From a virus (taxonomy: Duplodnaviria; Caudoviricetes): a stretch of DNA of 64,000 nucleotides. The notes under the pieces are model-generated. The model searched no databases. It saw only the letters and a program-made list of their open reading frames with translations, and was not told the origin of the DNA. The stretch is taken from the IMG/VR virus record IMGVR_UViG_3300021400_001698, positions 1-64,000 of that record. One strand, written 5' to 3'. The position numbers and the translations under genes were made by a program. Below, in pieces: positions 1-64,000 of this stretch (position 1 is the stretch's first letter; each line of letters begins with the position of its first letter).

Positions 1-21
1 ACAACTATTATCCTTTTATTT

Positions 22-107
22 CGGAGAGTAGTCCCGTAAGGAGCGGGGTCGGACTGTAAATCCGATGTCTTAGACCCGAGTGGGTTCGATACCCTCTTCT
101 CCGACCA
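22..107 (+). tRNA. trnY: tRNA-Tyr(GTA)
   Basis: Cloverleaf with CGGAGAG/TTCTCCG acceptor, anticodon loop CTGTAAA, long variable arm, TTCGATA T-loop and encoded CCA. Confidence 0.93.
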
Positions 108-138
108 GATTGAATTAAAAATAATAAAGGAGTTTTTA

Positions 139-282
139 ATGGATAAGCCTGATAGTGTTAAAATTTTAGCAGAAATTATTGCATTAACATATGCCATGGG
201 AGCCGAAGAAGATGGTTCTAATCCATATTTTGAGATGTTAGATGATAATACTAAGGAAGTATTAAAAAATTTTTTTGAATAA
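139..282 (+). CDS. small hypothetical protein (47 aa, MDKPDSVKIL...)
   Basis: AAGGAG RBS before ATG; open frame to TAA between two tRNAs. Confidence 0.6.
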   Translation: MDKPDSVKILAEIIALTYAMGAEEDGSNPYFEMLDDNTKEVLKNFFE

Positions 283-310
283 GTGAAGGAGATAGATGCC
301 CTTCCAATAT

Positions 311-387
311 CGGAATATAGCGCAGTTTGGTAGCGCGCCCCGCTTGGGACGGGAAGGCCGCAGGTTCAAATCCTGCTATTCCGACCA
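311..387 (+). tRNA. trnP: tRNA-Pro(TGG)
   Basis: CGGAATA/TATTCCG acceptor, loop CTTGGGA, TTCAAAT T-loop, CCA. Confidence 0.95.
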
Positions 388-480
388 TTAAAAACGTATA
401 TGTGCGGCCGCTTGCTATGTCGTGTACATTGACTTCGCTAGTGCGCAGACATTAGCGACCGCGCGCACCTGTACGTTTAA
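388..480 (+). ncRNA. putative long imperfect hairpin RNA/DNA element
   Basis: Nested complementarity AAACGTATA/TGTACGTTT, GTGCG/CGCAC, ATGTC/GACAT; GC-rich non-coding spacer. Confidence 0.4.
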
Positions 481-498
481 CTTAAAAGGAGACTTCTA

Positions 499-651
499 AT
501 GACAACAGTTGAACTTCGTAAAATTGAAAACCGTTCATACTTTCAAGTCAATCCAAACTTATATACGGAAGAAGAACTTAATTTAATTGACTTAGTTTTA
601 CAAGTTGCAAAAAATTTGGAAGAACTTCAATTTATACTTATGATTCATTAG
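499..651 (+). CDS. small hypothetical protein (50 aa); stop codon lies inside tRNA-Lys
   Basis: AAGGAG RBS, ATG at 499, TAG at 649-651. Confidence 0.55.
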   Translation: MTTVELRKIENRSYFQVNPNLYTEEELNLIDLVLQVAKNLEELQFILMIH

Positions 652-717
652 CTCAGGCGGTAGAGCACTTGACTTTTAATCAAGGTGTCCCGAGTTCGAC
701 CCTCGGATGGATCACCA
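642..717 (+). tRNA. trnK: tRNA-Lys(TTT)
   Basis: GATTCAT/ATGGATC acceptor, loop CTTTTAA, TTCGACC T-loop, CCA. Confidence 0.95.
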
Positions 718-769
718 TTCGAGATTTGGCGGCCCGCGTGTTCATCGTAATAAGAAATTAGGGCGTTAC

Positions 770-844
770 ACACCTATAGTCTAATGGAAAGAACGGATGG
801 CTACGGACTATCAGATGTGGGTTCAATTCCTACTAGGTGTACCA
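770..844 (+). tRNA. trnR: tRNA-Arg(ACG)
   Basis: ACACCTA/TAGGTGT acceptor, loop CTACGGA, TTCAATT T-loop, CCA. Confidence 0.92.
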
Positions 845-939
845 CCAGACTTCCCACCACCTCGTACCAAAGTGTGGAATCCTAGGAAAGCGAGGGAACT
901 CCAGACAAGAATGTCTGCGCAAGTAGGTTGTGCTACTTA

Positions 940-1016
940 GACTTATGCCTACGGGCGCCGCGAGATTGGCTCGCCAGGGTAGGGTTCGAATCCCTAGGGG
1001 TCCATAGGCATAAGTC
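940..1016 (+). ncRNA. tRNA-like RNA: acceptor + T-arm + one short hairpin, on a 12-bp perfect stem extension
   Basis: GACTTATGCCTA(940-951)/TAGGCATAAGTC(1005-1016); T-arm TAGGG-TTCGAAT-CCCTA (980-996); hairpin GCGAG-ATTGG-CTCGC. Confidence 0.6.
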
Positions 1017-1031
1017 AACTTTTAATAGTAA

Positions 1032-1106
1032 GTATCGGTAGCCAAGAAGTTAAGGCAAGTGGTTGCAACCCACTGACCGTTGGTGCGAATCCGACCCGAT
1101 ACTCCA
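1032..1106 (+). tRNA. trnC: tRNA-Cys(GCA)
   Basis: GTATCGG/CCGATAC acceptor, U73, loop TTGCAAC, variant T-loop TGCGAAT, CCA. Confidence 0.9.
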
Positions 1107-1110
1107 ATAT

Positions 1111-1186
1111 ACGCCTTGTCCTCGACGGTTTTGAGGGATGGCCTTATAAGCCATTACATAAAGTTCAACTCTTTAGGGGCGTACCA
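1111..1186 (+). tRNA. trnI: tRNA-Ile(TAT)
   Basis: Anticodon arm ATGGC-CTTATAA-GCCAT, T-arm TAAAG-TTCAACT-CTTTA, A73 and CCA. Confidence 0.8.
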
Positions 1187-1189
1187 TAT

Positions 1190-1266
1190 GGAACGATAGC
1201 TTAAGCAGTCTGAGCGCGGGTCTGAAGAACCCGAGGATGAGGGTGCGACACCTTCTCGTTCCACCA
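1190..1266 (+). tRNA. trnF: tRNA-Phe(GAA)
   Basis: GGAACGA/TCGTTCC acceptor, CGGGT-CTGAAGA-ACCCG, variant T-loop TGCGACA, CCA. Confidence 0.9.
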
Positions 1267-1270
1267 TTAA

Positions 1271-1361
1271 GTGGGCAAGGGTTGTCCCGCAAGTAAGATA
1301 TAAGTTCGATTCTTATCACCGTAGAGGTTCGACTCCTCTATATGTTGGCACTAAAACTTGC
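1271..1361 (+). ncRNA. double-T-arm RNA (two tandem TpsiC hairpins in a closing stem)
   Basis: ATAAG-TTCGATT-CTTAT (1300-1316) and TAGAGG-TTCGACT-CCTCTA (1322-1340) enclosed by GCAAGT(1289)/ACTTGC(1356). Confidence 0.55.
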
Positions 1362-1366
1362 TATAT

Positions 1367-1451
1367 GCGCTTGTGGCGGAATAGGCAGACGCAAGGGACT
1401 TAAAATCCCTCGGCTTCGGTCGTGCTGGTTCGACTCCAGTCAGGCGCACCA
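1367..1451 (+). tRNA. trnL: tRNA-Leu(TAA)
   Basis: GCGCTTG/CAGGCGC acceptor, loop CTTAAAA, variable arm, TTCGACT T-loop, CCA. Confidence 0.95.
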
Positions 1452-1456
1452 AAGAA

Positions 1457-1558
1457 TCTACGGTGGCGGAATAGGTAGACGCTTTAAGCGTAAGGTCAAG
1501 GCGTGGGCATCGCTTGAACAGCACTTGACTATGTGGGGTGCAAATCTTCACCCGTAGA
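1457..1558 (+). tRNA. aberrant tRNA-Leu-like gene with expanded anticodon arm and no CCA
   Basis: Leu-type D arm TGGCGGAATAGGTAGACGC, acceptor TCTACGG/CCGTAGA, T-loop TGCAAAT, 8-bp stem TTTAAGCG/CGCTTGAA with a 20-nt loop. Confidence 0.6.
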
Positions 1559-1565
1559 TTTATAT

Positions 1566-1640
1566 GCACCTATAGTTTAATTAGTAAAACACGAGCCTTG
1601 TAATCTTGAGACGTCCGAGCATAACGGACTGGGTGCTCCA
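1566..1640 (+). tRNA. trnT: tRNA-Thr(TGT), atypical T-loop
   Basis: GCACCTA/TGGGTGC acceptor, loop CTTGTAA, T-arm GTCCG-AGCATAA-CGGAC, CCA. Confidence 0.72.
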
Positions 1641-1836
1641 ATTGCTATAATTATATCGTAAAGTTGAGAGAGAAAACTCATAAAAACTCGGTCTTCGGGA
1701 GTAGTAAGAAGCGTGTGTCGGGTATAGGAACCCCGCGGGTGAACACACGACATGGAGCCTATTAACTTAGTTCACCATATAAGGTCAAAGAGGAATAAAT
1801 ATGAGCGGCCGCGCGTATATGTATGGCCGTAAATCT

Positions 1837-1929
1837 AGTGGGTTACTCAAGTTTGGCTTAAGAGGTTGCTCTGCTAAAGCAATAGGGCGCGCAGTCGTCG
1901 CAGGAGTTCGAATCTCCTACCCACTGCCA
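1837..1929 (+). tRNA. trnS: tRNA-Ser(GCT)
   Basis: AGTGGGT/ACCCACT acceptor, loop CTGCTAA, long variable arm, G73, CCA. Confidence 0.93.
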
Positions 1930-1932
1930 TAC

Positions 1933-2020
1933 CGAGGCGTACCGAAACGGTTATAACGGCGCTGACTTGAAATCAGTTGTGGCGAAAGCCCTGTGGGTTC
2001 GAATCCTACCGCCTCGGCCA
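1933..2020 (+). tRNA. trnS: tRNA-Ser(TGA)
   Basis: CGAGGCG/CGCCTCG acceptor, loop CTTGAAA, long variable arm, G73, CCA. Confidence 0.95.
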
Positions 2021-2130
2021 GAGAGTTGAGAGTGCTACTATATTAGTATTACGTACTACGGTATATGTGGCAGAAATGGCTTCATGATGATTCTCAATAT
2101 AGCCACTCTCACCATATCGGTATAGTATAA

Positions 2131-2238
2131 TTGAAAGTACAACTCGACTCCAAATCGAGAAGGCGTTTGTTTGATTCGAACTACCGGTGCCATTAGTTTA
2201 ACGTCGTACTTATATGTACGACGTTTCTTGTCTTTCAA
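2131..2238 (+). ncRNA. putative multibranched structured RNA
   Basis: Closing stem TTGAAAG/CTTTCAA; internal CTCGA/TCGAG hairpin and 10-bp AACGTCGTAC-TTATAT-GTACGACGTT hairpin. Confidence 0.4.
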
Positions 2239-2294
2239 AATCAATTTAAGTCGGAGGATTTGCCTATGAATAAATAATAAAGGAGGTATATAAA

Positions 2295-2360
2295 ATGGAA
2301 GTAAAAAATGCTGGTGGAACACATGGACCAGTTGTATGTCCATATCCACATCAAAAATAA
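2295..2360 (+). CDS. 21-aa peptide MEVKNAGGTHGPVVCPYPHQK
   Basis: Strong AAGGAGG RBS correctly spaced; very short, so uncertain. Confidence 0.4.
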   Translation: MEVKNAGGTHGPVVCPYPHQK

Positions 2361-2464
2361 ATTGACTTAAAAAAGTAGAGTCGAGCTTATAAACTGTAAC
2401 TTAAATTTAGAAATGAATACAAGTTCGCGTTTATGCGCCGACTTTTTACATATATTTTATCTCT

Positions 2465-2494
2465 GGGAGGTTTGGTTGCGAACTTCCCTTTTTT
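2465..2494 (+). terminator. intrinsic terminator closing the tRNA region
   Basis: GGGAGGTT...AACTTCCC stem followed by T-tract. Confidence 0.75.
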
Positions 2495-2513
2495 ATTAGG
2501 AGAGGAAAAGGAT

Positions 2514-4253
2514 ATGGCGATTAGTGAAAATTTATTAACTAATGAAGGACTAGAGCGATTATATTCTATGGGGCGTCCTTGGTTTAATAACTTAAGCTTA
2601 CAATTAGTACAGTCCGAAGGAACTAGTACTTTAATAGATGCTGTCATTCATAAAATTGAAAAATTACATGATCTTATGTCTAAAAATCAAATATTAGTTT
2701 TTAAGCGTCTTGGGGTTTCTAGTGAAGAAGAACTACAAAAACGTGTAAATGATTTTTACAATAGTAGTGATTATACCCAATTTTCTGGACCCGCTTTACA
2801 AAAAATTTTAGATGGGTATACTTTTGGTACAGATAAAGAATTAACTAGATTCAATAATTTATTAGTACATTATTATAATACTCAAGTACCACAATATATC
2901 AAAGATAATATTAAGAATAATGTAAATGGTTTAAAAGATAAATATATAGCTTTAGCTTTTAATTACATTAATCGTGCTTTAAGTTTTGGTAGTGCAAATA
3001 TTACGAGTAAAACAGTTACTAAAAGCAGAAAATTTGCAGTAATAGACGAAAACGCAATTATAAAGGCTACCGCTCAGTCGTTAACTTCATTACAAAGGGA
3101 CCGTTTAACAAAAAGAGTTGAAGAATTATCAGAAAAAGAACAAATTTTAATTTCTGACGTGGAGCTAGAAATTGATGATAATTTAATACAATTAGGATAT
3201 AAATGGGCTAGAACTACTCATGGTTTAAAAGGTGCTGATGTTAAAATGAGCATAGAAACTATAAAAGAAAAAAATATAGAAATTATAAATATGTTATTTA
3301 CATATATTACAGTTCCTAATGCAGAAGCTTTTAAACAAATTTTAATTAATAAAATTAATAATAACCCTAATAATTTAAAAGCCTTTTTTGTTGGCAAGGC
3401 TACAACTCAAATTACTGGATTACTAGGAGAAATTGCCGCTTATAATGCTATTATTCATTTGTTAGGTGATAGTTATACTAACGAAGCATTAGATTGGGTA
3501 GCAAATCATAAAGTAGATAAAAAGTCTTTAAGTATTGATATAGTTCTTAAAGATATAGCTGGTTTTCCAGTAGGTATACAAGTTAAAAATACTACCCATT
3601 TACGTGAAGAGATAGAAAATAATCCAATTAGTTTTGCTAAAGGAGAAGCAGATATTATTTTTCAAAGATTAGGTATACAGCAAGATCCAAACAATACTTT
3701 AACCTCACTTATTGCTAGTAATACTTTTAATGTTCCTTTTGCAATGGTGGGCAATAAATTTAAACAAGTTTCTTCTGATAAAAAATTTAGTAATGACCCA
3801 GGTGAAAGAGAAGAATTTCAAAACTTTTTAGATATACATAGTCTTATAGAACAATTGACGCAAGAAATATTTGATTTTTTAAAAGCTTATGCTCCTGATT
3901 TTTTATACGCTGGAGATAATAATTTTAGAAGCGCTTTAGCCACTCTTGAAACTAATATAGATAATTCTTTAAGTGAATTTAATGGCAATTATATATATAT
4001 AGTAGGGGGTCAAGTGTTTTTAATTACTAGCTTACTACAAAGATTATATAATAATTTATTATTACTAAAAAATATACAAGATTTAAATAAGCGACAAGAA
4101 TTAAAAATTAAAGAAACTTTTACTTTTCAATCTTACGTTCGAAATGGTTCTAAAGATAGTTCTGGAGTTACAATTGTTGATTATCGAAATGGCTCTACAA
4201 AAGAATTATCTAATTTAAGTTCTTTTTTAGTTTCTTCTTTTGCTTTTAACTAA
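2514..4253 (+). CDS. large protein with PD-(D/E)XK nuclease-like motif
   Basis: Start moved to ATG 2514 (GGAGAGG RBS); GLLGEIAA...SIDIVL...GIQVKN motif order. Confidence 0.55.
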   Translation: MAISENLLTNEGLERLYSMGRPWFNNLSLQLVQSEGTSTLIDAVIHKIEKLHDLMSKNQILVFKRLGVSSEEELQKRVNDFYNSSDYTQFSGPALQKILDGYTFGTDKELTRFNNLLVHYYNTQVPQYIKDNIKNNVNGLKDKYIALAFNYINRALSFGSANITSKTVTKSRKFAVIDENAIIKATAQSLTSLQRDRLTKRVEELSEKEQILISDVELEIDDNLIQLGYKWARTTHGLKGADVKMSIETIKEKNIEIINMLFTYITVPNAEAFKQILINKINNNPNNLKAFFVGKATTQITGLLGEIAAYNAIIHLLGDSYTNEALDWVANHKVDKKSLSIDIVLKDIAGFPVGIQVKNTTHLREEIENNPISFAKGEADIIFQRLGIQQDPNNTLTSLIASNTFNVPFAMVGNKFKQVSSDKKFSNDPGEREEFQNFLDIHSLIEQLTQEIFDFLKAYAPDFLYAGDNNFRSALATLETNIDNSLSEFNGNYIYIVGGQVFLITSLLQRLYNNLLLLKNIQDLNKRQELKIKETFTFQSYVRNGSKDSSGVTIVDYRNGSTKELSNLSSFLVSSFAFN

Positions 4254-4256
4254 AAT

Positions 4257-4286
4257 AAAAGAGTAGACATAAGTCTACTCTTTTTT
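4257..4286. terminator. bidirectional intrinsic terminator
   Basis: AAAAGAGTAGAC-ATAA-GTCTACTCTTTT. Confidence 0.85.
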
Positions 4287-4289
4287 AAT

Positions 4290-4318
4290 TTGACAAATTT
4301 TCAAATTTTTGATATAAT
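4290..4318 (+). promoter_or_regulatory. sigmaA consensus promoter
   Basis: TTGACA-17-TATAAT. Confidence 0.9.
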
Positions 4319-4352
4319 AATATTAGAAAAGATAAGAAAGGAGAAAATTCAA

Positions 4353-4895
4353 ATGTCGCAGTATACACAGTTTTTCATAAAAACAAATTCAAATATATTC
4401 TATCCAATCGGTACGTTCTCACGCAATGATGCTCGCGCGGCCGCCATCAACGATATACTTCCCTACGAATCAATTCGTCCTCTTACGAAATCAGATTGTG
4501 TTGAAGTAATTAATAATCTTGAATCTCAAATTAAGTCATACGAAGAAAGTAAGACAGGTTATAGAGAAAAAATTGAATGGCTTAAAACTGCAACGGGCGA
4601 CCTTAATGAAAGACTTGAACGTATAACTGATTATTTTGGTTATATTGAAGAGATTGATGAAGAGTTACCCGACCTCTATGATGCAATTGGTTTTTATAAA
4701 GGCATTATGGAAATAATTGATGAGGCTGAGATGGATGAGAAATATGGAGAAGGTATAGAGCATGGATTTAATCTCAAAGGGGATTCCTACGTCTATGCGG
4801 GTATAGAGGTTGGCAATCCTAATGTAACCTATGATAAAGATGGTTGGGATAAAGTACTTGAAAATAAAGCGACTGGTTATAAGAGGAAAGAATAA
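4353..4895 (+). CDS. hypothetical protein (coiled-coil, acidic)
   Basis: Start at ATG 4353 after AAGGAG; ORF track frame. Confidence 0.75.
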   Translation: MSQYTQFFIKTNSNIFYPIGTFSRNDARAAAINDILPYESIRPLTKSDCVEVINNLESQIKSYEESKTGYREKIEWLKTATGDLNERLERITDYFGYIEEIDEELPDLYDAIGFYKGIMEIIDEAEMDEKYGEGIEHGFNLKGDSYVYAGIEVGNPNVTYDKDGWDKVLENKATGYKRKE

Positions 4896-5083
4896 TGTCG
4901 ATATATGATACATTAAACAGATTAAAAGAACAGTGGGAGCGCGTACCGGAGTGGCGCCTTATGCAGTTAATTGTAAATTTTCAATCATATATTAGAAGTG
5001 ATGGCTTCTATATTTCAAATGAAGATTTAATTGAACGATTAGAAATTTATCTTAACGATATATTAAATGTAGAAGAAGAGTAA
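4895..5083 (+). CDS. small protein, DUF1040/YihD-like
   Basis: W-x3-P-E-W-R-L-M-Q-L motif resembles this family; translational coupling. Confidence 0.55.
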   Translation: MSIYDTLNRLKEQWERVPEWRLMQLIVNFQSYIRSDGFYISNEDLIERLEIYLNDILNVEEE

Positions 5084-5116
5084 AATGGAGAATCCTATAG
5101 AATAGGGGTAATTTAA

Positions 5117-5584
5117 ATGACTGATTTTGTTCTTTTATGCGCGGTTCCGGGCGCAGGCAAAACATATTTTGGAAAAGTAGCAGAGGAGTCTGGCGAGTAT
5201 AAGCTCGTTTCCTCAGATGACATACGTGAAGCTCTGTGGGGAGACGCAAGCATTCAGAAGAATCCAAAAAGAGTCTTTTCCGAAATGGAGGCCCGCACTA
5301 TTGCGAACTTACAGAAAGGTTATAGCGTAATTTATGACGCAACTAATATAAAAAGAAAGGATAGGCTTTCAATTTTAAACAAGGTAAAAGAGTTATGTCC
5401 ATCTGTAGGAACCTATTGCTTAAGATTTGATGTACCCCTTGATGAATGTATAAGGCGGGCGGCCGCACGTGAACGGAAGGTTTCTGCGGATGTCATATAT
5501 CGTATGGCAGAAAGGTTTGAAGAGCCTGAGTATGATGAAGGCTGGGATTATATATGTACAGTAAGACCAATTAAGGAGGAATAG
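5117..5584 (+). CDS. polynucleotide kinase-like P-loop kinase (AAA_33/PNK kinase domain)
   Basis: Walker A GAGKT, SSDDIRE, YDATN, and RxxxR lid motifs. Confidence 0.85.
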   Translation: MTDFVLLCAVPGAGKTYFGKVAEESGEYKLVSSDDIREALWGDASIQKNPKRVFSEMEARTIANLQKGYSVIYDATNIKRKDRLSILNKVKELCPSVGTYCLRFDVPLDECIRRAAARERKVSADVIYRMAERFEEPEYDEGWDYICTVRPIKEE

Positions 5585-5587
5585 TTT

Positions 5588-5914
5588 ATGAGACTTACTA
5601 AAGAAGAGTTTATAACTTATGTAAATAAATATAGAGATATGTCAAAAGAAGAAGAGAAAATTACTAAAATATTAGACGTAGATCCCGAATGGAAACCAGG
5701 TCAATGGGTTGACTCATATTATGATTTTTTAAACGATATGTGTGAGTTAAAAGAAAAATCTATATATGGAACAATACTTGACTGGTGGGTTTTTGAAACT
5801 AAATTTGGGACTAGAAAAGATAAGAATTTAATTGTAATAGATAATAAAGAGATAAGAATTACTAATACTGAAGAGTTATATGATTATATAATGAAAAATG
5901 AGGTAGAAAGATAG
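5588..5914 (+). CDS. hypothetical protein
   Basis: ORF with GGAGG RBS in operon. Confidence 0.75.
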   Translation: MRLTKEEFITYVNKYRDMSKEEEKITKILDVDPEWKPGQWVDSYYDFLNDMCELKEKSIYGTILDWWVFETKFGTRKDKNLIVIDNKEIRITNTEELYDYIMKNEVER

Positions 5915-5915
5915 A

Positions 5916-6470
5916 ATGGGAGATATATATATTACAAGCGATTTACATTTTTGTCATTCACAACCATTCTTATATGAGCCGCGCGGTTTTGAGAATGTAA
6001 ACCAGATGAATGCTGCGATTGTACAGCGGTGGAATTCATTAGTTGAGCCTTGTGATGAGGTTTATGTATTAGGCGATTTAATGCTTAATAATACCGAAGA
6101 AGGACTTGAATATTTTAAGTTACTTAACGGGTTCAAACATATAATAATTGGAAATCATGACACCGATAGGCGCATTGAGTTATATAAAGAACTGCCGAAT
6201 ACAGTTGTTGAAGGGTTTGCAGCGCGTATTAAATATTATGGATATAATTTTTATTTAACGCACTATCCAACTCTTGTATCTAACTTTGATTGTGAGGAAC
6301 CACTTAAAAAACAACTGATAAATTTATGTGGTCACTCTCATACACAACATTGGGATGCGGATATTGATAAAGGTTTAATTTTTCATTGTGAGTTAGATAC
6401 TAATAATTGCTATCCGTGGCATATGGCTACGATAGTTTCTATGTTGAAAAATTACAAAGAATCTCATTAA
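5916..6470 (+). CDS. calcineurin-like metallophosphoesterase
   Basis: SDLH, LGD, GNHD, HYP, GHSH motifs. Confidence 0.9.
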   Translation: MGDIYITSDLHFCHSQPFLYEPRGFENVNQMNAAIVQRWNSLVEPCDEVYVLGDLMLNNTEEGLEYFKLLNGFKHIIIGNHDTDRRIELYKELPNTVVEGFAARIKYYGYNFYLTHYPTLVSNFDCEEPLKKQLINLCGHSHTQHWDADIDKGLIFHCELDTNNCYPWHMATIVSMLKNYKESH

Positions 6471-6490
6471 TTCACCTCCATACTTCTTAA

Positions 6491-6518
6491 AGAGCAGACG
6501 TATCCGTTTGCTCTTTTT
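6491..6518 (+). terminator. intrinsic terminator
   Basis: AGAGCAGAC...GTTTGCTCT plus T-tract. Confidence 0.75.
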
Positions 6519-6521
6519 AAT

Positions 6522-6550
6522 TTGACTTTTTTAAAAAATTTTGATATAAT
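6522..6550 (+). promoter_or_regulatory. sigmaA promoter
   Basis: TTGACT-17-TATAAT followed by ATATATAGAAA. Confidence 0.88.
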
Positions 6551-6584
6551 ATATATAGAAAATGAAGAAAGGAAAAAAAATCTG

Positions 6585-7184
6585 ATGTACGCAATACCTA
6601 CAACTGAAGAATTTAAAAGGGCAAGAACCTACTTAGAAGAATTAGTTGAAAATGGTTTCGGTGATTGGGAATCCATGTCATATTATGAATGGTATAATGC
6701 TTATAGCCATGTGTTAGCAGCCAAAGGTTGGGAAGTTCATGATGGCTGTACTAAATCTGTAGTTATTTTTGATGACTTAAATTGGGTTATTAAATGCGAC
6801 CTTGAGGGTTGTGATTATTGCGAGAAGGAAGTTACAAATTGGGAATGTGCCATTAAAGAAGGGTTCACAACTTACCTTGCAGCGACTTATTTTCTAGATT
6901 GTAAGAATGGAATTAATTTTTATATACAGGAATATGCGGCGAGTGATACAGATTATTATGACTCAAAGTGTTATGAATACTACCATTCTGATTCGGAGTC
7001 AAATGAAGATGAAGACTGGTGGGAACCAGATGATGAAGAAATGGTTGTAGCATTAATTGGTGGGCCGCAGGTAGGTATGTTTATGCGTTTTTGTTGGGAA
7101 TTAGACATTAATGACTTACATGCTGGTAACTTCGGACAGACCCTGGACGGCCGCACGGTTATTTTTGATTACTCAGGCTATTAA
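6585..7184 (+). CDS. atypical protein-kinase-fold enzyme (RIO/APH-like)
   Basis: DGCTKSV glycine-loop-like, VIK lysine, DLHAGN catalytic loop, FDYSG as DFG equivalent; start moved to ATG 6585. Confidence 0.7.
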   Translation: MYAIPTTEEFKRARTYLEELVENGFGDWESMSYYEWYNAYSHVLAAKGWEVHDGCTKSVVIFDDLNWVIKCDLEGCDYCEKEVTNWECAIKEGFTTYLAATYFLDCKNGINFYIQEYAASDTDYYDSKCYEYYHSDSESNEDEDWWEPDDEEMVVALIGGPQVGMFMRFCWELDINDLHAGNFGQTLDGRTVIFDYSGY

Positions 7185-7193
7185 GGAGGAGAA

Positions 7194-7496
7194 ATGAAAG
7201 ACCTTTATAAAACATTAGATTATGCACATGAATTTAAACGTATGTGCCGCAGCCATCACATATGTCAGGGTTGTCCATTACAATATGATATGAATTGTCG
7301 TATTATTACTTCTATAACACCCGCCCGCATTGAAGTTGTAAAAAAGTGGAGCGAGACTCACCCCGAACAACTTAATGGTGAGAAGTTAATAGAAGATTTT
7401 AAAGCTTATTGGGGTCAAGACTTTGATACCGAAGCAGATTATGAACTTTATAAAAACTTATTAACTTGGTTACAGGAAGAGCTTGAGAAAATTTGA
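7194..7496 (+). CDS. hypothetical protein (Cys-rich N-half)
   Basis: AAGGAGG RBS; C-x5-C-x2-C pattern. Confidence 0.75.
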   Translation: MKDLYKTLDYAHEFKRMCRSHHICQGCPLQYDMNCRIITSITPARIEVVKKWSETHPEQLNGEKLIEDFKAYWGQDFDTEADYELYKNLLTWLQEELEKI

Positions 7497-7521
7497 CTTT
7501 TTCTCAAAATTCTTGTATAAT
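7493..7521 (+). promoter_or_regulatory. sigmaA promoter
   Basis: TTGACT-17-TATAAT. Confidence 0.85.
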
Positions 7522-7582
7522 ATATTTAGAAAGAGTTGAGAGAGAAACCTCATAAGTCCTCAGCTTATCGAAAGGAGAACAA

Positions 7583-7894
7583 ATGATAATCACCCCAGAT
7601 TACATCAATACCTATACTCGTATAGTATTAGAACAACCCTTAAAGAATGATAAGTATCTCCGCGAAGAGTATACTCGAAACGGAGCCTTATGGGAGCGAA
7701 TATTCTCCTCAAACTCTTCCTATCATCTCTGTCCGTTTGATGGTTCATTCAGGGACTGTAAGACGTGCGGGCTCGACAGCGAAGACTTTGACATTGCTTA
7801 CTGCCTCTCAAAGCAAGAGTATATCCCAATCTCCACTCTTGTTCGTAGAATAAAGCAGTGTCAAGCTGCGGGCCTGCAAGTAGAGATGTATTAA
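7583..7894 (+). CDS. hypothetical protein (CPFDG...CKTC)
   Basis: AAGGAG RBS, downstream of promoter. Confidence 0.75.
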   Translation: MIITPDYINTYTRIVLEQPLKNDKYLREEYTRNGALWERIFSSNSSYHLCPFDGSFRDCKTCGLDSEDFDIAYCLSKQEYIPISTLVRRIKQCQAAGLQVEMY

Positions 7895-7921
7895 CAATTT
7901 ATGAAATAGAAAGGAGACTTT

Positions 7922-8197
7922 ATGGATTTTTATCTTTTTGAAGTAACACTTAAATCTCAACTTGATTATGTAAATTATTATGAACATGGGGTCTTATATG
8001 CCGAGAGTTACGAAGAAGCCTTGGATAAACTAAAGAAGTTTTATAAGGATGATGACATTGAAGAGATTAATTTAAAGTTTTATTCTAGTGAGGGCGTGTG
8101 CGTTCTTTCGCCCGTACAGGTTGATGAAGTCGAAACTTTATTCGATGAAGTTGAGGGCGGCCGCACATATACAATTAACTTAGAAAACATTTCATAA
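7922..8197 (+). CDS. hypothetical acidic protein
   Basis: AAGGAG RBS. Confidence 0.75.
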   Translation: MDFYLFEVTLKSQLDYVNYYEHGVLYAESYEEALDKLKKFYKDDDIEEINLKFYSSEGVCVLSPVQVDEVETLFDEVEGGRTYTINLENIS

Positions 8198-8211
8198 ATT
8201 AATAGGAATGC

Positions 8212-8240
8212 AAACCACTAGTTTTTACTAGTGGTTTTTT
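8212..8240 (+). terminator. intrinsic terminator
   Basis: AAACCACTAGT...ACTAGTGGTTT plus T-tract. Confidence 0.85.
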
Positions 8241-8256
8241 ATTGGAGAAAAATAAT

Positions 8257-8285
8257 TTGAAATTTTTTAATTTTTCTGATATAAT
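8257..8285 (+). promoter_or_regulatory. sigmaA promoter
   Basis: TTGAAA-17-TATAAT followed by ATATATAGAAAG. Confidence 0.8.
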
Positions 8286-8318
8286 ATATATAGAAAGTAA
8301 GAAAGGAGAAAATTTTAA

Positions 8319-8552
8319 ATGGAGCTTACTAACAAGGAAATCAAAACGCTTAGAGCGGTGTTATATGACTTAACTACAACTTTTCAGGACTATGAGTTAA
8401 ATAGATTTATGGGTTCAGAAACAATAAAGGAAATGAAGGCACTTCAGCAGAAACTTTATTATTCTGATTATTGTAAGGAGCATGGAATTGCTTATGAAGA
8501 TATGACAGAAGATGATTTTATGCAGGAATATGAGGAAAGGATGTGTTGGTAG
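8319..8552 (+). CDS. hypothetical protein
   Basis: AAGGAG RBS. Confidence 0.75.
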   Translation: MELTNKEIKTLRAVLYDLTTTFQDYELNRFMGSETIKEMKALQQKLYYSDYCKEHGIAYEDMTEDDFMQEYEERMCW

Positions 8553-8553
8553 A

Positions 8554-8868
8554 ATGAGCGGCGGACTTTATGACTATCAAGATACATATCTGAAGAGTGA
8601 AATTTTCGGTTGGGAAAGAGAAAAAGGTAATGTATTCGAGGATATAGAAATTACTGAACTTATCTATGATGTGTTTGAACTGATTCATAGCTTTGATTGG
8701 TATAAGAGTGGTGATACAGATAGGGAAGATTATCTCGAAGCAAAAGCACTTTTTAAAGCTAAGTGGTTTGCAGACTCAAATGATAGGGTGCAAGAAATTG
8801 TAGATAAGGCAATTGGAAATTTAAAAGATGAGTTATATGAAACTTTTGGGGTTGAAAGGAACTTATAA
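8554..8868 (+). CDS. hypothetical phage protein (MSGGLYDY...)
   Basis: Start moved to ATG 8554; N-terminal MSGG-x-Y pattern is common in phage ORFs. Confidence 0.7.
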   Translation: MSGGLYDYQDTYLKSEIFGWEREKGNVFEDIEITELIYDVFELIHSFDWYKSGDTDREDYLEAKALFKAKWFADSNDRVQEIVDKAIGNLKDELYETFGVERNL

Positions 8869-8869
8869 A

Positions 8870-9199
8870 ATGAATGATTATAAAGTAGTATTAAAATATA
8901 AAAGACATGGAGTGACAGATGTCATTGAAACTTGGGATTCTAGTGGTGAAACTGGAATAGAAGCTTCTCAAAAAGCCAAAGAATGTCTTGAGCGTTATAA
9001 TAAAAGTTTTGATCCTGAAGCTGGTCCCGTATATATAGTAGAAGCATATCCAGTACATGAAGTAAAGACTGTAAGAGTTTGTCTTGGCGATAATTATATA
9101 GAATATGAAGAAGAGAATTTTGCAGATTTAAATAAAGAAGATTTTTATAAACAGGTTACAGAATATGTAATGAGTAATATATCAGTTGAGATAATTTAG
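8870..9199 (+). CDS. hypothetical protein
   Basis: Start at ATG 8870 after AAAGGA. Confidence 0.7.
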   Translation: MNDYKVVLKYKRHGVTDVIETWDSSGETGIEASQKAKECLERYNKSFDPEAGPVYIVEAYPVHEVKTVRVCLGDNYIEYEEENFADLNKEDFYKQVTEYVMSNISVEII

Positions 9200-9213
9200 G
9201 AAAGGAAATTAAG

Positions 9214-9423
9214 ATGACTGTATGGGAAACTGTTGCAAAAAAATATCAAGAAGCTACTGGTGCATATATAGATTGGGAAGAAAGATTTTTTGAGTGTGGG
9301 GAATGCGCACTTGAACCCATATATGAGGAAGATTATAATTCATATGAGGACTTTTATGATGATGAAGGTAATATAATTTGTCCGGTATGTGGGGAGATTT
9401 TGGTCGAAGCTGAAGATTTATAA
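9214..9423 (+). CDS. small zinc-ribbon protein
   Basis: CGEC...CPVC. Confidence 0.75.
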   Translation: MTVWETVAKKYQEATGAYIDWEERFFECGECALEPIYEEDYNSYEDFYDDEGNIICPVCGEILVEAEDL

Positions 9424-9433
9424 AGGAGTTTAT

Positions 9434-10324
9434 ATGAGTTACTTAGTGACAAATCCTAATGGCGCGACAGTTACAGTTTTTGCACCTTATGATTGCAAGA
9501 ATAACTGTCCGTTCTGTGTGAATAAAAAAGAATATAAAGATAATCCAGTCTTTGATATAGATAAAGTTGAAGATTCTATGATGATAATGAATGTGGTTTC
9601 ACCTAATTGTGATTTCGTAATTACTGGCGGAGAGCCGCTTGCAGATTTAAATCTATTTGATAGGATAGTCAATCTTGTTCGTAAGATGAATGCAGTGGGC
9701 GCGCATCATAAGCTGTTTGTAAATACAACTTTGCCAGTTAAGGTAGAAGATATTTTTCAGTTGAATTCATATGCTGATGTAATTACAGGCTTTAATATCT
9801 CACGTCATATAGGAAAGTATACCCATGAGAACGGTCGCGAACTTATAGACTTACTTAGAATTCCTGTAAGAATCAATTGCGTCTTATATAATGTTAAAGA
9901 TGTAGATGGGATTTGGGATTTTATAGATGAATATGATGGCTATGCTATTCAGTTTAGAGAAAATTATTTAGGAATTTATCCTTATAATGTATATAGTTCA
10001 AGTAAGATATTCGATGCACTTTATGAAAAGTTTGCAGAAAAGATAGAAGGATTTACTACCTATCATTATCAAAGAGATACTTTCCGTTGGAGCGTTGAGC
10101 TTGTGCCAAATATTTATTTTCATAGAACTGCTTGCTTCTCTACAGTATGGACTAAAGATGGACATCAGATGGTTAATGATGTAATAATCGACCCAAGAGG
10201 AGAGATATTAGGCGACTGGAATGGATATGGTGAGAAGTTAAAAGTAATTGAATACTATGAAGCTATGGGAAATGCTGAAAGAATGAGTAAGATTTTACCT
10301 TTGCTTATTGAAAAGAAGATATAA
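9434..10324 (+). CDS. radical SAM enzyme, substrate unknown
   Basis: CKNNCPFC (CxxxCxxC) and ITGGEP motif; start at ATG 9434 after AAGGAG. Confidence 0.85.
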   Translation: MSYLVTNPNGATVTVFAPYDCKNNCPFCVNKKEYKDNPVFDIDKVEDSMMIMNVVSPNCDFVITGGEPLADLNLFDRIVNLVRKMNAVGAHHKLFVNTTLPVKVEDIFQLNSYADVITGFNISRHIGKYTHENGRELIDLLRIPVRINCVLYNVKDVDGIWDFIDEYDGYAIQFRENYLGIYPYNVYSSSKIFDALYEKFAEKIEGFTTYHYQRDTFRWSVELVPNIYFHRTACFSTVWTKDGHQMVNDVIIDPRGEILGDWNGYGEKLKVIEYYEAMGNAERMSKILPLLIEKKI

Positions 10325-10335
10325 AGGAGAGAATA

Positions 10336-10485
10336 ATGTTTAGTGATTCCAAATTTTTCCAATATATTTTATTAGTTGTCTGTTGGGTAGCTTGTACTGT
10401 AGGCTATGTAAAAGAACTATATCCTCCTGGAATAGTGCCAATTGCATCTATGATATTAATTGTAGGTGGTATTATTATAAATAAA
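10336..10485 (+). CDS. small membrane protein (49 aa)
   Basis: AAGGAG RBS; two hydrophobic segments. Confidence 0.6.
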
Positions 10486-10582
10486 AGTTAGATGTATACG
10501 CGCGGCGGGTCGTAAATTTACGGGAAAAATAACGCTCGGCCGCACATAACTATCAACTTGAACGTAGAAATTTTCTAGAAAG

Positions 10583-10924
10583 GTGTATAATATGAATGAT
10601 TTAAATATGGTAATAGAAGAGTTATGTGAAAAATTTAATTGTACTTTAAATGAGTTAATACCTGCATATGCACACTATAAAATTGTTGGTTGTACTGTAG
10701 CATTAGTAATCTTTATATTAATTCTTGTGGCTTGTATTATCTGGTTGAAAGCATATATGCATAAGAAATACTTAATTAAAGATGAATATTTTTATGAAAT
10801 TAATGCTTGGCTTAGTGTTGTAGGTATTATAATTAGTGTTATAATAGTTATTGCATCGGTATTTGACCTTATTATGTGGATAACAATGCCGCAGATGCAA
10901 TTTCTTAATACTATTTGTGGGTAA
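10583..10924 (+). CDS. membrane protein (2 TM)
   Basis: ORF track; hydrophobic helices; start may be ATG 10592. Confidence 0.75.
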   Translation: MYNMNDLNMVIEELCEKFNCTLNELIPAYAHYKIVGCTVALVIFILILVACIIWLKAYMHKKYLIKDEYFYEINAWLSVVGIIISVIIVIASVFDLIMWITMPQMQFLNTICG

Positions 10925-10930
10925 ATTAAG

Positions 10931-10957
10931 AGTTGGTCTTTATGACCAACTTTTTTT
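10931..10957 (+). terminator. intrinsic terminator
   Basis: AGTTGGTC-TTTAT-GACCAACT plus T-tract. Confidence 0.85.
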
Positions 10958-11347
10958 ATTGCAATAATTTTCTAAAATTTTGGGAGTTCATGACGCTAAT
11001 TTACGGGCGGCCGCACATAAACGTCCAAAAATTTTTCAAAAACTTGTAATATTGGGATTAATTTTGGGAGAAATAATTTTGGGAGGTTCTATTGGCTAAT
11101 AATTTTGTAGAAATTTTCCAACTTATAAAAATTTCAAAAATTTTTCAAAATTCGTGTCTCAAAAAAATTGTAGAAACTTTTACTAAATTCTACTTATAAT
11201 CGTATTAAGAAAACTTATAATTATTACTTATATATATTACTTATAAGTAATACTTATATATATAACCAAATCAAATCCAAAAAGAAGTCAACCGCGTGCG
11301 AAGAATTAGCAAGGTCCAACGGACCGCAGTCTAATTCGAGCCGCGGA

Positions 11348-11653
11348 CTTCAACGGTTAACCTTAACGGTCAACTTATAAGTATATATATAATTATAACC
11401 TAAACGGTCAGCATATAAACGCGGCTTCATAAACGAACTACCTCAACGATTAACCTAAACGGTCAACTTAAACGGTTAACTTAAACTCAGCTTATAAGTA
11501 TACTTATATATAATACGACCGATGTATAAATTCTACTTATATATATAACCTAGCTTTTACTTAACCTAAACTTAACGGAGTTAACCTAACTGGGTCAGCT
11601 TAACTGGCCTGGCTTAACTGGCTAAACCTAACTAGTTGAACCTAACTGGCTAA
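11348..11653. repeat. iteron-like tandem repeats (6 x 13 bp CYTHAACGGTYAA; 6 x about 14 bp CYTAACTGG-type)
   Basis: 13-mers at 11348, 11361, 11399, 11441, 11454, 11467; 14-mers in tandem at 11571-11653. Confidence 0.8.
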
Positions 11654-11913
11654 CTTATAAGTTCTACTTATAAGTTATACTTATAAGTAAAGGCTATATG
11701 ACTGCGGACGTCGTGAAAACACAGCTGATAGGGCACTGACAGGGATGGAGTAATGATGGTACTATGGTAAAAAATGGCTGCCACATACACGCAAAAAAGT
11801 CAAATTTTATATAAAAAATGCTAACTTTTTACTATAAAAACTTTAAAAATGTTCGGATTTTCTATTAAAAACTTGAAATTTTTTGTCAAATTTTAAATAT
11901 ATATTTATATAAT

Positions 11914-11942
11914 AAAAAGACCGACGTTTAAGTCGGTCTTTT
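11914..11942. terminator. bidirectional terminator ending the minus-strand array
   Basis: AAAAAGACCGAC-GTTTAA-GTCGGTCTTTT. Confidence 0.85.
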
Positions 11943-11971
11943 ACGTATTACTTATAAGTTATACTTATAAG

Positions 11972-12307
11972 TTAAGCTCTTGTGTAGCCCTTGCACTTAC
12001 CCTTAGGACCCTTTACGTCCTGAGATACTGCAGCTCCCTGGCTTACTGCGGTTCTTGCGAGTGCGGAAGCCTTCTGAGGAGAAACCTCAAGTGCAGCTGC
12101 AATGTCAGTTGCGGTAAGCGGCTCATCGGTCAGCATCTCTACGAGCTTCTCTACGAGAGGTGCATTCTCCTGTGCTTTCTTGGAGACCTTCTCACGTCTT
12201 GCGGCGTTAGCTGCGTCCATCTTCTCGATGAGTTCCTGAGCCTTAGCGATAACTTCTTCGTTGATTGTTCCTGCTACGATTGTCTGATAAAATTCTCTCT
12301 GTGTCAT
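11972..12307 (-). CDS. winged-helix DNA-binding protein, paralogue 1
   Basis: MTQREFY start after AGAAGGA; LTATDIAAALEVSPQKASAL HTH; similar to 14782 and 18677 genes. Confidence 0.75.
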   Translation of the reverse strand: MTQREFYQTIVAGTINEEVIAKAQELIEKMDAANAARREKVSKKAQENAPLVEKLVEMLTDEPLTATDIAAALEVSPQKASALARTAVSQGAAVSQDVKGPKGKCKGYTRA

Positions 12308-12537
12308 TTTTAAATCCTTCTTTCTTGCGTAGGCCGCAACCCAGTTACGTTTGTGAATTTTTAATTTTATGAGAGAGGTTTCTTCTCTCACTTTCTATAT
12401 ATATTATAGCAGAATTTTCAGAACTTTTCAAATTTTCAGTTCTTATTTCCGCTCCGAAGATTCGAATAGATTATTTGTTTTCTTCTCTCATCTTCTATAA
12501 ATAGTATATCAAAAATTTGAAGCTTTTTCAAATTTTC

Positions 12538-12699
12538 GCAGCTCCTATAATTTTATATAAAGAAAATTTGACTTTAAAAATCAAATTTTGACGCAGCTCT
12601 CACGGGAAATAATAAAAAAATTTGACAAAAAAAGTCAAATTTCCATAGCAGCTCTATGTGCAGCTCCCAGCTCCGACGCAGCTCCTATAGGCGCAGCTC
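12538..12699. repeat. clustered GCAGCTC repeats
   Basis: GCAGCTC at 12538, 12593, 12648, 12660, 12678, 12693 and CAGCTC at 12668. Confidence 0.75.
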
Positions 12700-12910
12700 C
12701 TGGACGCGGCCACATACACATACGACACCTACGATGGCTACGGCGCTGCACCTGTGCATATTGTATACTGTATATTGTATACACAAATGGAAATTTGACT
12801 TTGTTAAAAATTTGACGAGGGCCGGCCAGTTTATACCCGGGGATCGGCCGGCCCGTGGTTTACATAATATATATATTGTAAACCCGTTGGTTGACATAAA
12901 AAAAGAGAGG

Positions 12911-13273
12911 TTAACCCTCTCTCTTCGCGGATATTTCCGCTTTGCGCTTGCGCACTTCCGCATCGCGCGCCACCTTTTTGGCTTTGCGTTCCGCGTTCTC
13001 GCGCGCCTTTTCCGCTTTGGCTTTGCACGACATCTCGTAGTCCTCCGCCATCGCGTACCCATCATATGGGGTCATACCCTTGTCCGCACCTGTGGGGACT
13101 TTAAAGGTGATAACGAGGAAGTCCTCGTTGCCCTCGCACCCTACTACAGGTAGTGCGATTTCGTTGGATTTCACGCGCAACACCTCATTATCTTGTGCGG
13201 TGAGGAATGCGGAAACGGATTCGAGGAACTGCGCGCGGATAAGTTCGCGCTCGGATTTTCTTGATACTGCCAT
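12911..13273 (-). CDS. hypothetical protein with basic C-terminal helix, paralogue of 17417-17773
   Basis: Shared VLRVKSNEIA.PVVGCEGNEDF.VIT.KVPTGADKGMTPYDGYAMAE. Confidence 0.85.
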   Translation of the reverse strand: MAVSRKSERELIRAQFLESVSAFLTAQDNEVLRVKSNEIALPVVGCEGNEDFLVITFKVPTGADKGMTPYDGYAMAEDYEMSCKAKAEKARENAERKAKKVARDAEVRKRKAEISAKREG

Positions 13274-13618
13274 ATGGAGTACCCCCTTTCTTTTATTTTC
13301 TATAGTAATTATAGCAAAATTTTACGGATTTGTCAAGGGAATTTGAAAAGTATTTTGTATACATTGGCTTTGCAATATAATAATTATGTAAACCTAATAG
13401 ATTGTAAATCGCAATTAGACGATGTGGTGGGCCGGCCCGGGACGATCTGCGGCCCGGCATCAACTATTCCGCATAAATTAATTTTAGGAATAGTTGCGGC
13501 CGAGATAAACCCATTGGATACGCAAGTTTAAACTAACTATTCCTATAAAACTAATTTTCGGAATAGTTGCACCGGATCGACCGGCCGTGAACATATGTTT
13601 GCATAAAAAAAAGACGAC

Positions 13619-13882
13619 TTAATCGTCGTCCTCTTCTTCATCATCACAATCATAAATTTTAAAGTCATTAACCTTAAGGTCATACCAATTAGTTTCAAAA
13701 GTTATTCCTACTTTTTCCCATTTTTCAATAAAGGCGTTGAGTTCTTCTACTGCTTGTTTTTTGAGTTCATATCTACGTCTTTTAAATTCTTCTTCAATAT
13801 CTTTCTGAATTTGCCGAAGGTCTTCTTCTGCAATTTCATTAAGGTTACAAGTTGACAGTTCATCAAATAATTCGTATGCCAT
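13619..13882 (-). CDS. hypothetical acidic protein
   Basis: Start moved to MAYEL after AAGGAG. Confidence 0.75.
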   Translation of the reverse strand: MAYELFDELSTCNLNEIAEEDLRQIQKDIEEEFKRRRYELKKQAVEELNAFIEKWEKVGITFETNWYDLKVNDFKIYDCDDEEEDDD

Positions 13883-13896
13883 TTTTATCTCCTTTC

Positions 13897-14094
13897 TTAA
13901 ATTATACTCCAAACGATTTCCTCAACTTCTGAAATTTCTTTTTTTGTATATTCATTATCATTGATTTCAACCGTTTCTATTTCTTCATTAAGCATTGCGG
14001 TATCAATTTCATCTATTAACTTATGAAATTTTCTAATGATTTCTTTTTCTTCGCTTGTAAATTCAACTCTCATTTGCTTGGTTATAATAGTCAT
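13897..14094 (-). CDS. hypothetical protein
   Basis: AAGGAG RBS. Confidence 0.75.
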   Translation of the reverse strand: MTIITKQMRVEFTSEEKEIIRKFHKLIDEIDTAMLNEEIETVEINDNEYTKKEISEVEEIVWSII

Positions 14095-14111
14095 TTTTTT
14101 ATCTCCTTTCT

Positions 14112-14342
14112 TTACTCTATTATATCACTTGGTTCTTCTATTGTCAAGAGATATTTTTGAAAATCTTCTATTTCATCTGTTTCAATAAGATGTTCAACAT
14201 ATACACGAGTCAATCCCTCATCAGTATAAACATTAACTTGTCCACCGCCCCACTCATATTTATCTTGCATATATTTTATAAAGGCATAACCATCTGTTTC
14301 TTTAGTTGAAAAAGTATATTTATCTGTTTTTATCATTAACAT
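14112..14342 (-). CDS. hypothetical protein
   Basis: AAGGAG RBS, own sigmaA promoter. Confidence 0.75.
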   Translation of the reverse strand: MLMIKTDKYTFSTKETDGYAFIKYMQDKYEWGGGQVNVYTDEGLTRVYVEHLIETDEIEDFQKYLLTIEEPSDIIE

Positions 14343-14396
14343 TTTTTTATCTCCTTTCTTATTACACTAATAGTATAACATATAATGCTTTAAAAG

Positions 14397-14573
14397 TCAA
14401 GAGGAATAATCAATTTTTATTCCAAATTCTTCCATTACTTGAGCAATTATCCAAATTAAATCATTTGGGGTTTCAATTATAAGTTTATTATTTTCTATTG
14501 TAAATTTTTCTTGCCACGCATTCATTACTTGAAAAGTGGTATGAGTTAAATCGTCAGTATATTTAATTGTCAT
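14397..14573 (-). CDS. hypothetical protein (58 aa, MTIKYTDDLT...)
   Basis: AAGGAG RBS and own promoter; below the ORF-track cutoff. Confidence 0.7.
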   Translation of the reverse strand: MTIKYTDDLTHTTFQVMNAWQEKFTIENNKLIIETPNDLIWIIAQVMEEFGIKIDYSS

Positions 14574-14781
14574 TTTTATCTCCTTTCTTATTACATTTAT
14601 ATTATATATTATAGGAACGAATTTGTCAACCCCTAAATTAAAAAATTTTTAACTGTTAAAAAATTCACAAGTGCGCCGGCCCGTAATTTTACTCGTCCGG
14701 CCGCGAACATACGTTCTTTGTTTGTTAATTAACAAACAAAGTAAAAGGAAAGAAAAGGACACCTTGCGGTGTCCCTATCTC

Positions 14782-15099
14782 TTAAAGGGAGTATGCGTTC
14801 TGCTCACCCTTACCCTTTACCTTTACCTTTGTAACCTTTACGCCCTCGATTCTCTTTACAAGACCGCTTACCTTCTGTGTTGAGAATCCCGTTGCGGTTG
14901 CAATCTCACTTGCAAGCATCGGAGTTTCGGTGAGTACATTTGCGATTGCGACTCTCTCGTCTGCGTGCTTGTCAACTCTCTGTTCTGCTCTCTTTGAGTT
15001 GCGTGCGTCAAGTTTCTCGATTGATTCTGTTGCGTGTGCGATAACTTCTGCGTTGATTTCTCCGTTGATAACTGCGTTGAAAAATTCTCTCTGTGTCAT
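14782..15099 (-). CDS. winged-helix DNA-binding protein, paralogue 2
   Basis: MTQREFF start; MLASEIATATGFSTQKVSGL HTH. Confidence 0.75.
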   Translation of the reverse strand: MTQREFFNAVINGEINAEVIAHATESIEKLDARNSKRAEQRVDKHADERVAIANVLTETPMLASEIATATGFSTQKVSGLVKRIEGVKVTKVKVKGKGEQNAYSL

Positions 15100-15240
15100 T
15101 TTAGACTCTCTTTCTCCCATCACTTCGGTAGTGGGCAACCAAGTTTCAATTGAGTTTGGGAGTTACTTTTCTCTCCCTTTTGTACTTTTATTATATCACC
15201 TTTTAAAAGGTTTGTCAAGAGGGTTTTAAAACTTTTTTAA

Positions 15241-15334
15241 AAGTTTTTAGTGGGACTACGTTTCATATCTACTGACCACTATTTCGATATAAAAGGTGAG
15301 GCAAGTTAACGTCTGATGCTCGACCCCTCTTGAC
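15241..15334 (-). ncRNA. promoter-driven small RNA candidate A
   Basis: TTGACA(15364-69)-17-TACAAT(15341-46); about 95 nt without RBS/ORF before the next promoter. Confidence 0.5.
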
Positions 15335-15384
15335 AATTATATTGTATCACCTTTTGGTGAATTTGTCAAGAGGTTTTCTAAAAA

Positions 15385-15468
15385 ATTTTTAGAAGTGAGA
15401 TTCGAACTCATATAATGCCGTTCAGTCAAGTCTTGCTTGCTTACTACACATCGCCATTCCCTCTTGAC
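15385..15468 (-). ncRNA. promoter-driven small RNA candidate B with T-arm
   Basis: TTGACA(15498-503)-17-TACAAT(15475-80); contains TGAG-TTCGAAT-CTCA. Confidence 0.55.
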
Positions 15469-15522
15469 AATTATATTGTATCACATTTCTGTGGTACTGT
15501 CAAGTACTTTTTTAAAAAGTTT

Positions 15523-15609
15523 AGAGAGAATTTGGATTTGAACCATCGGTGGCCACTTTATTGACTCGAACAATCGCCCTACCTTTTAGGGATTCTCTCT
15601 TCACTTTCT
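15523..15609 (-). ncRNA. promoter-driven small RNA candidate C, double-T-arm tRNA mimic
   Basis: TTGACT(15639-44)-17-TATAAT; 9-bp closing stem AGAGAGAAT/ATTCTCTCT enclosing CCCTA/TAGGG hairpin, ATTG-TTCGAGT-CAAT and TGG-TTCAAAT-CCA. Confidence 0.65.
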
Positions 15610-15734
15610 ATATATATTATAATCGAATTTTATAAAAAAGTCAAGATTTATTTTTCAAGTATATTGTATACATTACTTTTATACTTTACTACGCGAAAGC
15701 GCGGCCGGCCAAAGTGAACCGATTTCGGTTCACC

Positions 15735-16115
15735 TTACCAACCGAAGAACTTGGAAAATTCTTCATCGAGAAGTGGAGCAAGTCCAAACATAAACTTTTT
15801 TTGTCCATTCTCTGCAGTGTAACTGACAAGAAACTTCTTGTAGACACACCAATTTATTTCTTGCTCATACTCTGCCCCAAAGTGTTCTTTAAGTTCTGCG
15901 AGGGTGAAACTGTTGCCATAGGTGGGACAATAGTTTGCCCAATCGAGAATTTGATAACACTTGAAATGTGAGGGAGAAAGAGTCTTTTTTGCTACCCACA
16001 TTTTAAGTCTGCGCTCAAGTGGGTCTGTTAGTGTATACCAAAGTTGACAAAAGAAGTTGCGGATTGATTCGATTGTTGATTCGAAAAAAAATTCAAGATT
16101 GTCTATTACTGTCAT
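15735..16115 (-). CDS. hypothetical protein
   Basis: AAGGAG RBS, own promoter. Confidence 0.75.
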   Translation of the reverse strand: MTVIDNLEFFFESTIESIRNFFCQLWYTLTDPLERRLKMWVAKKTLSPSHFKCYQILDWANYCPTYGNSFTLAELKEHFGAEYEQEINWCVYKKFLVSYTAENGQKKFMFGLAPLLDEEFSKFFGW

Positions 16116-16255
16116 TGTATTATCTCCTTTCTTATTACACTATTAGTATACACCATTAAAATGAATTTGTCAACCCCAAATTAAAAAAAATTTTTACTTT
16201 AATACTTTAATTCATTGGAGTGCGGCCGGGCGAGATTGTGAAGTTAATCACAATC

Positions 16256-16456
16256 TCAACCATTCGTATCCCACCATTCTTCAAAATCAGGGTTCAATTC
16301 AACTTCTTCAATATCAAATTCATCATTCTGTAAATATTCTTCGCTGACTTCAAAAAGTTGAATACTTACTTTATTAGCAAACTCTATTGCCTTTTTTCGA
16401 GTGTCAAATAATGCTACACCGCCACCTAAATATTCTCTAAATAAATAATACTTCAT
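16256..16456 (-). CDS. hypothetical protein
   Basis: AAGGAG RBS, own promoter and terminator. Confidence 0.75.
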   Translation of the reverse strand: MKYYLFREYLGGGVALFDTRKKAIEFANKVSIQLFEVSEEYLQNDEFDIEEVELNPDFEEWWDTNG

Positions 16457-16598
16457 TTTTTATCTCCTTTCGTTTTCTGTATCTAAAGTATATCATATTA
16501 TAACCTATTTGTCAACCCCTAATTTAAAAGTTAAATAATTAACAATTACGCCCGGCCGCGCATAAATATACATCGCAATGTATAAACAAAGATGTGTC

Positions 16599-17243
16599 TT
16601 ACCACATCTTTGTTTCAAAGTTAGCACCACCTAACTCCCTACACTTCATTAAAATTTTGTATTCAATTTCACAATCTGCAAGTGCCGTGTGTTCCTCTGT
16701 GAAATTTTTATCAAAGAAATACTGTGCGACAATTTCTGCGGTGTATCTGTTTGCGTTTCTCTGTGTGAGATAGTTATTTACTTCACAAAATTTTCTGTAT
16801 TCACTTTCACACTTTAAAGTGTAACGAGAGAGAGCAAGTATATCGTGAAATTCTGTACCATAGGGGAAGAAATATCTATATTTAGATTTCGTTAAATATC
16901 TTTCGGTTGTTGCGGTTGAGATATAATCAAATCTGCAATTATATGCAAAAACTTTTGTTATCTCATTTTCTTTCATTATATGGCGAAGAGTCCATTTTAT
17001 ATTTTTAAAACTTGTAAGTGTCCTTTCGCCTTTCTTTATCTGTTCCCAATAGGTGGGAATTTTTTCTTTAAAATATGCGCTTTCCATTAACTCTTTATTA
17101 CAGAATACGTCTGCATTTACAAAAGAATGTTTTGAGTAAATATTGCCCTCAAAATCTGCAACGATAAAACCTATATCGTAACAAATAGGGTCATCAAGTG
17201 AATTTGTGGTTTCGGTATCTAATACTATAATTTTTTCTGTCAT
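16599..17243 (-). CDS. DEDDh 3'-5' exonuclease (DnaQ-like)
   Basis: LDTETT ExoI, YNCRFD ExoII, HTALAD ExoIII motifs. Confidence 0.88.
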   Translation of the reverse strand: MTEKIIVLDTETTNSLDDPICYDIGFIVADFEGNIYSKHSFVNADVFCNKELMESAYFKEKIPTYWEQIKKGERTLTSFKNIKWTLRHIMKENEITKVFAYNCRFDYISTATTERYLTKSKYRYFFPYGTEFHDILALSRYTLKCESEYRKFCEVNNYLTQRNANRYTAEIVAQYFFDKNFTEEHTALADCEIEYKILMKCRELGGANFETKMW

Positions 17244-17416
17244 CGTGTTTTGTCCTTTCGTTTTTCTGTAATTATATTATATCACATATATAGGAAAAGT
17301 CAAGCAAAATTTCGAAAAAATTTTTATACAATTTTAGGAATAATTATACGACGCGCCGGCCTTGTTTGTTAATTAACTAACAATTTTCCGAAATAAAAAA
17401 GTGAGTCATTTCTGAC

Positions 17417-17773
17417 TCACTCTCCCTTTTCTGCAATTTCCTTTTTCTTTCTGCGAATTTCCTCATCACGCTTGATTTTTTTTGCTTTCTTTTCGGCACT
17501 TGCCTTTGCCTTTTCTTCTTTCTCTTTCAGTTTCATTTCATATTCTTCTGCCATCGCATAACCATCGTAAGGAGTCATACCCTTATCTGCACCCGTTGGC
17601 ACCTTTACAGTAATTACGATAAAATCTTCGTTACCTTCACAACCCACAACGGGAAATGCAATCTCATTTGATTTGACCCTTAAAACTTCTTCAGTTTCGG
17701 CAAGTGTTTCGATTAACTTTGTTAAATAATTTTCTTTCAGTAATTCTCTTTCAACTTTTCTTGATACTCCCAT
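17417..17773 (-). CDS. hypothetical protein, paralogue of 12911-13273
   Basis: Long identical peptide stretches. Confidence 0.85.
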   Translation of the reverse strand: MGVSRKVERELLKENYLTKLIETLAETEEVLRVKSNEIAFPVVGCEGNEDFIVITVKVPTGADKGMTPYDGYAMAEEYEMKLKEKEEKAKASAEKKAKKIKRDEEIRRKKKEIAEKGE

Positions 17774-17995
17774 TCTGTGTATCTCCTTTCTTTATCTTAT
17801 ACCTTATTATAACATTTCAATCAATTTTTGTCAAGAGAAAATTCAAAACTTTTTTGGATTTTTAAATTTTCTTTTTTCATTTTCTATATATATTATAACA
17901 AAAATTTTAAAATTTGTCAAGTTTTAATTTGTAAGAATACTGTATACATTTCTTTAATTGTTTAACACTTTAATTCGCTAAAGTGCGCCCGGCCG

Positions 17996-18009
17996 CGAAC
18001 ATATGTTCG
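17996..18009. promoter_or_regulatory. Gram-positive SOS (LexA) box; one of nine copies at 13.6-25.0 kb
   Basis: CGAACATATGTTCG matches CGAAC-N4-GTTCG. Confidence 0.75.
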
Positions 18010-18039
18010 TATAAAAAAAGTTGTGAAATAAATCACAAC

Positions 18040-18210
18040 TTAATCTCCTATTATTTCGGGACTTAAATCCACCCAATCATTATAAATTTCAAGAATTTCA
18101 ACCTCATCTTTATCAAAAGTGCCACCACAACACCCACATATAATAGTATTATCGTCAGTCAGAATACCACCAAAAACTGCTTCAACATCTCTAAACTTAA
18201 TCTGCTTCAT
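18040..18210 (-). CDS. small zinc-binding protein (ICGCCGG)
   Basis: Start MKQIKF after AAGGAG. Confidence 0.7.
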   Translation of the reverse strand: MKQIKFRDVEAVFGGILTDDNTIICGCCGGTFDKDEVEILEIYNDWVDLSPEIIGD

Positions 18211-18226
18211 TTTTAAATCTCCTTTC

Positions 18227-18484
18227 TTATGAGTGAATGCCACCCAAAACCTTAATTAAAATTAAACCTGTTGTAATTCCTAACATACAGAAATCCTTTA
18301 CCTTATCTGCCATTGGTCTTTTTAATACAAAACATCTTACAACTGCAAGTACATTTGCACTAAAGTATATAAACTGTCCTACAAAAAAGTTACTACCAAC
18401 TGTACATTGTGCAGTAATTAACAAAGTCAAAACTAAATAGTTCGCAAGTTCAAAACCCTTTTCTATCTTTTCTCTAACTGTCAT
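18227..18484 (-). CDS. small membrane protein (3 TM)
   Basis: Hydrophobic segments; GAGGT RBS; own promoter. Confidence 0.75.
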   Translation of the reverse strand: MTVREKIEKGFELANYLVLTLLITAQCTVGSNFFVGQFIYFSANVLAVVRCFVLKRPMADKVKDFCMLGITTGLILIKVLGGIHS

Positions 18485-18676
18485 TCACTTTACCTCTCTT
18501 TCTTATCTCTTTGTACCTTAATTATACTCTATAAATCCTATCTTGTCAACCCCTTTTTTAAAAAAATATTTTAACTTTTACAATTTAGTGTGCGAAAGTG
18601 TGCCGGCCGCGGTCGTTTGTTAATTAACAAACAAAGTACCCTAAAAAGAAAAGGGTACTTGCGTACCCTTTATGCC

Positions 18677-19018
18677 CTATGCGAGAGTATATGCAACCCT
18701 CTTGCCAACCTTAGGCAACTTCACTTCGGAAGCCACTACCTTTCCTTCCTTTGCTAACTGTCCACAAAGGGAAGATGCCTTTGCGGTAGTGATACCAACC
18801 GCTTCACCTATCTCCTTTGCGATGTGAGTTTCTCCGTTGGCGAGGAACTCGAGGATAGAAGCCTTAATAGGCTCGTTGGCGAGTGCTACCTTTGAGGGTC
18901 TTGAAGCCCTATTAGCATTACGAGTGTCGAGCTTTGTGATTTCTTCCGTAGCCTTTGCTACTACCTCTTCGGTGATTTCTCCATTAACGATTGCGGTGTA
19001 GAATTCTCTGTAAGTCAT
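18677..19018 (-). CDS. winged-helix DNA-binding protein, paralogue 3
   Basis: MTYREFY; IAKEIGEAVGITTAKASSL HTH. Confidence 0.78.
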   Translation of the reverse strand: MTYREFYTAIVNGEITEEVVAKATEEITKLDTRNANRASRPSKVALANEPIKASILEFLANGETHIAKEIGEAVGITTAKASSLCGQLAKEGKVVASEVKLPKVGKRVAYTLA

Positions 19019-19399
19019 TTTAAGTTCCTTTCTTGCGTAGGTCGCAACCCTCTTTTACTTTTGGGAGTTTCTGTCTCCCTCTCTCATCTTACATTTAGAT
19101 TATAGCATATTTTTTTAGGTTTGTCAAGAGTTTTTTTAAACTTTTTTTAATTTTTTTCGTCTTTGGAAGTGGTCATTTCCATCTGCCAAAACCGAATTTT
19201 TATTTTCTTGACCTTTTGTAATTATATTATATATGAATTTTATTAATTTGTCAACTACTTTTTTCAATGTATATTGTATACATTACTTCAATGCTTTAAC
19301 GTGTGAAAGCGCGGGCCGGCCGAAGCGAACATATGTTCTTTTTAATCTAATAAAAAAATTGGCTTCTGTTCCCAAGTGCCAATTAACTCGGAGTCTTGC

Positions 19400-19618
19400 T
19401 CACCAGTGAGGGCGAACTCCCCAATAATCCTTGTGGAGGTCAGAGTAAATCTGCCAGTCCATAGGGTCATCGGTTTCCTCTGCAATCTTCAGAGCCTTCT
19501 GAAGGTTTTCCCAACATCTACGCTCTTCAGCGATTTCTTCGAAATCTGCGAGGATTCTGTTGCCAGTCTTTTCAGAGAGCCAACATTCGCACCCTGCGAT
19601 TATGTACTTGTAAAGCAC
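19400..19618 (-). CDS. hypothetical protein (GTG start)
   Basis: GGAGG RBS before GTG 19618; the ORF-track N-terminus overlaps the promoter. Confidence 0.65.
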   Translation of the reverse strand: MLYKYIIAGCECWLSEKTGNRILADFEEIAEERRCWENLQKALKIAEETDDPMDWQIYSDLHKDYWGVRPHW

Positions 19619-19835
19619 TAGGTAAGTCCTCCTTTCCTTGTTCTTTTGTACTTTTATTATAGCACCCTTTAGGTAGTTTGTCAACCCATTTTAAAAAATT
19701 TTTTTAACTTTTTTCTTTAACGCTTTAACGTACTAAAGTGCGGCCGGCTTACTTTAATACTTTAATTCGTTAAAGTCTACCCGGCCGCGATTGTTAAGTT
19801 ATTAACTTAACAAATTGAGTTCAATAAAAAAGGGA

Positions 19836-20282
19836 TTAATTTAATCCCTTTAATATCTCGATGATATTGTCAACATCATATGCAGTACCTATCCAATTTT
19901 CTCTGTTTGCGATTTCGTCATCGAATAAAATTCCATTCGGGAAATTTACCACCATTTCCTTCGGTGTGCCATATTCGGTGATGATAATTTCGTCAAACTT
20001 TACACTTGCAAGGTGAACGGTTAACCATTCCATTTTTGCATTTATAACCTTTGCGTTGTATTCGGTTGTACCATTCTTTGCTAACCACGATACAATGCCG
20101 ATTATATAACCATTTGCCTGAAGTCTGTTGAGAAGTCTTGCAAGTACATTTAACTTTACAAGAGGGGTTGCGTCTGTGTAAGGGCTTGCGTCCTCGTTCT
20201 GTAACTTTGTTAACCAATTATTTACACCGTAGAGGTTGGCGAGTGTGCCGTCCATATCGAAATATATTGCCTTGTTCATCAT
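19836..20282 (-). CDS. HAD-family phosphatase, 5'(3')-deoxyribonucleotidase-like, paralogue 1
   Basis: YFDMDGT motif I, LFDD motif IV. Confidence 0.82.
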   Translation of the reverse strand: MMNKAIYFDMDGTLANLYGVNNWLTKLQNEDASPYTDATPLVKLNVLARLLNRLQANGYIIGIVSWLAKNGTTEYNAKVINAKMEWLTVHLASVKFDEIIITEYGTPKEMVVNFPNGILFDDEIANRENWIGTAYDVDNIIEILKGLN

Positions 20283-20442
20283 TTTATTTACCTCTCTTTC
20301 TCTATATATAATATAGCATACTTTAAGAAATTTGTCAACCCCTGGGAAAAATTTTTTTCTATTGTATATCGGTATTAGACGATTTGGGTGGCCGGCCGCG
20401 AACATATGTTCATATAAAAAAATGTGCATAATCGCACATTTT

Positions 20443-20991
20443 TTACCAATCCTTTAAACATTCTTTTACGTGTTTGTCAAGTAAATATTCTGTGTAAAAT
20501 CTGTTTACTTGTGGTTCTGTAGTAATGGTTGCGTTCCAAAACTTAACTTGAATATGTTCCCCATTTACTACCACATCTCCGCACTCTGTACACTTTGCGG
20601 ACTTGTTTTCGTTCTGTGTTCCGTTGGTGTACTGTGCAAACATATCTTCGAAAAGGTTTCCACGGTTTCCCTTGTATCCATTTTCTCTCTGTTCTGTATA
20701 GAGTCTTTCAAACTCTTTTACTGAACACATCGGAATTATTTCCCTTGCGTATTCCTTAAGGATTGCAAATACTTCCATTTTGTTGTTCATTCTTACTCCC
20801 CAAACTGAACCGTGGCTTGCAGAATTTCTTTCGCAATAGGTTACAAGAGGAAGAACCTCATCGGCATTTTCTACGATAACGGCCTTGACCATTTTCTCGT
20901 CACGGATTGCAAATGCATATGTATTGGTATATTCAACTTTTGCCAGTCTTTCAAGAATTGTCATTTTTATTTCTTCGTTTGAGTTTCTCAT
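20443..20991 (-). CDS. PD-(D/E)XK-like protein, paralogue of 24144-24623
   Basis: NRGNLFE...GDVVVNGEHIQVKFWNATITTE. Confidence 0.6.
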   Translation of the reverse strand: MRNSNEEIKMTILERLAKVEYTNTYAFAIRDEKMVKAVIVENADEVLPLVTYCERNSASHGSVWGVRMNNKMEVFAILKEYAREIIPMCSVKEFERLYTEQRENGYKGNRGNLFEDMFAQYTNGTQNENKSAKCTECGDVVVNGEHIQVKFWNATITTEPQVNRFYTEYLLDKHVKECLKDW

Positions 20992-21259
20992 TTTTGTGTT
21001 CCTTTCTTTTTCTTTCCCTTCTGTGATTATATAATAACATATAACTGGCAAAATGTCAACCCCTAAATGAAAAAAGTTTAAAAAATTTTTTGGCACACTT
21101 CTTGCAAGGGGTGGCGGCCGGCCGAAACTTTAACGCTTTAGTGCGCGAAAGCGTCGATTGCACCCTCGGTGTTTGCGTCCTTGGTGTCCACTCCACTTCC
21201 CTTTCTCTATATATATAATAACATAGAAAAAGGACTTTGTCAAGTCCTTTTTTAAAAAT

Positions 21260-21475
21260 TTAGTGATGTAAAATTACTTCATATGAACACGTATTCGGTT
21301 CATTCAAATATACTTCTTCGAAACAACAAGGACAAAAGCACCCACGACTAATAAATTTACCATATGTTTTAAACATTTCTTCTTCTTCTGCGATAAAAAC
21401 ACATTCACACTTTTTACACATAATTCTATAAGAAGTTTTGACACTTAAATCTCTACCCATTGTAATTATCTTCAT
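21260..21475 (-). CDS. small zinc-ribbon protein
   Basis: CKKC...CPCC; AAGGAG RBS. Confidence 0.75.
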   Translation of the reverse strand: MKIITMGRDLSVKTSYRIMCKKCECVFIAEEEEMFKTYGKFISRGCFCPCCFEEVYLNEPNTCSYEVILHH

Positions 21476-21493
21476 TTTTTTTATCTCCTTTCT

Positions 21494-21655
21494 TTATGTA
21501 AATATCATTATTATTACTGATAATATTATGTAACAAATACTTATTATTATTCGTATAATGTAAGATATATTGATTTCTTGATATATACTTAATGTTACAT
21601 ACCACCAAGACAATATTGCTATACCTAAAATTGCCATTATTGATAAAATTATCAT
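21494..21655 (-). CDS. small membrane protein (53 aa)
   Basis: Start MIILS after GAGGT; the longer ORF-track version runs through promoter and repeats. Confidence 0.65.
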   Translation of the reverse strand: MIILSIMAILGIAILSWWYVTLSIYQEINISYIIRIIISICYIILSVIIMIFT

Positions 21656-21881
21656 TTTATTTACCTCTCTTTCTTTATCTATAATATACCATATATGAAG
21701 AGGAAAGTCAACCCCTAAATTAAAATTTTTTCGTACAAGTGCGCGCGGTCGTCCGTGTCCGTGCAATGACTCTGTTAAATCCTTAACAAGGACGGCCGGC
21801 CGCGAACATATGTTCGTTTTGTAATTAGAAAAAAGGCACAAGCAAGACTTGTGCCAATTTTCAAAGAAAAGGAGGTAAACA

Positions 21882-22031
21882 CTATAAAAACAATTTAAAG
21901 AGATTCCAATTTGATAAAACCGTTTCACTTTCAAAGTCTAAATTCTGTGAAGTGATTTCAATATAGGAAACTATGCCCCAAAGAATAAGTAATACCGATA
22001 TAACTATTATAATATTTCTAAAAATCTTCAT
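21882..22031 (-). CDS. small membrane protein (49 aa, MKIFRNIII...)
   Basis: AAAGGA RBS; hydrophobic N-terminal helix. Confidence 0.6.
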   Translation of the reverse strand: MKIFRNIIIVISVLLILWGIVSYIEITSQNLDFESETVLSNWNLFKLFL

Positions 22032-22063
22032 TTTCTTAATTCCTTTCTTTATCTCTTCTGTGA

Positions 22064-22255
22064 TTATATAATACCATACTTTTTAAAGTCTGTCAAGTCT
22101 TTTTCAAACTTTTGTTCAACTTTTTTTCTATTATATAACCGATTTCCTTCACAATAAGGACAAGACCCGTGATTTCTGCAAGTGTAATCAATTGCCTTTG
22201 ACCCGTAAAATGGTTTTCTATGTTCTTTTCCATTCTTAATCGCTTTATCTAACAT
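22064..22255 (-). CDS. small Cys/His phage protein (CRNHGSCPYC)
   Basis: Start MLDKAI after AAGGAG; own promoter. Confidence 0.72.
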   Translation of the reverse strand: MLDKAIKNGKEHRKPFYGSKAIDYTCRNHGSCPYCEGNRLYNRKKVEQKFEKDLTDFKKYGII

Positions 22256-22383
22256 TTTTCTTATCTCCTTTTCTATATATATTATACTATAACCAAAACG
22301 GGAAGTCAAGTGTTAATTTTTTAACAAGGGGTCGGCCGGCTGTGAATTTTTATACATTTCTATGTATATTTAAAAGGCACTTC

Positions 22384-22824
22384 TTAAAGTGCCTTTAAAA
22401 CTGTAAGGATTTCGGTTTCGTCAAAAGCCTTGCCTATCCAATTTTCTCTATTCTGAATTTCATCATCGAATAAAATTCCGTTTGGGAAGTTCACAACTTC
22501 TTCTTTTGGTGTTCCGTAAGGAACGATATTTATTTCATCGAATTTCACGCTTGCAAGGTGGGAATTTAACCAATTTGTCTTTGCCTTTGCAACTTCTATA
22601 TCATAATTTTCGGAAGAATTTTTTGCTAACCAACTAACAATGCCGATGACCCAACCCTTTTTCTGTAAATTATTGAGAAGTCTTGCAAGTACATTCAGTT
22701 TAAGGAGAGGAAGTGCCTCGATGTATAAACTTGCATCTTCATTTATAATTTTTTCTAACCAATTTTCAACTCCATAAAGGTTTGCGATTGTTCCGTCCAT
22801 ATCGAAGTAAATTGCCTTTGTCAT
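22384..22824 (-). CDS. HAD-family phosphatase, 5'(3')-deoxyribonucleotidase-like, paralogue 2
   Basis: YFDMDGT and LFDD; highly similar to 19836-20282. Confidence 0.82.
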   Translation of the reverse strand: MTKAIYFDMDGTIANLYGVENWLEKIINEDASLYIEALPLLKLNVLARLLNNLQKKGWVIGIVSWLAKNSSENYDIEVAKAKTNWLNSHLASVKFDEINIVPYGTPKEEVVNFPNGILFDDEIQNRENWIGKAFDETEILTVLKAL

Positions 22825-23117
22825 TTTATTTTCTCCTTTTCTCTTTTTCTATAATTATTATATACTTATTTTGAAAATTTGTCAATGGTTTTAGGAAAAT
22901 TTTTTATACAATTTTTTGAATAAAAATTGAAGAGGAAAACTTTTACGAAATAAACTTCAGAACTTTAATGTGTGAAAGCGCGGGCCGGCCAAAATTTTAA
23001 GACTTTAATTTACTAAACTTTAGAACTTTAACGCGTGAAATTACGGCCGGCCGCACCTATAAGTTTGTTAATTAACAAACAAGTTGATCGAGTCAAAAGA
23101 AAAACACCTTTCGGTGT

Positions 23118-23402
23118 TTAATCTTCTTTATGGAAGTAATCGCGTGTAATCCTTTCGAAAACTTCATCTGCGGTCATCCAACCCTTGACGTCATCGACCT
23201 CTTTTTCTTCTTCTGTAAGAAGTCCCTTTATCTCAAGGAGTCCGTCCTGATGTCCGTATGATACGTCATTGCAAATGACTGAACAAATGCAATTGTCGTG
23301 ATTGGGATATTCAAGATGTAAACCGCCAAGATGTTCTGTCATCTCGTAAGGAACGAGAACGCAAGCAAGCATGTATCCGAGTTTATTCATTTCTGTAAAC
23401 AT
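23118..23402 (-). CDS. hypothetical protein
   Basis: GAGGT RBS; SYGHQDGLLEI motif. Confidence 0.75.
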   Translation of the reverse strand: MFTEMNKLGYMLACVLVPYEMTEHLGGLHLEYPNHDNCICSVICNDVSYGHQDGLLEIKGLLTEEEKEVDDVKGWMTADEVFERITRDYFHKED

Positions 23403-23470
23403 TGTGTGTACCTCTCTTTCATTTACTATAGTAATTATACTCCTATATAATTACTTTGTCAATACCCTTT

Positions 23471-23641
23471 TTATTCTTCTTCTTCTCCATATCCAACACC
23501 GAGAAGTATATCATACATCATCTGCTTTAACTCTCTATCCGTCATCGTCATATCCTCTGCGTAACGACCGATTAAAAGAGTATATCTGTCCTCAAACCCT
23601 CTTACATATGCAACCTTTAAAACCATATCTGTTCTTGTCAT
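23471..23641 (-). CDS. hypothetical protein (56 aa)
   Basis: GGAGG RBS, own promoter. Confidence 0.7.
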   Translation of the reverse strand: MTRTDMVLKVAYVRGFEDRYTLLIGRYAEDMTMTDRELKQMMYDILLGVGYGEEEE

Positions 23642-23862
23642 TTCTGTGTTCCTCCTTTGTCTTTATCTATATAAAGTATAACGCATATTACTCAATTTGT
23701 CAAGTAGGAAATTAAAAGTTAAATTATTAACAATCGCGGTCGGCCGAATATATTGACTTTAGTATATTAAAGTTTAGAACTTCAACGCATTAAAGCATGG
23801 CCGGCCGCGACGTGTGGAACATATGTTCGTTTTGCTTATAAAAGAAAAGGACTCTTTGAGTC

Positions 23863-24042
23863 CTATATAAGTTTTTCTTCTTTTATTCTTTTATCTCCAA
23901 GGCTTGTTATTTCCTCGACTGTTAATCCCGCCGCATAACAACGACACATCCAATCAGACATCTTTATTTCTTCATCTCTACCAAGAGTCCAATCAATATA
24001 CATTTCAATAATTTCTTCTTTGATATTTTTAAGGGCTGTCAT
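23863..24042 (-). CDS. hypothetical protein (59 aa)
   Basis: GAGGT RBS, own promoter and terminator. Confidence 0.7.
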   Translation of the reverse strand: MTALKNIKEEIIEMYIDWTLGRDEEIKMSDWMCRCYAAGLTVEEITSLGDKRIKEEKLI

Positions 24043-24143
24043 TTTCTTTACCTCTTTTCTTTTCTTATCTTAGCTTCTATCTTATTATAACATATAGCTC
24101 GTAGCTTGTCAACTACTTTCTTAACCCTACCGAGGGAAGAGGC

Positions 24144-24623
24144 TTACGCCTCTCCCATCAGCTTGTACATCTGACTCTCGGTCATGTATGTGGCTCCTTC
24201 AAACTTGAGCTGATAGCCGATACCGTCAACCTCAAGGTCGGGGCCTTCCCAGAACGGCAGATTATCCTTTTCCCAGGTCTGACCGTTTAACTCTGTTACG
24301 AACTTCTCGAATACTTCACCACGATTATAAATACAAGTGGCTACTGTTTCATCAAAGAACTCAACGGAGCAGATAGCCTGTGAATCTTTTAACAGGCTCA
24401 TCTTTTGTGCTACGGTCGGCTTAAATCTCAGGCTGTAGCCCTTGCCACGGCTGGCTTTATCTAACTTCATAAACTGAGCTATATCGTCCGAGCCGATAAC
24501 GACAGCATACACAACGCCTTTGAATGTAAAGCCTAAAATGTAGTTGTGGCAGGCATTTCTTGTTTGATAAATCTTTGACATTGTCTTAAGTAAATCTGCG
24601 TTCATAGTGTACCTCACTTTCAT
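24144..24623 (-). CDS. PD-(D/E)XK-like protein, paralogue of 20443-20991
   Basis: NRGEVFE...PDLEVDGIGYQLKFEGATYMTE. Confidence 0.6.
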   Translation of the reverse strand: MKVRYTMNADLLKTMSKIYQTRNACHNYILGFTFKGVVYAVVIGSDDIAQFMKLDKASRGKGYSLRFKPTVAQKMSLLKDSQAICSVEFFDETVATCIYNRGEVFEKFVTELNGQTWEKDNLPFWEGPDLEVDGIGYQLKFEGATYMTESQMYKLMGEA

Positions 24624-25115
24624 ACTGTAAAGTATTAAATCCTTTTCAAATTCTACCTAATTATAACGCTTTTAAAGGTATATGTCAATAGAAATCAGCA
24701 AAGTTTTTTTATTCAGTTTTATGTATATTTATACAGTCATATATATATTGTATTTATATACATACAATGTATATTTTATTGTTAGCACTCAAACATATGT
24801 TCGTTTTTATTATACTGTATATTGTATACACGATTTTATTATACTAAAGTTTTAATGCGTTAAACTTTAGAACTTCACCGTACTAAAGTGAGACGGCCTG
24901 TCCCAAGAGGGTATATCCCCGGGTGGGTTACGCGAGGTAGATTGTGAAATTTTTAACTTATCACTTATCGAATGACACTCCTTTTTTTCGAAAAAATCTC
25001 GAACATATGTTCGTAGAACATACATTTACTTGTATGGGCCGGGGATGTTTATGGGTTAACGCGTTAATACTTTAACGTGTGAAAGTATCCTCTGGAAAAT
25101 AATCTCCATGAAATC

Positions 25116-25164
25116 AAAAATCAAAACCTAAAACCCAAAAACTAAAATTCAAAACCCAAAATTT
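25116..25164 (+). repeat. seven tandem 7-bp A-tract repeats abutting a promoter
   Basis: AAAAATC AAAACCT AAAACCC AAAAACT AAAATTC AAAACCC AAAATTT. Confidence 0.75.
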
Positions 25165-25191
25165 GACAAACTCCCAAACCCATGATATAAT
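25163..25191 (+). promoter_or_regulatory. sigmaA promoter with extended -10
   Basis: TTGACA-17-TATAAT with TG at -15/-14. Confidence 0.88.
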
Positions 25192-25244
25192 ATAAGTAGA
25201 GTAAAAAATTAGAGGAGGACCAACACTTACGTTGGCTTATATAA

Positions 25245-26558
25245 ATGCAAAATAGACTTAAATTAGATTTTAGTTTGGAAACTGCAGAAGAGCGTAAAAA
25301 CTTCCTCTCAACCTATCTCGTCCAATTTGACAATTTAACCCAAACCGAACTTGCGACTCTTGCAGACTATCTCCTTTGGGGTAAAGACGAAAGCGGCGAA
25401 GCCATAGGTAAAGGAACAGGTTTAAGAACTCGTTGGACCAAGGACGACGAATTCGAATCACTTGACTCTCTTCTTGAAAATCCAAACTTCAACGACCTAC
25501 AAATTCACACATTAAGTGAGACGGTCCCACTTAAACGTCCTAAAGCGACTTTTTCTCGGTCAGCCGCACTTAAAAACTGTCCTGAAGACCTTCGTAAAAC
25601 CTTCGAAGAACTTTGGCATCAAATTGACTCAACCGACTTACTCATTACCTACTATGAGTTATTAAACGGAAAAAGAACTCTCGCTCCAAGACAAGAACTT
25701 ATCGACCGTTTCACATTAGACGAAAGAAACAATTTACTTGCGGCGGCTCAAAAACTTACTCAATTTACCTATCTCAAAAAAAGACACGAATTAATTGATT
25801 TACGACGTCAGCAATTTACGCTAAAAGACTCATACAATGCGCCAATTAACACATTAAACCATTTACCACAACCGCAACTTATCAATACAATAACTTTTGA
25901 CGTTGACATTCCCGTTTATCCGCTTGGTTTGCGCGAAGGTCAACTCGCACAATTAATTTTTGACAAAAATCTTGACCCCGCGCACCTCAACGACGAACAA
26001 CTCAACCAACTTAACACCTTCTTAATTGAGAAACGAAAACCTAAACCTGCTCGAAACTTCGATTTCCGCGAACTTGAACCCGTTTATCAGTTATTCCTTT
26101 TTCATGAAGACCTAACCGATCGAATTGAGGAAGCCAAGGAAGCCCATTTAGTTGAATCAAACCTCGATAAGCTTATAGACACGCTAAACTTTTATATCGA
26201 CCTTACCGACCTAACCGAGGTTCAACAAGTTATCTTACAAAAGAAAATTAACCACGAAAAAAATTCTGATATAGCGGGGTATGTAAATAGGACCTACGGT
26301 AAGTCCTATACGGCAAACTATATAAGTACAATTTTTAGACAAAAAATTATACCGAAAATTAACGAGTCGGCAAAGTTCCACTTAGAAACCGTAAGCAACT
26401 ATTTCTTCCCTGAGAATTTTAAGAAATGTAGTGAATGCGGGCGGATTTTACTTCTCCATGAGAATAATTGGGTTAGAAAGGCAAGAAGCAAAGATGGATT
26501 TCAAAGTCGATGCAAGAGATGTGAGAAGAAGATAAGGGAGGAGAAGAAAAAGAAATGA
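25245..26558 (+). CDS. putative transcription regulator (sigma70 region-4-like HTH plus C-terminal Zn finger)
   Basis: LTEVQQVIL...KNSDIA...YISTIF HTH-like segment; CSEC...CKRC. Confidence 0.55.
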   Translation: MQNRLKLDFSLETAEERKNFLSTYLVQFDNLTQTELATLADYLLWGKDESGEAIGKGTGLRTRWTKDDEFESLDSLLENPNFNDLQIHTLSETVPLKRPKATFSRSAALKNCPEDLRKTFEELWHQIDSTDLLITYYELLNGKRTLAPRQELIDRFTLDERNNLLAAAQKLTQFTYLKKRHELIDLRRQQFTLKDSYNAPINTLNHLPQPQLINTITFDVDIPVYPLGLREGQLAQLIFDKNLDPAHLNDEQLNQLNTFLIEKRKPKPARNFDFRELEPVYQLFLFHEDLTDRIEEAKEAHLVESNLDKLIDTLNFYIDLTDLTEVQQVILQKKINHEKNSDIAGYVNRTYGKSYTANYISTIFRQKIIPKINESAKFHLETVSNYFFPENFKKCSECGRILLLHENNWVRKARSKDGFQSRCKRCEKKIREEKKKK

Positions 26559-26794
26559 AGTTACGACAGAATTTAACAGAAAAGATTGCAAGAGAACTTG
26601 TAAAGTTAGAAGCTACAGAGTTCTTAGGTGTATGTACAATCGTTGATGTGCGGCCGATTGATGAGGATGGTCATCCGAAGGAGTTTATAACTCTTTGGAA
26701 TGAAGTTATAGATAAGATTGATGGAATGAATAGGATAAGGAAAAGAAATTTAGAATCACTTGTGCGCGCGGCCATAAAAAAGGAGGGTAAGTAA
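26555..26794 (+). CDS. hypothetical protein
   Basis: Coupled ORF in the packaging operon. Confidence 0.75.
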   Translation: MKLRQNLTEKIARELVKLEATEFLGVCTIVDVRPIDEDGHPKEFITLWNEVIDKIDGMNRIRKRNLESLVRAAIKKEGK

Positions 26795-27783
26795 TGGCAG
26801 TTAAACCTAAAATTACTTTAGACTTTACTTTTAAGAATTGTGATTCATGCGGCCGCGCACTTGACTCACTTTCTTTTCTTAAAACGAAATCTTTTCTTTT
26901 CCCCTCTGGCCACATTAATATTTGTACTGATTGTCTTGCGAAAGAACTTGCGGCTAATAACTATAGTTGGAACGCAATGGATAGGTTATGTCAGTATTTA
27001 GATATACCTTTTATTCCTGATAAGTATGAAGAGTTAAAAGCTACGACTGGCGAAGGGCCGCAATTACTTGAAGCTTATAATCGTATTTTCTTTTCAGAAG
27101 AATATGAAGGAATTGACTGGGGTAGTTATGAAGAAGCTTATCGTGAGTTGGACGAACAGGGCGGCCTAGCGGAAGTTGTACCCGTCCTGGCAGAAGAAGA
27201 GCGTTCAAGACTCCAACAAAAATGGGGTATGAACTATGATGAAGAAGCACTTCGCTATTTAGAAAACCTCTACGATGGCATGACTTTGACTCAAAACATC
27301 AATGGGGCGCTCCAAATTGACCAAGCACTTAAAATTTGTAAAGTATCTTATGAAATAGATTGTTGCTTGCGCGAAGGTAAAGACATTGATAAGCTACTTG
27401 CATCCTATGATAAATTAGTTAAGACAGGAGAATTTACTCCTAAGAACGTAAAGAACGCAAGTGACTTTGAGTCAATGGGTGAGTTATGCCGTTGGCTTGA
27501 AAAGAAAGGCTTCGTAAATCAATTCTACGATGGAGAAACCCGTGATGTCGTAGATGAAACAATTAAAAATATACAAAGTTGGAATCAACGTTTATATACA
27601 AATGAATCTGGAATCGGCGATGAGATAACCCAACGTATTCAATCTCTTAAAACTGCGGCCGAGCTTGAAACTTATTATGACTTAGACCAAGATGTAGATT
27701 ATGATGACTATGAGAATGAAGGTTTTAACCAGTTAATGAAAGATGATGAGTTTGCGGCCGACCTTAATGGGGAGGGGTTATAA
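26794..27783 (+). CDS. putative terminase small subunit (SPbeta YonG-like, N-terminal Zn finger)
   Basis: CDSC...ICTDC; directly upstream of TerL. Confidence 0.6.
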   Translation: MAVKPKITLDFTFKNCDSCGRALDSLSFLKTKSFLFPSGHINICTDCLAKELAANNYSWNAMDRLCQYLDIPFIPDKYEELKATTGEGPQLLEAYNRIFFSEEYEGIDWGSYEEAYRELDEQGGLAEVVPVLAEEERSRLQQKWGMNYDEEALRYLENLYDGMTLTQNINGALQIDQALKICKVSYEIDCCLREGKDIDKLLASYDKLVKTGEFTPKNVKNASDFESMGELCRWLEKKGFVNQFYDGETRDVVDETIKNIQSWNQRLYTNESGIGDEITQRIQSLKTAAELETYYDLDQDVDYDDYENEGFNQLMKDDEFAADLNGEGL

Positions 27784-29594
27784 TGCAGGAAAAACGAAAG
27801 AAGGTTATCCTGGGTAATCGTAAACGGCTTTTAGAGACGGAATTAATTGAAAGGGCCGAAAGAGATGGAATTGAATTAGAAAAAGGTGCATCAATTACTG
27901 CCGAATGGCTTGAACGTCATTTTCAAATGCTGGCTAGTTGGATTCAACTTTTCTCGGCTTATCCAGACTATTATTTAGACATAATAAAACCAGTAGACTC
28001 TGAATTTGGACTTTTCTTTTATCAAAGAATAGTTTTACGAGTCTTAATGCGTTTTAAAGATATATTTATAACTGCGCCGCGTGCGTTTTCTAAATCATTT
28101 ATTATTATACTTGGTCTTTTCCTACAATGCGTGTTTATACCAGGCCGCAAAGTATTCATTTGCGCCAATACAAAACAACAGGCTGCGCAAATTACAAAAG
28201 AAAAAATCTTTGAAATATATGACCATTGGCCACTACTACGAAAAGAAGTTGTGGGCCATGAACTAAAAGAACAACCTGGTAATTTTGGTAAAGACTATGT
28301 AACAATTAGATTTAGAAATGGGTCGCAGTTAGATGTTGTGCTTGCCGGAGATGCCCAACGTGGAGGGCGCCGGCATGGTGGAGTTATTGATGAGATTAGA
28401 GATGGTGATGAAGAGGCTATTAACTCTGTAGTTCTTCCTCTCGTAAACGTATCTCGTCGTTTACCAAACAATACAGTTAATCCTAAAGAACCTAATCAGC
28501 AAATTATTGCGGCTACTTCCGCAGGCATGAAGGCTTCTTTCGCATATGATCGTTTAATTGATACTTTTGAAAATGCGATTATCGACCCTCAACATGCTTT
28601 TATGTTGGGATGCGACTGGCGACTGCCCGCCATGCATGGACTTATTGATCGTCAATTTATTAATAAATTGAAGATGAGTCCTTCATACAATGCAGAGTCT
28701 TTTGCTACAGAATATTTGAGTCTGTGGCAAGGTGGTAGTGAAGATTCTTGGTTCTCTTTTGATAAATTAACTAAATATAGAAAAATAAAAAATCCTGAAA
28801 CGCACGCAATTAATAGACCCGGCTCTGAACAATTCTACTTAATATCAGTGGATGTTGGTCGTATTTCTGACCAGACGGCAGTTTGCGTTTTTAGAGTTAA
28901 TATTATAAAAGGTAAGTTTTATGCAACTTTAGTAAATCTTATTGTTTTAGGTAGGACTCCTCAAACAAAACCGTTTGCTGTTCAGGCTGCGGACTTAAAA
29001 AAGATAATTCAAGCATTCAATCCGCGCGAGGTCGTGATTGATACCAATGGACTTGGTGTTGGATTAGGTGACGAATTAATAAAAACTCAATATGATGAGG
29101 TAGGTAATGAATTGCCACCACTTGGTTTCATTAATGATGATACTTATAAAGCAATTCAACCTAAAGATGCGCCACGTATTTTATATGGAGTTAAAGCTAA
29201 TCAACAACTTAACTCTAAAATGCATGGCAACTGTTATTCAAGACTCAATGCGGGCATGGTACATTTTTTGATTAAAGAACAAGAAGCAAAAAGTGCGCTA
29301 TTAGCTACTAAAGTGGGTCAACGAATGACAACGGAACAGCGTGTAATGCGACTGATGCCACACGAAATGACAACTAAACTGTTTGAAGAAATGAGTAATT
29401 TACGTTTGAAACGCACCGGAGTTAGTTTGGATATAGTATTAGAAAGAATTAATTCACGTTTCCCAAAAGATAAATTTTCTTCATTCGAATATGGACTTTA
29501 TAGGATTAAAGAAATGGAAGAAGAATATTATAAAAAGAAACAACGTCGAAGTGCGGGCGAGCGCAAATTAGTTTTCTTTACAGGGGGTAAATAA
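27783..29594 (+). CDS. terL: terminase large subunit
   Basis: APRAFSKS Walker A, VIDE Walker B, SVDVGR RNase H-fold nuclease motif, C-terminal KD.FS. Confidence 0.92.
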   Translation: MQEKRKKVILGNRKRLLETELIERAERDGIELEKGASITAEWLERHFQMLASWIQLFSAYPDYYLDIIKPVDSEFGLFFYQRIVLRVLMRFKDIFITAPRAFSKSFIIILGLFLQCVFIPGRKVFICANTKQQAAQITKEKIFEIYDHWPLLRKEVVGHELKEQPGNFGKDYVTIRFRNGSQLDVVLAGDAQRGGRRHGGVIDEIRDGDEEAINSVVLPLVNVSRRLPNNTVNPKEPNQQIIAATSAGMKASFAYDRLIDTFENAIIDPQHAFMLGCDWRLPAMHGLIDRQFINKLKMSPSYNAESFATEYLSLWQGGSEDSWFSFDKLTKYRKIKNPETHAINRPGSEQFYLISVDVGRISDQTAVCVFRVNIIKGKFYATLVNLIVLGRTPQTKPFAVQAADLKKIIQAFNPREVVIDTNGLGVGLGDELIKTQYDEVGNELPPLGFINDDTYKAIQPKDAPRILYGVKANQQLNSKMHGNCYSRLNAGMVHFLIKEQEAKSALLATKVGQRMTTEQRVMRLMPHEMTTKLFEEMSNLRLKRTGVSLDIVLERINSRFPKDKFSSFEYGLYRIKEMEEEYYKKKQRRSAGERKLVFFTGGK

Positions 29595-31100
29595 ATGGAT
29601 ATAAAGACACAAGAACAAATCACCTCCTTTACTTCTGCCTACCAGAAAATGATTGATAATGTTGATAAAGAAACAACAAGTTCAGGAATTATTGATTACT
29701 ATGGTTATTATAATCGTTGGTTAAAGCGCGATCCCAAAACTGGAAGCTATTCTCGTGAAGAGATCGACCGCATACTTGATTCTGCAGACTTGCAATCAAA
29801 AATTACTTTATCACGTTATTTCTTCGAACATAATAGTTTTTATCGTAGAATTTTATTGCACTATGCTACTTTATTAAAATATATAGGCATTTTAATTCCG
29901 AATCCAACTTTTGGTTTAAAGCTCTCCAAACCTAGTATTCAAAAGAAGTATAGAAACGCAGTAAATTTTATTGATAATGCTAAGTTCCCTTCTTTATTCA
30001 CTCATTTTGCTGTTAAGGCACTAAGAGATGGAACCTATTATGGTCTTATCTCAGACGTCTCAAACAAAGGTCTTGTCATTTTGGACTTACCGACAAAATA
30101 TTGTCGTTCTAATTATATTGATAGTGATGGAAACGATGTATTAGAATTTAATGTGCAGTACTTTGACACTATTGTTGATAGTGAAATCAGAGAAAACACA
30201 TTAGATGTTTATCCTGAGTTCATTGTAAATTGGTATAGAAAATATAAGAAAGGAAAGATTAAGAAATATTGGTGTCCATTACCTGGTGATATTGCAGTTT
30301 ATCTGCCGCTGGTTGATGGCATGCCTACTTTCTTAGAACTTATACCCGCCGCACTTGAATATGAAGAAGCAAAATCTATTAACAAGGCGCGCGACCTCAA
30401 TGAAATACGTAAAATTATCGTTCAAAAAATTCCCCACTTACAAGATGGTGGACTTTTATTCGAACCAGATGAAGCTGAATATATCCATAAAGGTACAGTT
30501 AATATGTTAAAGAATGACCCTAATGTCAGTGTTTTAACAACCTATGCCGATGTGGATTCAATTGTTGCTCATAGTAGTAATGATAATGCACTGAATAGTG
30601 TGGATAAGGCTTTAACGAATATCTATGCGGAATCGGGTTCAAGTAGCCAATTATTTGGTACTGAGTCAAATTTGTCTTTGGAAACTTCAATTAATAATGA
30701 TATGGCATTAATGATGATGTTTGCGAAGAGATTAGATAAACTGGTAACTCGAATTGTGAATGATAAGTTTAGTAATGGTGAAGTTGATTTTAACTATGAA
30801 CTTTTACCTATTACTTATTACAATGAATCTAAGTATATCGAAAATTCATTAAAACTTGCTAATTCTGGTTACAGTTTCATCATTCCTGCGCTTGCTATGG
30901 GAATTTCACAAAATGAAATTGTAAATATTAAAGATTTAGAAAATGATGTATTGAAACTTGGTGATAAACTTATTCCATTAAGTACTTCGTATACTCAATC
31001 CGGTAATTCCCCTGGGCGTCCTGCTTTAGACCCTCAGGATAAGAGTGAAAAGACCGTCGCTAATGAAGTTTCATTAGATAAAGGAGGAAATACGAACTAA
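29595..31100 (+). CDS. portal protein
   Basis: Position after TerL, about 500 aa, SPbeta YonE-like layout. Confidence 0.8.
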   Translation: MDIKTQEQITSFTSAYQKMIDNVDKETTSSGIIDYYGYYNRWLKRDPKTGSYSREEIDRILDSADLQSKITLSRYFFEHNSFYRRILLHYATLLKYIGILIPNPTFGLKLSKPSIQKKYRNAVNFIDNAKFPSLFTHFAVKALRDGTYYGLISDVSNKGLVILDLPTKYCRSNYIDSDGNDVLEFNVQYFDTIVDSEIRENTLDVYPEFIVNWYRKYKKGKIKKYWCPLPGDIAVYLPLVDGMPTFLELIPAALEYEEAKSINKARDLNEIRKIIVQKIPHLQDGGLLFEPDEAEYIHKGTVNMLKNDPNVSVLTTYADVDSIVAHSSNDNALNSVDKALTNIYAESGSSSQLFGTESNLSLETSINNDMALMMMFAKRLDKLVTRIVNDKFSNGEVDFNYELLPITYYNESKYIENSLKLANSGYSFIIPALAMGISQNEIVNIKDLENDVLKLGDKLIPLSTSYTQSGNSPGRPALDPQDKSEKTVANEVSLDKGGNTN

Positions 31101-32488
31101 TGAATAAAGAACAAATGACTAGTTTCTCTCTATCTGTCTATGGAAACGTTACTGCATATAATGAAGTTCTTTCACAAGCACGTTGCCGCATCTTTTATAA
31201 AGGCGCTAATAGAAATGGTACTTTTATTACAGATGAATTTGCGGAAAAGTTAGTTTCAACTTTACCTTATACTCCCGTTAAAGGAATCTATGATTCTATG
31301 GAAGATGACTTCACCGACCATGGAAAACAAAGATATGAGGGTCGCATTTATGGTATTGTGCCAGAGAATCCTAACTTTGCTTGGGAGCCTCATGTAGATG
31401 AAGATGGGGTTGAACGTATATATGCTTGTACTGACGTTTACCTCTTTACTGGAATCTATAAACAAGAAGCATTACAGATTGTAGATAAAGCACAGTCTAT
31501 GGAGTTATATGCTGACTCAATAGACGGAGAGTGGCAATTTATTAATGGTAAAAGATATTTTGTTTTTAAAGAAGGACGTTTTTTAGGTTTACAGGCACTT
31601 GGTGATGATTATGAGCCTTGCTTTGAAGGCGCGGCATTCTACACGTTCTGTGAGTCAATCAAAAACACCATCGAAGAGTTTGAGCAATTTAAAAAAGCTT
31701 TAGACGAATCGCAATTAGGAGGAGAACAGATGGAGTTTAAACTTTCCGATAATCAGAAGTTAAATATGATTTGGACTCTTCTTAATCCTAACTTCAACGA
31801 AGAAGGCGGCTGGGTGATGGATTACTCAGTTTGTGAAGTATATGATGAATATGCTTTAGTATTCAACTACGCTGAAGGTGGATATGAAAGAGTATATTAT
31901 ACAAAAGAGGATGAAACAGATTCTGTTGCTCTCGACAGGAAAGAAACTGCTTATATTCTTGATGTAAATGAAGAAGAAAAGAGAGCATTAGATATGCTTC
32001 ATTCAATTCGCAACAACTCATTTGAGCATGTTGATGAATATGTTATGGGTCTGGAAGATAAAATTACAGAATCCGACAGCAAAATTGAAGAGTGCAATAT
32101 GACTATTGCTACTTTACAAAAGGAAAATGAAGAAGCTGCAGAGCTTTATAATACAATTAAGACAGAACATGATAATTCTTTAGTAGAACTTGAAAAGTTA
32201 ACCCAAGAAAATGAACAATTAACTAGTTACAAGGCTGCCGCAGAATTAGCGAAGAAGGAAGCAATTCTGACTAAGTATTCTGCTCAACTTGATAACGAAA
32301 CAATTGAAGGTTTCAGAGGTGAACTTGATAATTATACTGAAGAAGGTTTAGAAAAAGAACTTGCTTTTGTATTAGTGCAAAGCAAACCAGCCATTTTTAC
32401 TACTGAAGAAAAAGTTCCTAACTTCGTTCCTAAAGATGATAGCCACAATGGCGGAATCGAGGAAATTCTTAGTAGATACAAAAAATAA
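31100..32488 (+). CDS. prohead protease/scaffold fusion
   Basis: N-terminal NRNGT...LPYTPVKG, QSMEL protease-like domain; C-terminal acidic coiled coil. Confidence 0.75.
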   Translation: MNKEQMTSFSLSVYGNVTAYNEVLSQARCRIFYKGANRNGTFITDEFAEKLVSTLPYTPVKGIYDSMEDDFTDHGKQRYEGRIYGIVPENPNFAWEPHVDEDGVERIYACTDVYLFTGIYKQEALQIVDKAQSMELYADSIDGEWQFINGKRYFVFKEGRFLGLQALGDDYEPCFEGAAFYTFCESIKNTIEEFEQFKKALDESQLGGEQMEFKLSDNQKLNMIWTLLNPNFNEEGGWVMDYSVCEVYDEYALVFNYAEGGYERVYYTKEDETDSVALDRKETAYILDVNEEEKRALDMLHSIRNNSFEHVDEYVMGLEDKITESDSKIEECNMTIATLQKENEEAAELYNTIKTEHDNSLVELEKLTQENEQLTSYKAAAELAKKEAILTKYSAQLDNETIEGFRGELDNYTEEGLEKELAFVLVQSKPAIFTTEEKVPNFVPKDDSHNGGIEEILSRYKK

Positions 32489-32502
32489 CGGAGGAAGAAA
32501 TT

Positions 32503-33093
32503 ATGGCTTTTAAAAGAATGACAATTGACGGTTTTGGTCAATTAGAATTAAATCAGGTAGCCTTCCCCAGAGATGGAAGAATCGAAGCTCAGTGCGCACT
32601 TGATGCAACTGATTTCGCTGATGTTCCTGCTGAAAATGGAATGCTGCTTGCTGTAGATAGAGTCAACAGAACAGTTAAGTTCCCTAAGAGCGCTGTTATA
32701 GCTACTTGCCCTGTTGCACTTAACTATACTACAGAACATATGTATGATGAAAGAGCAAATTCACTTAAGGACTTCAAGCTTGAAAGGGGAACCTTCCTTC
32801 CTAGACTTGGCTTCCTTTCTGTAGGTGAGCTCTTTACAACCAATTGCGTTGGTTATGCTGACACAGAGTGGACCGCTACTGGTTCTGGCGATTCTGCAAA
32901 AACAGCTGATGAGAACTTCATTGAGGCTTGTGAAGCTGTTGATACTACTCCGCTCTATGGTGGTGTTAGTGATGAGGGTGCGATTGCAGTAAGTGCTACT
33001 AAGCCTTCTGCTGGCCCGGTACTCAAGGTTGTTGAAGCCACAACTATGCCGGATGGTTCATTTGGTATTAAGTTCCAGGTTCTGAACGCATAA
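32503..33093 (+). CDS. head decoration/cement protein
   Basis: Position between scaffold and MCP; beta-rich composition. Confidence 0.6.
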   Translation: MAFKRMTIDGFGQLELNQVAFPRDGRIEAQCALDATDFADVPAENGMLLAVDRVNRTVKFPKSAVIATCPVALNYTTEHMYDERANSLKDFKLERGTFLPRLGFLSVGELFTTNCVGYADTEWTATGSGDSAKTADENFIEACEAVDTTPLYGGVSDEGAIAVSATKPSAGPVLKVVEATTMPDGSFGIKFQVLNA

Positions 33094-33115
33094 GAAGAAA
33101 GGAGGAGATTTAGAA

Positions 33116-34177
33116 ATGACTATAAATGAATTAAAACAGTTAGCAATTTATGCTGCTAAAGGTCAAGCCCCTACCAACTTCTCCGTAGAGAACGTGGATG
33201 AAGCACTGGCTGATGGCCTTAGAGAAATGGCTGGTTCAATTAACCAGTTCATGAAGAATAGATATGACATCTATGACATTGTAATCAGCGCTGCTGATGA
33301 GATTGTTCCTAAGAAGGTTATTGATGCCGTAGGCATGTTTGCTGAAGTTCAGCAAGTACCTCAAGGAACAAAAGCTATGTTTAGAACAAAGCTTGGAAGA
33401 ATGAGAGCAAAGAAATTCCTTACTCAAGTTGGTCTTTCTGGTGTTTATGAGACATTCAGACTTGATAATGGAAGATTTGAAGTTGCTGCTCACGCTGTAG
33501 GTGGCGGATGCAGAATTGACTTCGAAAGAATGCTTGACGGAGCTGAGAATATGGCTGAACTCGTTGACCTTCTTACTGAGGCTCAGACAGACGCTGTATA
33601 TCAGGAAGTTCAGAGAGCACTTCGTGCTGCAGTAAATCAGACTGGTGTTCCTGCTAACAACAGAGCAAACGTTACAGTTGGTAATACATTTGATGGAGCT
33701 GAAATGATGAAGCTTATTACAACTGTAAGAGCTTATGGTTCTGGCGCAGTTATCTTTGCACCACCTGAGTTCGTTGCTGCTATGGGTCCTGATGCTATCG
33801 TTCCTATTCCTCAGAGTGGAAACTATGGTGGAGTATATCATCCTCAAGACATCGATGCTATTCACAATACTGGATACATCAACCTGTTCAGAGGAACTCC
33901 TATCGTACAGATTCCTCAGTCATTCACTGATGAGTCAAATACTACAACTTGGATTGACCCTCAACTCGCTTATGTACTTCCTACTGGTGGTGAGAGAGTT
34001 GTTAAGGTTGTATTCGAGGGCAACACTCAAATGTGGGATTGGGTAAACAAAGACCAGTCCATGGAAGTTATGACATATAGAAAGCTTGGAACTGCTATCC
34101 TTGCTTATCATAACTGGGCTATTTATAAGAATGAGGCTATTCCTCAGACTTATAAGGAAATGTATCCTAACGTTTAA
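33116..34177 (+). CDS. major capsid protein
   Basis: Position, 353 aa, strongly biased high-expression codon usage, followed by a strong terminator. Confidence 0.85.
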   Translation: MTINELKQLAIYAAKGQAPTNFSVENVDEALADGLREMAGSINQFMKNRYDIYDIVISAADEIVPKKVIDAVGMFAEVQQVPQGTKAMFRTKLGRMRAKKFLTQVGLSGVYETFRLDNGRFEVAAHAVGGGCRIDFERMLDGAENMAELVDLLTEAQTDAVYQEVQRALRAAVNQTGVPANNRANVTVGNTFDGAEMMKLITTVRAYGSGAVIFAPPEFVAAMGPDAIVPIPQSGNYGGVYHPQDIDAIHNTGYINLFRGTPIVQIPQSFTDESNTTTWIDPQLAYVLPTGGERVVKVVFEGNTQMWDWVNKDQSMEVMTYRKLGTAILAYHNWAIYKNEAIPQTYKEMYPNV

Positions 34178-34186
34178 TTAGGTAAT

Positions 34187-34223
34187 AAGAGGGGAGGGGA
34201 ATAATCCCCTTCCCTTATTTTTT
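34187..34223 (+). terminator. intrinsic terminator after the MCP gene
   Basis: AAGAGGGGAGGGGA-ATAA-TCCCCTTCCCTT plus T-tract. Confidence 0.85.
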
Positions 34224-34351
34224 AATTTATGAGTAGTACGTATATGGCCTTCGGCGAGCGGCATCTCGACTCTGGTCCTGGACCAGCAGATTTATGGCAC
34301 GGCCGCCCTCTACGGTCTACGTAAATTTTTGGAGTTAAAAGGAGAATTACA

Positions 34352-34840
34352 ATGGAAGACAAAGTAAAGGTTAAGAGTTTAATTTCTCACAGAGTTGTAT
34401 TATCAGTACCTGATATGAGATTAAACAGAGTTTGGGAGAAAAAAGGAACAGTAAGAACAATCCCGTTTGATGTTTTAGAAGAAGCATTTTATGATCCCGG
34501 TGTTCAGGCATTATTTACGAATGGAATCCTTGGCATTGATGACATGGATGTAAAGAAGAGACTTGGAATTGAGCCTGAAGACGCGACTGAGCCTGTGAAT
34601 GTAGTTGCTTTAGATGACGCGCAGATGTTACGTTATCTTACAGTATTACCAATTCATGAGTTTAGGGAAAAAATAAATGAACTTCCAATTGAACAAGTTT
34701 ATGAGTTAATTCGTTATGCTATCGAACATGAAATTGCTAATTTTGAAAAAGCTGAAATGCTGAAACAAGTTACTGGTATTGATATCATAAGTGCAATTAA
34801 ATTAAATAGAGATGATTTAGCTGCTCAAAAGGAGGAATAA
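34352..34840 (+). CDS. head completion/assembly protein (putative)
   Basis: Synteny after MCP. Confidence 0.6.
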   Translation: MEDKVKVKSLISHRVVLSVPDMRLNRVWEKKGTVRTIPFDVLEEAFYDPGVQALFTNGILGIDDMDVKKRLGIEPEDATEPVNVVALDDAQMLRYLTVLPIHEFREKINELPIEQVYELIRYAIEHEIANFEKAEMLKQVTGIDIISAIKLNRDDLAAQKEE

Positions 34841-34841
34841 A

Positions 34842-35273
34842 ATGACCTCAATACAAGCCGTCTATGATGCTTTTCTTACAAAGATGTTAGAAGACGAATG
34901 GTTAAATTGGACCGATGAAGAAAATCAGCAAGACTGGCGTTCGTTATTAGATGGAGCAATTCCTTGGTTTAAGTTTCCGCGCGTTAGTTTGGAAATTGAT
35001 GAAGATGGATACTTTGTTGATGAAAATATTACTAATGCAGAAATTCAAATTTTAGCAACTTATATGAAGTGTGAGTGGTTAAATAGGGAAATTTTAACTT
35101 GGGAGAATGTGAAACCCTTATACGTCGAGAGAGACTTCTCTCAAGCAAACCTAATTGATAAATTAAAACAATTACTTGAACGGGAGGAATATAAAGCGTT
35201 AAAATTAGAACGTGTTTATTATCGCTCGCGTAAAGGTAAACCTTTCGATTTTAGAGTACTCGCGGGAGAGTAA
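34842..35273 (+). CDS. head-tail adaptor (putative)
   Basis: Synteny; small helical protein. Confidence 0.55.
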   Translation: MTSIQAVYDAFLTKMLEDEWLNWTDEENQQDWRSLLDGAIPWFKFPRVSLEIDEDGYFVDENITNAEIQILATYMKCEWLNREILTWENVKPLYVERDFSQANLIDKLKQLLEREEYKALKLERVYYRSRKGKPFDFRVLAGE

Positions 35274-35274
35274 A

Positions 35275-35535
35275 ATGGAATATAATCCTACCGTACAAGA
35301 AGGCTATTATAATAATTTAAAAAATAGACTTTTTGGATTGCTTTGCGAGTATGAGAAGGGTAGAGAATGGGAGAAATTCCTTGACTCAATTTTAATTGAA
35401 CTTTTAGGTTTTGACGAAGACGAACGCACAATCAATTATTATAGATTATACCACAAGCTTGCGGCCTGTCGGTATTTGAATTATGAGAGGTTTAGAAGTA
35501 CAATTTTTGATTGTATGTCTTTACTTTCTAAATAG
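35275..35535 (+). CDS. hypothetical virion-module protein
   Basis: Start moved to ATG 35275 after GGGAG. Confidence 0.7.
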   Translation: MEYNPTVQEGYYNNLKNRLFGLLCEYEKGREWEKFLDSILIELLGFDEDERTINYYRLYHKLAACRYLNYERFRSTIFDCMSLLSK

Positions 35536-35547
35536 GAGGTTGCCGCG

Positions 35548-36285
35548 ATGGAAGATTATTATCACAATGTCTATCTAAAGCGGTTAAACCGCTATGGAAT
35601 AGATTTTCAATCTCGTATGCAGAGGCAGAGAGAGGAAAATTTTAAATTACAATTGAAGAAGTCTGTATATTATGTTGAGTTTGAATATAAGGATGAAATT
35701 CACGCAGGTGAGTTAACTCCTTTAAGACAAAATGAAACAAAGACGATGCAGTATCTGCTTACAGATGTTCATTTAGATATGCCGAATGGAACAATTTTGT
35801 TTATTCCCGATAAGGATATGGAATTGCGTCCATGGATGATTTATTATCTTGAAGATATAAAAGCTAGTGGATATAATAGGTATATCGTAATTAAAATGAC
35901 ACATTATCTGATTTGGAAAGATAGAGAAGGAAGAGAACAAGGTACTTGGGCTTACTTCTATGGGCAAGAAGATAATATGTTAAAGGATGAACTTAAATCT
36001 AGAAGTAGAAACAAGACATTATATACAGAAAATTTAAAGTTAAGTTTCTTTATAATGCCAAGGAACGAATTCCTGCGTAAAGATGATTATATGGAAGTAG
36101 GTGAAGGGCCGTTAAAAGAGGCTTATGTAGTTACGGGTTATGATATTCAATCAACTCCTGGAGTTGAATTCGTATCTGTTGACCCTCAATATGTAAGAGA
36201 TCAAACTCCGCCACCGGAACAGCAAGAAGAAGATAATAAAGATGATTTCTTCTGGATTAATAAGGGGGTAGAGAATAATGGCTGA
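35548..36285 (+). CDS. head closure/neck protein (putative)
   Basis: Synteny; beta-rich. Confidence 0.55.
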   Translation: MEDYYHNVYLKRLNRYGIDFQSRMQRQREENFKLQLKKSVYYVEFEYKDEIHAGELTPLRQNETKTMQYLLTDVHLDMPNGTILFIPDKDMELRPWMIYYLEDIKASGYNRYIVIKMTHYLIWKDREGREQGTWAYFYGQEDNMLKDELKSRSRNKTLYTENLKLSFFIMPRNEFLRKDDYMEVGEGPLKEAYVVTGYDIQSTPGVEFVSVDPQYVRDQTPPPEQQEEDNKDDFFWINKGVENNG

Positions 36286-36778
36286 ATATAAAGTTAGGAA
36301 TTGTTTAGATTTAGGTGTAAATGCACAGAAGATTATTAAACGTCTTTTTGCAAATCAAAATCTAATGAAACTTTTATATTATACTGATAAAGACCCACTT
36401 TCACATGAAGATTTGACTAAAGAGCAGATTGAAAAAGAGGTATTTGAGAAACTTGTAAAAATAGTTCCACGAGTTGGGCCTAAGGAAACGGCGCACTCAA
36501 TTATCGCACTTAGAATTGCGCGCGGCCGTCAAGATATGAATAACTCTGAATTTAAACATGTAACAATTAGTTTGGAAATATTCGTTCCACTGACTCAATG
36601 GATTATTAAAGATACGAATTTACGCCCGTTCGCAATTATGGGTGAAATTCAAAAGTCATTAGATGGAAAGAAAATTGATGGTTTAGGTAAAATGAGTGGT
36701 GGCGATTTTGACCTTGACTTTTTAACAGAAGAAATTTCCGCCTATTTAATGACTTTTACTCTTACAAGTTATGATTGA
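36278..36778 (+). CDS. tail terminator/neck protein (putative)
   Basis: Synteny; RPFAIMGEIQKSLDG pattern. Confidence 0.55.
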   Translation: MAEYKVRNCLDLGVNAQKIIKRLFANQNLMKLLYYTDKDPLSHEDLTKEQIEKEVFEKLVKIVPRVGPKETAHSIIALRIARGRQDMNNSEFKHVTISLEIFVPLTQWIIKDTNLRPFAIMGEIQKSLDGKKIDGLGKMSGGDFDLDFLTEEISAYLMTFTLTSYD

Positions 36779-37532
36779 TGATAGGGTATTACTGGGTTTT
36801 CCTATTACCTTTAAAAATATATGTAAAGTTTATCCGCCTACTGTAAATGATGTATCGGGAAATGAATATTTTAGTATCTACCATGCATTATTTACGATTA
36901 CGCAAGAAGATTTAAATGATGAGTATTTAAAAAATGAGAATATAAAGCATATTCCTACACCTTTTGAATATTTGTTATTAAACTATTATCAAGGTGGAGA
37001 AATGCAGCAGCACATATTGGATGGGTTTCAGTTTTTCTTACATGAACCTGTTACAATAGTACCAGAGATTAATATGTTACTAATTGGGAAAAGCGAGGAT
37101 GAGTTAGACCCTGATAAGGATTTAGATAATCCTCGCCTTCTCACCGAAGAGAATTATTTTGATTTTCAGAATATGATACGTATGGTAATGGGAAGTTCGG
37201 AAGTAAAGCCACCAGACCCAGAAGAACAGAATCTAGACCCGCGCATTTTGCGTTATAAGAGAAAGATTAGAGAAGCAGATAAAATACGTGCGAAAAAGAA
37301 ACAAAAAGATGGACCAAAATTTGGAACTTTATTAGCAGCAATTTGTTGTATGGGAATAGGTTTAACTCCACTTAATATCGGAGAGATAAGCTATGCGTGC
37401 GTTCATTGGTTAATAGCAATGGAACAGCAGAAAGAAGCGTATGATATAGATATACGTTCATTACTTGCTGGTGCGGATAGTAAAAAAATAAAACCAAAAT
37501 ATTGGATTAAAAATTTAGACGAAAATTTATAG
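36771..37532 (+). CDS. tail assembly protein (SPbeta YomV-like position)
   Basis: Immediately before the tail tube; C-terminal IDIRSLLAGA...KYW. Confidence 0.5.
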   Translation: MIDDRVLLGFPITFKNICKVYPPTVNDVSGNEYFSIYHALFTITQEDLNDEYLKNENIKHIPTPFEYLLLNYYQGGEMQQHILDGFQFFLHEPVTIVPEINMLLIGKSEDELDPDKDLDNPRLLTEENYFDFQNMIRMVMGSSEVKPPDPEEQNLDPRILRYKRKIREADKIRAKKKQKDGPKFGTLLAAICCMGIGLTPLNIGEISYACVHWLIAMEQQKEAYDIDIRSLLAGADSKKIKPKYWIKNLDENL

Positions 37533-37545
37533 GAGGCTATTTAAT

Positions 37546-38553
37546 ATGGCAATTATTCTTGATAAATATGCTATAAAAGAAGTCGCTGACGTAATGTTCT
37601 ATGAGTTAGACTCAAAGGGCGCACCTTCCGCTCCAGTGCTTTATCTTGATACTCTTAAGACTTCTACTCTGTCACAGAGCTCTGAAGTTGTAGATGCTAG
37701 AGGCGGAAAGGGTAATGTTAAGATTCTTTCTTGGGATACTAATAAAGAGCTGACCATCGAAATGGAAGATGCTGTATATAGTGCTAAATCACTTGGCATC
37801 ATGTTTGGTGGTGAGATGAGAGTTTATGGTGATAAGCAAGAAGTTTTAAGAACTCTGCCTTTCCGTACAGATAGTATTCAAGAAATTGGTGCCTCTCCTG
37901 CTTCTTCTACAAAAGACTTTTTAACTTTTTCTATTAATGATAATAAATTATATATTGCAAAGAGTTTAGTTACTGTCTTTAGTTATCAAGAAGCTGACGG
38001 AACAGAGGTCGCAAATCCAGTTGTAGTCGATCGTGCATCTGTTGATTGGACTACAGGTAAGGCTGGAAAGCAAACAGTTGAATTTATTACTTTTGACTTA
38101 CTTGATTGTACTTCTACTGCTGAAGCTAGAGGTACTGAAAATGGTGTAATTTCTGGTGGTGTAACTATTGATATTGGTGCTAAATTTAATTCAAACACCT
38201 ACTATATCACTGGTGATACTTATGCTAGAAACGTTGCTTCTGGTAAGGATGAGTTCCTTCAGTTCATTATTCCTAAGGGAAAAGTTTCTGCAGAAGATGT
38301 AAGTCTTACTATGGAAGCTGATGGTGACCCCGCTACTTTCTCAATGTCAGTACAATGTCTGAAGTCAGAGAGTGGTTCAATGGTTAAGTTAGTTAAGTAC
38401 AACCTTGGTAAGGGTGGTACTACTACTGGTATTGGTAATAAGGGTGTTGCTTCTGTACTTGATGATTTTGAAAGTGCTCATGATGATTATACAGAAACAT
38501 ATGCACCTATTACTGGAACCTCACAAAACGATCCTAACGTTACTTGGGAGTAA
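37546..38553 (+). CDS. major tail tube protein
   Basis: YLDTLKTS...ARGGKGN...SWD...EDA pattern; high-expression codon bias; terminator follows. Confidence 0.75.
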   Translation: MAIILDKYAIKEVADVMFYELDSKGAPSAPVLYLDTLKTSTLSQSSEVVDARGGKGNVKILSWDTNKELTIEMEDAVYSAKSLGIMFGGEMRVYGDKQEVLRTLPFRTDSIQEIGASPASSTKDFLTFSINDNKLYIAKSLVTVFSYQEADGTEVANPVVVDRASVDWTTGKAGKQTVEFITFDLLDCTSTAEARGTENGVISGGVTIDIGAKFNSNTYYITGDTYARNVASGKDEFLQFIIPKGKVSAEDVSLTMEADGDPATFSMSVQCLKSESGSMVKLVKYNLGKGGTTTGIGNKGVASVLDDFESAHDDYTETYAPITGTSQNDPNVTWE

Positions 38554-38623
38554 TTTAATAATTAAAACTAATGGCGGGGAGGCGGCGAGCCTCTCCGTCT
38601 TTTATTTATAGGAGATAAAATAA

Positions 38624-39427
38624 ATGGATAATCAATTCGGAATGCAAGAGCTATACTCAGTGCAACTAAAAGCGACTTATCCTATAGAGGTAAATGGAAA
38701 ACAAATTGCGGCTGGTGAAGTAGTTGCCGCATTTGATAAGATAATGATGAGTAGGTTTGATGAGATAAATCGTCAGGTAGCCGCGCAAGGTGGTTACTTT
38801 AACCGAAAATTAGTTGTCTTTACGAGGACTGAAGGAGTAAACCTTGCGTTTACGCAAGGGATTTTTTCAAAGAGTCAGTTTGGACTTATGAATAATTCAA
38901 AGTTATTAAATATAGATACAGATACTAAATCAGTTTTAATCTCACAACGTGATGAGTTAGAAACAGATGAAGATGGTATTATTGAATTAACTCATAAGCC
39001 TGCTGACAAATGGATTTTTATTTACAATAAAGAAACTGGTGAGAAAATAACTGGCGCACAGATGCTAGATGAAATACATATACAAACTCCTTTAGTTTAT
39101 ACAGACGTTATTGTAGATTATACTTATGAGTATAAAAATACAGTTACGCAAGCAATTATAGGCGATCCGTTTATGGAAGGATATTTGAGTTTAGAGGGTC
39201 GTACAAGATTCAAAGATGACGTAACTGGTGAAACACACACTGCAATTATTAAGATTCCAAAATTAAAAATAACGTCAAGTTTGAATCTGACTTTAGGAGA
39301 AAATGCACAACCAGTTGTGGGAGTTTTTGAAGGTGTGGCTTTACCGATTGGAAGAAGTCATGAATTGAAAGCGGTAGAGATTTTCTTTTTAGAAGATGAT
39401 ATAGATGAGGATGATGAATGGCGTTAA
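38624..39427 (+). CDS. second tail-tube-like protein
   Basis: FGMQE N-terminus, AQGG, SLEGRTRFKD...IPKLK parallel the tube protein. Confidence 0.6.
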   Translation: MDNQFGMQELYSVQLKATYPIEVNGKQIAAGEVVAAFDKIMMSRFDEINRQVAAQGGYFNRKLVVFTRTEGVNLAFTQGIFSKSQFGLMNNSKLLNIDTDTKSVLISQRDELETDEDGIIELTHKPADKWIFIYNKETGEKITGAQMLDEIHIQTPLVYTDVIVDYTYEYKNTVTQAIIGDPFMEGYLSLEGRTRFKDDVTGETHTAIIKIPKLKITSSLNLTLGENAQPVVGVFEGVALPIGRSHELKAVEIFFLEDDIDEDDEWR

Positions 39428-39469
39428 TTTTTAATTGACGCTATTTTTTATTATAAGGAGGGAGAAAGG

Positions 39470-42400
39470 ATGGCAGACACCTTTACCTTTACGATTAAAC
39501 CTATAACTGATTTATCGGATGTAAAGGCAAATGTTGGTGAAATACAAAAAGCCTTTAGTAAATTAAAACTACCTGATAAATTAGGCGAAGGACTAAATAA
39601 AAATATTAAAAGCTTTTTTACGGAATTTGAGAAATATGAATCAAAAGTAAAAGAAGGCATTAAAACATCAGGTGATTATCGTCAAGCAGAAAGCTCTTTA
39701 AATAAAATTAATTCTCTTTATTCAGAAATTGTAAAGGATATACAAACTATTTCTAAAGGAGATTTAAGTGATGTCTTTGATTTAGATTCTGGTGAATTTA
39801 AAGTAGTTGGCGATCAAATTAAAGAGATTGTTAAACAGCTTGATAATATTAAAATTGATCCTAATAAGATTACGGGACCAATTGAGCAATTAAGAAGTCT
39901 TATAAAAAATGATAAAGTTTCTGGCAAAACCGGTATTTTAAATAACTTAATAGGACATGTTGAAAAAGGTGAATTAGATGAGGCAAAAGCTGCTTTATCT
40001 GATTTAGAAAAGTATATTAAAAAAGTTAGTTTACCAGAAGGGCAGACCGAAAGAATAGTCGGCAAGATGACTCGTAGTCACAGCGATGCAGCGCGAGAAG
40101 CATTAACCGTAATTCAACAAGTCTTTGCCGAGGCTCAAAATAAAGGATTACCATTAGAACAAACATTAGATACTTTAAGGCAACGTTTTCAAGACGTTCA
40201 AAATAGTTCTGCTAATTCTTTAAGAGATTTTACTACACAAGCGGGTGAATCTGTCGAAGCCACAGAATCTTTAGTTGGGGCTTTACAAAAAGCTCATAAG
40301 GAAGATTTTAACTTTGATAACCAAGTTAAATCAATAGATAGACAGATACAAAGTTATTTTGGTCTTGGCCAAATGATTCATAAAGTTGGTAATATCGCGC
40401 GTGATGCTTTTGGCACTATTCAAGAATTAGATAAAGCCATGACTGAAACTGCAGTAGTTACCAATTTTGACGTTGGTGATATGTGGGAAAAGTTACCTTT
40501 ATATACAGCACAAGCCAACAAACTTGGTTCATCTATTAAAGATGTATATGAAGCAACAACTCTTTATTATCAACAGGGTTTAAATACAACTCAATCTATG
40601 GGATTAGCAGTAGAGACATTAAAAATGGCTCGTATTGCTAATATGAGTGCAAAAGATGCCACTGATGCAATGACTGCAGCACTTCGTGGTTTTAATTTAG
40701 AATTGAACCAAACATCTGCTCAACGTATTAATGACGTTTATTCTGAATTAGCTGCTATCACGGCATCAGATACTCAAGAAATTAGTACTGCTATGGAAAA
40801 GGTTGCTTCTCTTGCTCATAACGCGGGTATGGAAGTTGAAACAACATCTGCTTTCTTAGCACAAATGATTGAAACAACCCGTGAAGCACCTGAAAACTTA
40901 GGTACTGCTTTAAAAACTGTAGTAGCTAGATTCCAAGAAATGAAGCAAGACCCTACAAAATTAATTGATTCTGAAGGGGTAATGCTTGATGCTAATAAGG
41001 TTGATAAAGCATTAAAATCTATTGGGGTTAATCTTTTAGATACAAATGGACAATTTAGAAAATTAGACGATGTTTTTCTTGAAATAGCCTCTAAATGGGA
41101 TACTATGTCAATGGGTCAGCAAAGATATATTGCTACTATGGCTGCGGGCTCTAGACAACAATCACGTTTCATCGCTATGATGAGTAATTATAGTCGTACA
41201 ATGGAATTAGTTGATGCGGCTTATAATTCTAGTGGTGCCTCTCAAAGACAATTTGAAAAAACTCTTGAATCTTTAGATGCAAAGTTAAACAAACTAAGAA
41301 ATGCTTGGAATCAATTTACTATGGGACTCATGAATGATGAGTTATTAAAAGGGGGAATTGATTTATTAACAATCTTTATTGATAAGATTAATGATTTAGT
41401 TGATTTTATTGGGAATATACCACCTGATCCATTTAAAGGAATTACTAAATCGTTAACTACACTTATATTAACTTTAGGTGGTTTAGGTGCAGCACGAAAA
41501 GTCTTATCAAGAGGTATCGAAAGTGGAGTTGGCTGGTTTAGAGGAGATATGAATGGCAAACAGGCCATCGCCAATCTTTTCTTTTCCCCTAAAAATGCTC
41601 TCACTGAAGCAAAAGCTGAAAAAGAGGCAGCAACAAAAGCTGGAAAAGAAGCAGGAAGTGCTTTTAGTATTGCTTATGCAAATGCACGTGATAATATATT
41701 AAAAAATAAACCTTTTATTCCAACTTTAGCTAAAAATGGAGAAATTTTAAATTATAAACAAGTTGCGAGTATGGTTGGTGAAGGAACCGAACAACAGCAA
41801 GAGGCTTTAAGACAATACCAAAGAGAAGAAATTTCAAAGGAAGATTTTGCTAAACAAGTAGGGCTGTCATTAAATAAAGACGGAGATTTCGTAAAAGGAG
41901 CAGAAATATCTACGACCAAAATAGCTCAATTTTCACAAGGGGTACAATCTGCTGGAGTTGCTTTGCAATCTTTTGGAAATATTTTACAAGGAACTCCTTT
42001 AGCACCTTTTGGTAAATTAGTTTCTACTACTGGTATGCTTCTTAGTAATTTTGGCGGTCTAGTTGCTAAAGCTGCAACTACTGCTGCAGTAGGAGTAACT
42101 ACTGCGAGTGGGGCAACGGTTACTGGAATTAGGGCTATAGGTTTAGCAATATTACAATCACCATTAACTCCTTGGATTTTAGGATTAATGGCTTTAGTTG
42201 CAGTTGGAAAATTAATTTATAATGAATTAACTCGAGAAAAACGTGAAATGGAAGCACTTGCTGAAGCAGCAAAAACTTCTAGTGATGCTTTTGATAATCT
42301 CAAAACCGCAACCGAAACCCTTAAAAATTCAATTGAAGAATTACGCAATTCTGACAGTTTATTTGACGGTCTTGTGGTAGGTACAACTGAATGGAATCTT

Positions 42401-45400
42401 GCTCTTGTTGAAGCAAATCAACAAGTTCTTGATTTAATTAAAAAGTATCCTATGCTTCAAAAATATATGACTACCGATGCTAATGGTCGTATGAGTATTT
42501 CTGAAGCAGGTTTTAAAGCAGTTCAGGACGAACAAAATAAATTATTAGGACAAGCACAAGCTTTAGATATATATAATAATGCATTACATAATGCTGCATT
42601 AGAAAGACAAGAACAAGATAAGTTATTAAAAGACGAAGGTGTTACAAAAACAAAAGCTAAAACAGTAAAACATGGACGAGATAGTTATACAATTACTGAA
42701 GAACAAGCCGATGAGATAAATTATAATGCACTTTCTGATGAAGGTAAAAGAGAATGGGAAAGTATTGAAGCTAGAATAAAGGCAGAATCTGAAGCAGCAA
42801 ATAAACAAGCTATTCGTGCTGCTTTGTCAACTAGTGGAGAATTAAATGATACTGTTTTAAATCTGTTTAGTCAGAATTTTGAGGATGCACAAAAAGCTTT
42901 TAAGGGCGAAACAGATATGTCTGTAATGAAACAGGCTTATGCAGATTTCATTGGCGGCGTTTTTGATAGTGCAACTGGAACAATTACTGATTTAAGCGGT
43001 GAAGAAGTAGATATAGACAAAGAAGCAATTCAAAAAATATATCCTCAAATTATGGCACTTCTTCACTTCCAAGACCAAGCACCACAAGTTGAAAGTGCAG
43101 TTAAATCTCTTGGGCAGTCATTTAACTCATTATTTGAAAATAAAGAAGGATCTACTTTTATTAATGATCTTTTAGACAATAATCTTGAGGCAGATGCTTT
43201 TGCAATTAATAAATTCTTAGATATGTCTGATACAGAAATTGAAAAAGTATTAGAAAATATATCTGATGAAGAAGTTAAAGCTATAATGCAGAGCGATACT
43301 GCACAAAAAAGTGATTTAATTAATTTATTAAAAACGAATGCAGATAATTTAAGACAAGCTCAAACTCAATCTTATAAAGATGCTGCAGTATGGTATGCTA
43401 AATCGGTAAAAAAATGGAATGCTGATACCGCAAAAAATCAAAGTACTTATTTAGCCAATCAAATGAAAAAAATGTCAGTTGGAAGTGCTGATGCAATTAA
43501 TAACTTTATGAACCAAATGTCTCAATCTTTTGATTCTGCAGCACTTTCTACAATGGGCGAAAGTTTATTTGATGCTTTACTTGGACAAACTGATGTAGTT
43601 CAACAAAAATTAGCTGGAATTATTAATAATGTAGATTGGTCGAGCGCGATTGAACGTGGTAGATTCTATGAAGAGTTTGAAGAAGGTACAGATGCTTTTA
43701 AAGAATTAAATGCAGAAGGACAGAAATTCATTAAAACTACAAAACAAGTAGATAAAGGACTTGATTTAACTGGAAAGCAATTCGAAGAACTTGTACAATC
43801 ATCTGATTTTCTTGAAATATTAACTGAAAAGTGGTCTGATTTCGCAGATGATTCTGGCAAAATTGATGCTAGTGGCGTTCGTGAAATGGCCAAAGAATGT
43901 GGTACATTAGGAAAACTCTTAGATTTAGATGAATTTAAAGCTGAAAACTTAGCTACTGCATTAAATTATTTCCAACAGACAGGAAGCTTTGATGGTATTA
44001 ATTCCGCAACGCTTGCTGCAATGCAACATTTTGATGCATTAGGCAATTTAGTTGGGCAAGTTAAGAAAGACATAGATGATTTTGACGAAGGCCAAGACTA
44101 TAGTGAAGGTATTGAAACATATCGTAGCCGGATGGAAGAATTACAAAAAATGTTTGAGTCCGGCCAATATAGTAATGAAAAGACTCTAAATCTGGCTAAG
44201 AATTTATTTGGAGTAGATCAATTTCAAAATTTAGTCAATGAATATGGAAGTAATAAAGCTGCAGAAGCACATTTAATGGATGCTGCACCACTATTGGCAG
44301 AAAATCTACAAGATACTGCTTTAATGGCTTTAGAATCTATGGCTAATGGAGTTAATATTTTTGGCGAAACTATTAATGATGAAATTGATGACCGATTAAA
44401 AGTAGCCTTTAATGCTGATGATATAGACCTTCAAATTGGTGATATGACCCAAGAAGAGGTTGTTGCCGAAATGGCAAAACGACTTGATGTAAGTGAGGAA
44501 CTTGCTAGAGGTATTCTTGAAGGACTAGTTGGCCAAGATTGGGGTCTTGTTGGAGATAATTTAGCTTTAGATTTAAAACGTAATGGACGTTTAAAGGGTT
44601 TACAAGAATTTGCAAAAACTCAAGATACTACTAGAGGCTTTAATACAGACAATGGTCAAATGGCTATTAGTCAAAGCGTATTTGATACATTATTAGAAAC
44701 AGGTGGTTATCTTGATGAAATAGGTACTACTTATAAGGACAGGGCCGCGGCAGAAAATGCTCTCAAAGAACAAATGATTACTGCCTTTACGGATAGTACT
44801 AATAGAACCGTTGAAGCTATTAATGTATTTGATAATACCGCTGAAACCTTAGACGGCTATTTACAAGCAAAATATGGAAAGGCTGTTAGTGTTGAAAGTG
44901 CTGCGATGCAGTTATTAAATGTAGATGCTAAAAAAGGCATTGGAGATTTTACTGCAGCAATTCAACAATTGCAAGCTGATGGTTACAATTATCAACAGGC
45001 AACTGAGTTAATTTATAATCAAGCCAAAGATTTAAATCTTCAAAAATTATTGGTTGACGGAAAAGAGGTTAATCTTGAAGATATATTAAATGTTACTGAA
45101 TTTAATGATGCTATTGACAATTTAGAAGAAGCAAGTCATTGGGAAGATGTAGGTACTATTATTGCTAATACTATTGCAGACATTTTACATGAAGCAGGTA
45201 TTGGCAATGGTTCTAATAATGATAATACAACTACTGGGAATACTACAATAGCACCAATTGAGGCTGAAGCTAAATTACATATAGTAGAGAATTTAGAAGT
45301 TAAAAAAGAAGATGCGGTAAAAAATTTAACTTATACACAAAATGAAGTTAAGGCATTAGAAGCACAAATTAATGATTTAAAACAAGCAGATCCAACATGT

Positions 45401-48400
45401 GATACTTCAGAGTTGGAGGCACGTTTAGAGGAAGTAAAAGCTAAAGCACAAAGTTTTAGAGATGAAATAGATATTATTAATACCAAATTAAATAATTTGG
45501 CTAATAAAACAGTTAATATTCATTACTCAACTTCAGGTTCTGCAGTTCCTAGTAATTTACCTACTTCAGTAAGGGCTGGAATCGTTTATAAAGGTAAAAA
45601 TAATTATATTTCTACAACTGGTTTCTATACTGGTTCCGCTGCTAGAGGTCGATATGGTACAGTAGGTCCAAAGGATAGAGGTGGTTTAACTCTTACTGGT
45701 GAAAAAGGTTTTGAAATAGCTTGGCTTCCTAGTGAGAATCGCTCTATGATTGTCGGTGCCACAGGGCCACAAATGGTAAATTTACCTAGTGATGCTGTTG
45801 TATATACACATGAACAATCTAAAAAAATTATTTCACAGAAATCTATTCCCGCTGGTTCTCATGCAAAATATGATCGCTCTAGTTATTATTATGGTGGTTC
45901 TGGTGGTTCTGGTTCTAGTTCGGGCTCTGGAAGCGGTTCAAGCTCAAGCTCATCTTCTGATAAAGAAAAAGACCCTAAACGTACAAATTGGTATAAAGAA
46001 GAAATTACTCGTTATAACCTTAACCAATCAATTAACCAAATTACCGCCCAAATTGAAAAAACCACAAAGTCAATCGAAAAATCTCTTGATAAACTTGGTA
46101 CAAAATATAGTGACATTGCAAAAGACGTTGATACTCAAGCTAAACTTATTAACCAAAACATTTCAAACCAAAAAGCACTTCAAAAATCATATCAAGACCA
46201 AATTAATCTCCTTACAAATGGCGGTCGTTCACTCTGGATTGATATAACCGATTCTGCAGGCAATTCAAGTCAAAAATCAATTTCAACTTCTCAATTTATC
46301 TCAAAACAATCAGATGGTTCATATTATGTAAATAGAGATAAAGTTATGAGTTATGCAGCTGGCCTTGGTGGAGATTATGAATTACAAAAAGTAAATGCTG
46401 AGTCAATTTTTAATACAATTCAAGGCGAACTTTCAAACTTAACTTCTGGTTTATTAAATGCAACTAAAGCAATTCAAGATGGAGAAGATGAACTTCAACA
46501 ACTTATTCAACAAGTTGCAGATGCATTCTATGCTTGGGAAAATGAGCTTACAAAAATTTATGATTTAAATCAGCAACTTGAATTGAGTGATTCTCGTAGA
46601 GGACGCCTGGCTGCGGAAAACTCTATGTTACTTGCTCAAATTGAAGCAGGATTTAGTTCAGCTGCGAAGGCTGCAGATAGATTAATACAAATTCAAAAAG
46701 ATGATGCTACTTTAATCAAAGACAGAATTCAGTTATTAAAAGATGACATTAAAGCAAAGCAAGACCAATTAAAACTTTTGGCAGAATCATCCGATGAAGA
46801 AAGTGATTGGGCAAAATATAATTATAATAACCAACAAAAAGTAAATAATGGCGGCACGATTAGTATAGAAGAGCAAGCACTCGAAAAAGTTGCACGTGAT
46901 AACTTAATTGCCGCGAGAGCAATTGAAGCTTATGTAAAAATTACTCGTAATCAAGATGGTACTTATAGTTTTGATTTAAATGAAGATTTAATTGAGTCGG
47001 AAAGATTAAGTGGCAGATTAAATGAACAAACATATAATGCAGTTAAAGAAGGTTTTGATAAATTAGTTGAAACTAATGAAGATTTACAACAGTCTATAAT
47101 AGATGCTTCAGATTTAATGACTGAATTATACGAAGAATATAATGATCATATTAAAACTTTAGCTGATTTAGAAAATGATTTAATAAAAGCATTTGAAGAA
47201 ACAGCCAAAATGGAAGTTAGTAAACTTGAAGCGCTTAATTCTTCACTTACTGCTACAGCTAAGGCTATAGTTGAACAAGTTAAAAAAAATCTAGACGCTA
47301 GACGTAAAGCTGAAGATAATGCAAAAACTGAATCTGATATTGCAAAAAAACAACAAAGATTAAACGCTTTACGTGCGAATACAGATGGCGGAAATGCAGT
47401 TGAAATTGCTCAATTAGAGAAAGAAATTGGAGATGCACAAAAGTCTTATGGACGTACTCTTGAAGACCAAATGTTATCTCAAATGCAAACTCAAGCAGAT
47501 GAGGCTTCTAAACAGCGTCAAGAACAAATTGATTTAGCTAAACAACAGATTGAATATAATAAGCAAGCTGGTGTTTATGCTGAAATGGCAGATTACTTAC
47601 TTGATAACATTAATAAGGAATCTGATGCTATTGCGACAACATTAAATAGCACTGCTGATTTAGGTACTGGTAAATGGCAACAATTAGTAGACGACTTAGA
47701 AATACAAAATCAAGTTGCAGAAGCTTTAAGAGCTGCAACAGGAGTTAAGGAATTAGAAGATATATTAGGCGATAACATACTTTCTGCTAATGGTCAGACT
47801 ACTAATGCCATTAATACTATAGGCGGAGAACTTATTCAAATAATTAGTGGTGCTAATGGGGTTATGCTTAATACAAAAGAGCAAGTAAGTTCAGGTACCG
47901 GAGGAGCAAAGACAATTACTGCCCCTGAAGTTACTCAAAACGCCGCTCCAAAAACTTCTTCAAGTTCAAGTTCTTCAAAGAGTTCATCAACTCCTAAAGC
48001 AAAGGACTATTCATCTGGTTGGCTTGCTACTCTACCAGAAACCAATTCAAATTACTTTAGTGCTTCACAAGTCCAAACCTTACAACATGGCTTGAATACA
48101 ATGAAGTGGTCAGGTTTAATTAGTTTTGGTGCTGATTTAGCAATTGATGGTATAATTGGTCCTAAAACAACTACTGCAATTAAAGCACTTCAGAAACTCG
48201 TCGGTACAACACAGGATGGTATTTGGGGACCGCAGACTGGTTCAGCTACACATAAAAAATATCCGAAATATGCACGTGGCGGCCTTGCGAATAAAACTGG
48301 TCCCGCTTGGCTTGACGGCACTCCAACAAAACCTGAACTTGTATTAAATGCACAAGATACAAAGAACTTTATTGCATTAAAAGATATACTTTCTGGTGTA

Positions 48401-48586
48401 ATGCGTTCCATTTCTCATACAGACACATCTAACATATACAATTCACCCACAAACTTTGAAATCAACGTAAATGTAGATAAAATTTCAAGTGATTATGATG
48501 TAGATAAACTTACTGAACGTATTAAACGTAATATTGTAAAAGATGCAACTTATAGAAATGTAACTGCAGTACGGAATTTTAGATAA
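39470..48586 (+). CDS. tape measure protein (3038 aa) with TP901-type domain and C-terminal peptidoglycan-binding domain
   Basis: LDKAMTE...VV, GNxLKT-like ENLGTALKTVVARF, QYIATMAAGSRQQSRF; VQTLQ...DGIIGPKT...DGIWGPQT PG_binding_1 motif. Confidence 0.92.
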   Translation: MADTFTFTIKPITDLSDVKANVGEIQKAFSKLKLPDKLGEGLNKNIKSFFTEFEKYESKVKEGIKTSGDYRQAESSLNKINSLYSEIVKDIQTISKGDLSDVFDLDSGEFKVVGDQIKEIVKQLDNIKIDPNKITGPIEQLRSLIKNDKVSGKTGILNNLIGHVEKGELDEAKAALSDLEKYIKKVSLPEGQTERIVGKMTRSHSDAAREALTVIQQVFAEAQNKGLPLEQTLDTLRQRFQDVQNSSANSLRDFTTQAGESVEATESLVGALQKAHKEDFNFDNQVKSIDRQIQSYFGLGQMIHKVGNIARDAFGTIQELDKAMTETAVVTNFDVGDMWEKLPLYTAQANKLGSSIKDVYEATTLYYQQGLNTTQSMGLAVETLKMARIANMSAKDATDAMTAALRGFNLELNQTSAQRINDVYSELAAITASDTQEISTAMEKVASLAHNAGMEVETTSAFLAQMIETTREAPENLGTALKTVVARFQEMKQDPTKLIDSEGVMLDANKVDKALKSIGVNLLDTNGQFRKLDDVFLEIASKWDTMSMGQQRYIATMAAGSRQQSRFIAMMSNYSRTMELVDAAYNSSGASQRQFEKTLESLDAKLNKLRNAWNQFTMGLMNDELLKGGIDLLTIFIDKINDLVDFIGNIPPDPFKGITKSLTTLILTLGGLGAARKVLSRGIESGVGWFRGDMNGKQAIANLFFSPKNALTEAKAEKEAATKAGKEAGSAFSIAYANARDNILKNKPFIPTLAKNGEILNYKQVASMVGEGTEQQQEALRQYQREEISKEDFAKQVGLSLNKDGDFVKGAEISTTKIAQFSQGVQSAGVALQSFGNILQGTPLAPFGKLVSTTGMLLSNFGGLVAKAATTAAVGVTTASGATVTGIRAIGLAILQSPLTPWILGLMALVAVGKLIYNELTREKREMEALAEAAKTSSDAFDNLKTATETLKNSIEELRNSDSLFDGLVVGTTEWNLALVEANQQVLDLIKKYPMLQKYMTTDANGRMSISEAGFKAVQDEQNKLLGQAQALDIYNNALHNAALERQEQDKLLKDEGVTKTKAKTVKHGRDSYTITEEQADEINYNALSDEGKREWESIEARIKAESEAANKQAIRAALSTSGELNDTVLNLFSQNFEDAQKAFKGETDMSVMKQAYADFIGGVFDSATGTITDLSGEEVDIDKEAIQKIYPQIMALLHFQDQAPQVESAVKSLGQSFNSLFENKEGSTFINDLLDNNLEADAFAINKFLDMSDTEIEKVLENISDEEVKAIMQSDTAQKSDLINLLKTNADNLRQAQTQSYKDAAVWYAKSVKKWNADTAKNQSTYLANQMKKMSVGSADAINNFMNQMSQSFDSAALSTMGESLFDALLGQTDVVQQKLAGIINNVDWSSAIERGRFYEEFEEGTDAFKELNAEGQKFIKTTKQVDKGLDLTGKQFEELVQSSDFLEILTEKWSDFADDSGKIDASGVREMAKECGTLGKLLDLDEFKAENLATALNYFQQTGSFDGINSATLAAMQHFDALGNLVGQVKKDIDDFDEGQDYSEGIETYRSRMEELQKMFESGQYSNEKTLNLAKNLFGVDQFQNLVNEYGSNKAAEAHLMDAAPLLAENLQDTALMALESMANGVNIFGETINDEIDDRLKVAFNADDIDLQIGDMTQEEVVAEMAKRLDVSEELARGILEGLVGQDWGLVGDNLALDLKRNGRLKGLQEFAKTQDTTRGFNTDNGQMAISQSVFDTLLETGGYLDEIGTTYKDRAAAENALKEQMITAFTDSTNRTVEAINVFDNTAETLDGYLQAKYGKAVSVESAAMQLLNVDAKKGIGDFTAAIQQLQADGYNYQQATELIYNQAKDLNLQKLLVDGKEVNLEDILNVTEFNDAIDNLEEASHWEDVGTIIANTIADILHEAGIGNGSNNDNTTTGNTTIAPIEAEAKLHIVENLEVKKEDAVKNLTYTQNEVKALEAQINDLKQADPTCDTSELEARLEEVKAKAQSFRDEIDIINTKLNNLANKTVNIHYSTSGSAVPSNLPTSVRAGIVYKGKNNYISTTGFYTGSAARGRYGTVGPKDRGGLTLTGEKGFEIAWLPSENRSMIVGATGPQMVNLPSDAVVYTHEQSKKIISQKSIPAGSHAKYDRSSYYYGGSGGSGSSSGSGSGSSSSSSSDKEKDPKRTNWYKEEITRYNLNQSINQITAQIEKTTKSIEKSLDKLGTKYSDIAKDVDTQAKLINQNISNQKALQKSYQDQINLLTNGGRSLWIDITDSAGNSSQKSISTSQFISKQSDGSYYVNRDKVMSYAAGLGGDYELQKVNAESIFNTIQGELSNLTSGLLNATKAIQDGEDELQQLIQQVADAFYAWENELTKIYDLNQQLELSDSRRGRLAAENSMLLAQIEAGFSSAAKAADRLIQIQKDDATLIKDRIQLLKDDIKAKQDQLKLLAESSDEESDWAKYNYNNQQKVNNGGTISIEEQALEKVARDNLIAARAIEAYVKITRNQDGTYSFDLNEDLIESERLSGRLNEQTYNAVKEGFDKLVETNEDLQQSIIDASDLMTELYEEYNDHIKTLADLENDLIKAFEETAKMEVSKLEALNSSLTATAKAIVEQVKKNLDARRKAEDNAKTESDIAKKQQRLNALRANTDGGNAVEIAQLEKEIGDAQKSYGRTLEDQMLSQMQTQADEASKQRQEQIDLAKQQIEYNKQAGVYAEMADYLLDNINKESDAIATTLNSTADLGTGKWQQLVDDLEIQNQVAEALRAATGVKELEDILGDNILSANGQTTNAINTIGGELIQIISGANGVMLNTKEQVSSGTGGAKTITAPEVTQNAAPKTSSSSSSSKSSSTPKAKDYSSGWLATLPETNSNYFSASQVQTLQHGLNTMKWSGLISFGADLAIDGIIGPKTTTAIKALQKLVGTTQDGIWGPQTGSATHKKYPKYARGGLANKTGPAWLDGTPTKPELVLNAQDTKNFIALKDILSGVMRSISHTDTSNIYNSPTNFEINVNVDKISSDYDVDKLTERIKRNIVKDATYRNVTAVRNFR

Positions 48587-48590
48587 AATA

Positions 48591-48620
48591 AAAAGAGGAC
48601 TCAATTAAGAGTCCTCTTTT
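48591..48620. terminator. bidirectional terminator at the strand switch
   Basis: AAAAGAGGACTC-AATTAA-GAGTCCTCTTTT. Confidence 0.88.
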
Positions 48621-48633
48621 AAATTTGTTTTAA

Positions 48634-49020
48634 TTAAGAAAAGAAAGGCATGAGAGCATCTAAATCTTCAGTAGTAACTTCAATTCCTTCTCCAAGGTCT
48701 TCAATTGTGAGATTATAATTTTCAATACCAACCTCTAAAGTATGAAGTTCCTCTATTTTCTGATTACATTCAGCAATCATTCCATCTTTAATAAGAATCT
48801 GAGTTTTATCTTCATTATACATAAGATTTCCATCTTCATCTTTCTTGGCATATGTGTCAACGATTTCTTGGAATTTTTCTGCATAGTATTCAGTTTCTTT
48901 TTCAACTGCATTTTTAATCTTTGTCAGCTTATAAGCTGCCTTCAGCGGAAGTTTAATTGAGTTGAAGAAGTTATAAGCATTTCTAAAATTTAAAGCCTGT
49001 TGCATTGTAACAGTAATCAT
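48634..49020 (-). CDS. hypothetical phage protein (DUF1617-like)
   Basis: KLPLKAAYKLTKIK...IVDTYAKKDEDG pattern. Confidence 0.6.
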   Translation of the reverse strand: MITVTMQQALNFRNAYNFFNSIKLPLKAAYKLTKIKNAVEKETEYYAEKFQEIVDTYAKKDEDGNLMYNEDKTQILIKDGMIAECNQKIEELHTLEVGIENYNLTIEDLGEGIEVTTEDLDALMPFFS

Positions 49021-49036
49021 TTACCTTTTCCTCCAA

Positions 49037-49768
49037 TTATTCCCAGTTGAATATTTCAACTTTTTTCTTATATGTATTTGCAACGTATTTTCCTAATCCT
49101 ATTGCATCAGCAACATCATCAGAAACGGTTACGTCAAACCACTCTTTAACCAAATTTTGCATAGAACGTTTTTTATCCGCGCGGGTGCGGCCTTTGACTC
49201 CACAATGCGCTCGCCATGTTGCTGGCGCGCACACTACAGTATCAACTCCATTTTCTTTACAAGCCACAAGTAATGCGCCCTGTAATCGTGCAAGAGTGCG
49301 ATAAGTTGTAACACCAATAATTTTATTATTAAATTGTTGCAACTGGATATCTTCCATTCCGACTATATCAATTTTTTCTTTTATAATAAATTGTACGAGC
49401 CAGTTTTTAATTTGTATATCTCTTTCTATCTCATCATCCGCGGCCGCCTCAAACGTTCCGGCATTAACTAACTCCTCCCCATCAAAAACAGAATATCCAG
49501 TTATATGCGTCGCTTGGTCTAAACCTAAAGTACGCTGTACATTCTTTTTCTTTGTGGGTAAAGTCTCACTAAAATTATAATATTTATTTTGTTCACAAAT
49601 TGGACATTTCCATCTATCTCTTACTTTTTTATAAGGAAGATAAACTTGATGTCCCTCTTCGCATTCAAAAGTTAAATCAGTATCTAAATTTTTATATTCT
49701 TTAGATATTAATTTCCAATTATGTTCTATCGCCGCCTTTCGTATATCATCTATTCTAATTTTACTCAC
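49037..49768 (-). CDS. ruvC: RuvC-like Holliday junction resolvase with N-terminal Zn ribbon
   Basis: LGLDQATHITGYS, GMEDIQ, DDVADAIG acidic motifs; CEEGH...CPIC. Confidence 0.8.
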   Translation of the reverse strand: MSKIRIDDIRKAAIEHNWKLISKEYKNLDTDLTFECEEGHQVYLPYKKVRDRWKCPICEQNKYYNFSETLPTKKKNVQRTLGLDQATHITGYSVFDGEELVNAGTFEAAADDEIERDIQIKNWLVQFIIKEKIDIVGMEDIQLQQFNNKIIGVTTYRTLARLQGALLVACKENGVDTVVCAPATWRAHCGVKGRTRADKKRSMQNLVKEWFDVTVSDDVADAIGLGKYVANTYKKKVEIFNWE

Positions 49769-50706
49769 TTTCCGGTATGTCCAAATCCGCCTTGACGGTT
49801 GACTCCAATATTTTCTACAGAAGGAACTTCGATTAAATGCGCCTGCGGCACTTTAACAAGTCTCATCTGTGCAATTCTATCTCCTTCAGAAATTGTATAT
49901 ACATTTCCATGGAGTATTGACTTAATATGGATTTCACCGTTATCGTCAAATTCATATTCTATATCTTTAAAAGGTGGCTCTATGTTTTCAATTATTACAC
50001 CAATTTCATCTCTATAACCGCTGTCAATTAAACCAGGTGTATTTGCAATACGAAGTTTAGTTTTTGCTGATAGACCACTACGTGGCTGAATAAGTATTGC
50101 ATAACCTTCAGGTATTGCCATTTTAATTCCTGTTGGAATTATAATTGACTGACCTGGTTCAAGAGTATACTCTTCTTTGGCATATATATCCATTCCCGCA
50201 TCGCCAATACGTGCATAGCTTGGTTCTTTTGCGTCTTCAGTTTTTGTATACGGTATAGATACAATTTCTACGGCGCCGAGTCGAGTTTTTATTGCATCCC
50301 CCATTTGGATTAATACACGACGAACAAATGCTTTCTTAATATCACTTAATTCATCAATTGAGTCTATAACATATATAAATGTATCCATATCATTATCAAT
50401 AGAATCAATTGTTAATCCGCCTTCAATCATTGCGGTAGTTATAATTTCATCAAATTCATGTGTATTGAATGTTTCAGTTACAGCTTGGTTAAGTGAATCT
50501 TGAAGTATTTCAAAATCTTCATCACTCATAGTAAAAAGTGTTCCAATTACATCTGCTCCACCAACCATATCCAAAAAGTCGGGATTATCTTCGACAAGTT
50601 TTTTTAAATCTTCTGCAATCTGTGGATTTTCTTCTGCAAGTTTATCAAGTAAGTGCGCGCCGACTAGTTCTAAATTATAATCATTCGGCATCCCAAATAC
50701 CTCCAA
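49765..50706 (-). CDS. dut: trimeric dUTPase with about 150-aa acidic N-terminal extension
   Basis: AGMDI, PRSG, PGLIDSGYRDEI, RIAQ, RQGGFGHTG motifs I-V. Confidence 0.92.
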   Translation of the reverse strand: MEVFGMPNDYNLELVGAHLLDKLAEENPQIAEDLKKLVEDNPDFLDMVGGADVIGTLFTMSDEDFEILQDSLNQAVTETFNTHEFDEIITTAMIEGGLTIDSIDNDMDTFIYVIDSIDELSDIKKAFVRRVLIQMGDAIKTRLGAVEIVSIPYTKTEDAKEPSYARIGDAGMDIYAKEEYTLEPGQSIIIPTGIKMAIPEGYAILIQPRSGLSAKTKLRIANTPGLIDSGYRDEIGVIIENIEPPFKDIEYEFDDNGEIHIKSILHGNVYTISEGDRIAQMRLVKVPQAHLIEVPSVENIGVNRQGGFGHTGK

Positions 50707-50899
50707 AAATCTTTGTTACTTTTGTGGGCCAAGCCTCATCAATAATTTCGCCTTTTGCTTTCTTAGTTTTATATGTATAACTACATCCACCAAGAATGTA
50801 TCCTTTTTCTGCAGCATCTTTTCTGTATGATTCAATTATAGTAATTGCTTCTTGTTCTGAATCTGCTACATATTCTTCTGTTACCTTATAAAGTCTCAT
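50681..50899 (-). CDS. hypothetical protein
   Basis: AAGGA RBS; coupled ORF. Confidence 0.72.
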   Translation of the reverse strand: MRLYKVTEEYVADSEQEAITIIESYRKDAAEKGYILGGCSYTYKTKKAKGEIIDEAWPTKVTKIFGGIWDAE

Positions 50900-51758
50900 T
50901 TTCCTTCTTCTCCTCTAAACAAATTAATTCTTTTGCCCAAGGGAGAGATTCAATCCATTGGCAGAATTCTCTCCACTCAGTTAATTTATGATTGCGCCTT
51001 GCAAAATATATATTTCTTAAAACAGCATAGTTTGCTGTCCAAGTACGAGTTTGATTATATGATTCAGGTAATAACTGTATAAGTGCGCGCCAATAATAAT
51101 TTTCCTTAGTTTCAACATATTTTTGTCTTAACCATTCACAATTTTGTATAATTTGGTCAAACATTTCACGAACTTCATAATCATATTTATAAGTTCCATT
51201 TTCTAATATTGAATTAGAATAAAAACACAAATCAAAACTAAAATCAAAGTTTTTAATTGGTCTAGAAGTTAACTTATGCATTGTAGATGTTGAATTAGCG
51301 GTTGTTCCAACTTTATATGTATCCATTTCTTTCCACCAATAAAGAGGTGCAGTAATATCAACCGAAATAAAAATTTGTCTCATAAACTTTGCTTCATCTG
51401 TGCCGGCGCGCACAAGACTTTGCGCAAGTTTTAAATCTTTTGGTCCAAAATAAAATCTATGCTCATAAGGTCCATCTTTGTCTAATAAAGATGAATCCCA
51501 TAGCCAATCTCCAGTTTCTTGTTCTGTCTTTAACCATTGTTTGCGGTCAGCTTCTGATTCTATATCTTCTAAGAAGCCATATCCTAAATATTCCATCCAA
51601 GCATCAGTAGAATCAAATAAACGACTTGCACAATACTCATCGTCGCAATCTCCCAGTCCATAACGACTATCAGATTGTTTCCATGATTCTAATGGATTAC
51701 GCATACCTCTAATTGCATTCTCAAAATTAGATACACATTGATTATCAAACTTAATCAT
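50886..51758 (-). CDS. thyX: flavin-dependent thymidylate synthase-like protein
   Basis: KFMRQI...APLYWWKEMDTY...NSTSTMH...LLPESY...ARRNHKLTEW; start moved to ATG 51758. Confidence 0.72.
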   Translation of the reverse strand: MIKFDNQCVSNFENAIRGMRNPLESWKQSDSRYGLGDCDDEYCASRLFDSTDAWMEYLGYGFLEDIESEADRKQWLKTEQETGDWLWDSSLLDKDGPYEHRFYFGPKDLKLAQSLVRAGTDEAKFMRQIFISVDITAPLYWWKEMDTYKVGTTANSTSTMHKLTSRPIKNFDFSFDLCFYSNSILENGTYKYDYEVREMFDQIIQNCEWLRQKYVETKENYYWRALIQLLPESYNQTRTWTANYAVLRNIYFARRNHKLTEWREFCQWIESLPWAKELICLEEKKENETL

Positions 51759-51846
51759 ATAAAACTCCTTTTTATTTTCACTTTCTATATATATTATACC
51801 ACAAAAAAAATTTTTTTTCAAATTTTCGTAAAAGAAAAAGTCAGAA

Positions 51847-52041
51847 TTATTTCTGACTTTCTTTTAATCCTTCAGCATAACCTAATGCATGCTGTCTTCG
51901 TAATTCTGCTTTAACGTTTTCAAGAGCATTAGGAAAACAACTACCGACTAAAAATCCAAAGCTAACTTCTTTAATCTTATCTTTCTTTAATTGTTTTACA
52001 ATTCTGTCCAAAAAAGCTACTTCAACTTTTAATTCATTCAT
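51847..52041 (-). CDS. hypothetical protein
   Basis: GGAGG RBS before ATG 52041. Confidence 0.7.
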   Translation of the reverse strand: MNELKVEVAFLDRIVKQLKKDKIKEVSFGFLVGSCFPNALENVKAELRRQHALGYAEGLKESQK

Positions 52042-52534
52042 TGTTTTTCCTCCACTCATCGTTTACGTGTTCCCAAATGTTTTGATTTGAGCTACCACGT
52101 AATTTTAAACTTAAATCTTTTTTTGATTCATCAAACGTACCGTCTATTAAAAAATCAATTTTAGATAAGATGGAATCTATCTTGTTATTCGTAGAATTAA
52201 TTAAATCTGTGAATAAAAAACCAGTCCATACATAAATTTTAATGTGCGGATAAGCCGCGCGCACAGCGGATATTATTTCCTCTGTCATTTCTACATTTTG
52301 GGCAGCTAAGGGTTCACCGCCCAATACAGAAAAGTTTCTATTTATTCCATTAGCACCAATTAATTTAATTATTTCCCATTTAGTTTCTGACGTATACTCG
52401 CGGCCGCCCGTAAAATCCCAGGTTTCGGGATTAAAACAGCCTTTGCACCTATGGGGACATCCTTGAACGAAGAGGGAGACACAAACTCCCTCTCCATTTG
52501 TTACATCATTAGGTATTATTGCATTATATCTCAT
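52034..52534 (-). CDS. nrdG: anaerobic ribonucleotide reductase activating enzyme
   Basis: GCPHRCKGCFN CxxxCxxC, GGEPL; adjacent to nrdD. Confidence 0.95.
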   Translation of the reverse strand: MRYNAIIPNDVTNGEGVCVSLFVQGCPHRCKGCFNPETWDFTGGREYTSETKWEIIKLIGANGINRNFSVLGGEPLAAQNVEMTEEIISAVRAAYPHIKIYVWTGFLFTDLINSTNNKIDSILSKIDFLIDGTFDESKKDLSLKLRGSSNQNIWEHVNDEWRKNNE

Positions 52535-54717
52535 TATAGTTTCCTTGAATGTTTAAATCTATCTTCTACTTCTTTCTGTTTTCCATAATTAAATGCTGTT
52601 TTATAATCACCAGTAAGATAACCCGTTACTCTACGAAGTCTTTGTATATGCGTTGAACCACATTCAGGACATTCATTTTCAATCTCACCCGTCCAACCAC
52701 ATTCTAAACATGTATCATTAGGAACATTGATAGCAAAATATGGAATATCTTTATCCATCGCATAGGTTACAATTTGCTCTAATGCGGATAAGTTTTTCAG
52801 AACTGCACCTTCTAATTCAACATATGTGATACAACCAGCACTTGAATATCCCGTAAGCTGACTCTCAATGTCTATTTTATCGAAAGGTGAAATTTCTTTC
52901 CATACGGGTACATGCATTGAATTGGTAAAGTAATCACGCTCACTGACATTTGGAATTACTCCAAAATCTTCTTTGAATTTAGTCATAGCAGTATAGCATA
53001 AATTCTCTGCAGGTGTATAGTATACACCGAAATTAAGTTTATATTGCTGTTTGAACTCGGCGCACCTATCTTTAAAGAGTTGCTCAATGCGCTTTGCAAG
53101 TTCCATTCCTTTTTCAGTTGTGTGGTCGCAGCCGATAAGAATTTGAAGAGCTTCTGCAAGTCCAAGTTGACCAATTACAATTGTTCCATGCTTAAGTGCA
53201 GAACGAATTCCCTCTTCTGGAACATATCCTTCCATTGTACCATTTTCGTACATGAATTTTGCACTTGCAGGAGACTGAGAACAGATATATTCAAAACGTT
53301 CAAGTAACATATCTTTAGCTTCATGAATTTTTTCGTCAAGTAAATACATAAAGTCTTCTACATTACCTGCCTCCATCGCGAGGGTTGGAAGTATAATTGT
53401 TACTGGACAAATGTTTCCGCGGCCGTCTTTAAGTTGACCAAAACCATTAATATCAAAACCATTAGCTGTACGGCAACCCATTGTGCTGAAATATGTGCGC
53501 GGATCATTTCTATCATATCCCGCATTACCACTCCAATCTACATTTGCATAATTTGGATATAAACGCTTTGCAGTTGACTCAAGAGCCAGTTGGAATAAAT
53601 CATAATTCGGTGTACCGGGCTTATCATTAACTCCTTTCATATACTGAAAAATTCCACAAGGGAAAATTGGAGTTTTATGAAGCTTACCAACACCTTTAAT
53701 TGAACCTTGAAGTAAAGCTCTAATAACCATACGACCTTCAGGTAAAGTACAAGTGCCATAATTGATTGAAGTGAAAGGAAGCTGATTACCGCTTCTACTC
53801 TGAAGAGTATTAAGATTATGGTACATACCTTCTACCGCTTGTTGAGTTTCTCTTTCAGTCATATCCATTGCATAAGTATATGCTTTTTCATATGCTTTGA
53901 AATCCTGGTCTTCAATAGACTTATCTTTCATATCATTAAGCCATTCAATAGTATAAATATGCGGTTCAATATACTTCATTCCATCGCAAAAATGTTTGTA
54001 GAATGATTTACGTACATAAGGAACCATAGTCCAATCTAAATGGCTTGCACTCACTCCACCAAATTGCTGAAGCGATTGAAGTTGAAATAAAACTGCCACA
54101 AGTTGAAAAGCAGTATTAACTGAATTGGCAGGGCGCACATCCGTTTGCCTTGTATTAAAGCCTTCTGCAAGTAATTTATCAAAAGGAACTGTAAGGCAAT
54201 TGTGCATACCTAAGATATAAGCATCTAAATCGTGAATATAAATTTCATTATTTAAATGATTATTTCTTGCCATTTCACTTATAATATTATCAAGTGCATA
54301 TTGTTTAAAGATTACGGAATCAGCTTCGCCTCTGCGGCCGCCGAAACTATATTCATCAACATTAGCATTTTGATTCTGAACATCAGTCGCTGCGAGTTTA
54401 ACTGCGACCTTATCCATCATTTGTGTGTTCCAATTACGAACACGAGTTCTTTCGATACGATAGGCTATATAGGCACGAGCTACATCTTTTCTACGTGTGC
54501 TCATTAAACCTTGCTCTACCATATCTTGAATTTCTTCAACGGTAAGTATTTTACCTTTGCTTTTAGCTTCTACAAAATCAGCAATATTATTTGCTTTTTC
54601 AGTGGCATAAGGTGTTATATCTCCGTCAATTGATTTAAAAGCTTTGATGATAGCTTCGATAATTTTATTTTTATTAAATTCAACTAATCTACCATCTCTT
54701 TTCTTAATATATTGCAT
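52534..54717 (-). CDS. nrdD: class III anaerobic ribonucleotide reductase with ATP cone
   Basis: IKKRDGR ATP cone, TMGCRT, CLEC...CPEC, RRVTGYL glycyl-radical motif. Confidence 0.97.
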   Translation of the reverse strand: MQYIKKRDGRLVEFNKNKIIEAIIKAFKSIDGDITPYATEKANNIADFVEAKSKGKILTVEEIQDMVEQGLMSTRRKDVARAYIAYRIERTRVRNWNTQMMDKVAVKLAATDVQNQNANVDEYSFGGRRGEADSVIFKQYALDNIISEMARNNHLNNEIYIHDLDAYILGMHNCLTVPFDKLLAEGFNTRQTDVRPANSVNTAFQLVAVLFQLQSLQQFGGVSASHLDWTMVPYVRKSFYKHFCDGMKYIEPHIYTIEWLNDMKDKSIEDQDFKAYEKAYTYAMDMTERETQQAVEGMYHNLNTLQSRSGNQLPFTSINYGTCTLPEGRMVIRALLQGSIKGVGKLHKTPIFPCGIFQYMKGVNDKPGTPNYDLFQLALESTAKRLYPNYANVDWSGNAGYDRNDPRTYFSTMGCRTANGFDINGFGQLKDGRGNICPVTIILPTLAMEAGNVEDFMYLLDEKIHEAKDMLLERFEYICSQSPASAKFMYENGTMEGYVPEEGIRSALKHGTIVIGQLGLAEALQILIGCDHTTEKGMELAKRIEQLFKDRCAEFKQQYKLNFGVYYTPAENLCYTAMTKFKEDFGVIPNVSERDYFTNSMHVPVWKEISPFDKIDIESQLTGYSSAGCITYVELEGAVLKNLSALEQIVTYAMDKDIPYFAINVPNDTCLECGWTGEIENECPECGSTHIQRLRRVTGYLTGDYKTAFNYGKQKEVEDRFKHSRKL

Positions 54718-54753
54718 TAAAGCGTCCTCCTAGGTATTTGTATAGTTTAAGGA

Positions 54754-54942
54754 TTATTCTTCTTTTCCACAATAAATGCAAAATCCATTCTCAAATTTGT
54801 GATTACATTGCTCTCTTAATTCATTGTTTTCATCTAAAAGTTCTTGAACTTCAGGTTGTAAAATGAAAACAGAAGGGTCTAATAATTTAGCAATTTCTTT
54901 GTTGTTGAAATTAATTTTTTCTCTAATTTCTTCTGGTGTCAT
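54754..54942 (-). CDS. small zinc-finger protein
   Basis: C-x-H...CIYC; GAGGT RBS before ATG 54942. Confidence 0.7.
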   Translation of the reverse strand: MTPEEIREKINFNNKEIAKLLDPSVFILQPEVQELLDENNELREQCNHKFENGFCIYCGKEE

Positions 54943-54946
54943 ATTA

Positions 54947-56041
54947 TCACCTCTCATTTTCATAAAATAAAGTAAATAACTCATAATTTTGCTCGCGCAC
55001 GAATTGGAAACTTTCAATTACTTTTTGTTTTGAAAAGTTTAAACTTTTATAATTTTCTTCGCTTAAATGAGCAAAAAAGCTATACATCGTATCGTATATT
55101 AGTTTTGTTTTGCGAGTACGATGTTCTACAAGCGCGCGGCAGTGGTCTGTGTAAAAGTCAAACAATTTCATCACTTGAATCCAACGTTTATCATGGAAAA
55201 AGTTGTCATCATAAATAAGTGAAAAATTTAATGCTTGACTACGTAAAGTTGATATGGTGCGCATTAGTTGTACTATATCTTGTGTTATAAATTTATCATA
55301 AGTAGTATTATCAGTTACATTTAAGGTTGTTTGTTTTATTACTGATGGGGAAGAAGCCTTAGATATAAGTTCTGGCCACCACTCAAGGTTAGGTATTCCA
55401 TTATATTGTATAGAATAAAATTTACCACTTGGAAGTAATTGATACCAAGGAATTAAATCTGATTCTGAATTAATTTGAACTGGAAATTTCATTCCCACAC
55501 GTTGGCGCATAGGTATTAAATTTTCTTCTAAAAGTTCATGTATCATTTCAAGACTTCCGTTGATGCGCGCGAGGTCGAAATCATGTAGCATGAGCATATT
55601 ATGCGGCCGGTCTTTAGGAATTTGACGTTTGAGTTTATCCCATAGATTCTGCTCGTCCAATGAAAGTCTCATATGTAATGCATTTTGCATTATTTTTAGC
55701 ATTTGAGGTTCTGTTTGAGTACGCCACATGTAGTTTTCAACAGTATTATAAATACTTATATCTGGGGCGCACATTTCAATTTCAATTGGTAAAGCTTTAT
55801 ATTTCCATCCATCATACGCTCGGCCGCCGTAAACGACATTTTTACGATATGGCAAATATTTCGGTGATGGATAATCTTGTCTTACTAAATAATTTGAATA
55901 TCGTTCAGGAATAAAACGAGGAGTAAAACTTACTATTTGACGTTTACGTTTATAGTAAGTAGATAATTTCATTAGTTCTAAGTTAAAGACGGGGACAGAG
56001 GGGTATAATTTTAAATCCCCGTCATATAAACCATAACTCAT
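54947..56041 (-). CDS. degenerate radical-SAM-associated protein
   Basis: N-terminus GLYDGD...FNLELMKLSTYYK...GG...LPIEIE...PDISIY resembles the N-domain of phage radical SAM proteins; no CxxxCxxC. Confidence 0.5.
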   Translation of the reverse strand: MSYGLYDGDLKLYPSVPVFNLELMKLSTYYKRKRQIVSFTPRFIPERYSNYLVRQDYPSPKYLPYRKNVVYGGRAYDGWKYKALPIEIEMCAPDISIYNTVENYMWRTQTEPQMLKIMQNALHMRLSLDEQNLWDKLKRQIPKDRPHNMLMLHDFDLARINGSLEMIHELLEENLIPMRQRVGMKFPVQINSESDLIPWYQLLPSGKFYSIQYNGIPNLEWWPELISKASSPSVIKQTTLNVTDNTTYDKFITQDIVQLMRTISTLRSQALNFSLIYDDNFFHDKRWIQVMKLFDFYTDHCRALVEHRTRKTKLIYDTMYSFFAHLSEENYKSLNFSKQKVIESFQFVREQNYELFTLFYENER

Positions 56042-59000
56042 ATTTCAATTCTTTCTGTTTGAGTTTTAATATATCCATCTTCATCAATTGAAGTTATTAA
56101 TTCAACTAAATGATGTGGAGTTGACTTATATTTCTTTGCAATAAAATTATCTTCTCGTTTAATTCCTGTTATAATAACTTTATTTCCCCTTGAAAGCCAT
56201 GATTTCTCAACTACGTGTTTGTGACCATCTGCGCCCTTTTCAGAAATTTGTTTATCATAATGAGTAAACGCATCACCAAAAATTTTAACAGTTACAACAC
56301 TATCAGTTGTTAATAAAGTTACTGTTTTCTTATTCTTATCTTTATCTAAAACAGTTCCTGCTATACGATAAATTTTATATAATGGAATTTTTTGACCAGT
56401 TTGTTTTGAAGTAAATTCATAATTTACTGTTGGTTCATCGGATAACTTCGAGAAATCTGAAAAACCATAAATTATATTTTTTACTTTACTCAATTCATGG
56501 TCATGTATATAACAAGAAATTGAATCCATTTCCCATTTACTTATATTACCATCACAATATTTATCCCATAAATCTTTATATAATCTACGATTTACTTTAT
56601 TTAATAAATCTAAATTATTTTTTTGAATAAATGGACGAATTATATCCATTTGTTTCTTATATAACATATCCCATTTAACTTGTTTGATTGTAAATAAAAT
56701 TCCATCTTGATTATATGGTGTTAAATAATCTATATCAAAGTTATTACTATAAAAAGTAAAAGCTGGCATATCTAATCCATATGAATCATTAATTTTATTT
56801 TTCTTTATATACTTATTAAAGTTAAATACTCTACATTGAAAATCATATTCTTTAGGAATTAGTTTAAAGTCAATTAACATCTTCATATTTTGAAGAGTTA
56901 TTCTCTTCTTTTTATCACTAATTAAATCTATATAAAGTTCCATCGCTGAAACTCTATCATTATATAAATTATCAAATGCTCCCGATTTAATTAAATTAAC
57001 CATTTGAGGTTTATTAATTTTAACTTTACTCAAAAAGTCTGGAATTGATTCATACGGACGATTATTCATAATTTCACGAATTAAATCATCACCAACTCTT
57101 GTAATTCCACTTAAACCGTAAATAATTAAATTCTTTTCTACATCTGGCGCAAATGTATATGAAGATTTATTTATATCTGTTGCAACAATTGTAATACCAT
57201 TATTTTTCATTTTACCAATTGCTGTTGCAATCTTACCATAATTTGCTGTCTTATTTGTTTTCTTTTTAGGTGCGGCCGGTCCATCTTCTTCTTCATCAAC
57301 TTCTTCCTCTTCTTCAGATTCTTCTTCGAAGTTACCTATATCATTAGAATAAAATTCTTCAACCGCATTAACTATTTCATCTTCTTCTTCAATTTCTTTT
57401 TCTGCGCCGCCGCTATCTGTTATCAGACACGCGCAATCCCATAAAATCAATGGATACCTATATGCTAAATTTAACTCTTGAAGTCCAATTAATGAATATG
57501 CTAACGTATGAGATAAGTTGAAACCATAACCTTTACTCATCGCAATTAATATATTCCAAGTATAATCACAAAGTTTTTCATCTAAACCTTTTTCTTTAAT
57601 TGTCTTAAAATATTCTTCAGTTAATTTATCATATTCTGCTGGATTCTTCTTTGCAATTGATTTTCTTAACTTATCTGCCCAAGTAAGATTAAATCCACCT
57701 AACTCTGGAAGTTGAACCAACTGCATAAACTGCTCCTGTGCAATACATAAACCATATGAAACTCCTAAAACTGGTTCAAGGATTTTCTTTGCTTCTGCGC
57801 CAAGACCATACTTTTTAAGTTCTTTATCCCAATCACCTGGATGTGCTTTAAATCTTGCAAGTTTATTAACTGGCATTTCTCCGCCCTTTTCAGTCGCCAT
57901 TAATCTAATTGCAGAATTAAGAATTGCTAAGTCATCTACTGAGGTCGGTTTCATCGCTGCAATTCCACTAATACCAGATTGCTTTTCCATTTGGAATAAA
58001 CTTTGAACTTTATGCTCCCAACACATTTTCCACATCTCAGGTGCTTCACGTTCTAACTTATAAATTCCAATGATTTTTTCATAAGTTTCTCTCAAAGTAT
58101 TCTCTCTTGACTCATATCCATAATCACAAATTAAATCAATACAATTATGAATTTTATCTAATGCTTCAACTGAAAGAATATCATATTTAATTAAACCTGT
58201 ATCTTCAGCGGCATGAAGATCAAACTGAGTTATAATCTCTCCATTGGGTGCGCGCATAAGTGCAGCTGAATCAGTAAATGGTTCATCAACAAAGATAACT
58301 CCACCCGCATGAACTCCACAACCATTTATTAATCCCTCAATTCCTTGAGCTACTTTCCATAACTCAGGATAATTTTCTTCCATTTCAATTCTAAATTGTT
58401 TTGAAGCACTTATTCCATTTTCAGAATCTCCATAAAAAGTTTGCTTTAAAGTTCTTAATTGTCCTCTATCTGCCTCAATAAATGAAGATAAATATTGAGC
58501 TGTATCTACATCAATTCCCAAACCACGTGCCGCGGTTAAGATTGCAGACTTAGATTTTTCAGTTTTTAAAGTCAAAACATTCGCAACTCTATCTTCTCCA
58601 TAGATACGACGAAAGTTCTTTAAAACTTCTGCTCTGCGGCCGCCTTCAATATCAATATCTACATCAAGAACTGATACACGTTCAGGATTTAAAAATCTCC
58701 AACGCTTCGTCTGGCTCTTTTCTCTTAATGGATTAATTTGAGTTATACCTAACAAATATAATAAGATAAATCCTACCCCAGACCCACGGCCGCATCCAAC
58801 TAATGTTCCTGCGTCCCAACATGAGTCAATTATATTTTGAAGATTTAAGAAATATGCGCTCCATCTACTTCCATTTACTTCAGAACTAATCCATGTATCT
58901 TCAAGACAAGCATTAATTTCATCAGCAGTTTCTTTATTCCATAAGTTATCTTCTACTGTACTATTAACTAATCTATCAATAATTGCATAAGCAAGATGTT

Positions 59001-60039
59001 TATCTTCATCATATTCTGACTTTAAGAAAGTTTTTAAATATGGAATTTTATCACTCCAAAATTGTATAGTATCAGGTTTAACTTTATAATACTTCCAATT
59101 TAATCTCGGAATTTTTAATGGCTTCATTAAAGAATAATCTTGACATTTATCTTTAATTTCTAAAATTGTTTTATATGCTTTTTGAAGAACTTCTTCTCCC
59201 ATTTCTTTTAACATATAAAATTCAATTTCTTCCGTATTCATAAGATAAGTTGTTGCATAGAAATCATCAACTTCTCTATCGCCCTGCTGTGAATTAAGAA
59301 ATGCTTTATGAATCGTTCTATCTTCTTTCTTCAAATAGTGCGCATCATTTGTAATTATATATTTTATCCCTAATTCTTCACTTAATTCAACTAATTTATG
59401 ATTTACATAAATCTGGTCTTTATTAAATGATGGTTGCATTTCAAAATAAAAGTCATCTTTTCCAAAGATAGCTTGCATTTGCAAAATCCATCTTTTAATT
59501 AAGTCAATTGATGGCGCGCCATTATCTCTATTACGAAGAAGTTGAGTTGGCAAACATCCACCAAGACAAGCGGTTGAACCTATAACATGACCTGGGTTAG
59601 TACTAATTATGTCGATTAAATCTTGATAATATGTTGGAACTCTTCTCATGCGGCGCGCGACATAACTTCTCATCCATGCGCGCGTTGAAATTTCACGAAT
59701 TTGTTGATGTCCAATTTCATCTTTTGCGAGAAGAATAAAGTGGAAATATCTATCTTTATCCTTATCAAAATTATCAGAGTTTAATCCATTTCTTACAAGA
59801 TAAATTTCATTTCCAAGAATTATTTTGAAATTTGGATTTTTATCTTTAATTTTCTTATAATATTTTTCTGCACGAATATGTGATGCGATTGTGTCGTGCT
59901 CGGTAATCGCTACTACTTCTTGTCCAAGTTCGACGGCATAGTCAACTAGAGACTCAACCGTATTAATTGAGTCCCTAAGACGAAAATTACTAAAGTCTGT
60001 GTGATTATGCAGCGAACCCGGAAATTTTAATTTCTCCAT
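56038..60039 (-). CDS. dnaE: DNA polymerase III alpha subunit (DnaE type)
   Basis: PHP HNHTDFS, GRGSG, NPER, DVDID catalytic motif, HAGG, GYGFNLSH, OB fold. Confidence 0.97.
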   Translation of the reverse strand: MEKLKFPGSLHNHTDFSNFRLRDSINTVESLVDYAVELGQEVVAITEHDTIASHIRAEKYYKKIKDKNPNFKIILGNEIYLVRNGLNSDNFDKDKDRYFHFILLAKDEIGHQQIREISTRAWMRSYVARRMRRVPTYYQDLIDIISTNPGHVIGSTACLGGCLPTQLLRNRDNGAPSIDLIKRWILQMQAIFGKDDFYFEMQPSFNKDQIYVNHKLVELSEELGIKYIITNDAHYLKKEDRTIHKAFLNSQQGDREVDDFYATTYLMNTEEIEFYMLKEMGEEVLQKAYKTILEIKDKCQDYSLMKPLKIPRLNWKYYKVKPDTIQFWSDKIPYLKTFLKSEYDEDKHLAYAIIDRLVNSTVEDNLWNKETADEINACLEDTWISSEVNGSRWSAYFLNLQNIIDSCWDAGTLVGCGRGSGVGFILLYLLGITQINPLREKSQTKRWRFLNPERVSVLDVDIDIEGGRRAEVLKNFRRIYGEDRVANVLTLKTEKSKSAILTAARGLGIDVDTAQYLSSFIEADRGQLRTLKQTFYGDSENGISASKQFRIEMEENYPELWKVAQGIEGLINGCGVHAGGVIFVDEPFTDSAALMRAPNGEIITQFDLHAAEDTGLIKYDILSVEALDKIHNCIDLICDYGYESRENTLRETYEKIIGIYKLEREAPEMWKMCWEHKVQSLFQMEKQSGISGIAAMKPTSVDDLAILNSAIRLMATEKGGEMPVNKLARFKAHPGDWDKELKKYGLGAEAKKILEPVLGVSYGLCIAQEQFMQLVQLPELGGFNLTWADKLRKSIAKKNPAEYDKLTEEYFKTIKEKGLDEKLCDYTWNILIAMSKGYGFNLSHTLAYSLIGLQELNLAYRYPLILWDCACLITDSGGAEKEIEEEDEIVNAVEEFYSNDIGNFEEESEEEEEVDEEEDGPAAPKKKTNKTANYGKIATAIGKMKNNGITIVATDINKSSYTFAPDVEKNLIIYGLSGITRVGDDLIREIMNNRPYESIPDFLSKVKINKPQMVNLIKSGAFDNLYNDRVSAMELYIDLISDKKKRITLQNMKMLIDFKLIPKEYDFQCRVFNFNKYIKKNKINDSYGLDMPAFTFYSNNFDIDYLTPYNQDGILFTIKQVKWDMLYKKQMDIIRPFIQKNNLDLLNKVNRRLYKDLWDKYCDGNISKWEMDSISCYIHDHELSKVKNIIYGFSDFSKLSDEPTVNYEFTSKQTGQKIPLYKIYRIAGTVLDKDKNKKTVTLLTTDSVVTVKIFGDAFTHYDKQISEKGADGHKHVVEKSWLSRGNKVIITGIKREDNFIAKKYKSTPHHLVELITSIDEDGYIKTQTERIEI

Positions 60040-60073
60040 TCACGCTACCTCTCTTTCTACTTTCTATATATAT

Positions 60074-60102
60074 ATTATATCAAAATTTTATTAAATTGTC
60101 AA
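60074..60102 (-). promoter_or_regulatory. sigmaA promoter for dnaE
   Basis: TTGACA-17-TATAAT then ATATATAGAAAG on the minus strand. Confidence 0.8.
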
Positions 60103-60324
60103 GTTATTTAATAATTTTTGACGTAAATCTTCTTTATTAAAACTCTTACATCCAAAATAACTTTCATCATCAAAGGTTTCCATTAGAAATAATTCAATTA
60201 AATGATTAAAATCCATTTTGAAGTCTAAAGAATCTGCATCTTTAAAAGAATCTCCAATGATATAATTATCGGTTTCAGTACAATGAGTTAAAACAAATAA
60301 CAAAAACATAGTATTAAAATTCAT
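60091..60324 (-). CDS. hypothetical protein
   Basis: GAGGT RBS. Confidence 0.6.
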   Translation of the reverse strand: MNFNTMFLLFVLTHCTETDNYIIGDSFKDADSLDFKMDFNHLIELFLMETFDDESYFGCKSFNKEDLRQKLLNNLTI

Positions 60325-60334
60325 TATATACCTC

Positions 60335-62083
60335 TTAAAATCCTAATGTTCCATCGTCAATTTGAAAATCAGTAATAAAAATTTGTGGCGTTATTCTTCC
60401 CGCAAACTCATTTAAATTTGCTCTACCTACAATTTCTAATTTAATTGAATCAGAAGGTACTGTCGCCAATTGTTCAATCATTTCTTTTGCATGAAATTTA
60501 AGATAAGTAACTCCAAACTTTTCAATTCTAATAGTATCTGCATTCTTACCAATAACTGCGATATCATTTCTTTTTAAATTAATATCAGTTACATGAATAA
60601 GTGGTTCAGAATTATGCTGTCCAAATATATCTTCATTCGCGGCAAGGTCGTAAATCAATGGAATTATATCTGGGTCTGCCGCGAAACGTTCGAAGTTGAC
60701 TTCATACCAATTCTCACCAAAATCCATATCTGCTAACTCTTTATTCGCATATTCATGGAAATCATGTAAATTCTTATCAAGAATTGAAATACCGCAAGCA
60801 TTATCATGACCAGCTGTATATTCAAAATATCCACTTTCATTCATAAAGTCTTTAAAAGACTTAAGCGCAGATTCATTTAAGCCTCTACTTGAACCTCTAT
60901 CATATCCTTCATCATTTAATCGAGCTACAATTGTTGGACGCTTATACTTCGCAGCCAACTTCATTGCAGTTAATCCATTTAATTCTGCAGGGAAATCTTC
61001 TTCATCTAATCTAACGAATAAAATTTTATTTTCTAAAAGGTCATATTTAAAAATTTTAATTTCAAGTTCTTCTACAGCCTTATCGAGAATTCGATTTTGC
61101 TTTGCTCTTGCATTTGTACACTCGCGCGCAGACTCAATCGCAACTTCTTCATACGTTCCCTTCGCGCCACGCTTTTGACTTGGAACCATCTGATGTCCAT
61201 CAATAAATGCTTCAAAGCATCTGCGCTTTTCATCCATTGTACCTACACGAATTAATGCGTTGATTAAAGGTGTGATATAGAAAGCAATTGTTGTGGGATT
61301 AATTTTACCTCCCATTGAAAAAGACTGCTTTTCACAAAGAGCAAGGAAGAAATAGTTTTTAATATTTCTTAAACCTTCATAGATGATATATCTATTCTCA
61401 GGCGATATAACACTCATCATATCACTGACAATTCCAAGCGCGGCGAGGTCAATTAAATCATCAGCATAATCTGTTCCTTTGCGCATATCACAGAAGCGAC
61501 AAAATTGCCAAGCTACACCCGCGCCACAAAGGTCTTTGTTTTGATACCTTTGTGATAGCTGATTATTAATAATTACTGCAGAAGACGAGAACTGAGTATC
61601 TTCTTCTACAATATGATGGTCGAGAACAAGACATTTAATTCCTTGCGCGCCCAGTCGTTCATGAAATACATAATCATTACTACTACTATCAGGTAAAATT
61701 ACATATCTTAAGTTATCTTCTCCTTCAAGAATTGTATCTATTACATCGCTAAGTCCATGACCCTTACCTTCATGAAGAATATAATCAATTTGTAAGTTTG
61801 GGTTTACTCGCTTTAAATAAGTATACATGATTGCACTAGAAGTAAAGCCATCTACATCAGAATCTACAACTAATAAGATTCGCTTATCTGGGGCGAGATT
61901 GGTTATTTCTTCGAACAGATTATAACCTTGAAAGATATTATCAAAAGCTTCGGGGTCTTGTAATAAACCTTGAACTGGTTCTCCTAAAAAGTAAGGTAAT
62001 ACATCTTCCGTAACTCCACGTTCCTTTAAAAGTTCTGCAGTATAATCTTGTCTTATATCTTTATTTACTAATTTTGTCTTCAC
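60335..62083 (-). CDS. recJ: ssDNA 5'-3' exonuclease RecJ (DHH family)
   Basis: DSDVDG, ILPD, LDHH, LCGAGV, GSSRG, AGH motifs. Confidence 0.93.
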   Translation of the reverse strand: MKTKLVNKDIRQDYTAELLKERGVTEDVLPYFLGEPVQGLLQDPEAFDNIFQGYNLFEEITNLAPDKRILLVVDSDVDGFTSSAIMYTYLKRVNPNLQIDYILHEGKGHGLSDVIDTILEGEDNLRYVILPDSSSNDYVFHERLGAQGIKCLVLDHHIVEEDTQFSSSAVIINNQLSQRYQNKDLCGAGVAWQFCRFCDMRKGTDYADDLIDLAALGIVSDMMSVISPENRYIIYEGLRNIKNYFFLALCEKQSFSMGGKINPTTIAFYITPLINALIRVGTMDEKRRCFEAFIDGHQMVPSQKRGAKGTYEEVAIESARECTNARAKQNRILDKAVEELEIKIFKYDLLENKILFVRLDEEDFPAELNGLTAMKLAAKYKRPTIVARLNDEGYDRGSSRGLNESALKSFKDFMNESGYFEYTAGHDNACGISILDKNLHDFHEYANKELADMDFGENWYEVNFERFAADPDIIPLIYDLAANEDIFGQHNSEPLIHVTDINLKRNDIAVIGKNADTIRIEKFGVTYLKFHAKEMIEQLATVPSDSIKLEIVGRANLNEFAGRITPQIFITDFQIDDGTLGF

Positions 62084-63129
62084 TTTACAATAACTCTCCT
62101 TTGTAACAATTTTTCAAATGTATCTTGTCCTTTATCTGTAGGAGAGTCCTTTAATTCAAGTAAATTCTCCATATCATAAATAAAAGAAAAGTTTGCATAA
62201 TTTTTATATTTATTGCATAGTTTATATAGTTTATTAAAATATATATCTTCACCAGGTTTTTCTTCCTTATCGAAGCAAATTACAATTTCATTTGGATGGC
62301 AATTTTGAATTAAAATTTTAAGTGCAAATTTATTAAACTGACTTCCGCATACGGCGGCCGCGCAATTTAAACGGTCAAAACTATCCATTTGTAATACTGA
62401 TTTTTCTGCTTCAAAAATAAAACATATACCTGTCTTTTTTATATTTTCTTTTGTCTTATTAAGTCCATATAAGTTAAGAGATAAAGGATGACTATACCAT
62501 TTACCTTCAATTTGAACTGGCATATATTTACCTATATTCTCTACTTCCCAAGGATTCAAGGCTCGGCCGCGCACACCTACTAACTTATTATCAATATTAT
62601 AATGAGGTATTATAATTTTATTCTGTGGTATGGAATATAAAATATTAAATTTATCCATCGCAGTTTTACTAATTCCATCATTAAGCCATTCTGGTGGATA
62701 GAACTTAGTAAAAGTATTTAAAATACCTTCTGAATATGTGGGAAGCTGTATATGTTCAGGACGTCTATATTGGTCGCGAATTGATTTATAAGTTGCATGT
62801 CCAGGCGCGGCCAGCCGAAAATTACTGCAATCAAGAACGACCTTATATATATCTTCATACCAGTCAAAGTCAATTCCTCTCGTTTCATAGTAGTGTCGAA
62901 GGAATTTAAAAATTGACATATTACCATCCTCTGTATAGCATACAAAAAGATGATTATTTTCATAGTAATATAATTTCATTGAAGCTTGCGCGGGGTCCTC
63001 ATTATGACATATCGTCGGAAAAATCACATAACCGGGGCGCCGCACATATGTTTCAACTCCTAATCGTTCCATTAAGTCAATTATCTTATCTGTATTTAAC
63101 TGTTCAATAATACCTTGATAATCAATCAA
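62080..63129 (-). CDS. dnaG: DnaG-like primase (Zn-binding-like N-domain plus TOPRIM)
   Basis: ICH...CYT N-domain, IIPHY...GVRGR, LYGL, IFEAEKSV, ICFDKE. Confidence 0.8.
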   Translation of the reverse strand: MIDYQGIIEQLNTDKIIDLMERLGVETYVRRPGYVIFPTICHNEDPAQASMKLYYYENNHLFVCYTEDGNMSIFKFLRHYYETRGIDFDWYEDIYKVVLDCSNFRLAAPGHATYKSIRDQYRRPEHIQLPTYSEGILNTFTKFYPPEWLNDGISKTAMDKFNILYSIPQNKIIIPHYNIDNKLVGVRGRALNPWEVENIGKYMPVQIEGKWYSHPLSLNLYGLNKTKENIKKTGICFIFEAEKSVLQMDSFDRLNCAAAVCGSQFNKFALKILIQNCHPNEIVICFDKEEKPGEDIYFNKLYKLCNKYKNYANFSFIYDMENLLELKDSPTDKGQDTFEKLLQRRVIVK

Positions 63130-64000
63130 CTACTTCACCATTTTCTAACCTTTCAATTATTTCTTTTAATCTTTTATCTTCTTCAGAATCCCAATTCTTA
63201 ATCTGATATTCTTCTCTTTCATAAAAATTTTCAACTGGAACCATTCTTGCATCAGTTACAAATAAATCTTTTCTTTTTAAAGTTCCTAAATTCATAACTG
63301 ACCAAATGCGGACTTGTGTCCATTCTCCACTTCTCACTTTATATATATCAGTTACTAAATTCGGTGTATCAGGCATTCCCGCTAAAATTGGAGTTAACAC
63401 ATCTAATTCTTCTTTTGTTGGTCTTGCCATAATCGCACCATTATCTGCCTTATTAATTGTACTACGACCACCCGCGAGACTTCCTTCATTTCTTATATCT
63501 TTATTATCATCGCCTTTTGCATTTAACTGAGTTGAAGTAAACATCGCTACATCTAACTCAACCGCTAAATCTTTTAAAGCCGTTGCAAACATTAACAATA
63601 CTTCATCATTTCTTAAAGCGAATCCTCTAAATTCATCAAGTAATGCTGGACCAATAAAAATATAATCATAAAATACATAACCTATATCTCGAGTGATACA
63701 ATTTTCTCTGACTAAAGTTTTTACAAGTTCAATTGTCGGATTCGGCATCTTAACGAGAGTCAAATTCTCTTCATAATGTTTCATTAATCCAATCGCTTGA
63801 GCGATTACAGCCTGCTCTCTCTCATTAAAATCTCCATATTTAAAACGACTTTCACTAAAATCAGTTAAGTAAGCCAAAATCATTTTTCTAACTTCTTTAA
63901 ACTGTTGCTCTGTTACTATAAATAAAACTTTTTCACAATTTCCAACCTGTTCCCATTCACAAGTTTCTGAATTATATCTAATCGGATAAGCTAAATAACA
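63122..64000 (-). CDS. dnaB: DnaB-like replicative helicase, C-terminal part (truncated by window end)
   Basis: Frame stays open to 64000 (VLFIVTEQ); YVFYDYI, STQLN, KAD motifs. Confidence 0.85.
   Translation of the reverse strand, partial: CYLAYPIRYNSETCEWEQVGNCEKVLFIVTEQQFKEVRKMILAYLTDFSESRFKYGDFNEREQAVIAQAIGLMKHYEENLTLVKMPNPTIELVKTLVRENCITRDIGYVFYDYIFIGPALLDEFRGFALRNDEVLLMFATALKDLAVELDVAMFTSTQLNAKGDDNKDIRNEGSLAGGRSTINKADNGAIMARPTKEELDVLTPILAGMPDTPNLVTDIYKVRSGEWTQVRIWSVMNLGTLKRKDLFVTDARMVPVENFYEREEYQIKNWDSEEDKRLKEIIERLENGEVVD

Follow-up and report, generated by a model that had tools for sequence, protein, structure and literature searches.

In phage T7, three strong host-polymerase promoters (A1, A2 and A3) lie about 125-140 bp apart and read in the same direction into the first early genes; the intervals between them are not known to contain end-paired or tRNA-like RNAs and are not swapped as cassettes. 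In T4-type phages, promoter-early stem-loop (PeSL) cassettes consist of strong host-type early promoter modules around small variable payloads (PMC2839356; PMC4122927). Mimicry of tRNA is documented for YrlA-type Y RNAs. These non-coding molecules measure about 100 nt, pair their 5' end with their 3' end in a stem and resemble the T and D arms of tRNA in their body; some are cut by RNase P and given CCA, and some are phage-encoded (PMC4201824). Phages also supply tRNAs themselves, and two studies link the turnover and amplification of phage tRNA loci to immune evasion (PMC11555353; PMC13096335). Lastly, 5' stabilisers of mRNA have been described by Emory, Bouvet and Belasco (1992) and, for a phage SP82 sequence, by Hue, Cohen and Bechhofer (1995), as cited in PMC3997798.

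Here we analyse a locus in the early region of an uncultured gut or rumen Caudoviricetes phage, within a 64,000-nucleotide stretch of its genome (hereafter the window); the locus has features of several of these systems. Our best reading, held tentatively at a probability of roughly 0.45, is that it consists of early end-paired structured RNA cassettes with tRNA-derived modules. Specifically, a promoter scan identified three near-consensus sigmaA promoters in a row on the minus strand (the strand of all features below), with -35 boxes at 15644, 15503 and 15369. P_C (15616..15644; TTGACT, 17-bp spacer, TATAAT), P_B (15475..15503; TTGACA, 17-bp spacer, TACAAT, extended -10 TG) and P_A (15341..15369; TTGACA, 17-bp spacer, TACAAT, extended -10 TG, with the palindrome TCACC-AAAA-GGTGA in the spacer) each score 11 of 12 positions, and successive promoters are 141 bp (P_C to P_B) and 134 bp (P_B to P_A) apart. 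Directly after them stands a fourth promoter, P_D (15190..15218; TTGACA, 17-bp spacer, TATAAT, with TG), which scores 12 of 12 positions and drives p105, a gene of 105 aa (14782..15099) whose paralogous family has three members in the window; a p105-type gene is the usual downstream neighbour of such cassette arrays in relatives. The inter-promoter stretches, hereafter units C, B and A after the promoter that precedes each, contain no credible gene. The initial annotation had described three minus-strand promoters of perfect spacing about 135-140 bp apart, each followed by 85-95 nt with no RBS or ORF. The promoters and their spacing hold, P_D had been missed, the stretches measure 95-115 nt, and unit B does contain a conserved initial AAGAGGG that looks like a Shine-Dalgarno sequence, and a 9-codon ORF.

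The intrinsic-terminator scan detected no terminator-like site on the minus strand between 15700 and 15100, and the first terminator downstream of the array is a 9-bp stem with five G-C pairs and a T-run (14755..14776). Just past the stop codon of the upstream 126-aa gene, an 8-bp stem with an AAAT loop followed by TTT (15714..15733), which was read from the sequence and whose T-run falls under the threshold of the terminator scan, is likely a weak terminator shielding the array from upstream transcription. A divergent plus-strand promoter was ruled out, no -10 box being present at the correct distance. Neither p105 nor p126 matched a Pfam or PHROG family, searches of viral contigs with the two proteins returned few or zero relatives, and most contigs with p126 homologues either stop at that homologue or have ordinary genes beyond it. 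The INPHARED phage collection, searched with the locus and with the 12 kb around it, yielded no match.

The units are closed by pairing between their ends. In units B and A, the first RNA bases (UUGUCAAGAGGG) are complementary to the -35 box of the next promoter and its C-rich flank. The conserved initial transcribed element of unit B (TTGTCAAGAGGG; 15459..15470) is the 5' strand of a closing stem whose 3' strand (CCTCTTGACAA; 15363..15373) overlaps the P_A -35 box, the two strands covarying across cassettes, and that of unit A (TTGTCAAGAGGGG; 15324..15336) pairs in the same way with CCCTCTTGACAA (15211..15223), which overlaps the P_D -35 box; in unit C, the 5' leader and the acceptor-like strand pair with the unit's own 3' end. 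With their closing stems included, units B and A fold better than shuffled sequences (z=-3.4 and -4.0, respectively; 0 of 200 shuffles as good); their bodies alone do not (z=+0.6 and -0.15). The element lies 4 nt past the -10 box in all cases, at the predicted start of transcription. Across about 30 unrelated cassette families, its position 9 (A or G) is matched to the T or C that directly precedes the next CTTGACA (12:1 versus 2:15, Fisher P=1.7e-5), and both variants, each with its matched partner, coexist in single genomes (L113, L076, L084 and L100). Pairing of the first transcribed nucleotides is conserved and covaries.

The C-rich flank occurs at 54-56% of the promoters that follow such a unit, versus 4% of array-first and 12% of other promoters (P=5e-25), and because it is concentrated at promoters following a unit, the inverted repeat brackets the payload rather than the promoter. 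Partners of the 5' element that are not promoters are also seen (L082, L091, unit 2 of L113 and L126-L132), and the distance between the two strands of the closing stem ranges from 11 to about 250 nt, which together favour pairing in the RNA over a site for a dimeric protein; a dimeric operator was ruled out by this variation in arm distance. Terminal inverted repeats of a MITE or transposon were rejected as well, in that target-site duplications are lacking and the 'repeat' is the -35 box. Pairing of the RNA 5' end with the next -35 region, the most conserved feature, was absent from the initial annotation, whose identical 25-nt block common to units A and B is indeed present, ahead of bodies that differ.

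Unit C (RNA body 15516..15609) contains a tRNA-shaped core (15600-15522). In this core the acceptor-like stem measures 7-9 bp, the D arm carries GG, and the arm at the 'anticodon' position resembles a T-arm (loop UUCGAGU); the variable region is irregular and includes the palindrome GUGGCCAC, and the T stem, of 3 bp, is capped by the loop UUCAAAU. The closing stem of the unit has 9 bp, its two T-loop hairpins lie at 15574-15560 and 15545-15533, and its fold has z=-2.88. The Rfam tRNA model (RF00005) scores it at 16.7 bits, under the gathering score of 29, and beside this weak match an Rfam search at E values up to 10 returned spurious matches only. Retron-like and 6S-like readings were set aside, with no reverse transcriptase gene and no model match. 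When the T-loop and acceptor end of this unit were scanned for as an exact pattern, only chance matches within coding sequence (L067-L070) were retrieved. The unit recurs in contig L125, where 105 of 106 bases are identical and the same promoter module drives it; between the two contigs, identity is 99% in unit C and 99% in the P_D promoter with its leader, but only 85% across the coding sequence of p105 and 64% across the spacer upstream. Since the two copies are practically identical, no covariation can be obtained from them, and recent transfer is possible instead of selection.

Conservation above that of the neighbouring gene is also observed for unit A, whose body (15224..15323) is 91% identical to positions 3704-3830 of contig L039, versus 68% for coding sequence, the leader being unrelated. 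Unit A includes a 9-bp hairpin (15294-15286 paired with 15269-15261) in which all four differences from L039 preserve pairing, one pair being altered on both sides. Pattern scans for this body found the L039 contig only.

The body of unit B (15374..15458) comprises an imperfect long hairpin, a canonical T-arm (TGAG-TTCGAAT-CTCA; 15410-15396) and an A/U hairpin, and is predicted to fold as a four-way junction that carries the T-arm and has no anticodon arm. It matches neither the Rfam tRNA model nor ARAGORN, and neither sequence comparison nor pattern scans found homologues. Strict T-arm hairpins occurred eight times in 2.44 Mb of reversed control sequence, so that about 0.001 would be expected in the roughly 290 nt considered, where two are seen; T-arms at the locus are thus about 1000-fold commoner than chance predicts. 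A relaxed scan for pairs of T-loop hairpins gave five versus two in reversed sequence, which is not an enrichment, and a 'double T-arm class' is represented by a small number of cases. The bodies of C, B and A are unrelated to each other in sequence. Several elements of the initial annotation therefore survive scrutiny: the T-arm of unit B, the 9-bp closed RNA with two T-loops in unit C, and the view that the tRNA-type features of both are real and non-random, given the T-arm control and the weak match to the tRNA model.

Its description of interchangeable cassettes is likewise borne out, in that promoter-driven non-coding units have their payloads swapped between fixed flanks. Among syntenic relatives, the same flanks enclose five different payload sets; some of the swapped payloads are small ORFs, others are end-paired RNAs of different sequence, and one is a tRNA-Lys-like RNA whose CCA is encoded. 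In L110-L112 and L115, it is small ORFs that stand behind the P_C-type promoter module. T-arms recur in cassette payloads (unit B of the window, L115 and, twice, L084), and some other payload families also have compensatory pairs. Further tRNA-like payloads occupy the same kind of slot in relatives. In other promoter-driven RNAs of relatives, an acceptor stem with G3:U70 and A73 is combined with a T-arm and an encoded CCA; these alanine-minihelix-like RNAs show that the phage clade makes minimal tRNA mimics.

Under our preferred reading, the four host-sigmaA early promoters are stacked in one direction, and the first three would each launch a non-coding, end-closed domain of about 100 nt. Since no terminator separates the units, the RNAs would be nested read-through transcripts continuing into p105. 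The unit boundaries coincide with neither a terminator nor a proven processing site, and the RNA ends are predicted ones. End pairing would hide the 5' terminus from 5'-end-dependent decay and delimit compact domains. Among these, unit C is tRNA-shaped, with intact elbow nucleotides and non-canonical anticodon, variable and T stems. Such domains would be recognised, and possibly excised and matured, by enzymes that act on tRNA, for instance RNase P, RNase Z, the CCA-adding enzyme or T-loop modifiers. The putative outcome of this transcription and processing would be stable tRNA-like RNAs from the very start of infection. The cassettes themselves are traded between related phages via recombination in common promoter modules.

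A serious rival, which we regard as doubtful but of appreciable weight, is that the locus is a tandem-promoter leader, in which stacked promoters drive the p105 operon hard, much like A1-A3 of T7, a 5' hairpin stabilises the read-through mRNA and the enclosed sequences are passengers. The pairing between the 5' end and the -35 region also fits this plainer account, as a 5' leader hairpin for the downstream mRNA, and the lack of a terminator between units is consistent with it. What many relatives enclose as a 'payload' is 45 nt of A-rich, unstructured sequence, immediately upstream of a second promoter that is followed by a p105-type gene. In L082, L091, L086 and L093, and in contigs L126-L132 from Lachnospiraceae, the same 5' element folds into a small hairpin right in front of an RBS and a gene. 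As a class, moreover, cassette bodies have no extra stability (mean z -0.45 versus -0.49 for random segments), and 5'-terminal stem-loops and polypurine 5' stabilisers are established stabilisers of mRNA (the 1992 and 1995 studies cited in PMC3997798). In such a leader, some of the enclosed passengers would be decayed tRNA fragments acquired by recombination. Passengers, however, would not be expected to be conserved well above adjacent coding sequence, as units C and A are, nor to change in ways that keep pairing, as the hairpin of unit A does. Two further points argue against mere passengers: T-arms occur in payloads far above chance frequency, and relatives fill such slots with entire tRNA-like RNAs whose CCA is encoded. 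In L110 and L115, the same promoter drives a small ORF at the place that unit C occupies in the window, which suggests that the slot holds an expressed payload.

A more ambitious extension of the cassette reading concerns function. We consider it unlikely that modular early-promoter cassettes, in a phage clade with genomes of about 135 kb and probable hosts among the Lachnospiraceae, supply tRNA mimics as decoys or sponges at the onset of infection, which would be an undescribed system. The RNAs would pair their 5' end with the next -35 region, and the cargo envisaged is a changing set of mimics, namely tRNA-shaped, T-arm four-way junctions, tRNA-Lys-like with CCA, and alanine-minihelix/tmRNA-like; the targets envisaged are host tRNA-targeting defence nucleases, or tRNA-processing or tRNA-binding factors. 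The hypothesis of the initial annotation that the RNAs are early decoys against tRNA-cleaving or tRNA-sensing immunity appears unlikely as well. Proteins that such decoys or sponges might occupy are anticodon nucleases such as PrrC or RloC, PARIS, effectors of retron or Septu systems, and further host factors that bind tRNA. Early consensus promoters driving tRNA-type arms that have no canonical decoding structure would suit this role, and fast payload turnover is expected of counter-defence cargo. PrrC and PARIS both target tRNA-Lys(UUU), and the L115 cassette carries a non-canonical tRNA-Lys(UUU)-like RNA. By contrast, the anticodon-like loop of unit C (CGA, Ser) fits no known nuclease target, unit B is without any anticodon arm, and the locus has no linked gene for defence or anti-defence; the RNAs show no connection with PrrC, RloC or PARIS, nor with toxin-antitoxin systems. 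Phage tRNAs do defeat retron and other tRNA-targeting defences (PMC11555353; PMC13096335), but the known cases employ functional replacement tRNAs, not mimics. The analogy with ToxI and RNA anti-CRISPRs that accompanied the decoy hypothesis fails on anatomy: type III toxin-antitoxin loci have tandem near-identical repeats beside an endoribonuclease toxin, whereas the present units are not repeats of one another and their neighbour genes are without a family match.

We judge it improbable that the locus is purely a DNA-level recombination scaffold, in which promoter modules and inverted repeats provide homology for shuffling and the intervening sequence is debris without RNA function. Mosaic breakpoints are located in the promoter modules, assemblies frequently break there, and the PeSL cassettes are a documented precedent (PMC2839356). 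Debris, however, would not hold 91-99% identity while the neighbouring gene drifts to 68-85%, and homologous recombination has no need of a match between the 5' element and its partner, of matched variants within one genome or of partners that are not promoters.

That unit C is a working but odd tRNA-Ser(CGA) aiding UCG decoding seems highly improbable. It does have a 7-bp acceptor stem (GAGAGAA pairing with UUCUCUC) and the elbow nucleotides U8, A14, a D loop with GG (AAAAGGU) and the T loop UUCAAAU. ARAGORN, negative at default settings, called tRNA-Ser(cga) only at -ps90, a setting unreliable alone, since 1.2 Mb of reversed sequence yielded 16 false calls with it (21 extra calls versus 16 in the control). 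Against decoding stand the sub-threshold Rfam score, the 3-bp T stem, an anticodon stem of 4 bp topped by a G-A mismatch, a variable region that cannot form a stem with a loop and hence is not the long variable arm of class II Ser tRNAs, and a discriminator U rather than G; unit C is, furthermore, absent from three complete relatives of 135-140 kb. Least probable of all is that the units encode micro-peptides such as the 9-codon ORF of unit B (15451-15422, with AAGAGGG, 7 nt, an ATG at 15451 and a stop codon ending at 15422), given that the predicted closing stem would sequester the bases resembling a Shine-Dalgarno sequence and that unit A and most other cassettes are without a start codon at a usable distance.

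If the end-paired RNAs are real products, as the cassette reading would have it, the locus would be a compact, easily cloned case of a phage putting tRNA-like RNAs, rather than proteins, in its strongest early slots. tRNA-like RNAs would then also be traded between genomes, and mimic-only RNAs would be added to the phage tRNAs known to replace cleaved host tRNAs. If the enclosed sequences are passengers instead, this would be an ordinary tandem-promoter leader containing tRNA debris. Regardless of payload function, a 5' end that is complementary to the next -35 box and covaries with it provides a simple rule for the origin of tandem promoter arrays, which can arise because the 3' strand of each such hairpin is a latent -35 box. 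The same pairing rule marks cassette borders in many uncultured gut and rumen phages and in Lachnospiraceae mobile elements. New here are the covarying pairing between 5' end and -35 box, the sub-threshold tRNA-shaped unit C, the swapping of payloads and the recurrence of units C and A.

Compared with described systems, the array is similar to T7 A1-A3 in its strong tandem promoters, their spacing and their reading into early genes. The features of the tmRNA tRNA-like domain or alanine minihelix (G3:U70, A73 and CCA) are found only in other RNAs of the relatives: unit C has G3-C70, has U as its discriminator and lacks CCA, the T-arm of unit B is flanked by no more than a 5-bp stem, without G3:U70, an A discriminator or CCA, and neither unit has an mRNA-like domain. 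With the phage tRNAs that counter tRNA-targeting defences, the locus shares the supply of tRNA-type molecules by the phage; those tRNAs are functional and replace cleaved host tRNAs, whereas units C and B depart from canonical tRNA structure and cannot obviously decode. The likeness to Y RNAs lies in the combination of an end stem with a tRNA-like T-arm domain, while the sequences are unrelated, no Y RNA family was matched in Rfam at E values up to 10, and no Ro60/TROVE domain was found in the 8 of 21 ORFs of at least 250 aa that were scanned, an absence that is provisional. With PeSL cassettes, the array shares repeated promoter modules in a hyperplastic early region and the insertion, loss and replacement of payloads among close relatives. 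The PeSL stem-loop, however, is a terminator beside the promoter, and PeSL payloads are ORFan genes, whereas the modules here contain no terminator stem-loop, the inverted repeat spans the payload from the RNA 5' end to the next -35 box, and the payloads in the window are non-coding. Finally, as in the described 5' stabilisers, including that of a Firmicute phage early RNA, a hairpin or a Shine-Dalgarno-like purine run stands at the extreme 5' end; by contrast with those stabilisers, the two strands of the hairpin are separated by 11 to about 250 nt, the 3' strand is often the next -35 box, and the loop can contain a structured tRNA-like domain.

On the minus strand of the window, a stack of four promoters precedes a 105-aa gene (p105; 15099-14782) and delimits three successive cassettes, units C, B and A in transcription order. 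The promoter scan recovered the trio described in the initial annotation, each at 17-bp spacing, namely P_C (15644-15616; TTGACT-17-TATAAT), P_B (15503-15475) and P_A (15369-15341), the latter two reading TTGACA-17-TACAAT with an extended -10 TG, and enlarged it by a fourth, P_D (15218-15190), which has a perfect TTGACA-17-TATAAT and lies upstream of p105. From one -35 box to the next, the distances are 141, 134 and 151 bp. The 25-nt block said to be common to B and A is present in both, and the claimed lack of RBS and ORF holds for ORFs with a plausible start, with a single exception in B, a 9-codon ORF (15451-15422) that starts 7 nt behind a conserved AAGAGGG. From a weak hairpin (15733-15714) behind the upstream 126-aa gene to the terminator that follows p105 (14776-14755), scanning of the minus strand found no terminator-like site, so the units are not terminator-bounded.

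The ends of the units are complementary. In B and A, TTGTCAAGAGGG begins 4 nt past the -10 box and is the reverse complement of CCTCTTGACAA, which comprises the next promoter's -35 box together with its flank. With these closing arms, fold z-scores are -3.4 for B and -4.0 for A; without them, the bodies fold like shuffled sequence. The '-10, ATAA, TTGTCAAGRGG' module is present in dozens of related contigs, and across 66 distinct units in 40 sequence families the A or G at position 9 of this 5' element matches the T or C preceding the next CTTGACA (12:1 and 2:15; Fisher p=1.7e-5, family level), with single genomes holding both variants, each paired with its matching partner. A C-rich flank marks 54-56% of unit-following promoters versus 4% of array-first and 12% of other promoters (p=5e-25), indicating that the inverted repeat brackets the payload rather than the promoter. 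Because the partner at several loci is a non-promoter sequence just ahead of an RBS, and because the arm-to-arm distance ranges from 11 to about 250 nt, sequence comparison favours arms that would act by RNA pairing rather than as a protein operator. Unit C is without the 5'-element motif; its 5' leader and acceptor-like strand pair with the 3' end over 9 bp plus 6 more, in agreement with the closing stem initially proposed. Pairing of transcript 5' ends with the -35 box of the next promoter appears to be an undescribed feature.

Promoters with the TTGTCAAGRGG element often have, within the spacer, a short palindrome overlapping the extended -10 (15355-15342 and 15489-15478, minus strand, and many other loci), for example TATCACA-GAAA-TGTGATA, ATCAGA-GAAA-TCTGAT or TCACC-AAAA-GGTGA. 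Such a palindrome is present in 31% of promoters with the element versus 9% of others, with GNRA centres over-represented, and could be an operator or a hairpin of read-through RNA.

Syntenic contigs, reached through proteins 74-97% identical to the upstream gene product, have nearly identical flanks with different payloads between them, bearing out the suggestion of interchangeable cassettes. The window carries C, B and A; L124 and L125 carry C and one unrelated unit, L110-L112 combine one unit with a 27-codon hydrophobic ORF placed under P_C, L113 has four units, and L115 has a 41-codon ORF and one unit. ARAGORN identifies the 3' part of this L115 unit as tRNA-Lys(ttt); the tRNA-Lys-like RNA scores 25.3 bits with Rfam and has an imperfect acceptor stem and an encoded CCA. 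Identity profiles are mosaic: against L125, identity is 64% in the upstream spacer, 97% in P_C, 99% in unit C, 99% in P_D plus leader and 85% in the p105 coding sequence, with no homologue of body B; against L039, it is 91% in P_A plus unit A and 68% in the coding sequence, the leader being unrelated. All four differences from L039 in the 9-bp hairpin of unit A preserve pairing, one of them being a two-sided change, and compensatory pairs also occur in other payload families, in small alignments. Unit C is absent from three complete relatives, and no homologue of unit B was found in any sequences searched. In L110, the closest relative, an HNH/NUMOD4 homing-endonuclease gene (1689-2258), absent from the window, is inserted between an exonuclease-like gene (922-1563) and the 126-aa gene (3001-3381). 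The homologue of the latter in L115 (442-822) matches its database protein only with TAG read as glutamine, so that some members of the clade may recode this stop codon or carry a pseudogene.

The window comes from an uncultured phage. Searches of the phage reference collection with the locus and with 12 kb around it gave no match, and complete genomes of IMG/VR relatives measure 135-140 kb. The window encodes an anaerobic ribonucleotide reductase and 12 tRNA genes (ARAGORN) located 13 kb from the cassette locus. From 12 to 26 kb, the minus strand holds small genes in series, each with its own consensus promoter, and intergenic repeats in common. An ordered element set recurs in these spacers (12000-26000), comprising GGCCGGCC-rich cores, palindromes CGAACATATGTTCG and TTGTTAATTAACAA and CTTTA-N-TAAAG motifs, with A/T palindromes immediately upstream of each -35 box; three p105-type and two p120-type paralogues lie in the same region. 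The promoter-plus-leader module is also found in genome bins of Lachnospiraceae and other Clostridia, suggesting the host group. In MAG contigs assigned to Lachnospiraceae, Dorea, Fusicatenibacter and other Clostridia (L126-L133), a 6-8 bp 5' hairpin, an RBS and a small gene come, in this order, after an identical '-10, ATAA, TTGTCAAGAGG' module, suggesting that mobile elements of this clade use the 5' hairpin as a general leader.

Units C and B carry the tRNA-type modules that had been noted. End-to-end alignment of unit C to the Rfam tRNA model scores 16.7 bits, below the gathering score of 29; the unit has a perfect 7-9 bp acceptor-like stem, U8, GG in the D loop and two T-loop-type loops. 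Unit B has a canonical T-arm (15410-15396) within a predicted four-way junction, a layout matching a cassette present twice in L084. Real loci contain 51 strict T-arm hairpins (G-TTCRANY-C, at least 4 bp) versus 8 in reversed sequence; in the ~290 nt of the locus, two were observed and about 0.001 expected, and T-arms recur in further cassettes of this type in L115 and L084.

Among the explanations considered, the best supported is an array of transcribed, end-paired cassettes. We infer that host sigmaA polymerase would fire the four promoters at the onset of infection and that the start of transcripts C, B and A would pair with the far end of its own cassette, giving closed domains with a hidden 5' end. 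C and B would display tRNA-type surfaces (acceptor-like helix, T-loop and elbow). Such surfaces are known to be recognised by RNase P, RNase Z, the CCA-adding enzyme and T-loop modifiers, so C and B would probably be cut out of the transcripts and survive as tRNA-like RNAs. In the main rival, the hairpins would stabilise the 5' end of a read-through p105 mRNA, and whatever they enclose would be a passenger: cassette bodies as a class are no stabler than random segments, many relatives have just a short A-rich loop between two promoters before a p105-type gene, and the copies of unit C are identical and hence show no covariation, with the T-arm excess and the pairing-preserving changes in unit A on the payload side. 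The initially proposed function, early decoys against tRNA-sensing or tRNA-cleaving immunity, would be compatible with the anatomy of the array; the cassette nature and tRNA-type modules of the locus hold up, and decoy function and discrete small RNAs are so far hypotheses. A working tRNA-Ser is less likely: ARAGORN makes no call on unit C by default and reports tRNA-Ser(cga) at 15600-15522 under a relaxed setting, weak evidence alone because 1.2 Mb of reversed sequence yields 16 calls at that setting. The T stem of unit C falls short of 5 bp, its anticodon stem is not clean, and it has neither a class II variable arm nor the G discriminator of Ser-tRNA. Also less likely are micro-peptides, with the 9-codon ORF of B for them and the remaining intervals against, and pure recombination scaffolds, with mosaic identity for them and, against, the higher identity of units C and A than of the p105 coding sequence and the matching of 5' elements to their partners.

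Other tRNA-like RNAs occur in the window and its relatives. RNAs of 61-119 nt in three relatives (L062:10204-10264, L060:5998-6116 and L004:4747-4826) have G3:U70 in the acceptor stem, a canonical T-arm, discriminator A (A73) and encoded CCA; the first two have their own sigmaA-type promoter, and the third lies directly 3' of a p105-family gene. The L062 RNA matches both ends of the Rfam tmRNA model at a sub-threshold 21.5 bits, and the three look like alanine minihelices, or the tRNA-like domain of tmRNA minus its mRNA part. Within the tRNA cluster of the window, a minimal tRNA-like core (940-1016, plus strand) that drew no call from ARAGORN or Rfam combines an acceptor-like stem with G-U at 3:70, one hairpin, a perfect T-arm (980-996) and an A discriminator, surrounded by a perfect 12-bp outer stem. 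The layout of unit C, a closing stem with two T-arm hairpins, recurs with unrelated sequences at 1271-1361 (plus strand) of the window, L062 (about 4385-4490) and L040 (about 5060-5215, immediately upstream of a bona fide tRNA at 5273-5346); a relaxed scan for such units found no enrichment (5 versus 2 in reversed sequence).

Compared with known systems, the array would work as promoter cassettes like the PeSLs of T4-type phages (PMC2839356), but it lacks the terminator of PeSLs and its inverted repeat has another geometry. The cassette RNAs would resemble YrlA-type Y RNAs (PMC4201824) as end-paired tRNA mimics; they had no match to Rfam Y-RNA models, and no Ro60 gene was found among the window ORFs scanned (8 of 21 large ORFs). 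They fall short of the tRNA standard of both Rfam and ARAGORN, and the suggested likeness to ToxI does not stand, as they are not ToxI-like repeats. Units C, B and A are not tmRNA-like; relatives do have promoter-driven RNAs with G3:U70, A73 and CCA. Phage tRNAs that defeat tRNA-targeting defences are already known and are functional tRNAs (PMC11555353, PMC13096335); 5'-terminal hairpins and polypurine stabilisers are classical (work cited in PMC3997798). The array combines these known kinds: promoter cassettes, 5' hairpins and tRNA mimics.
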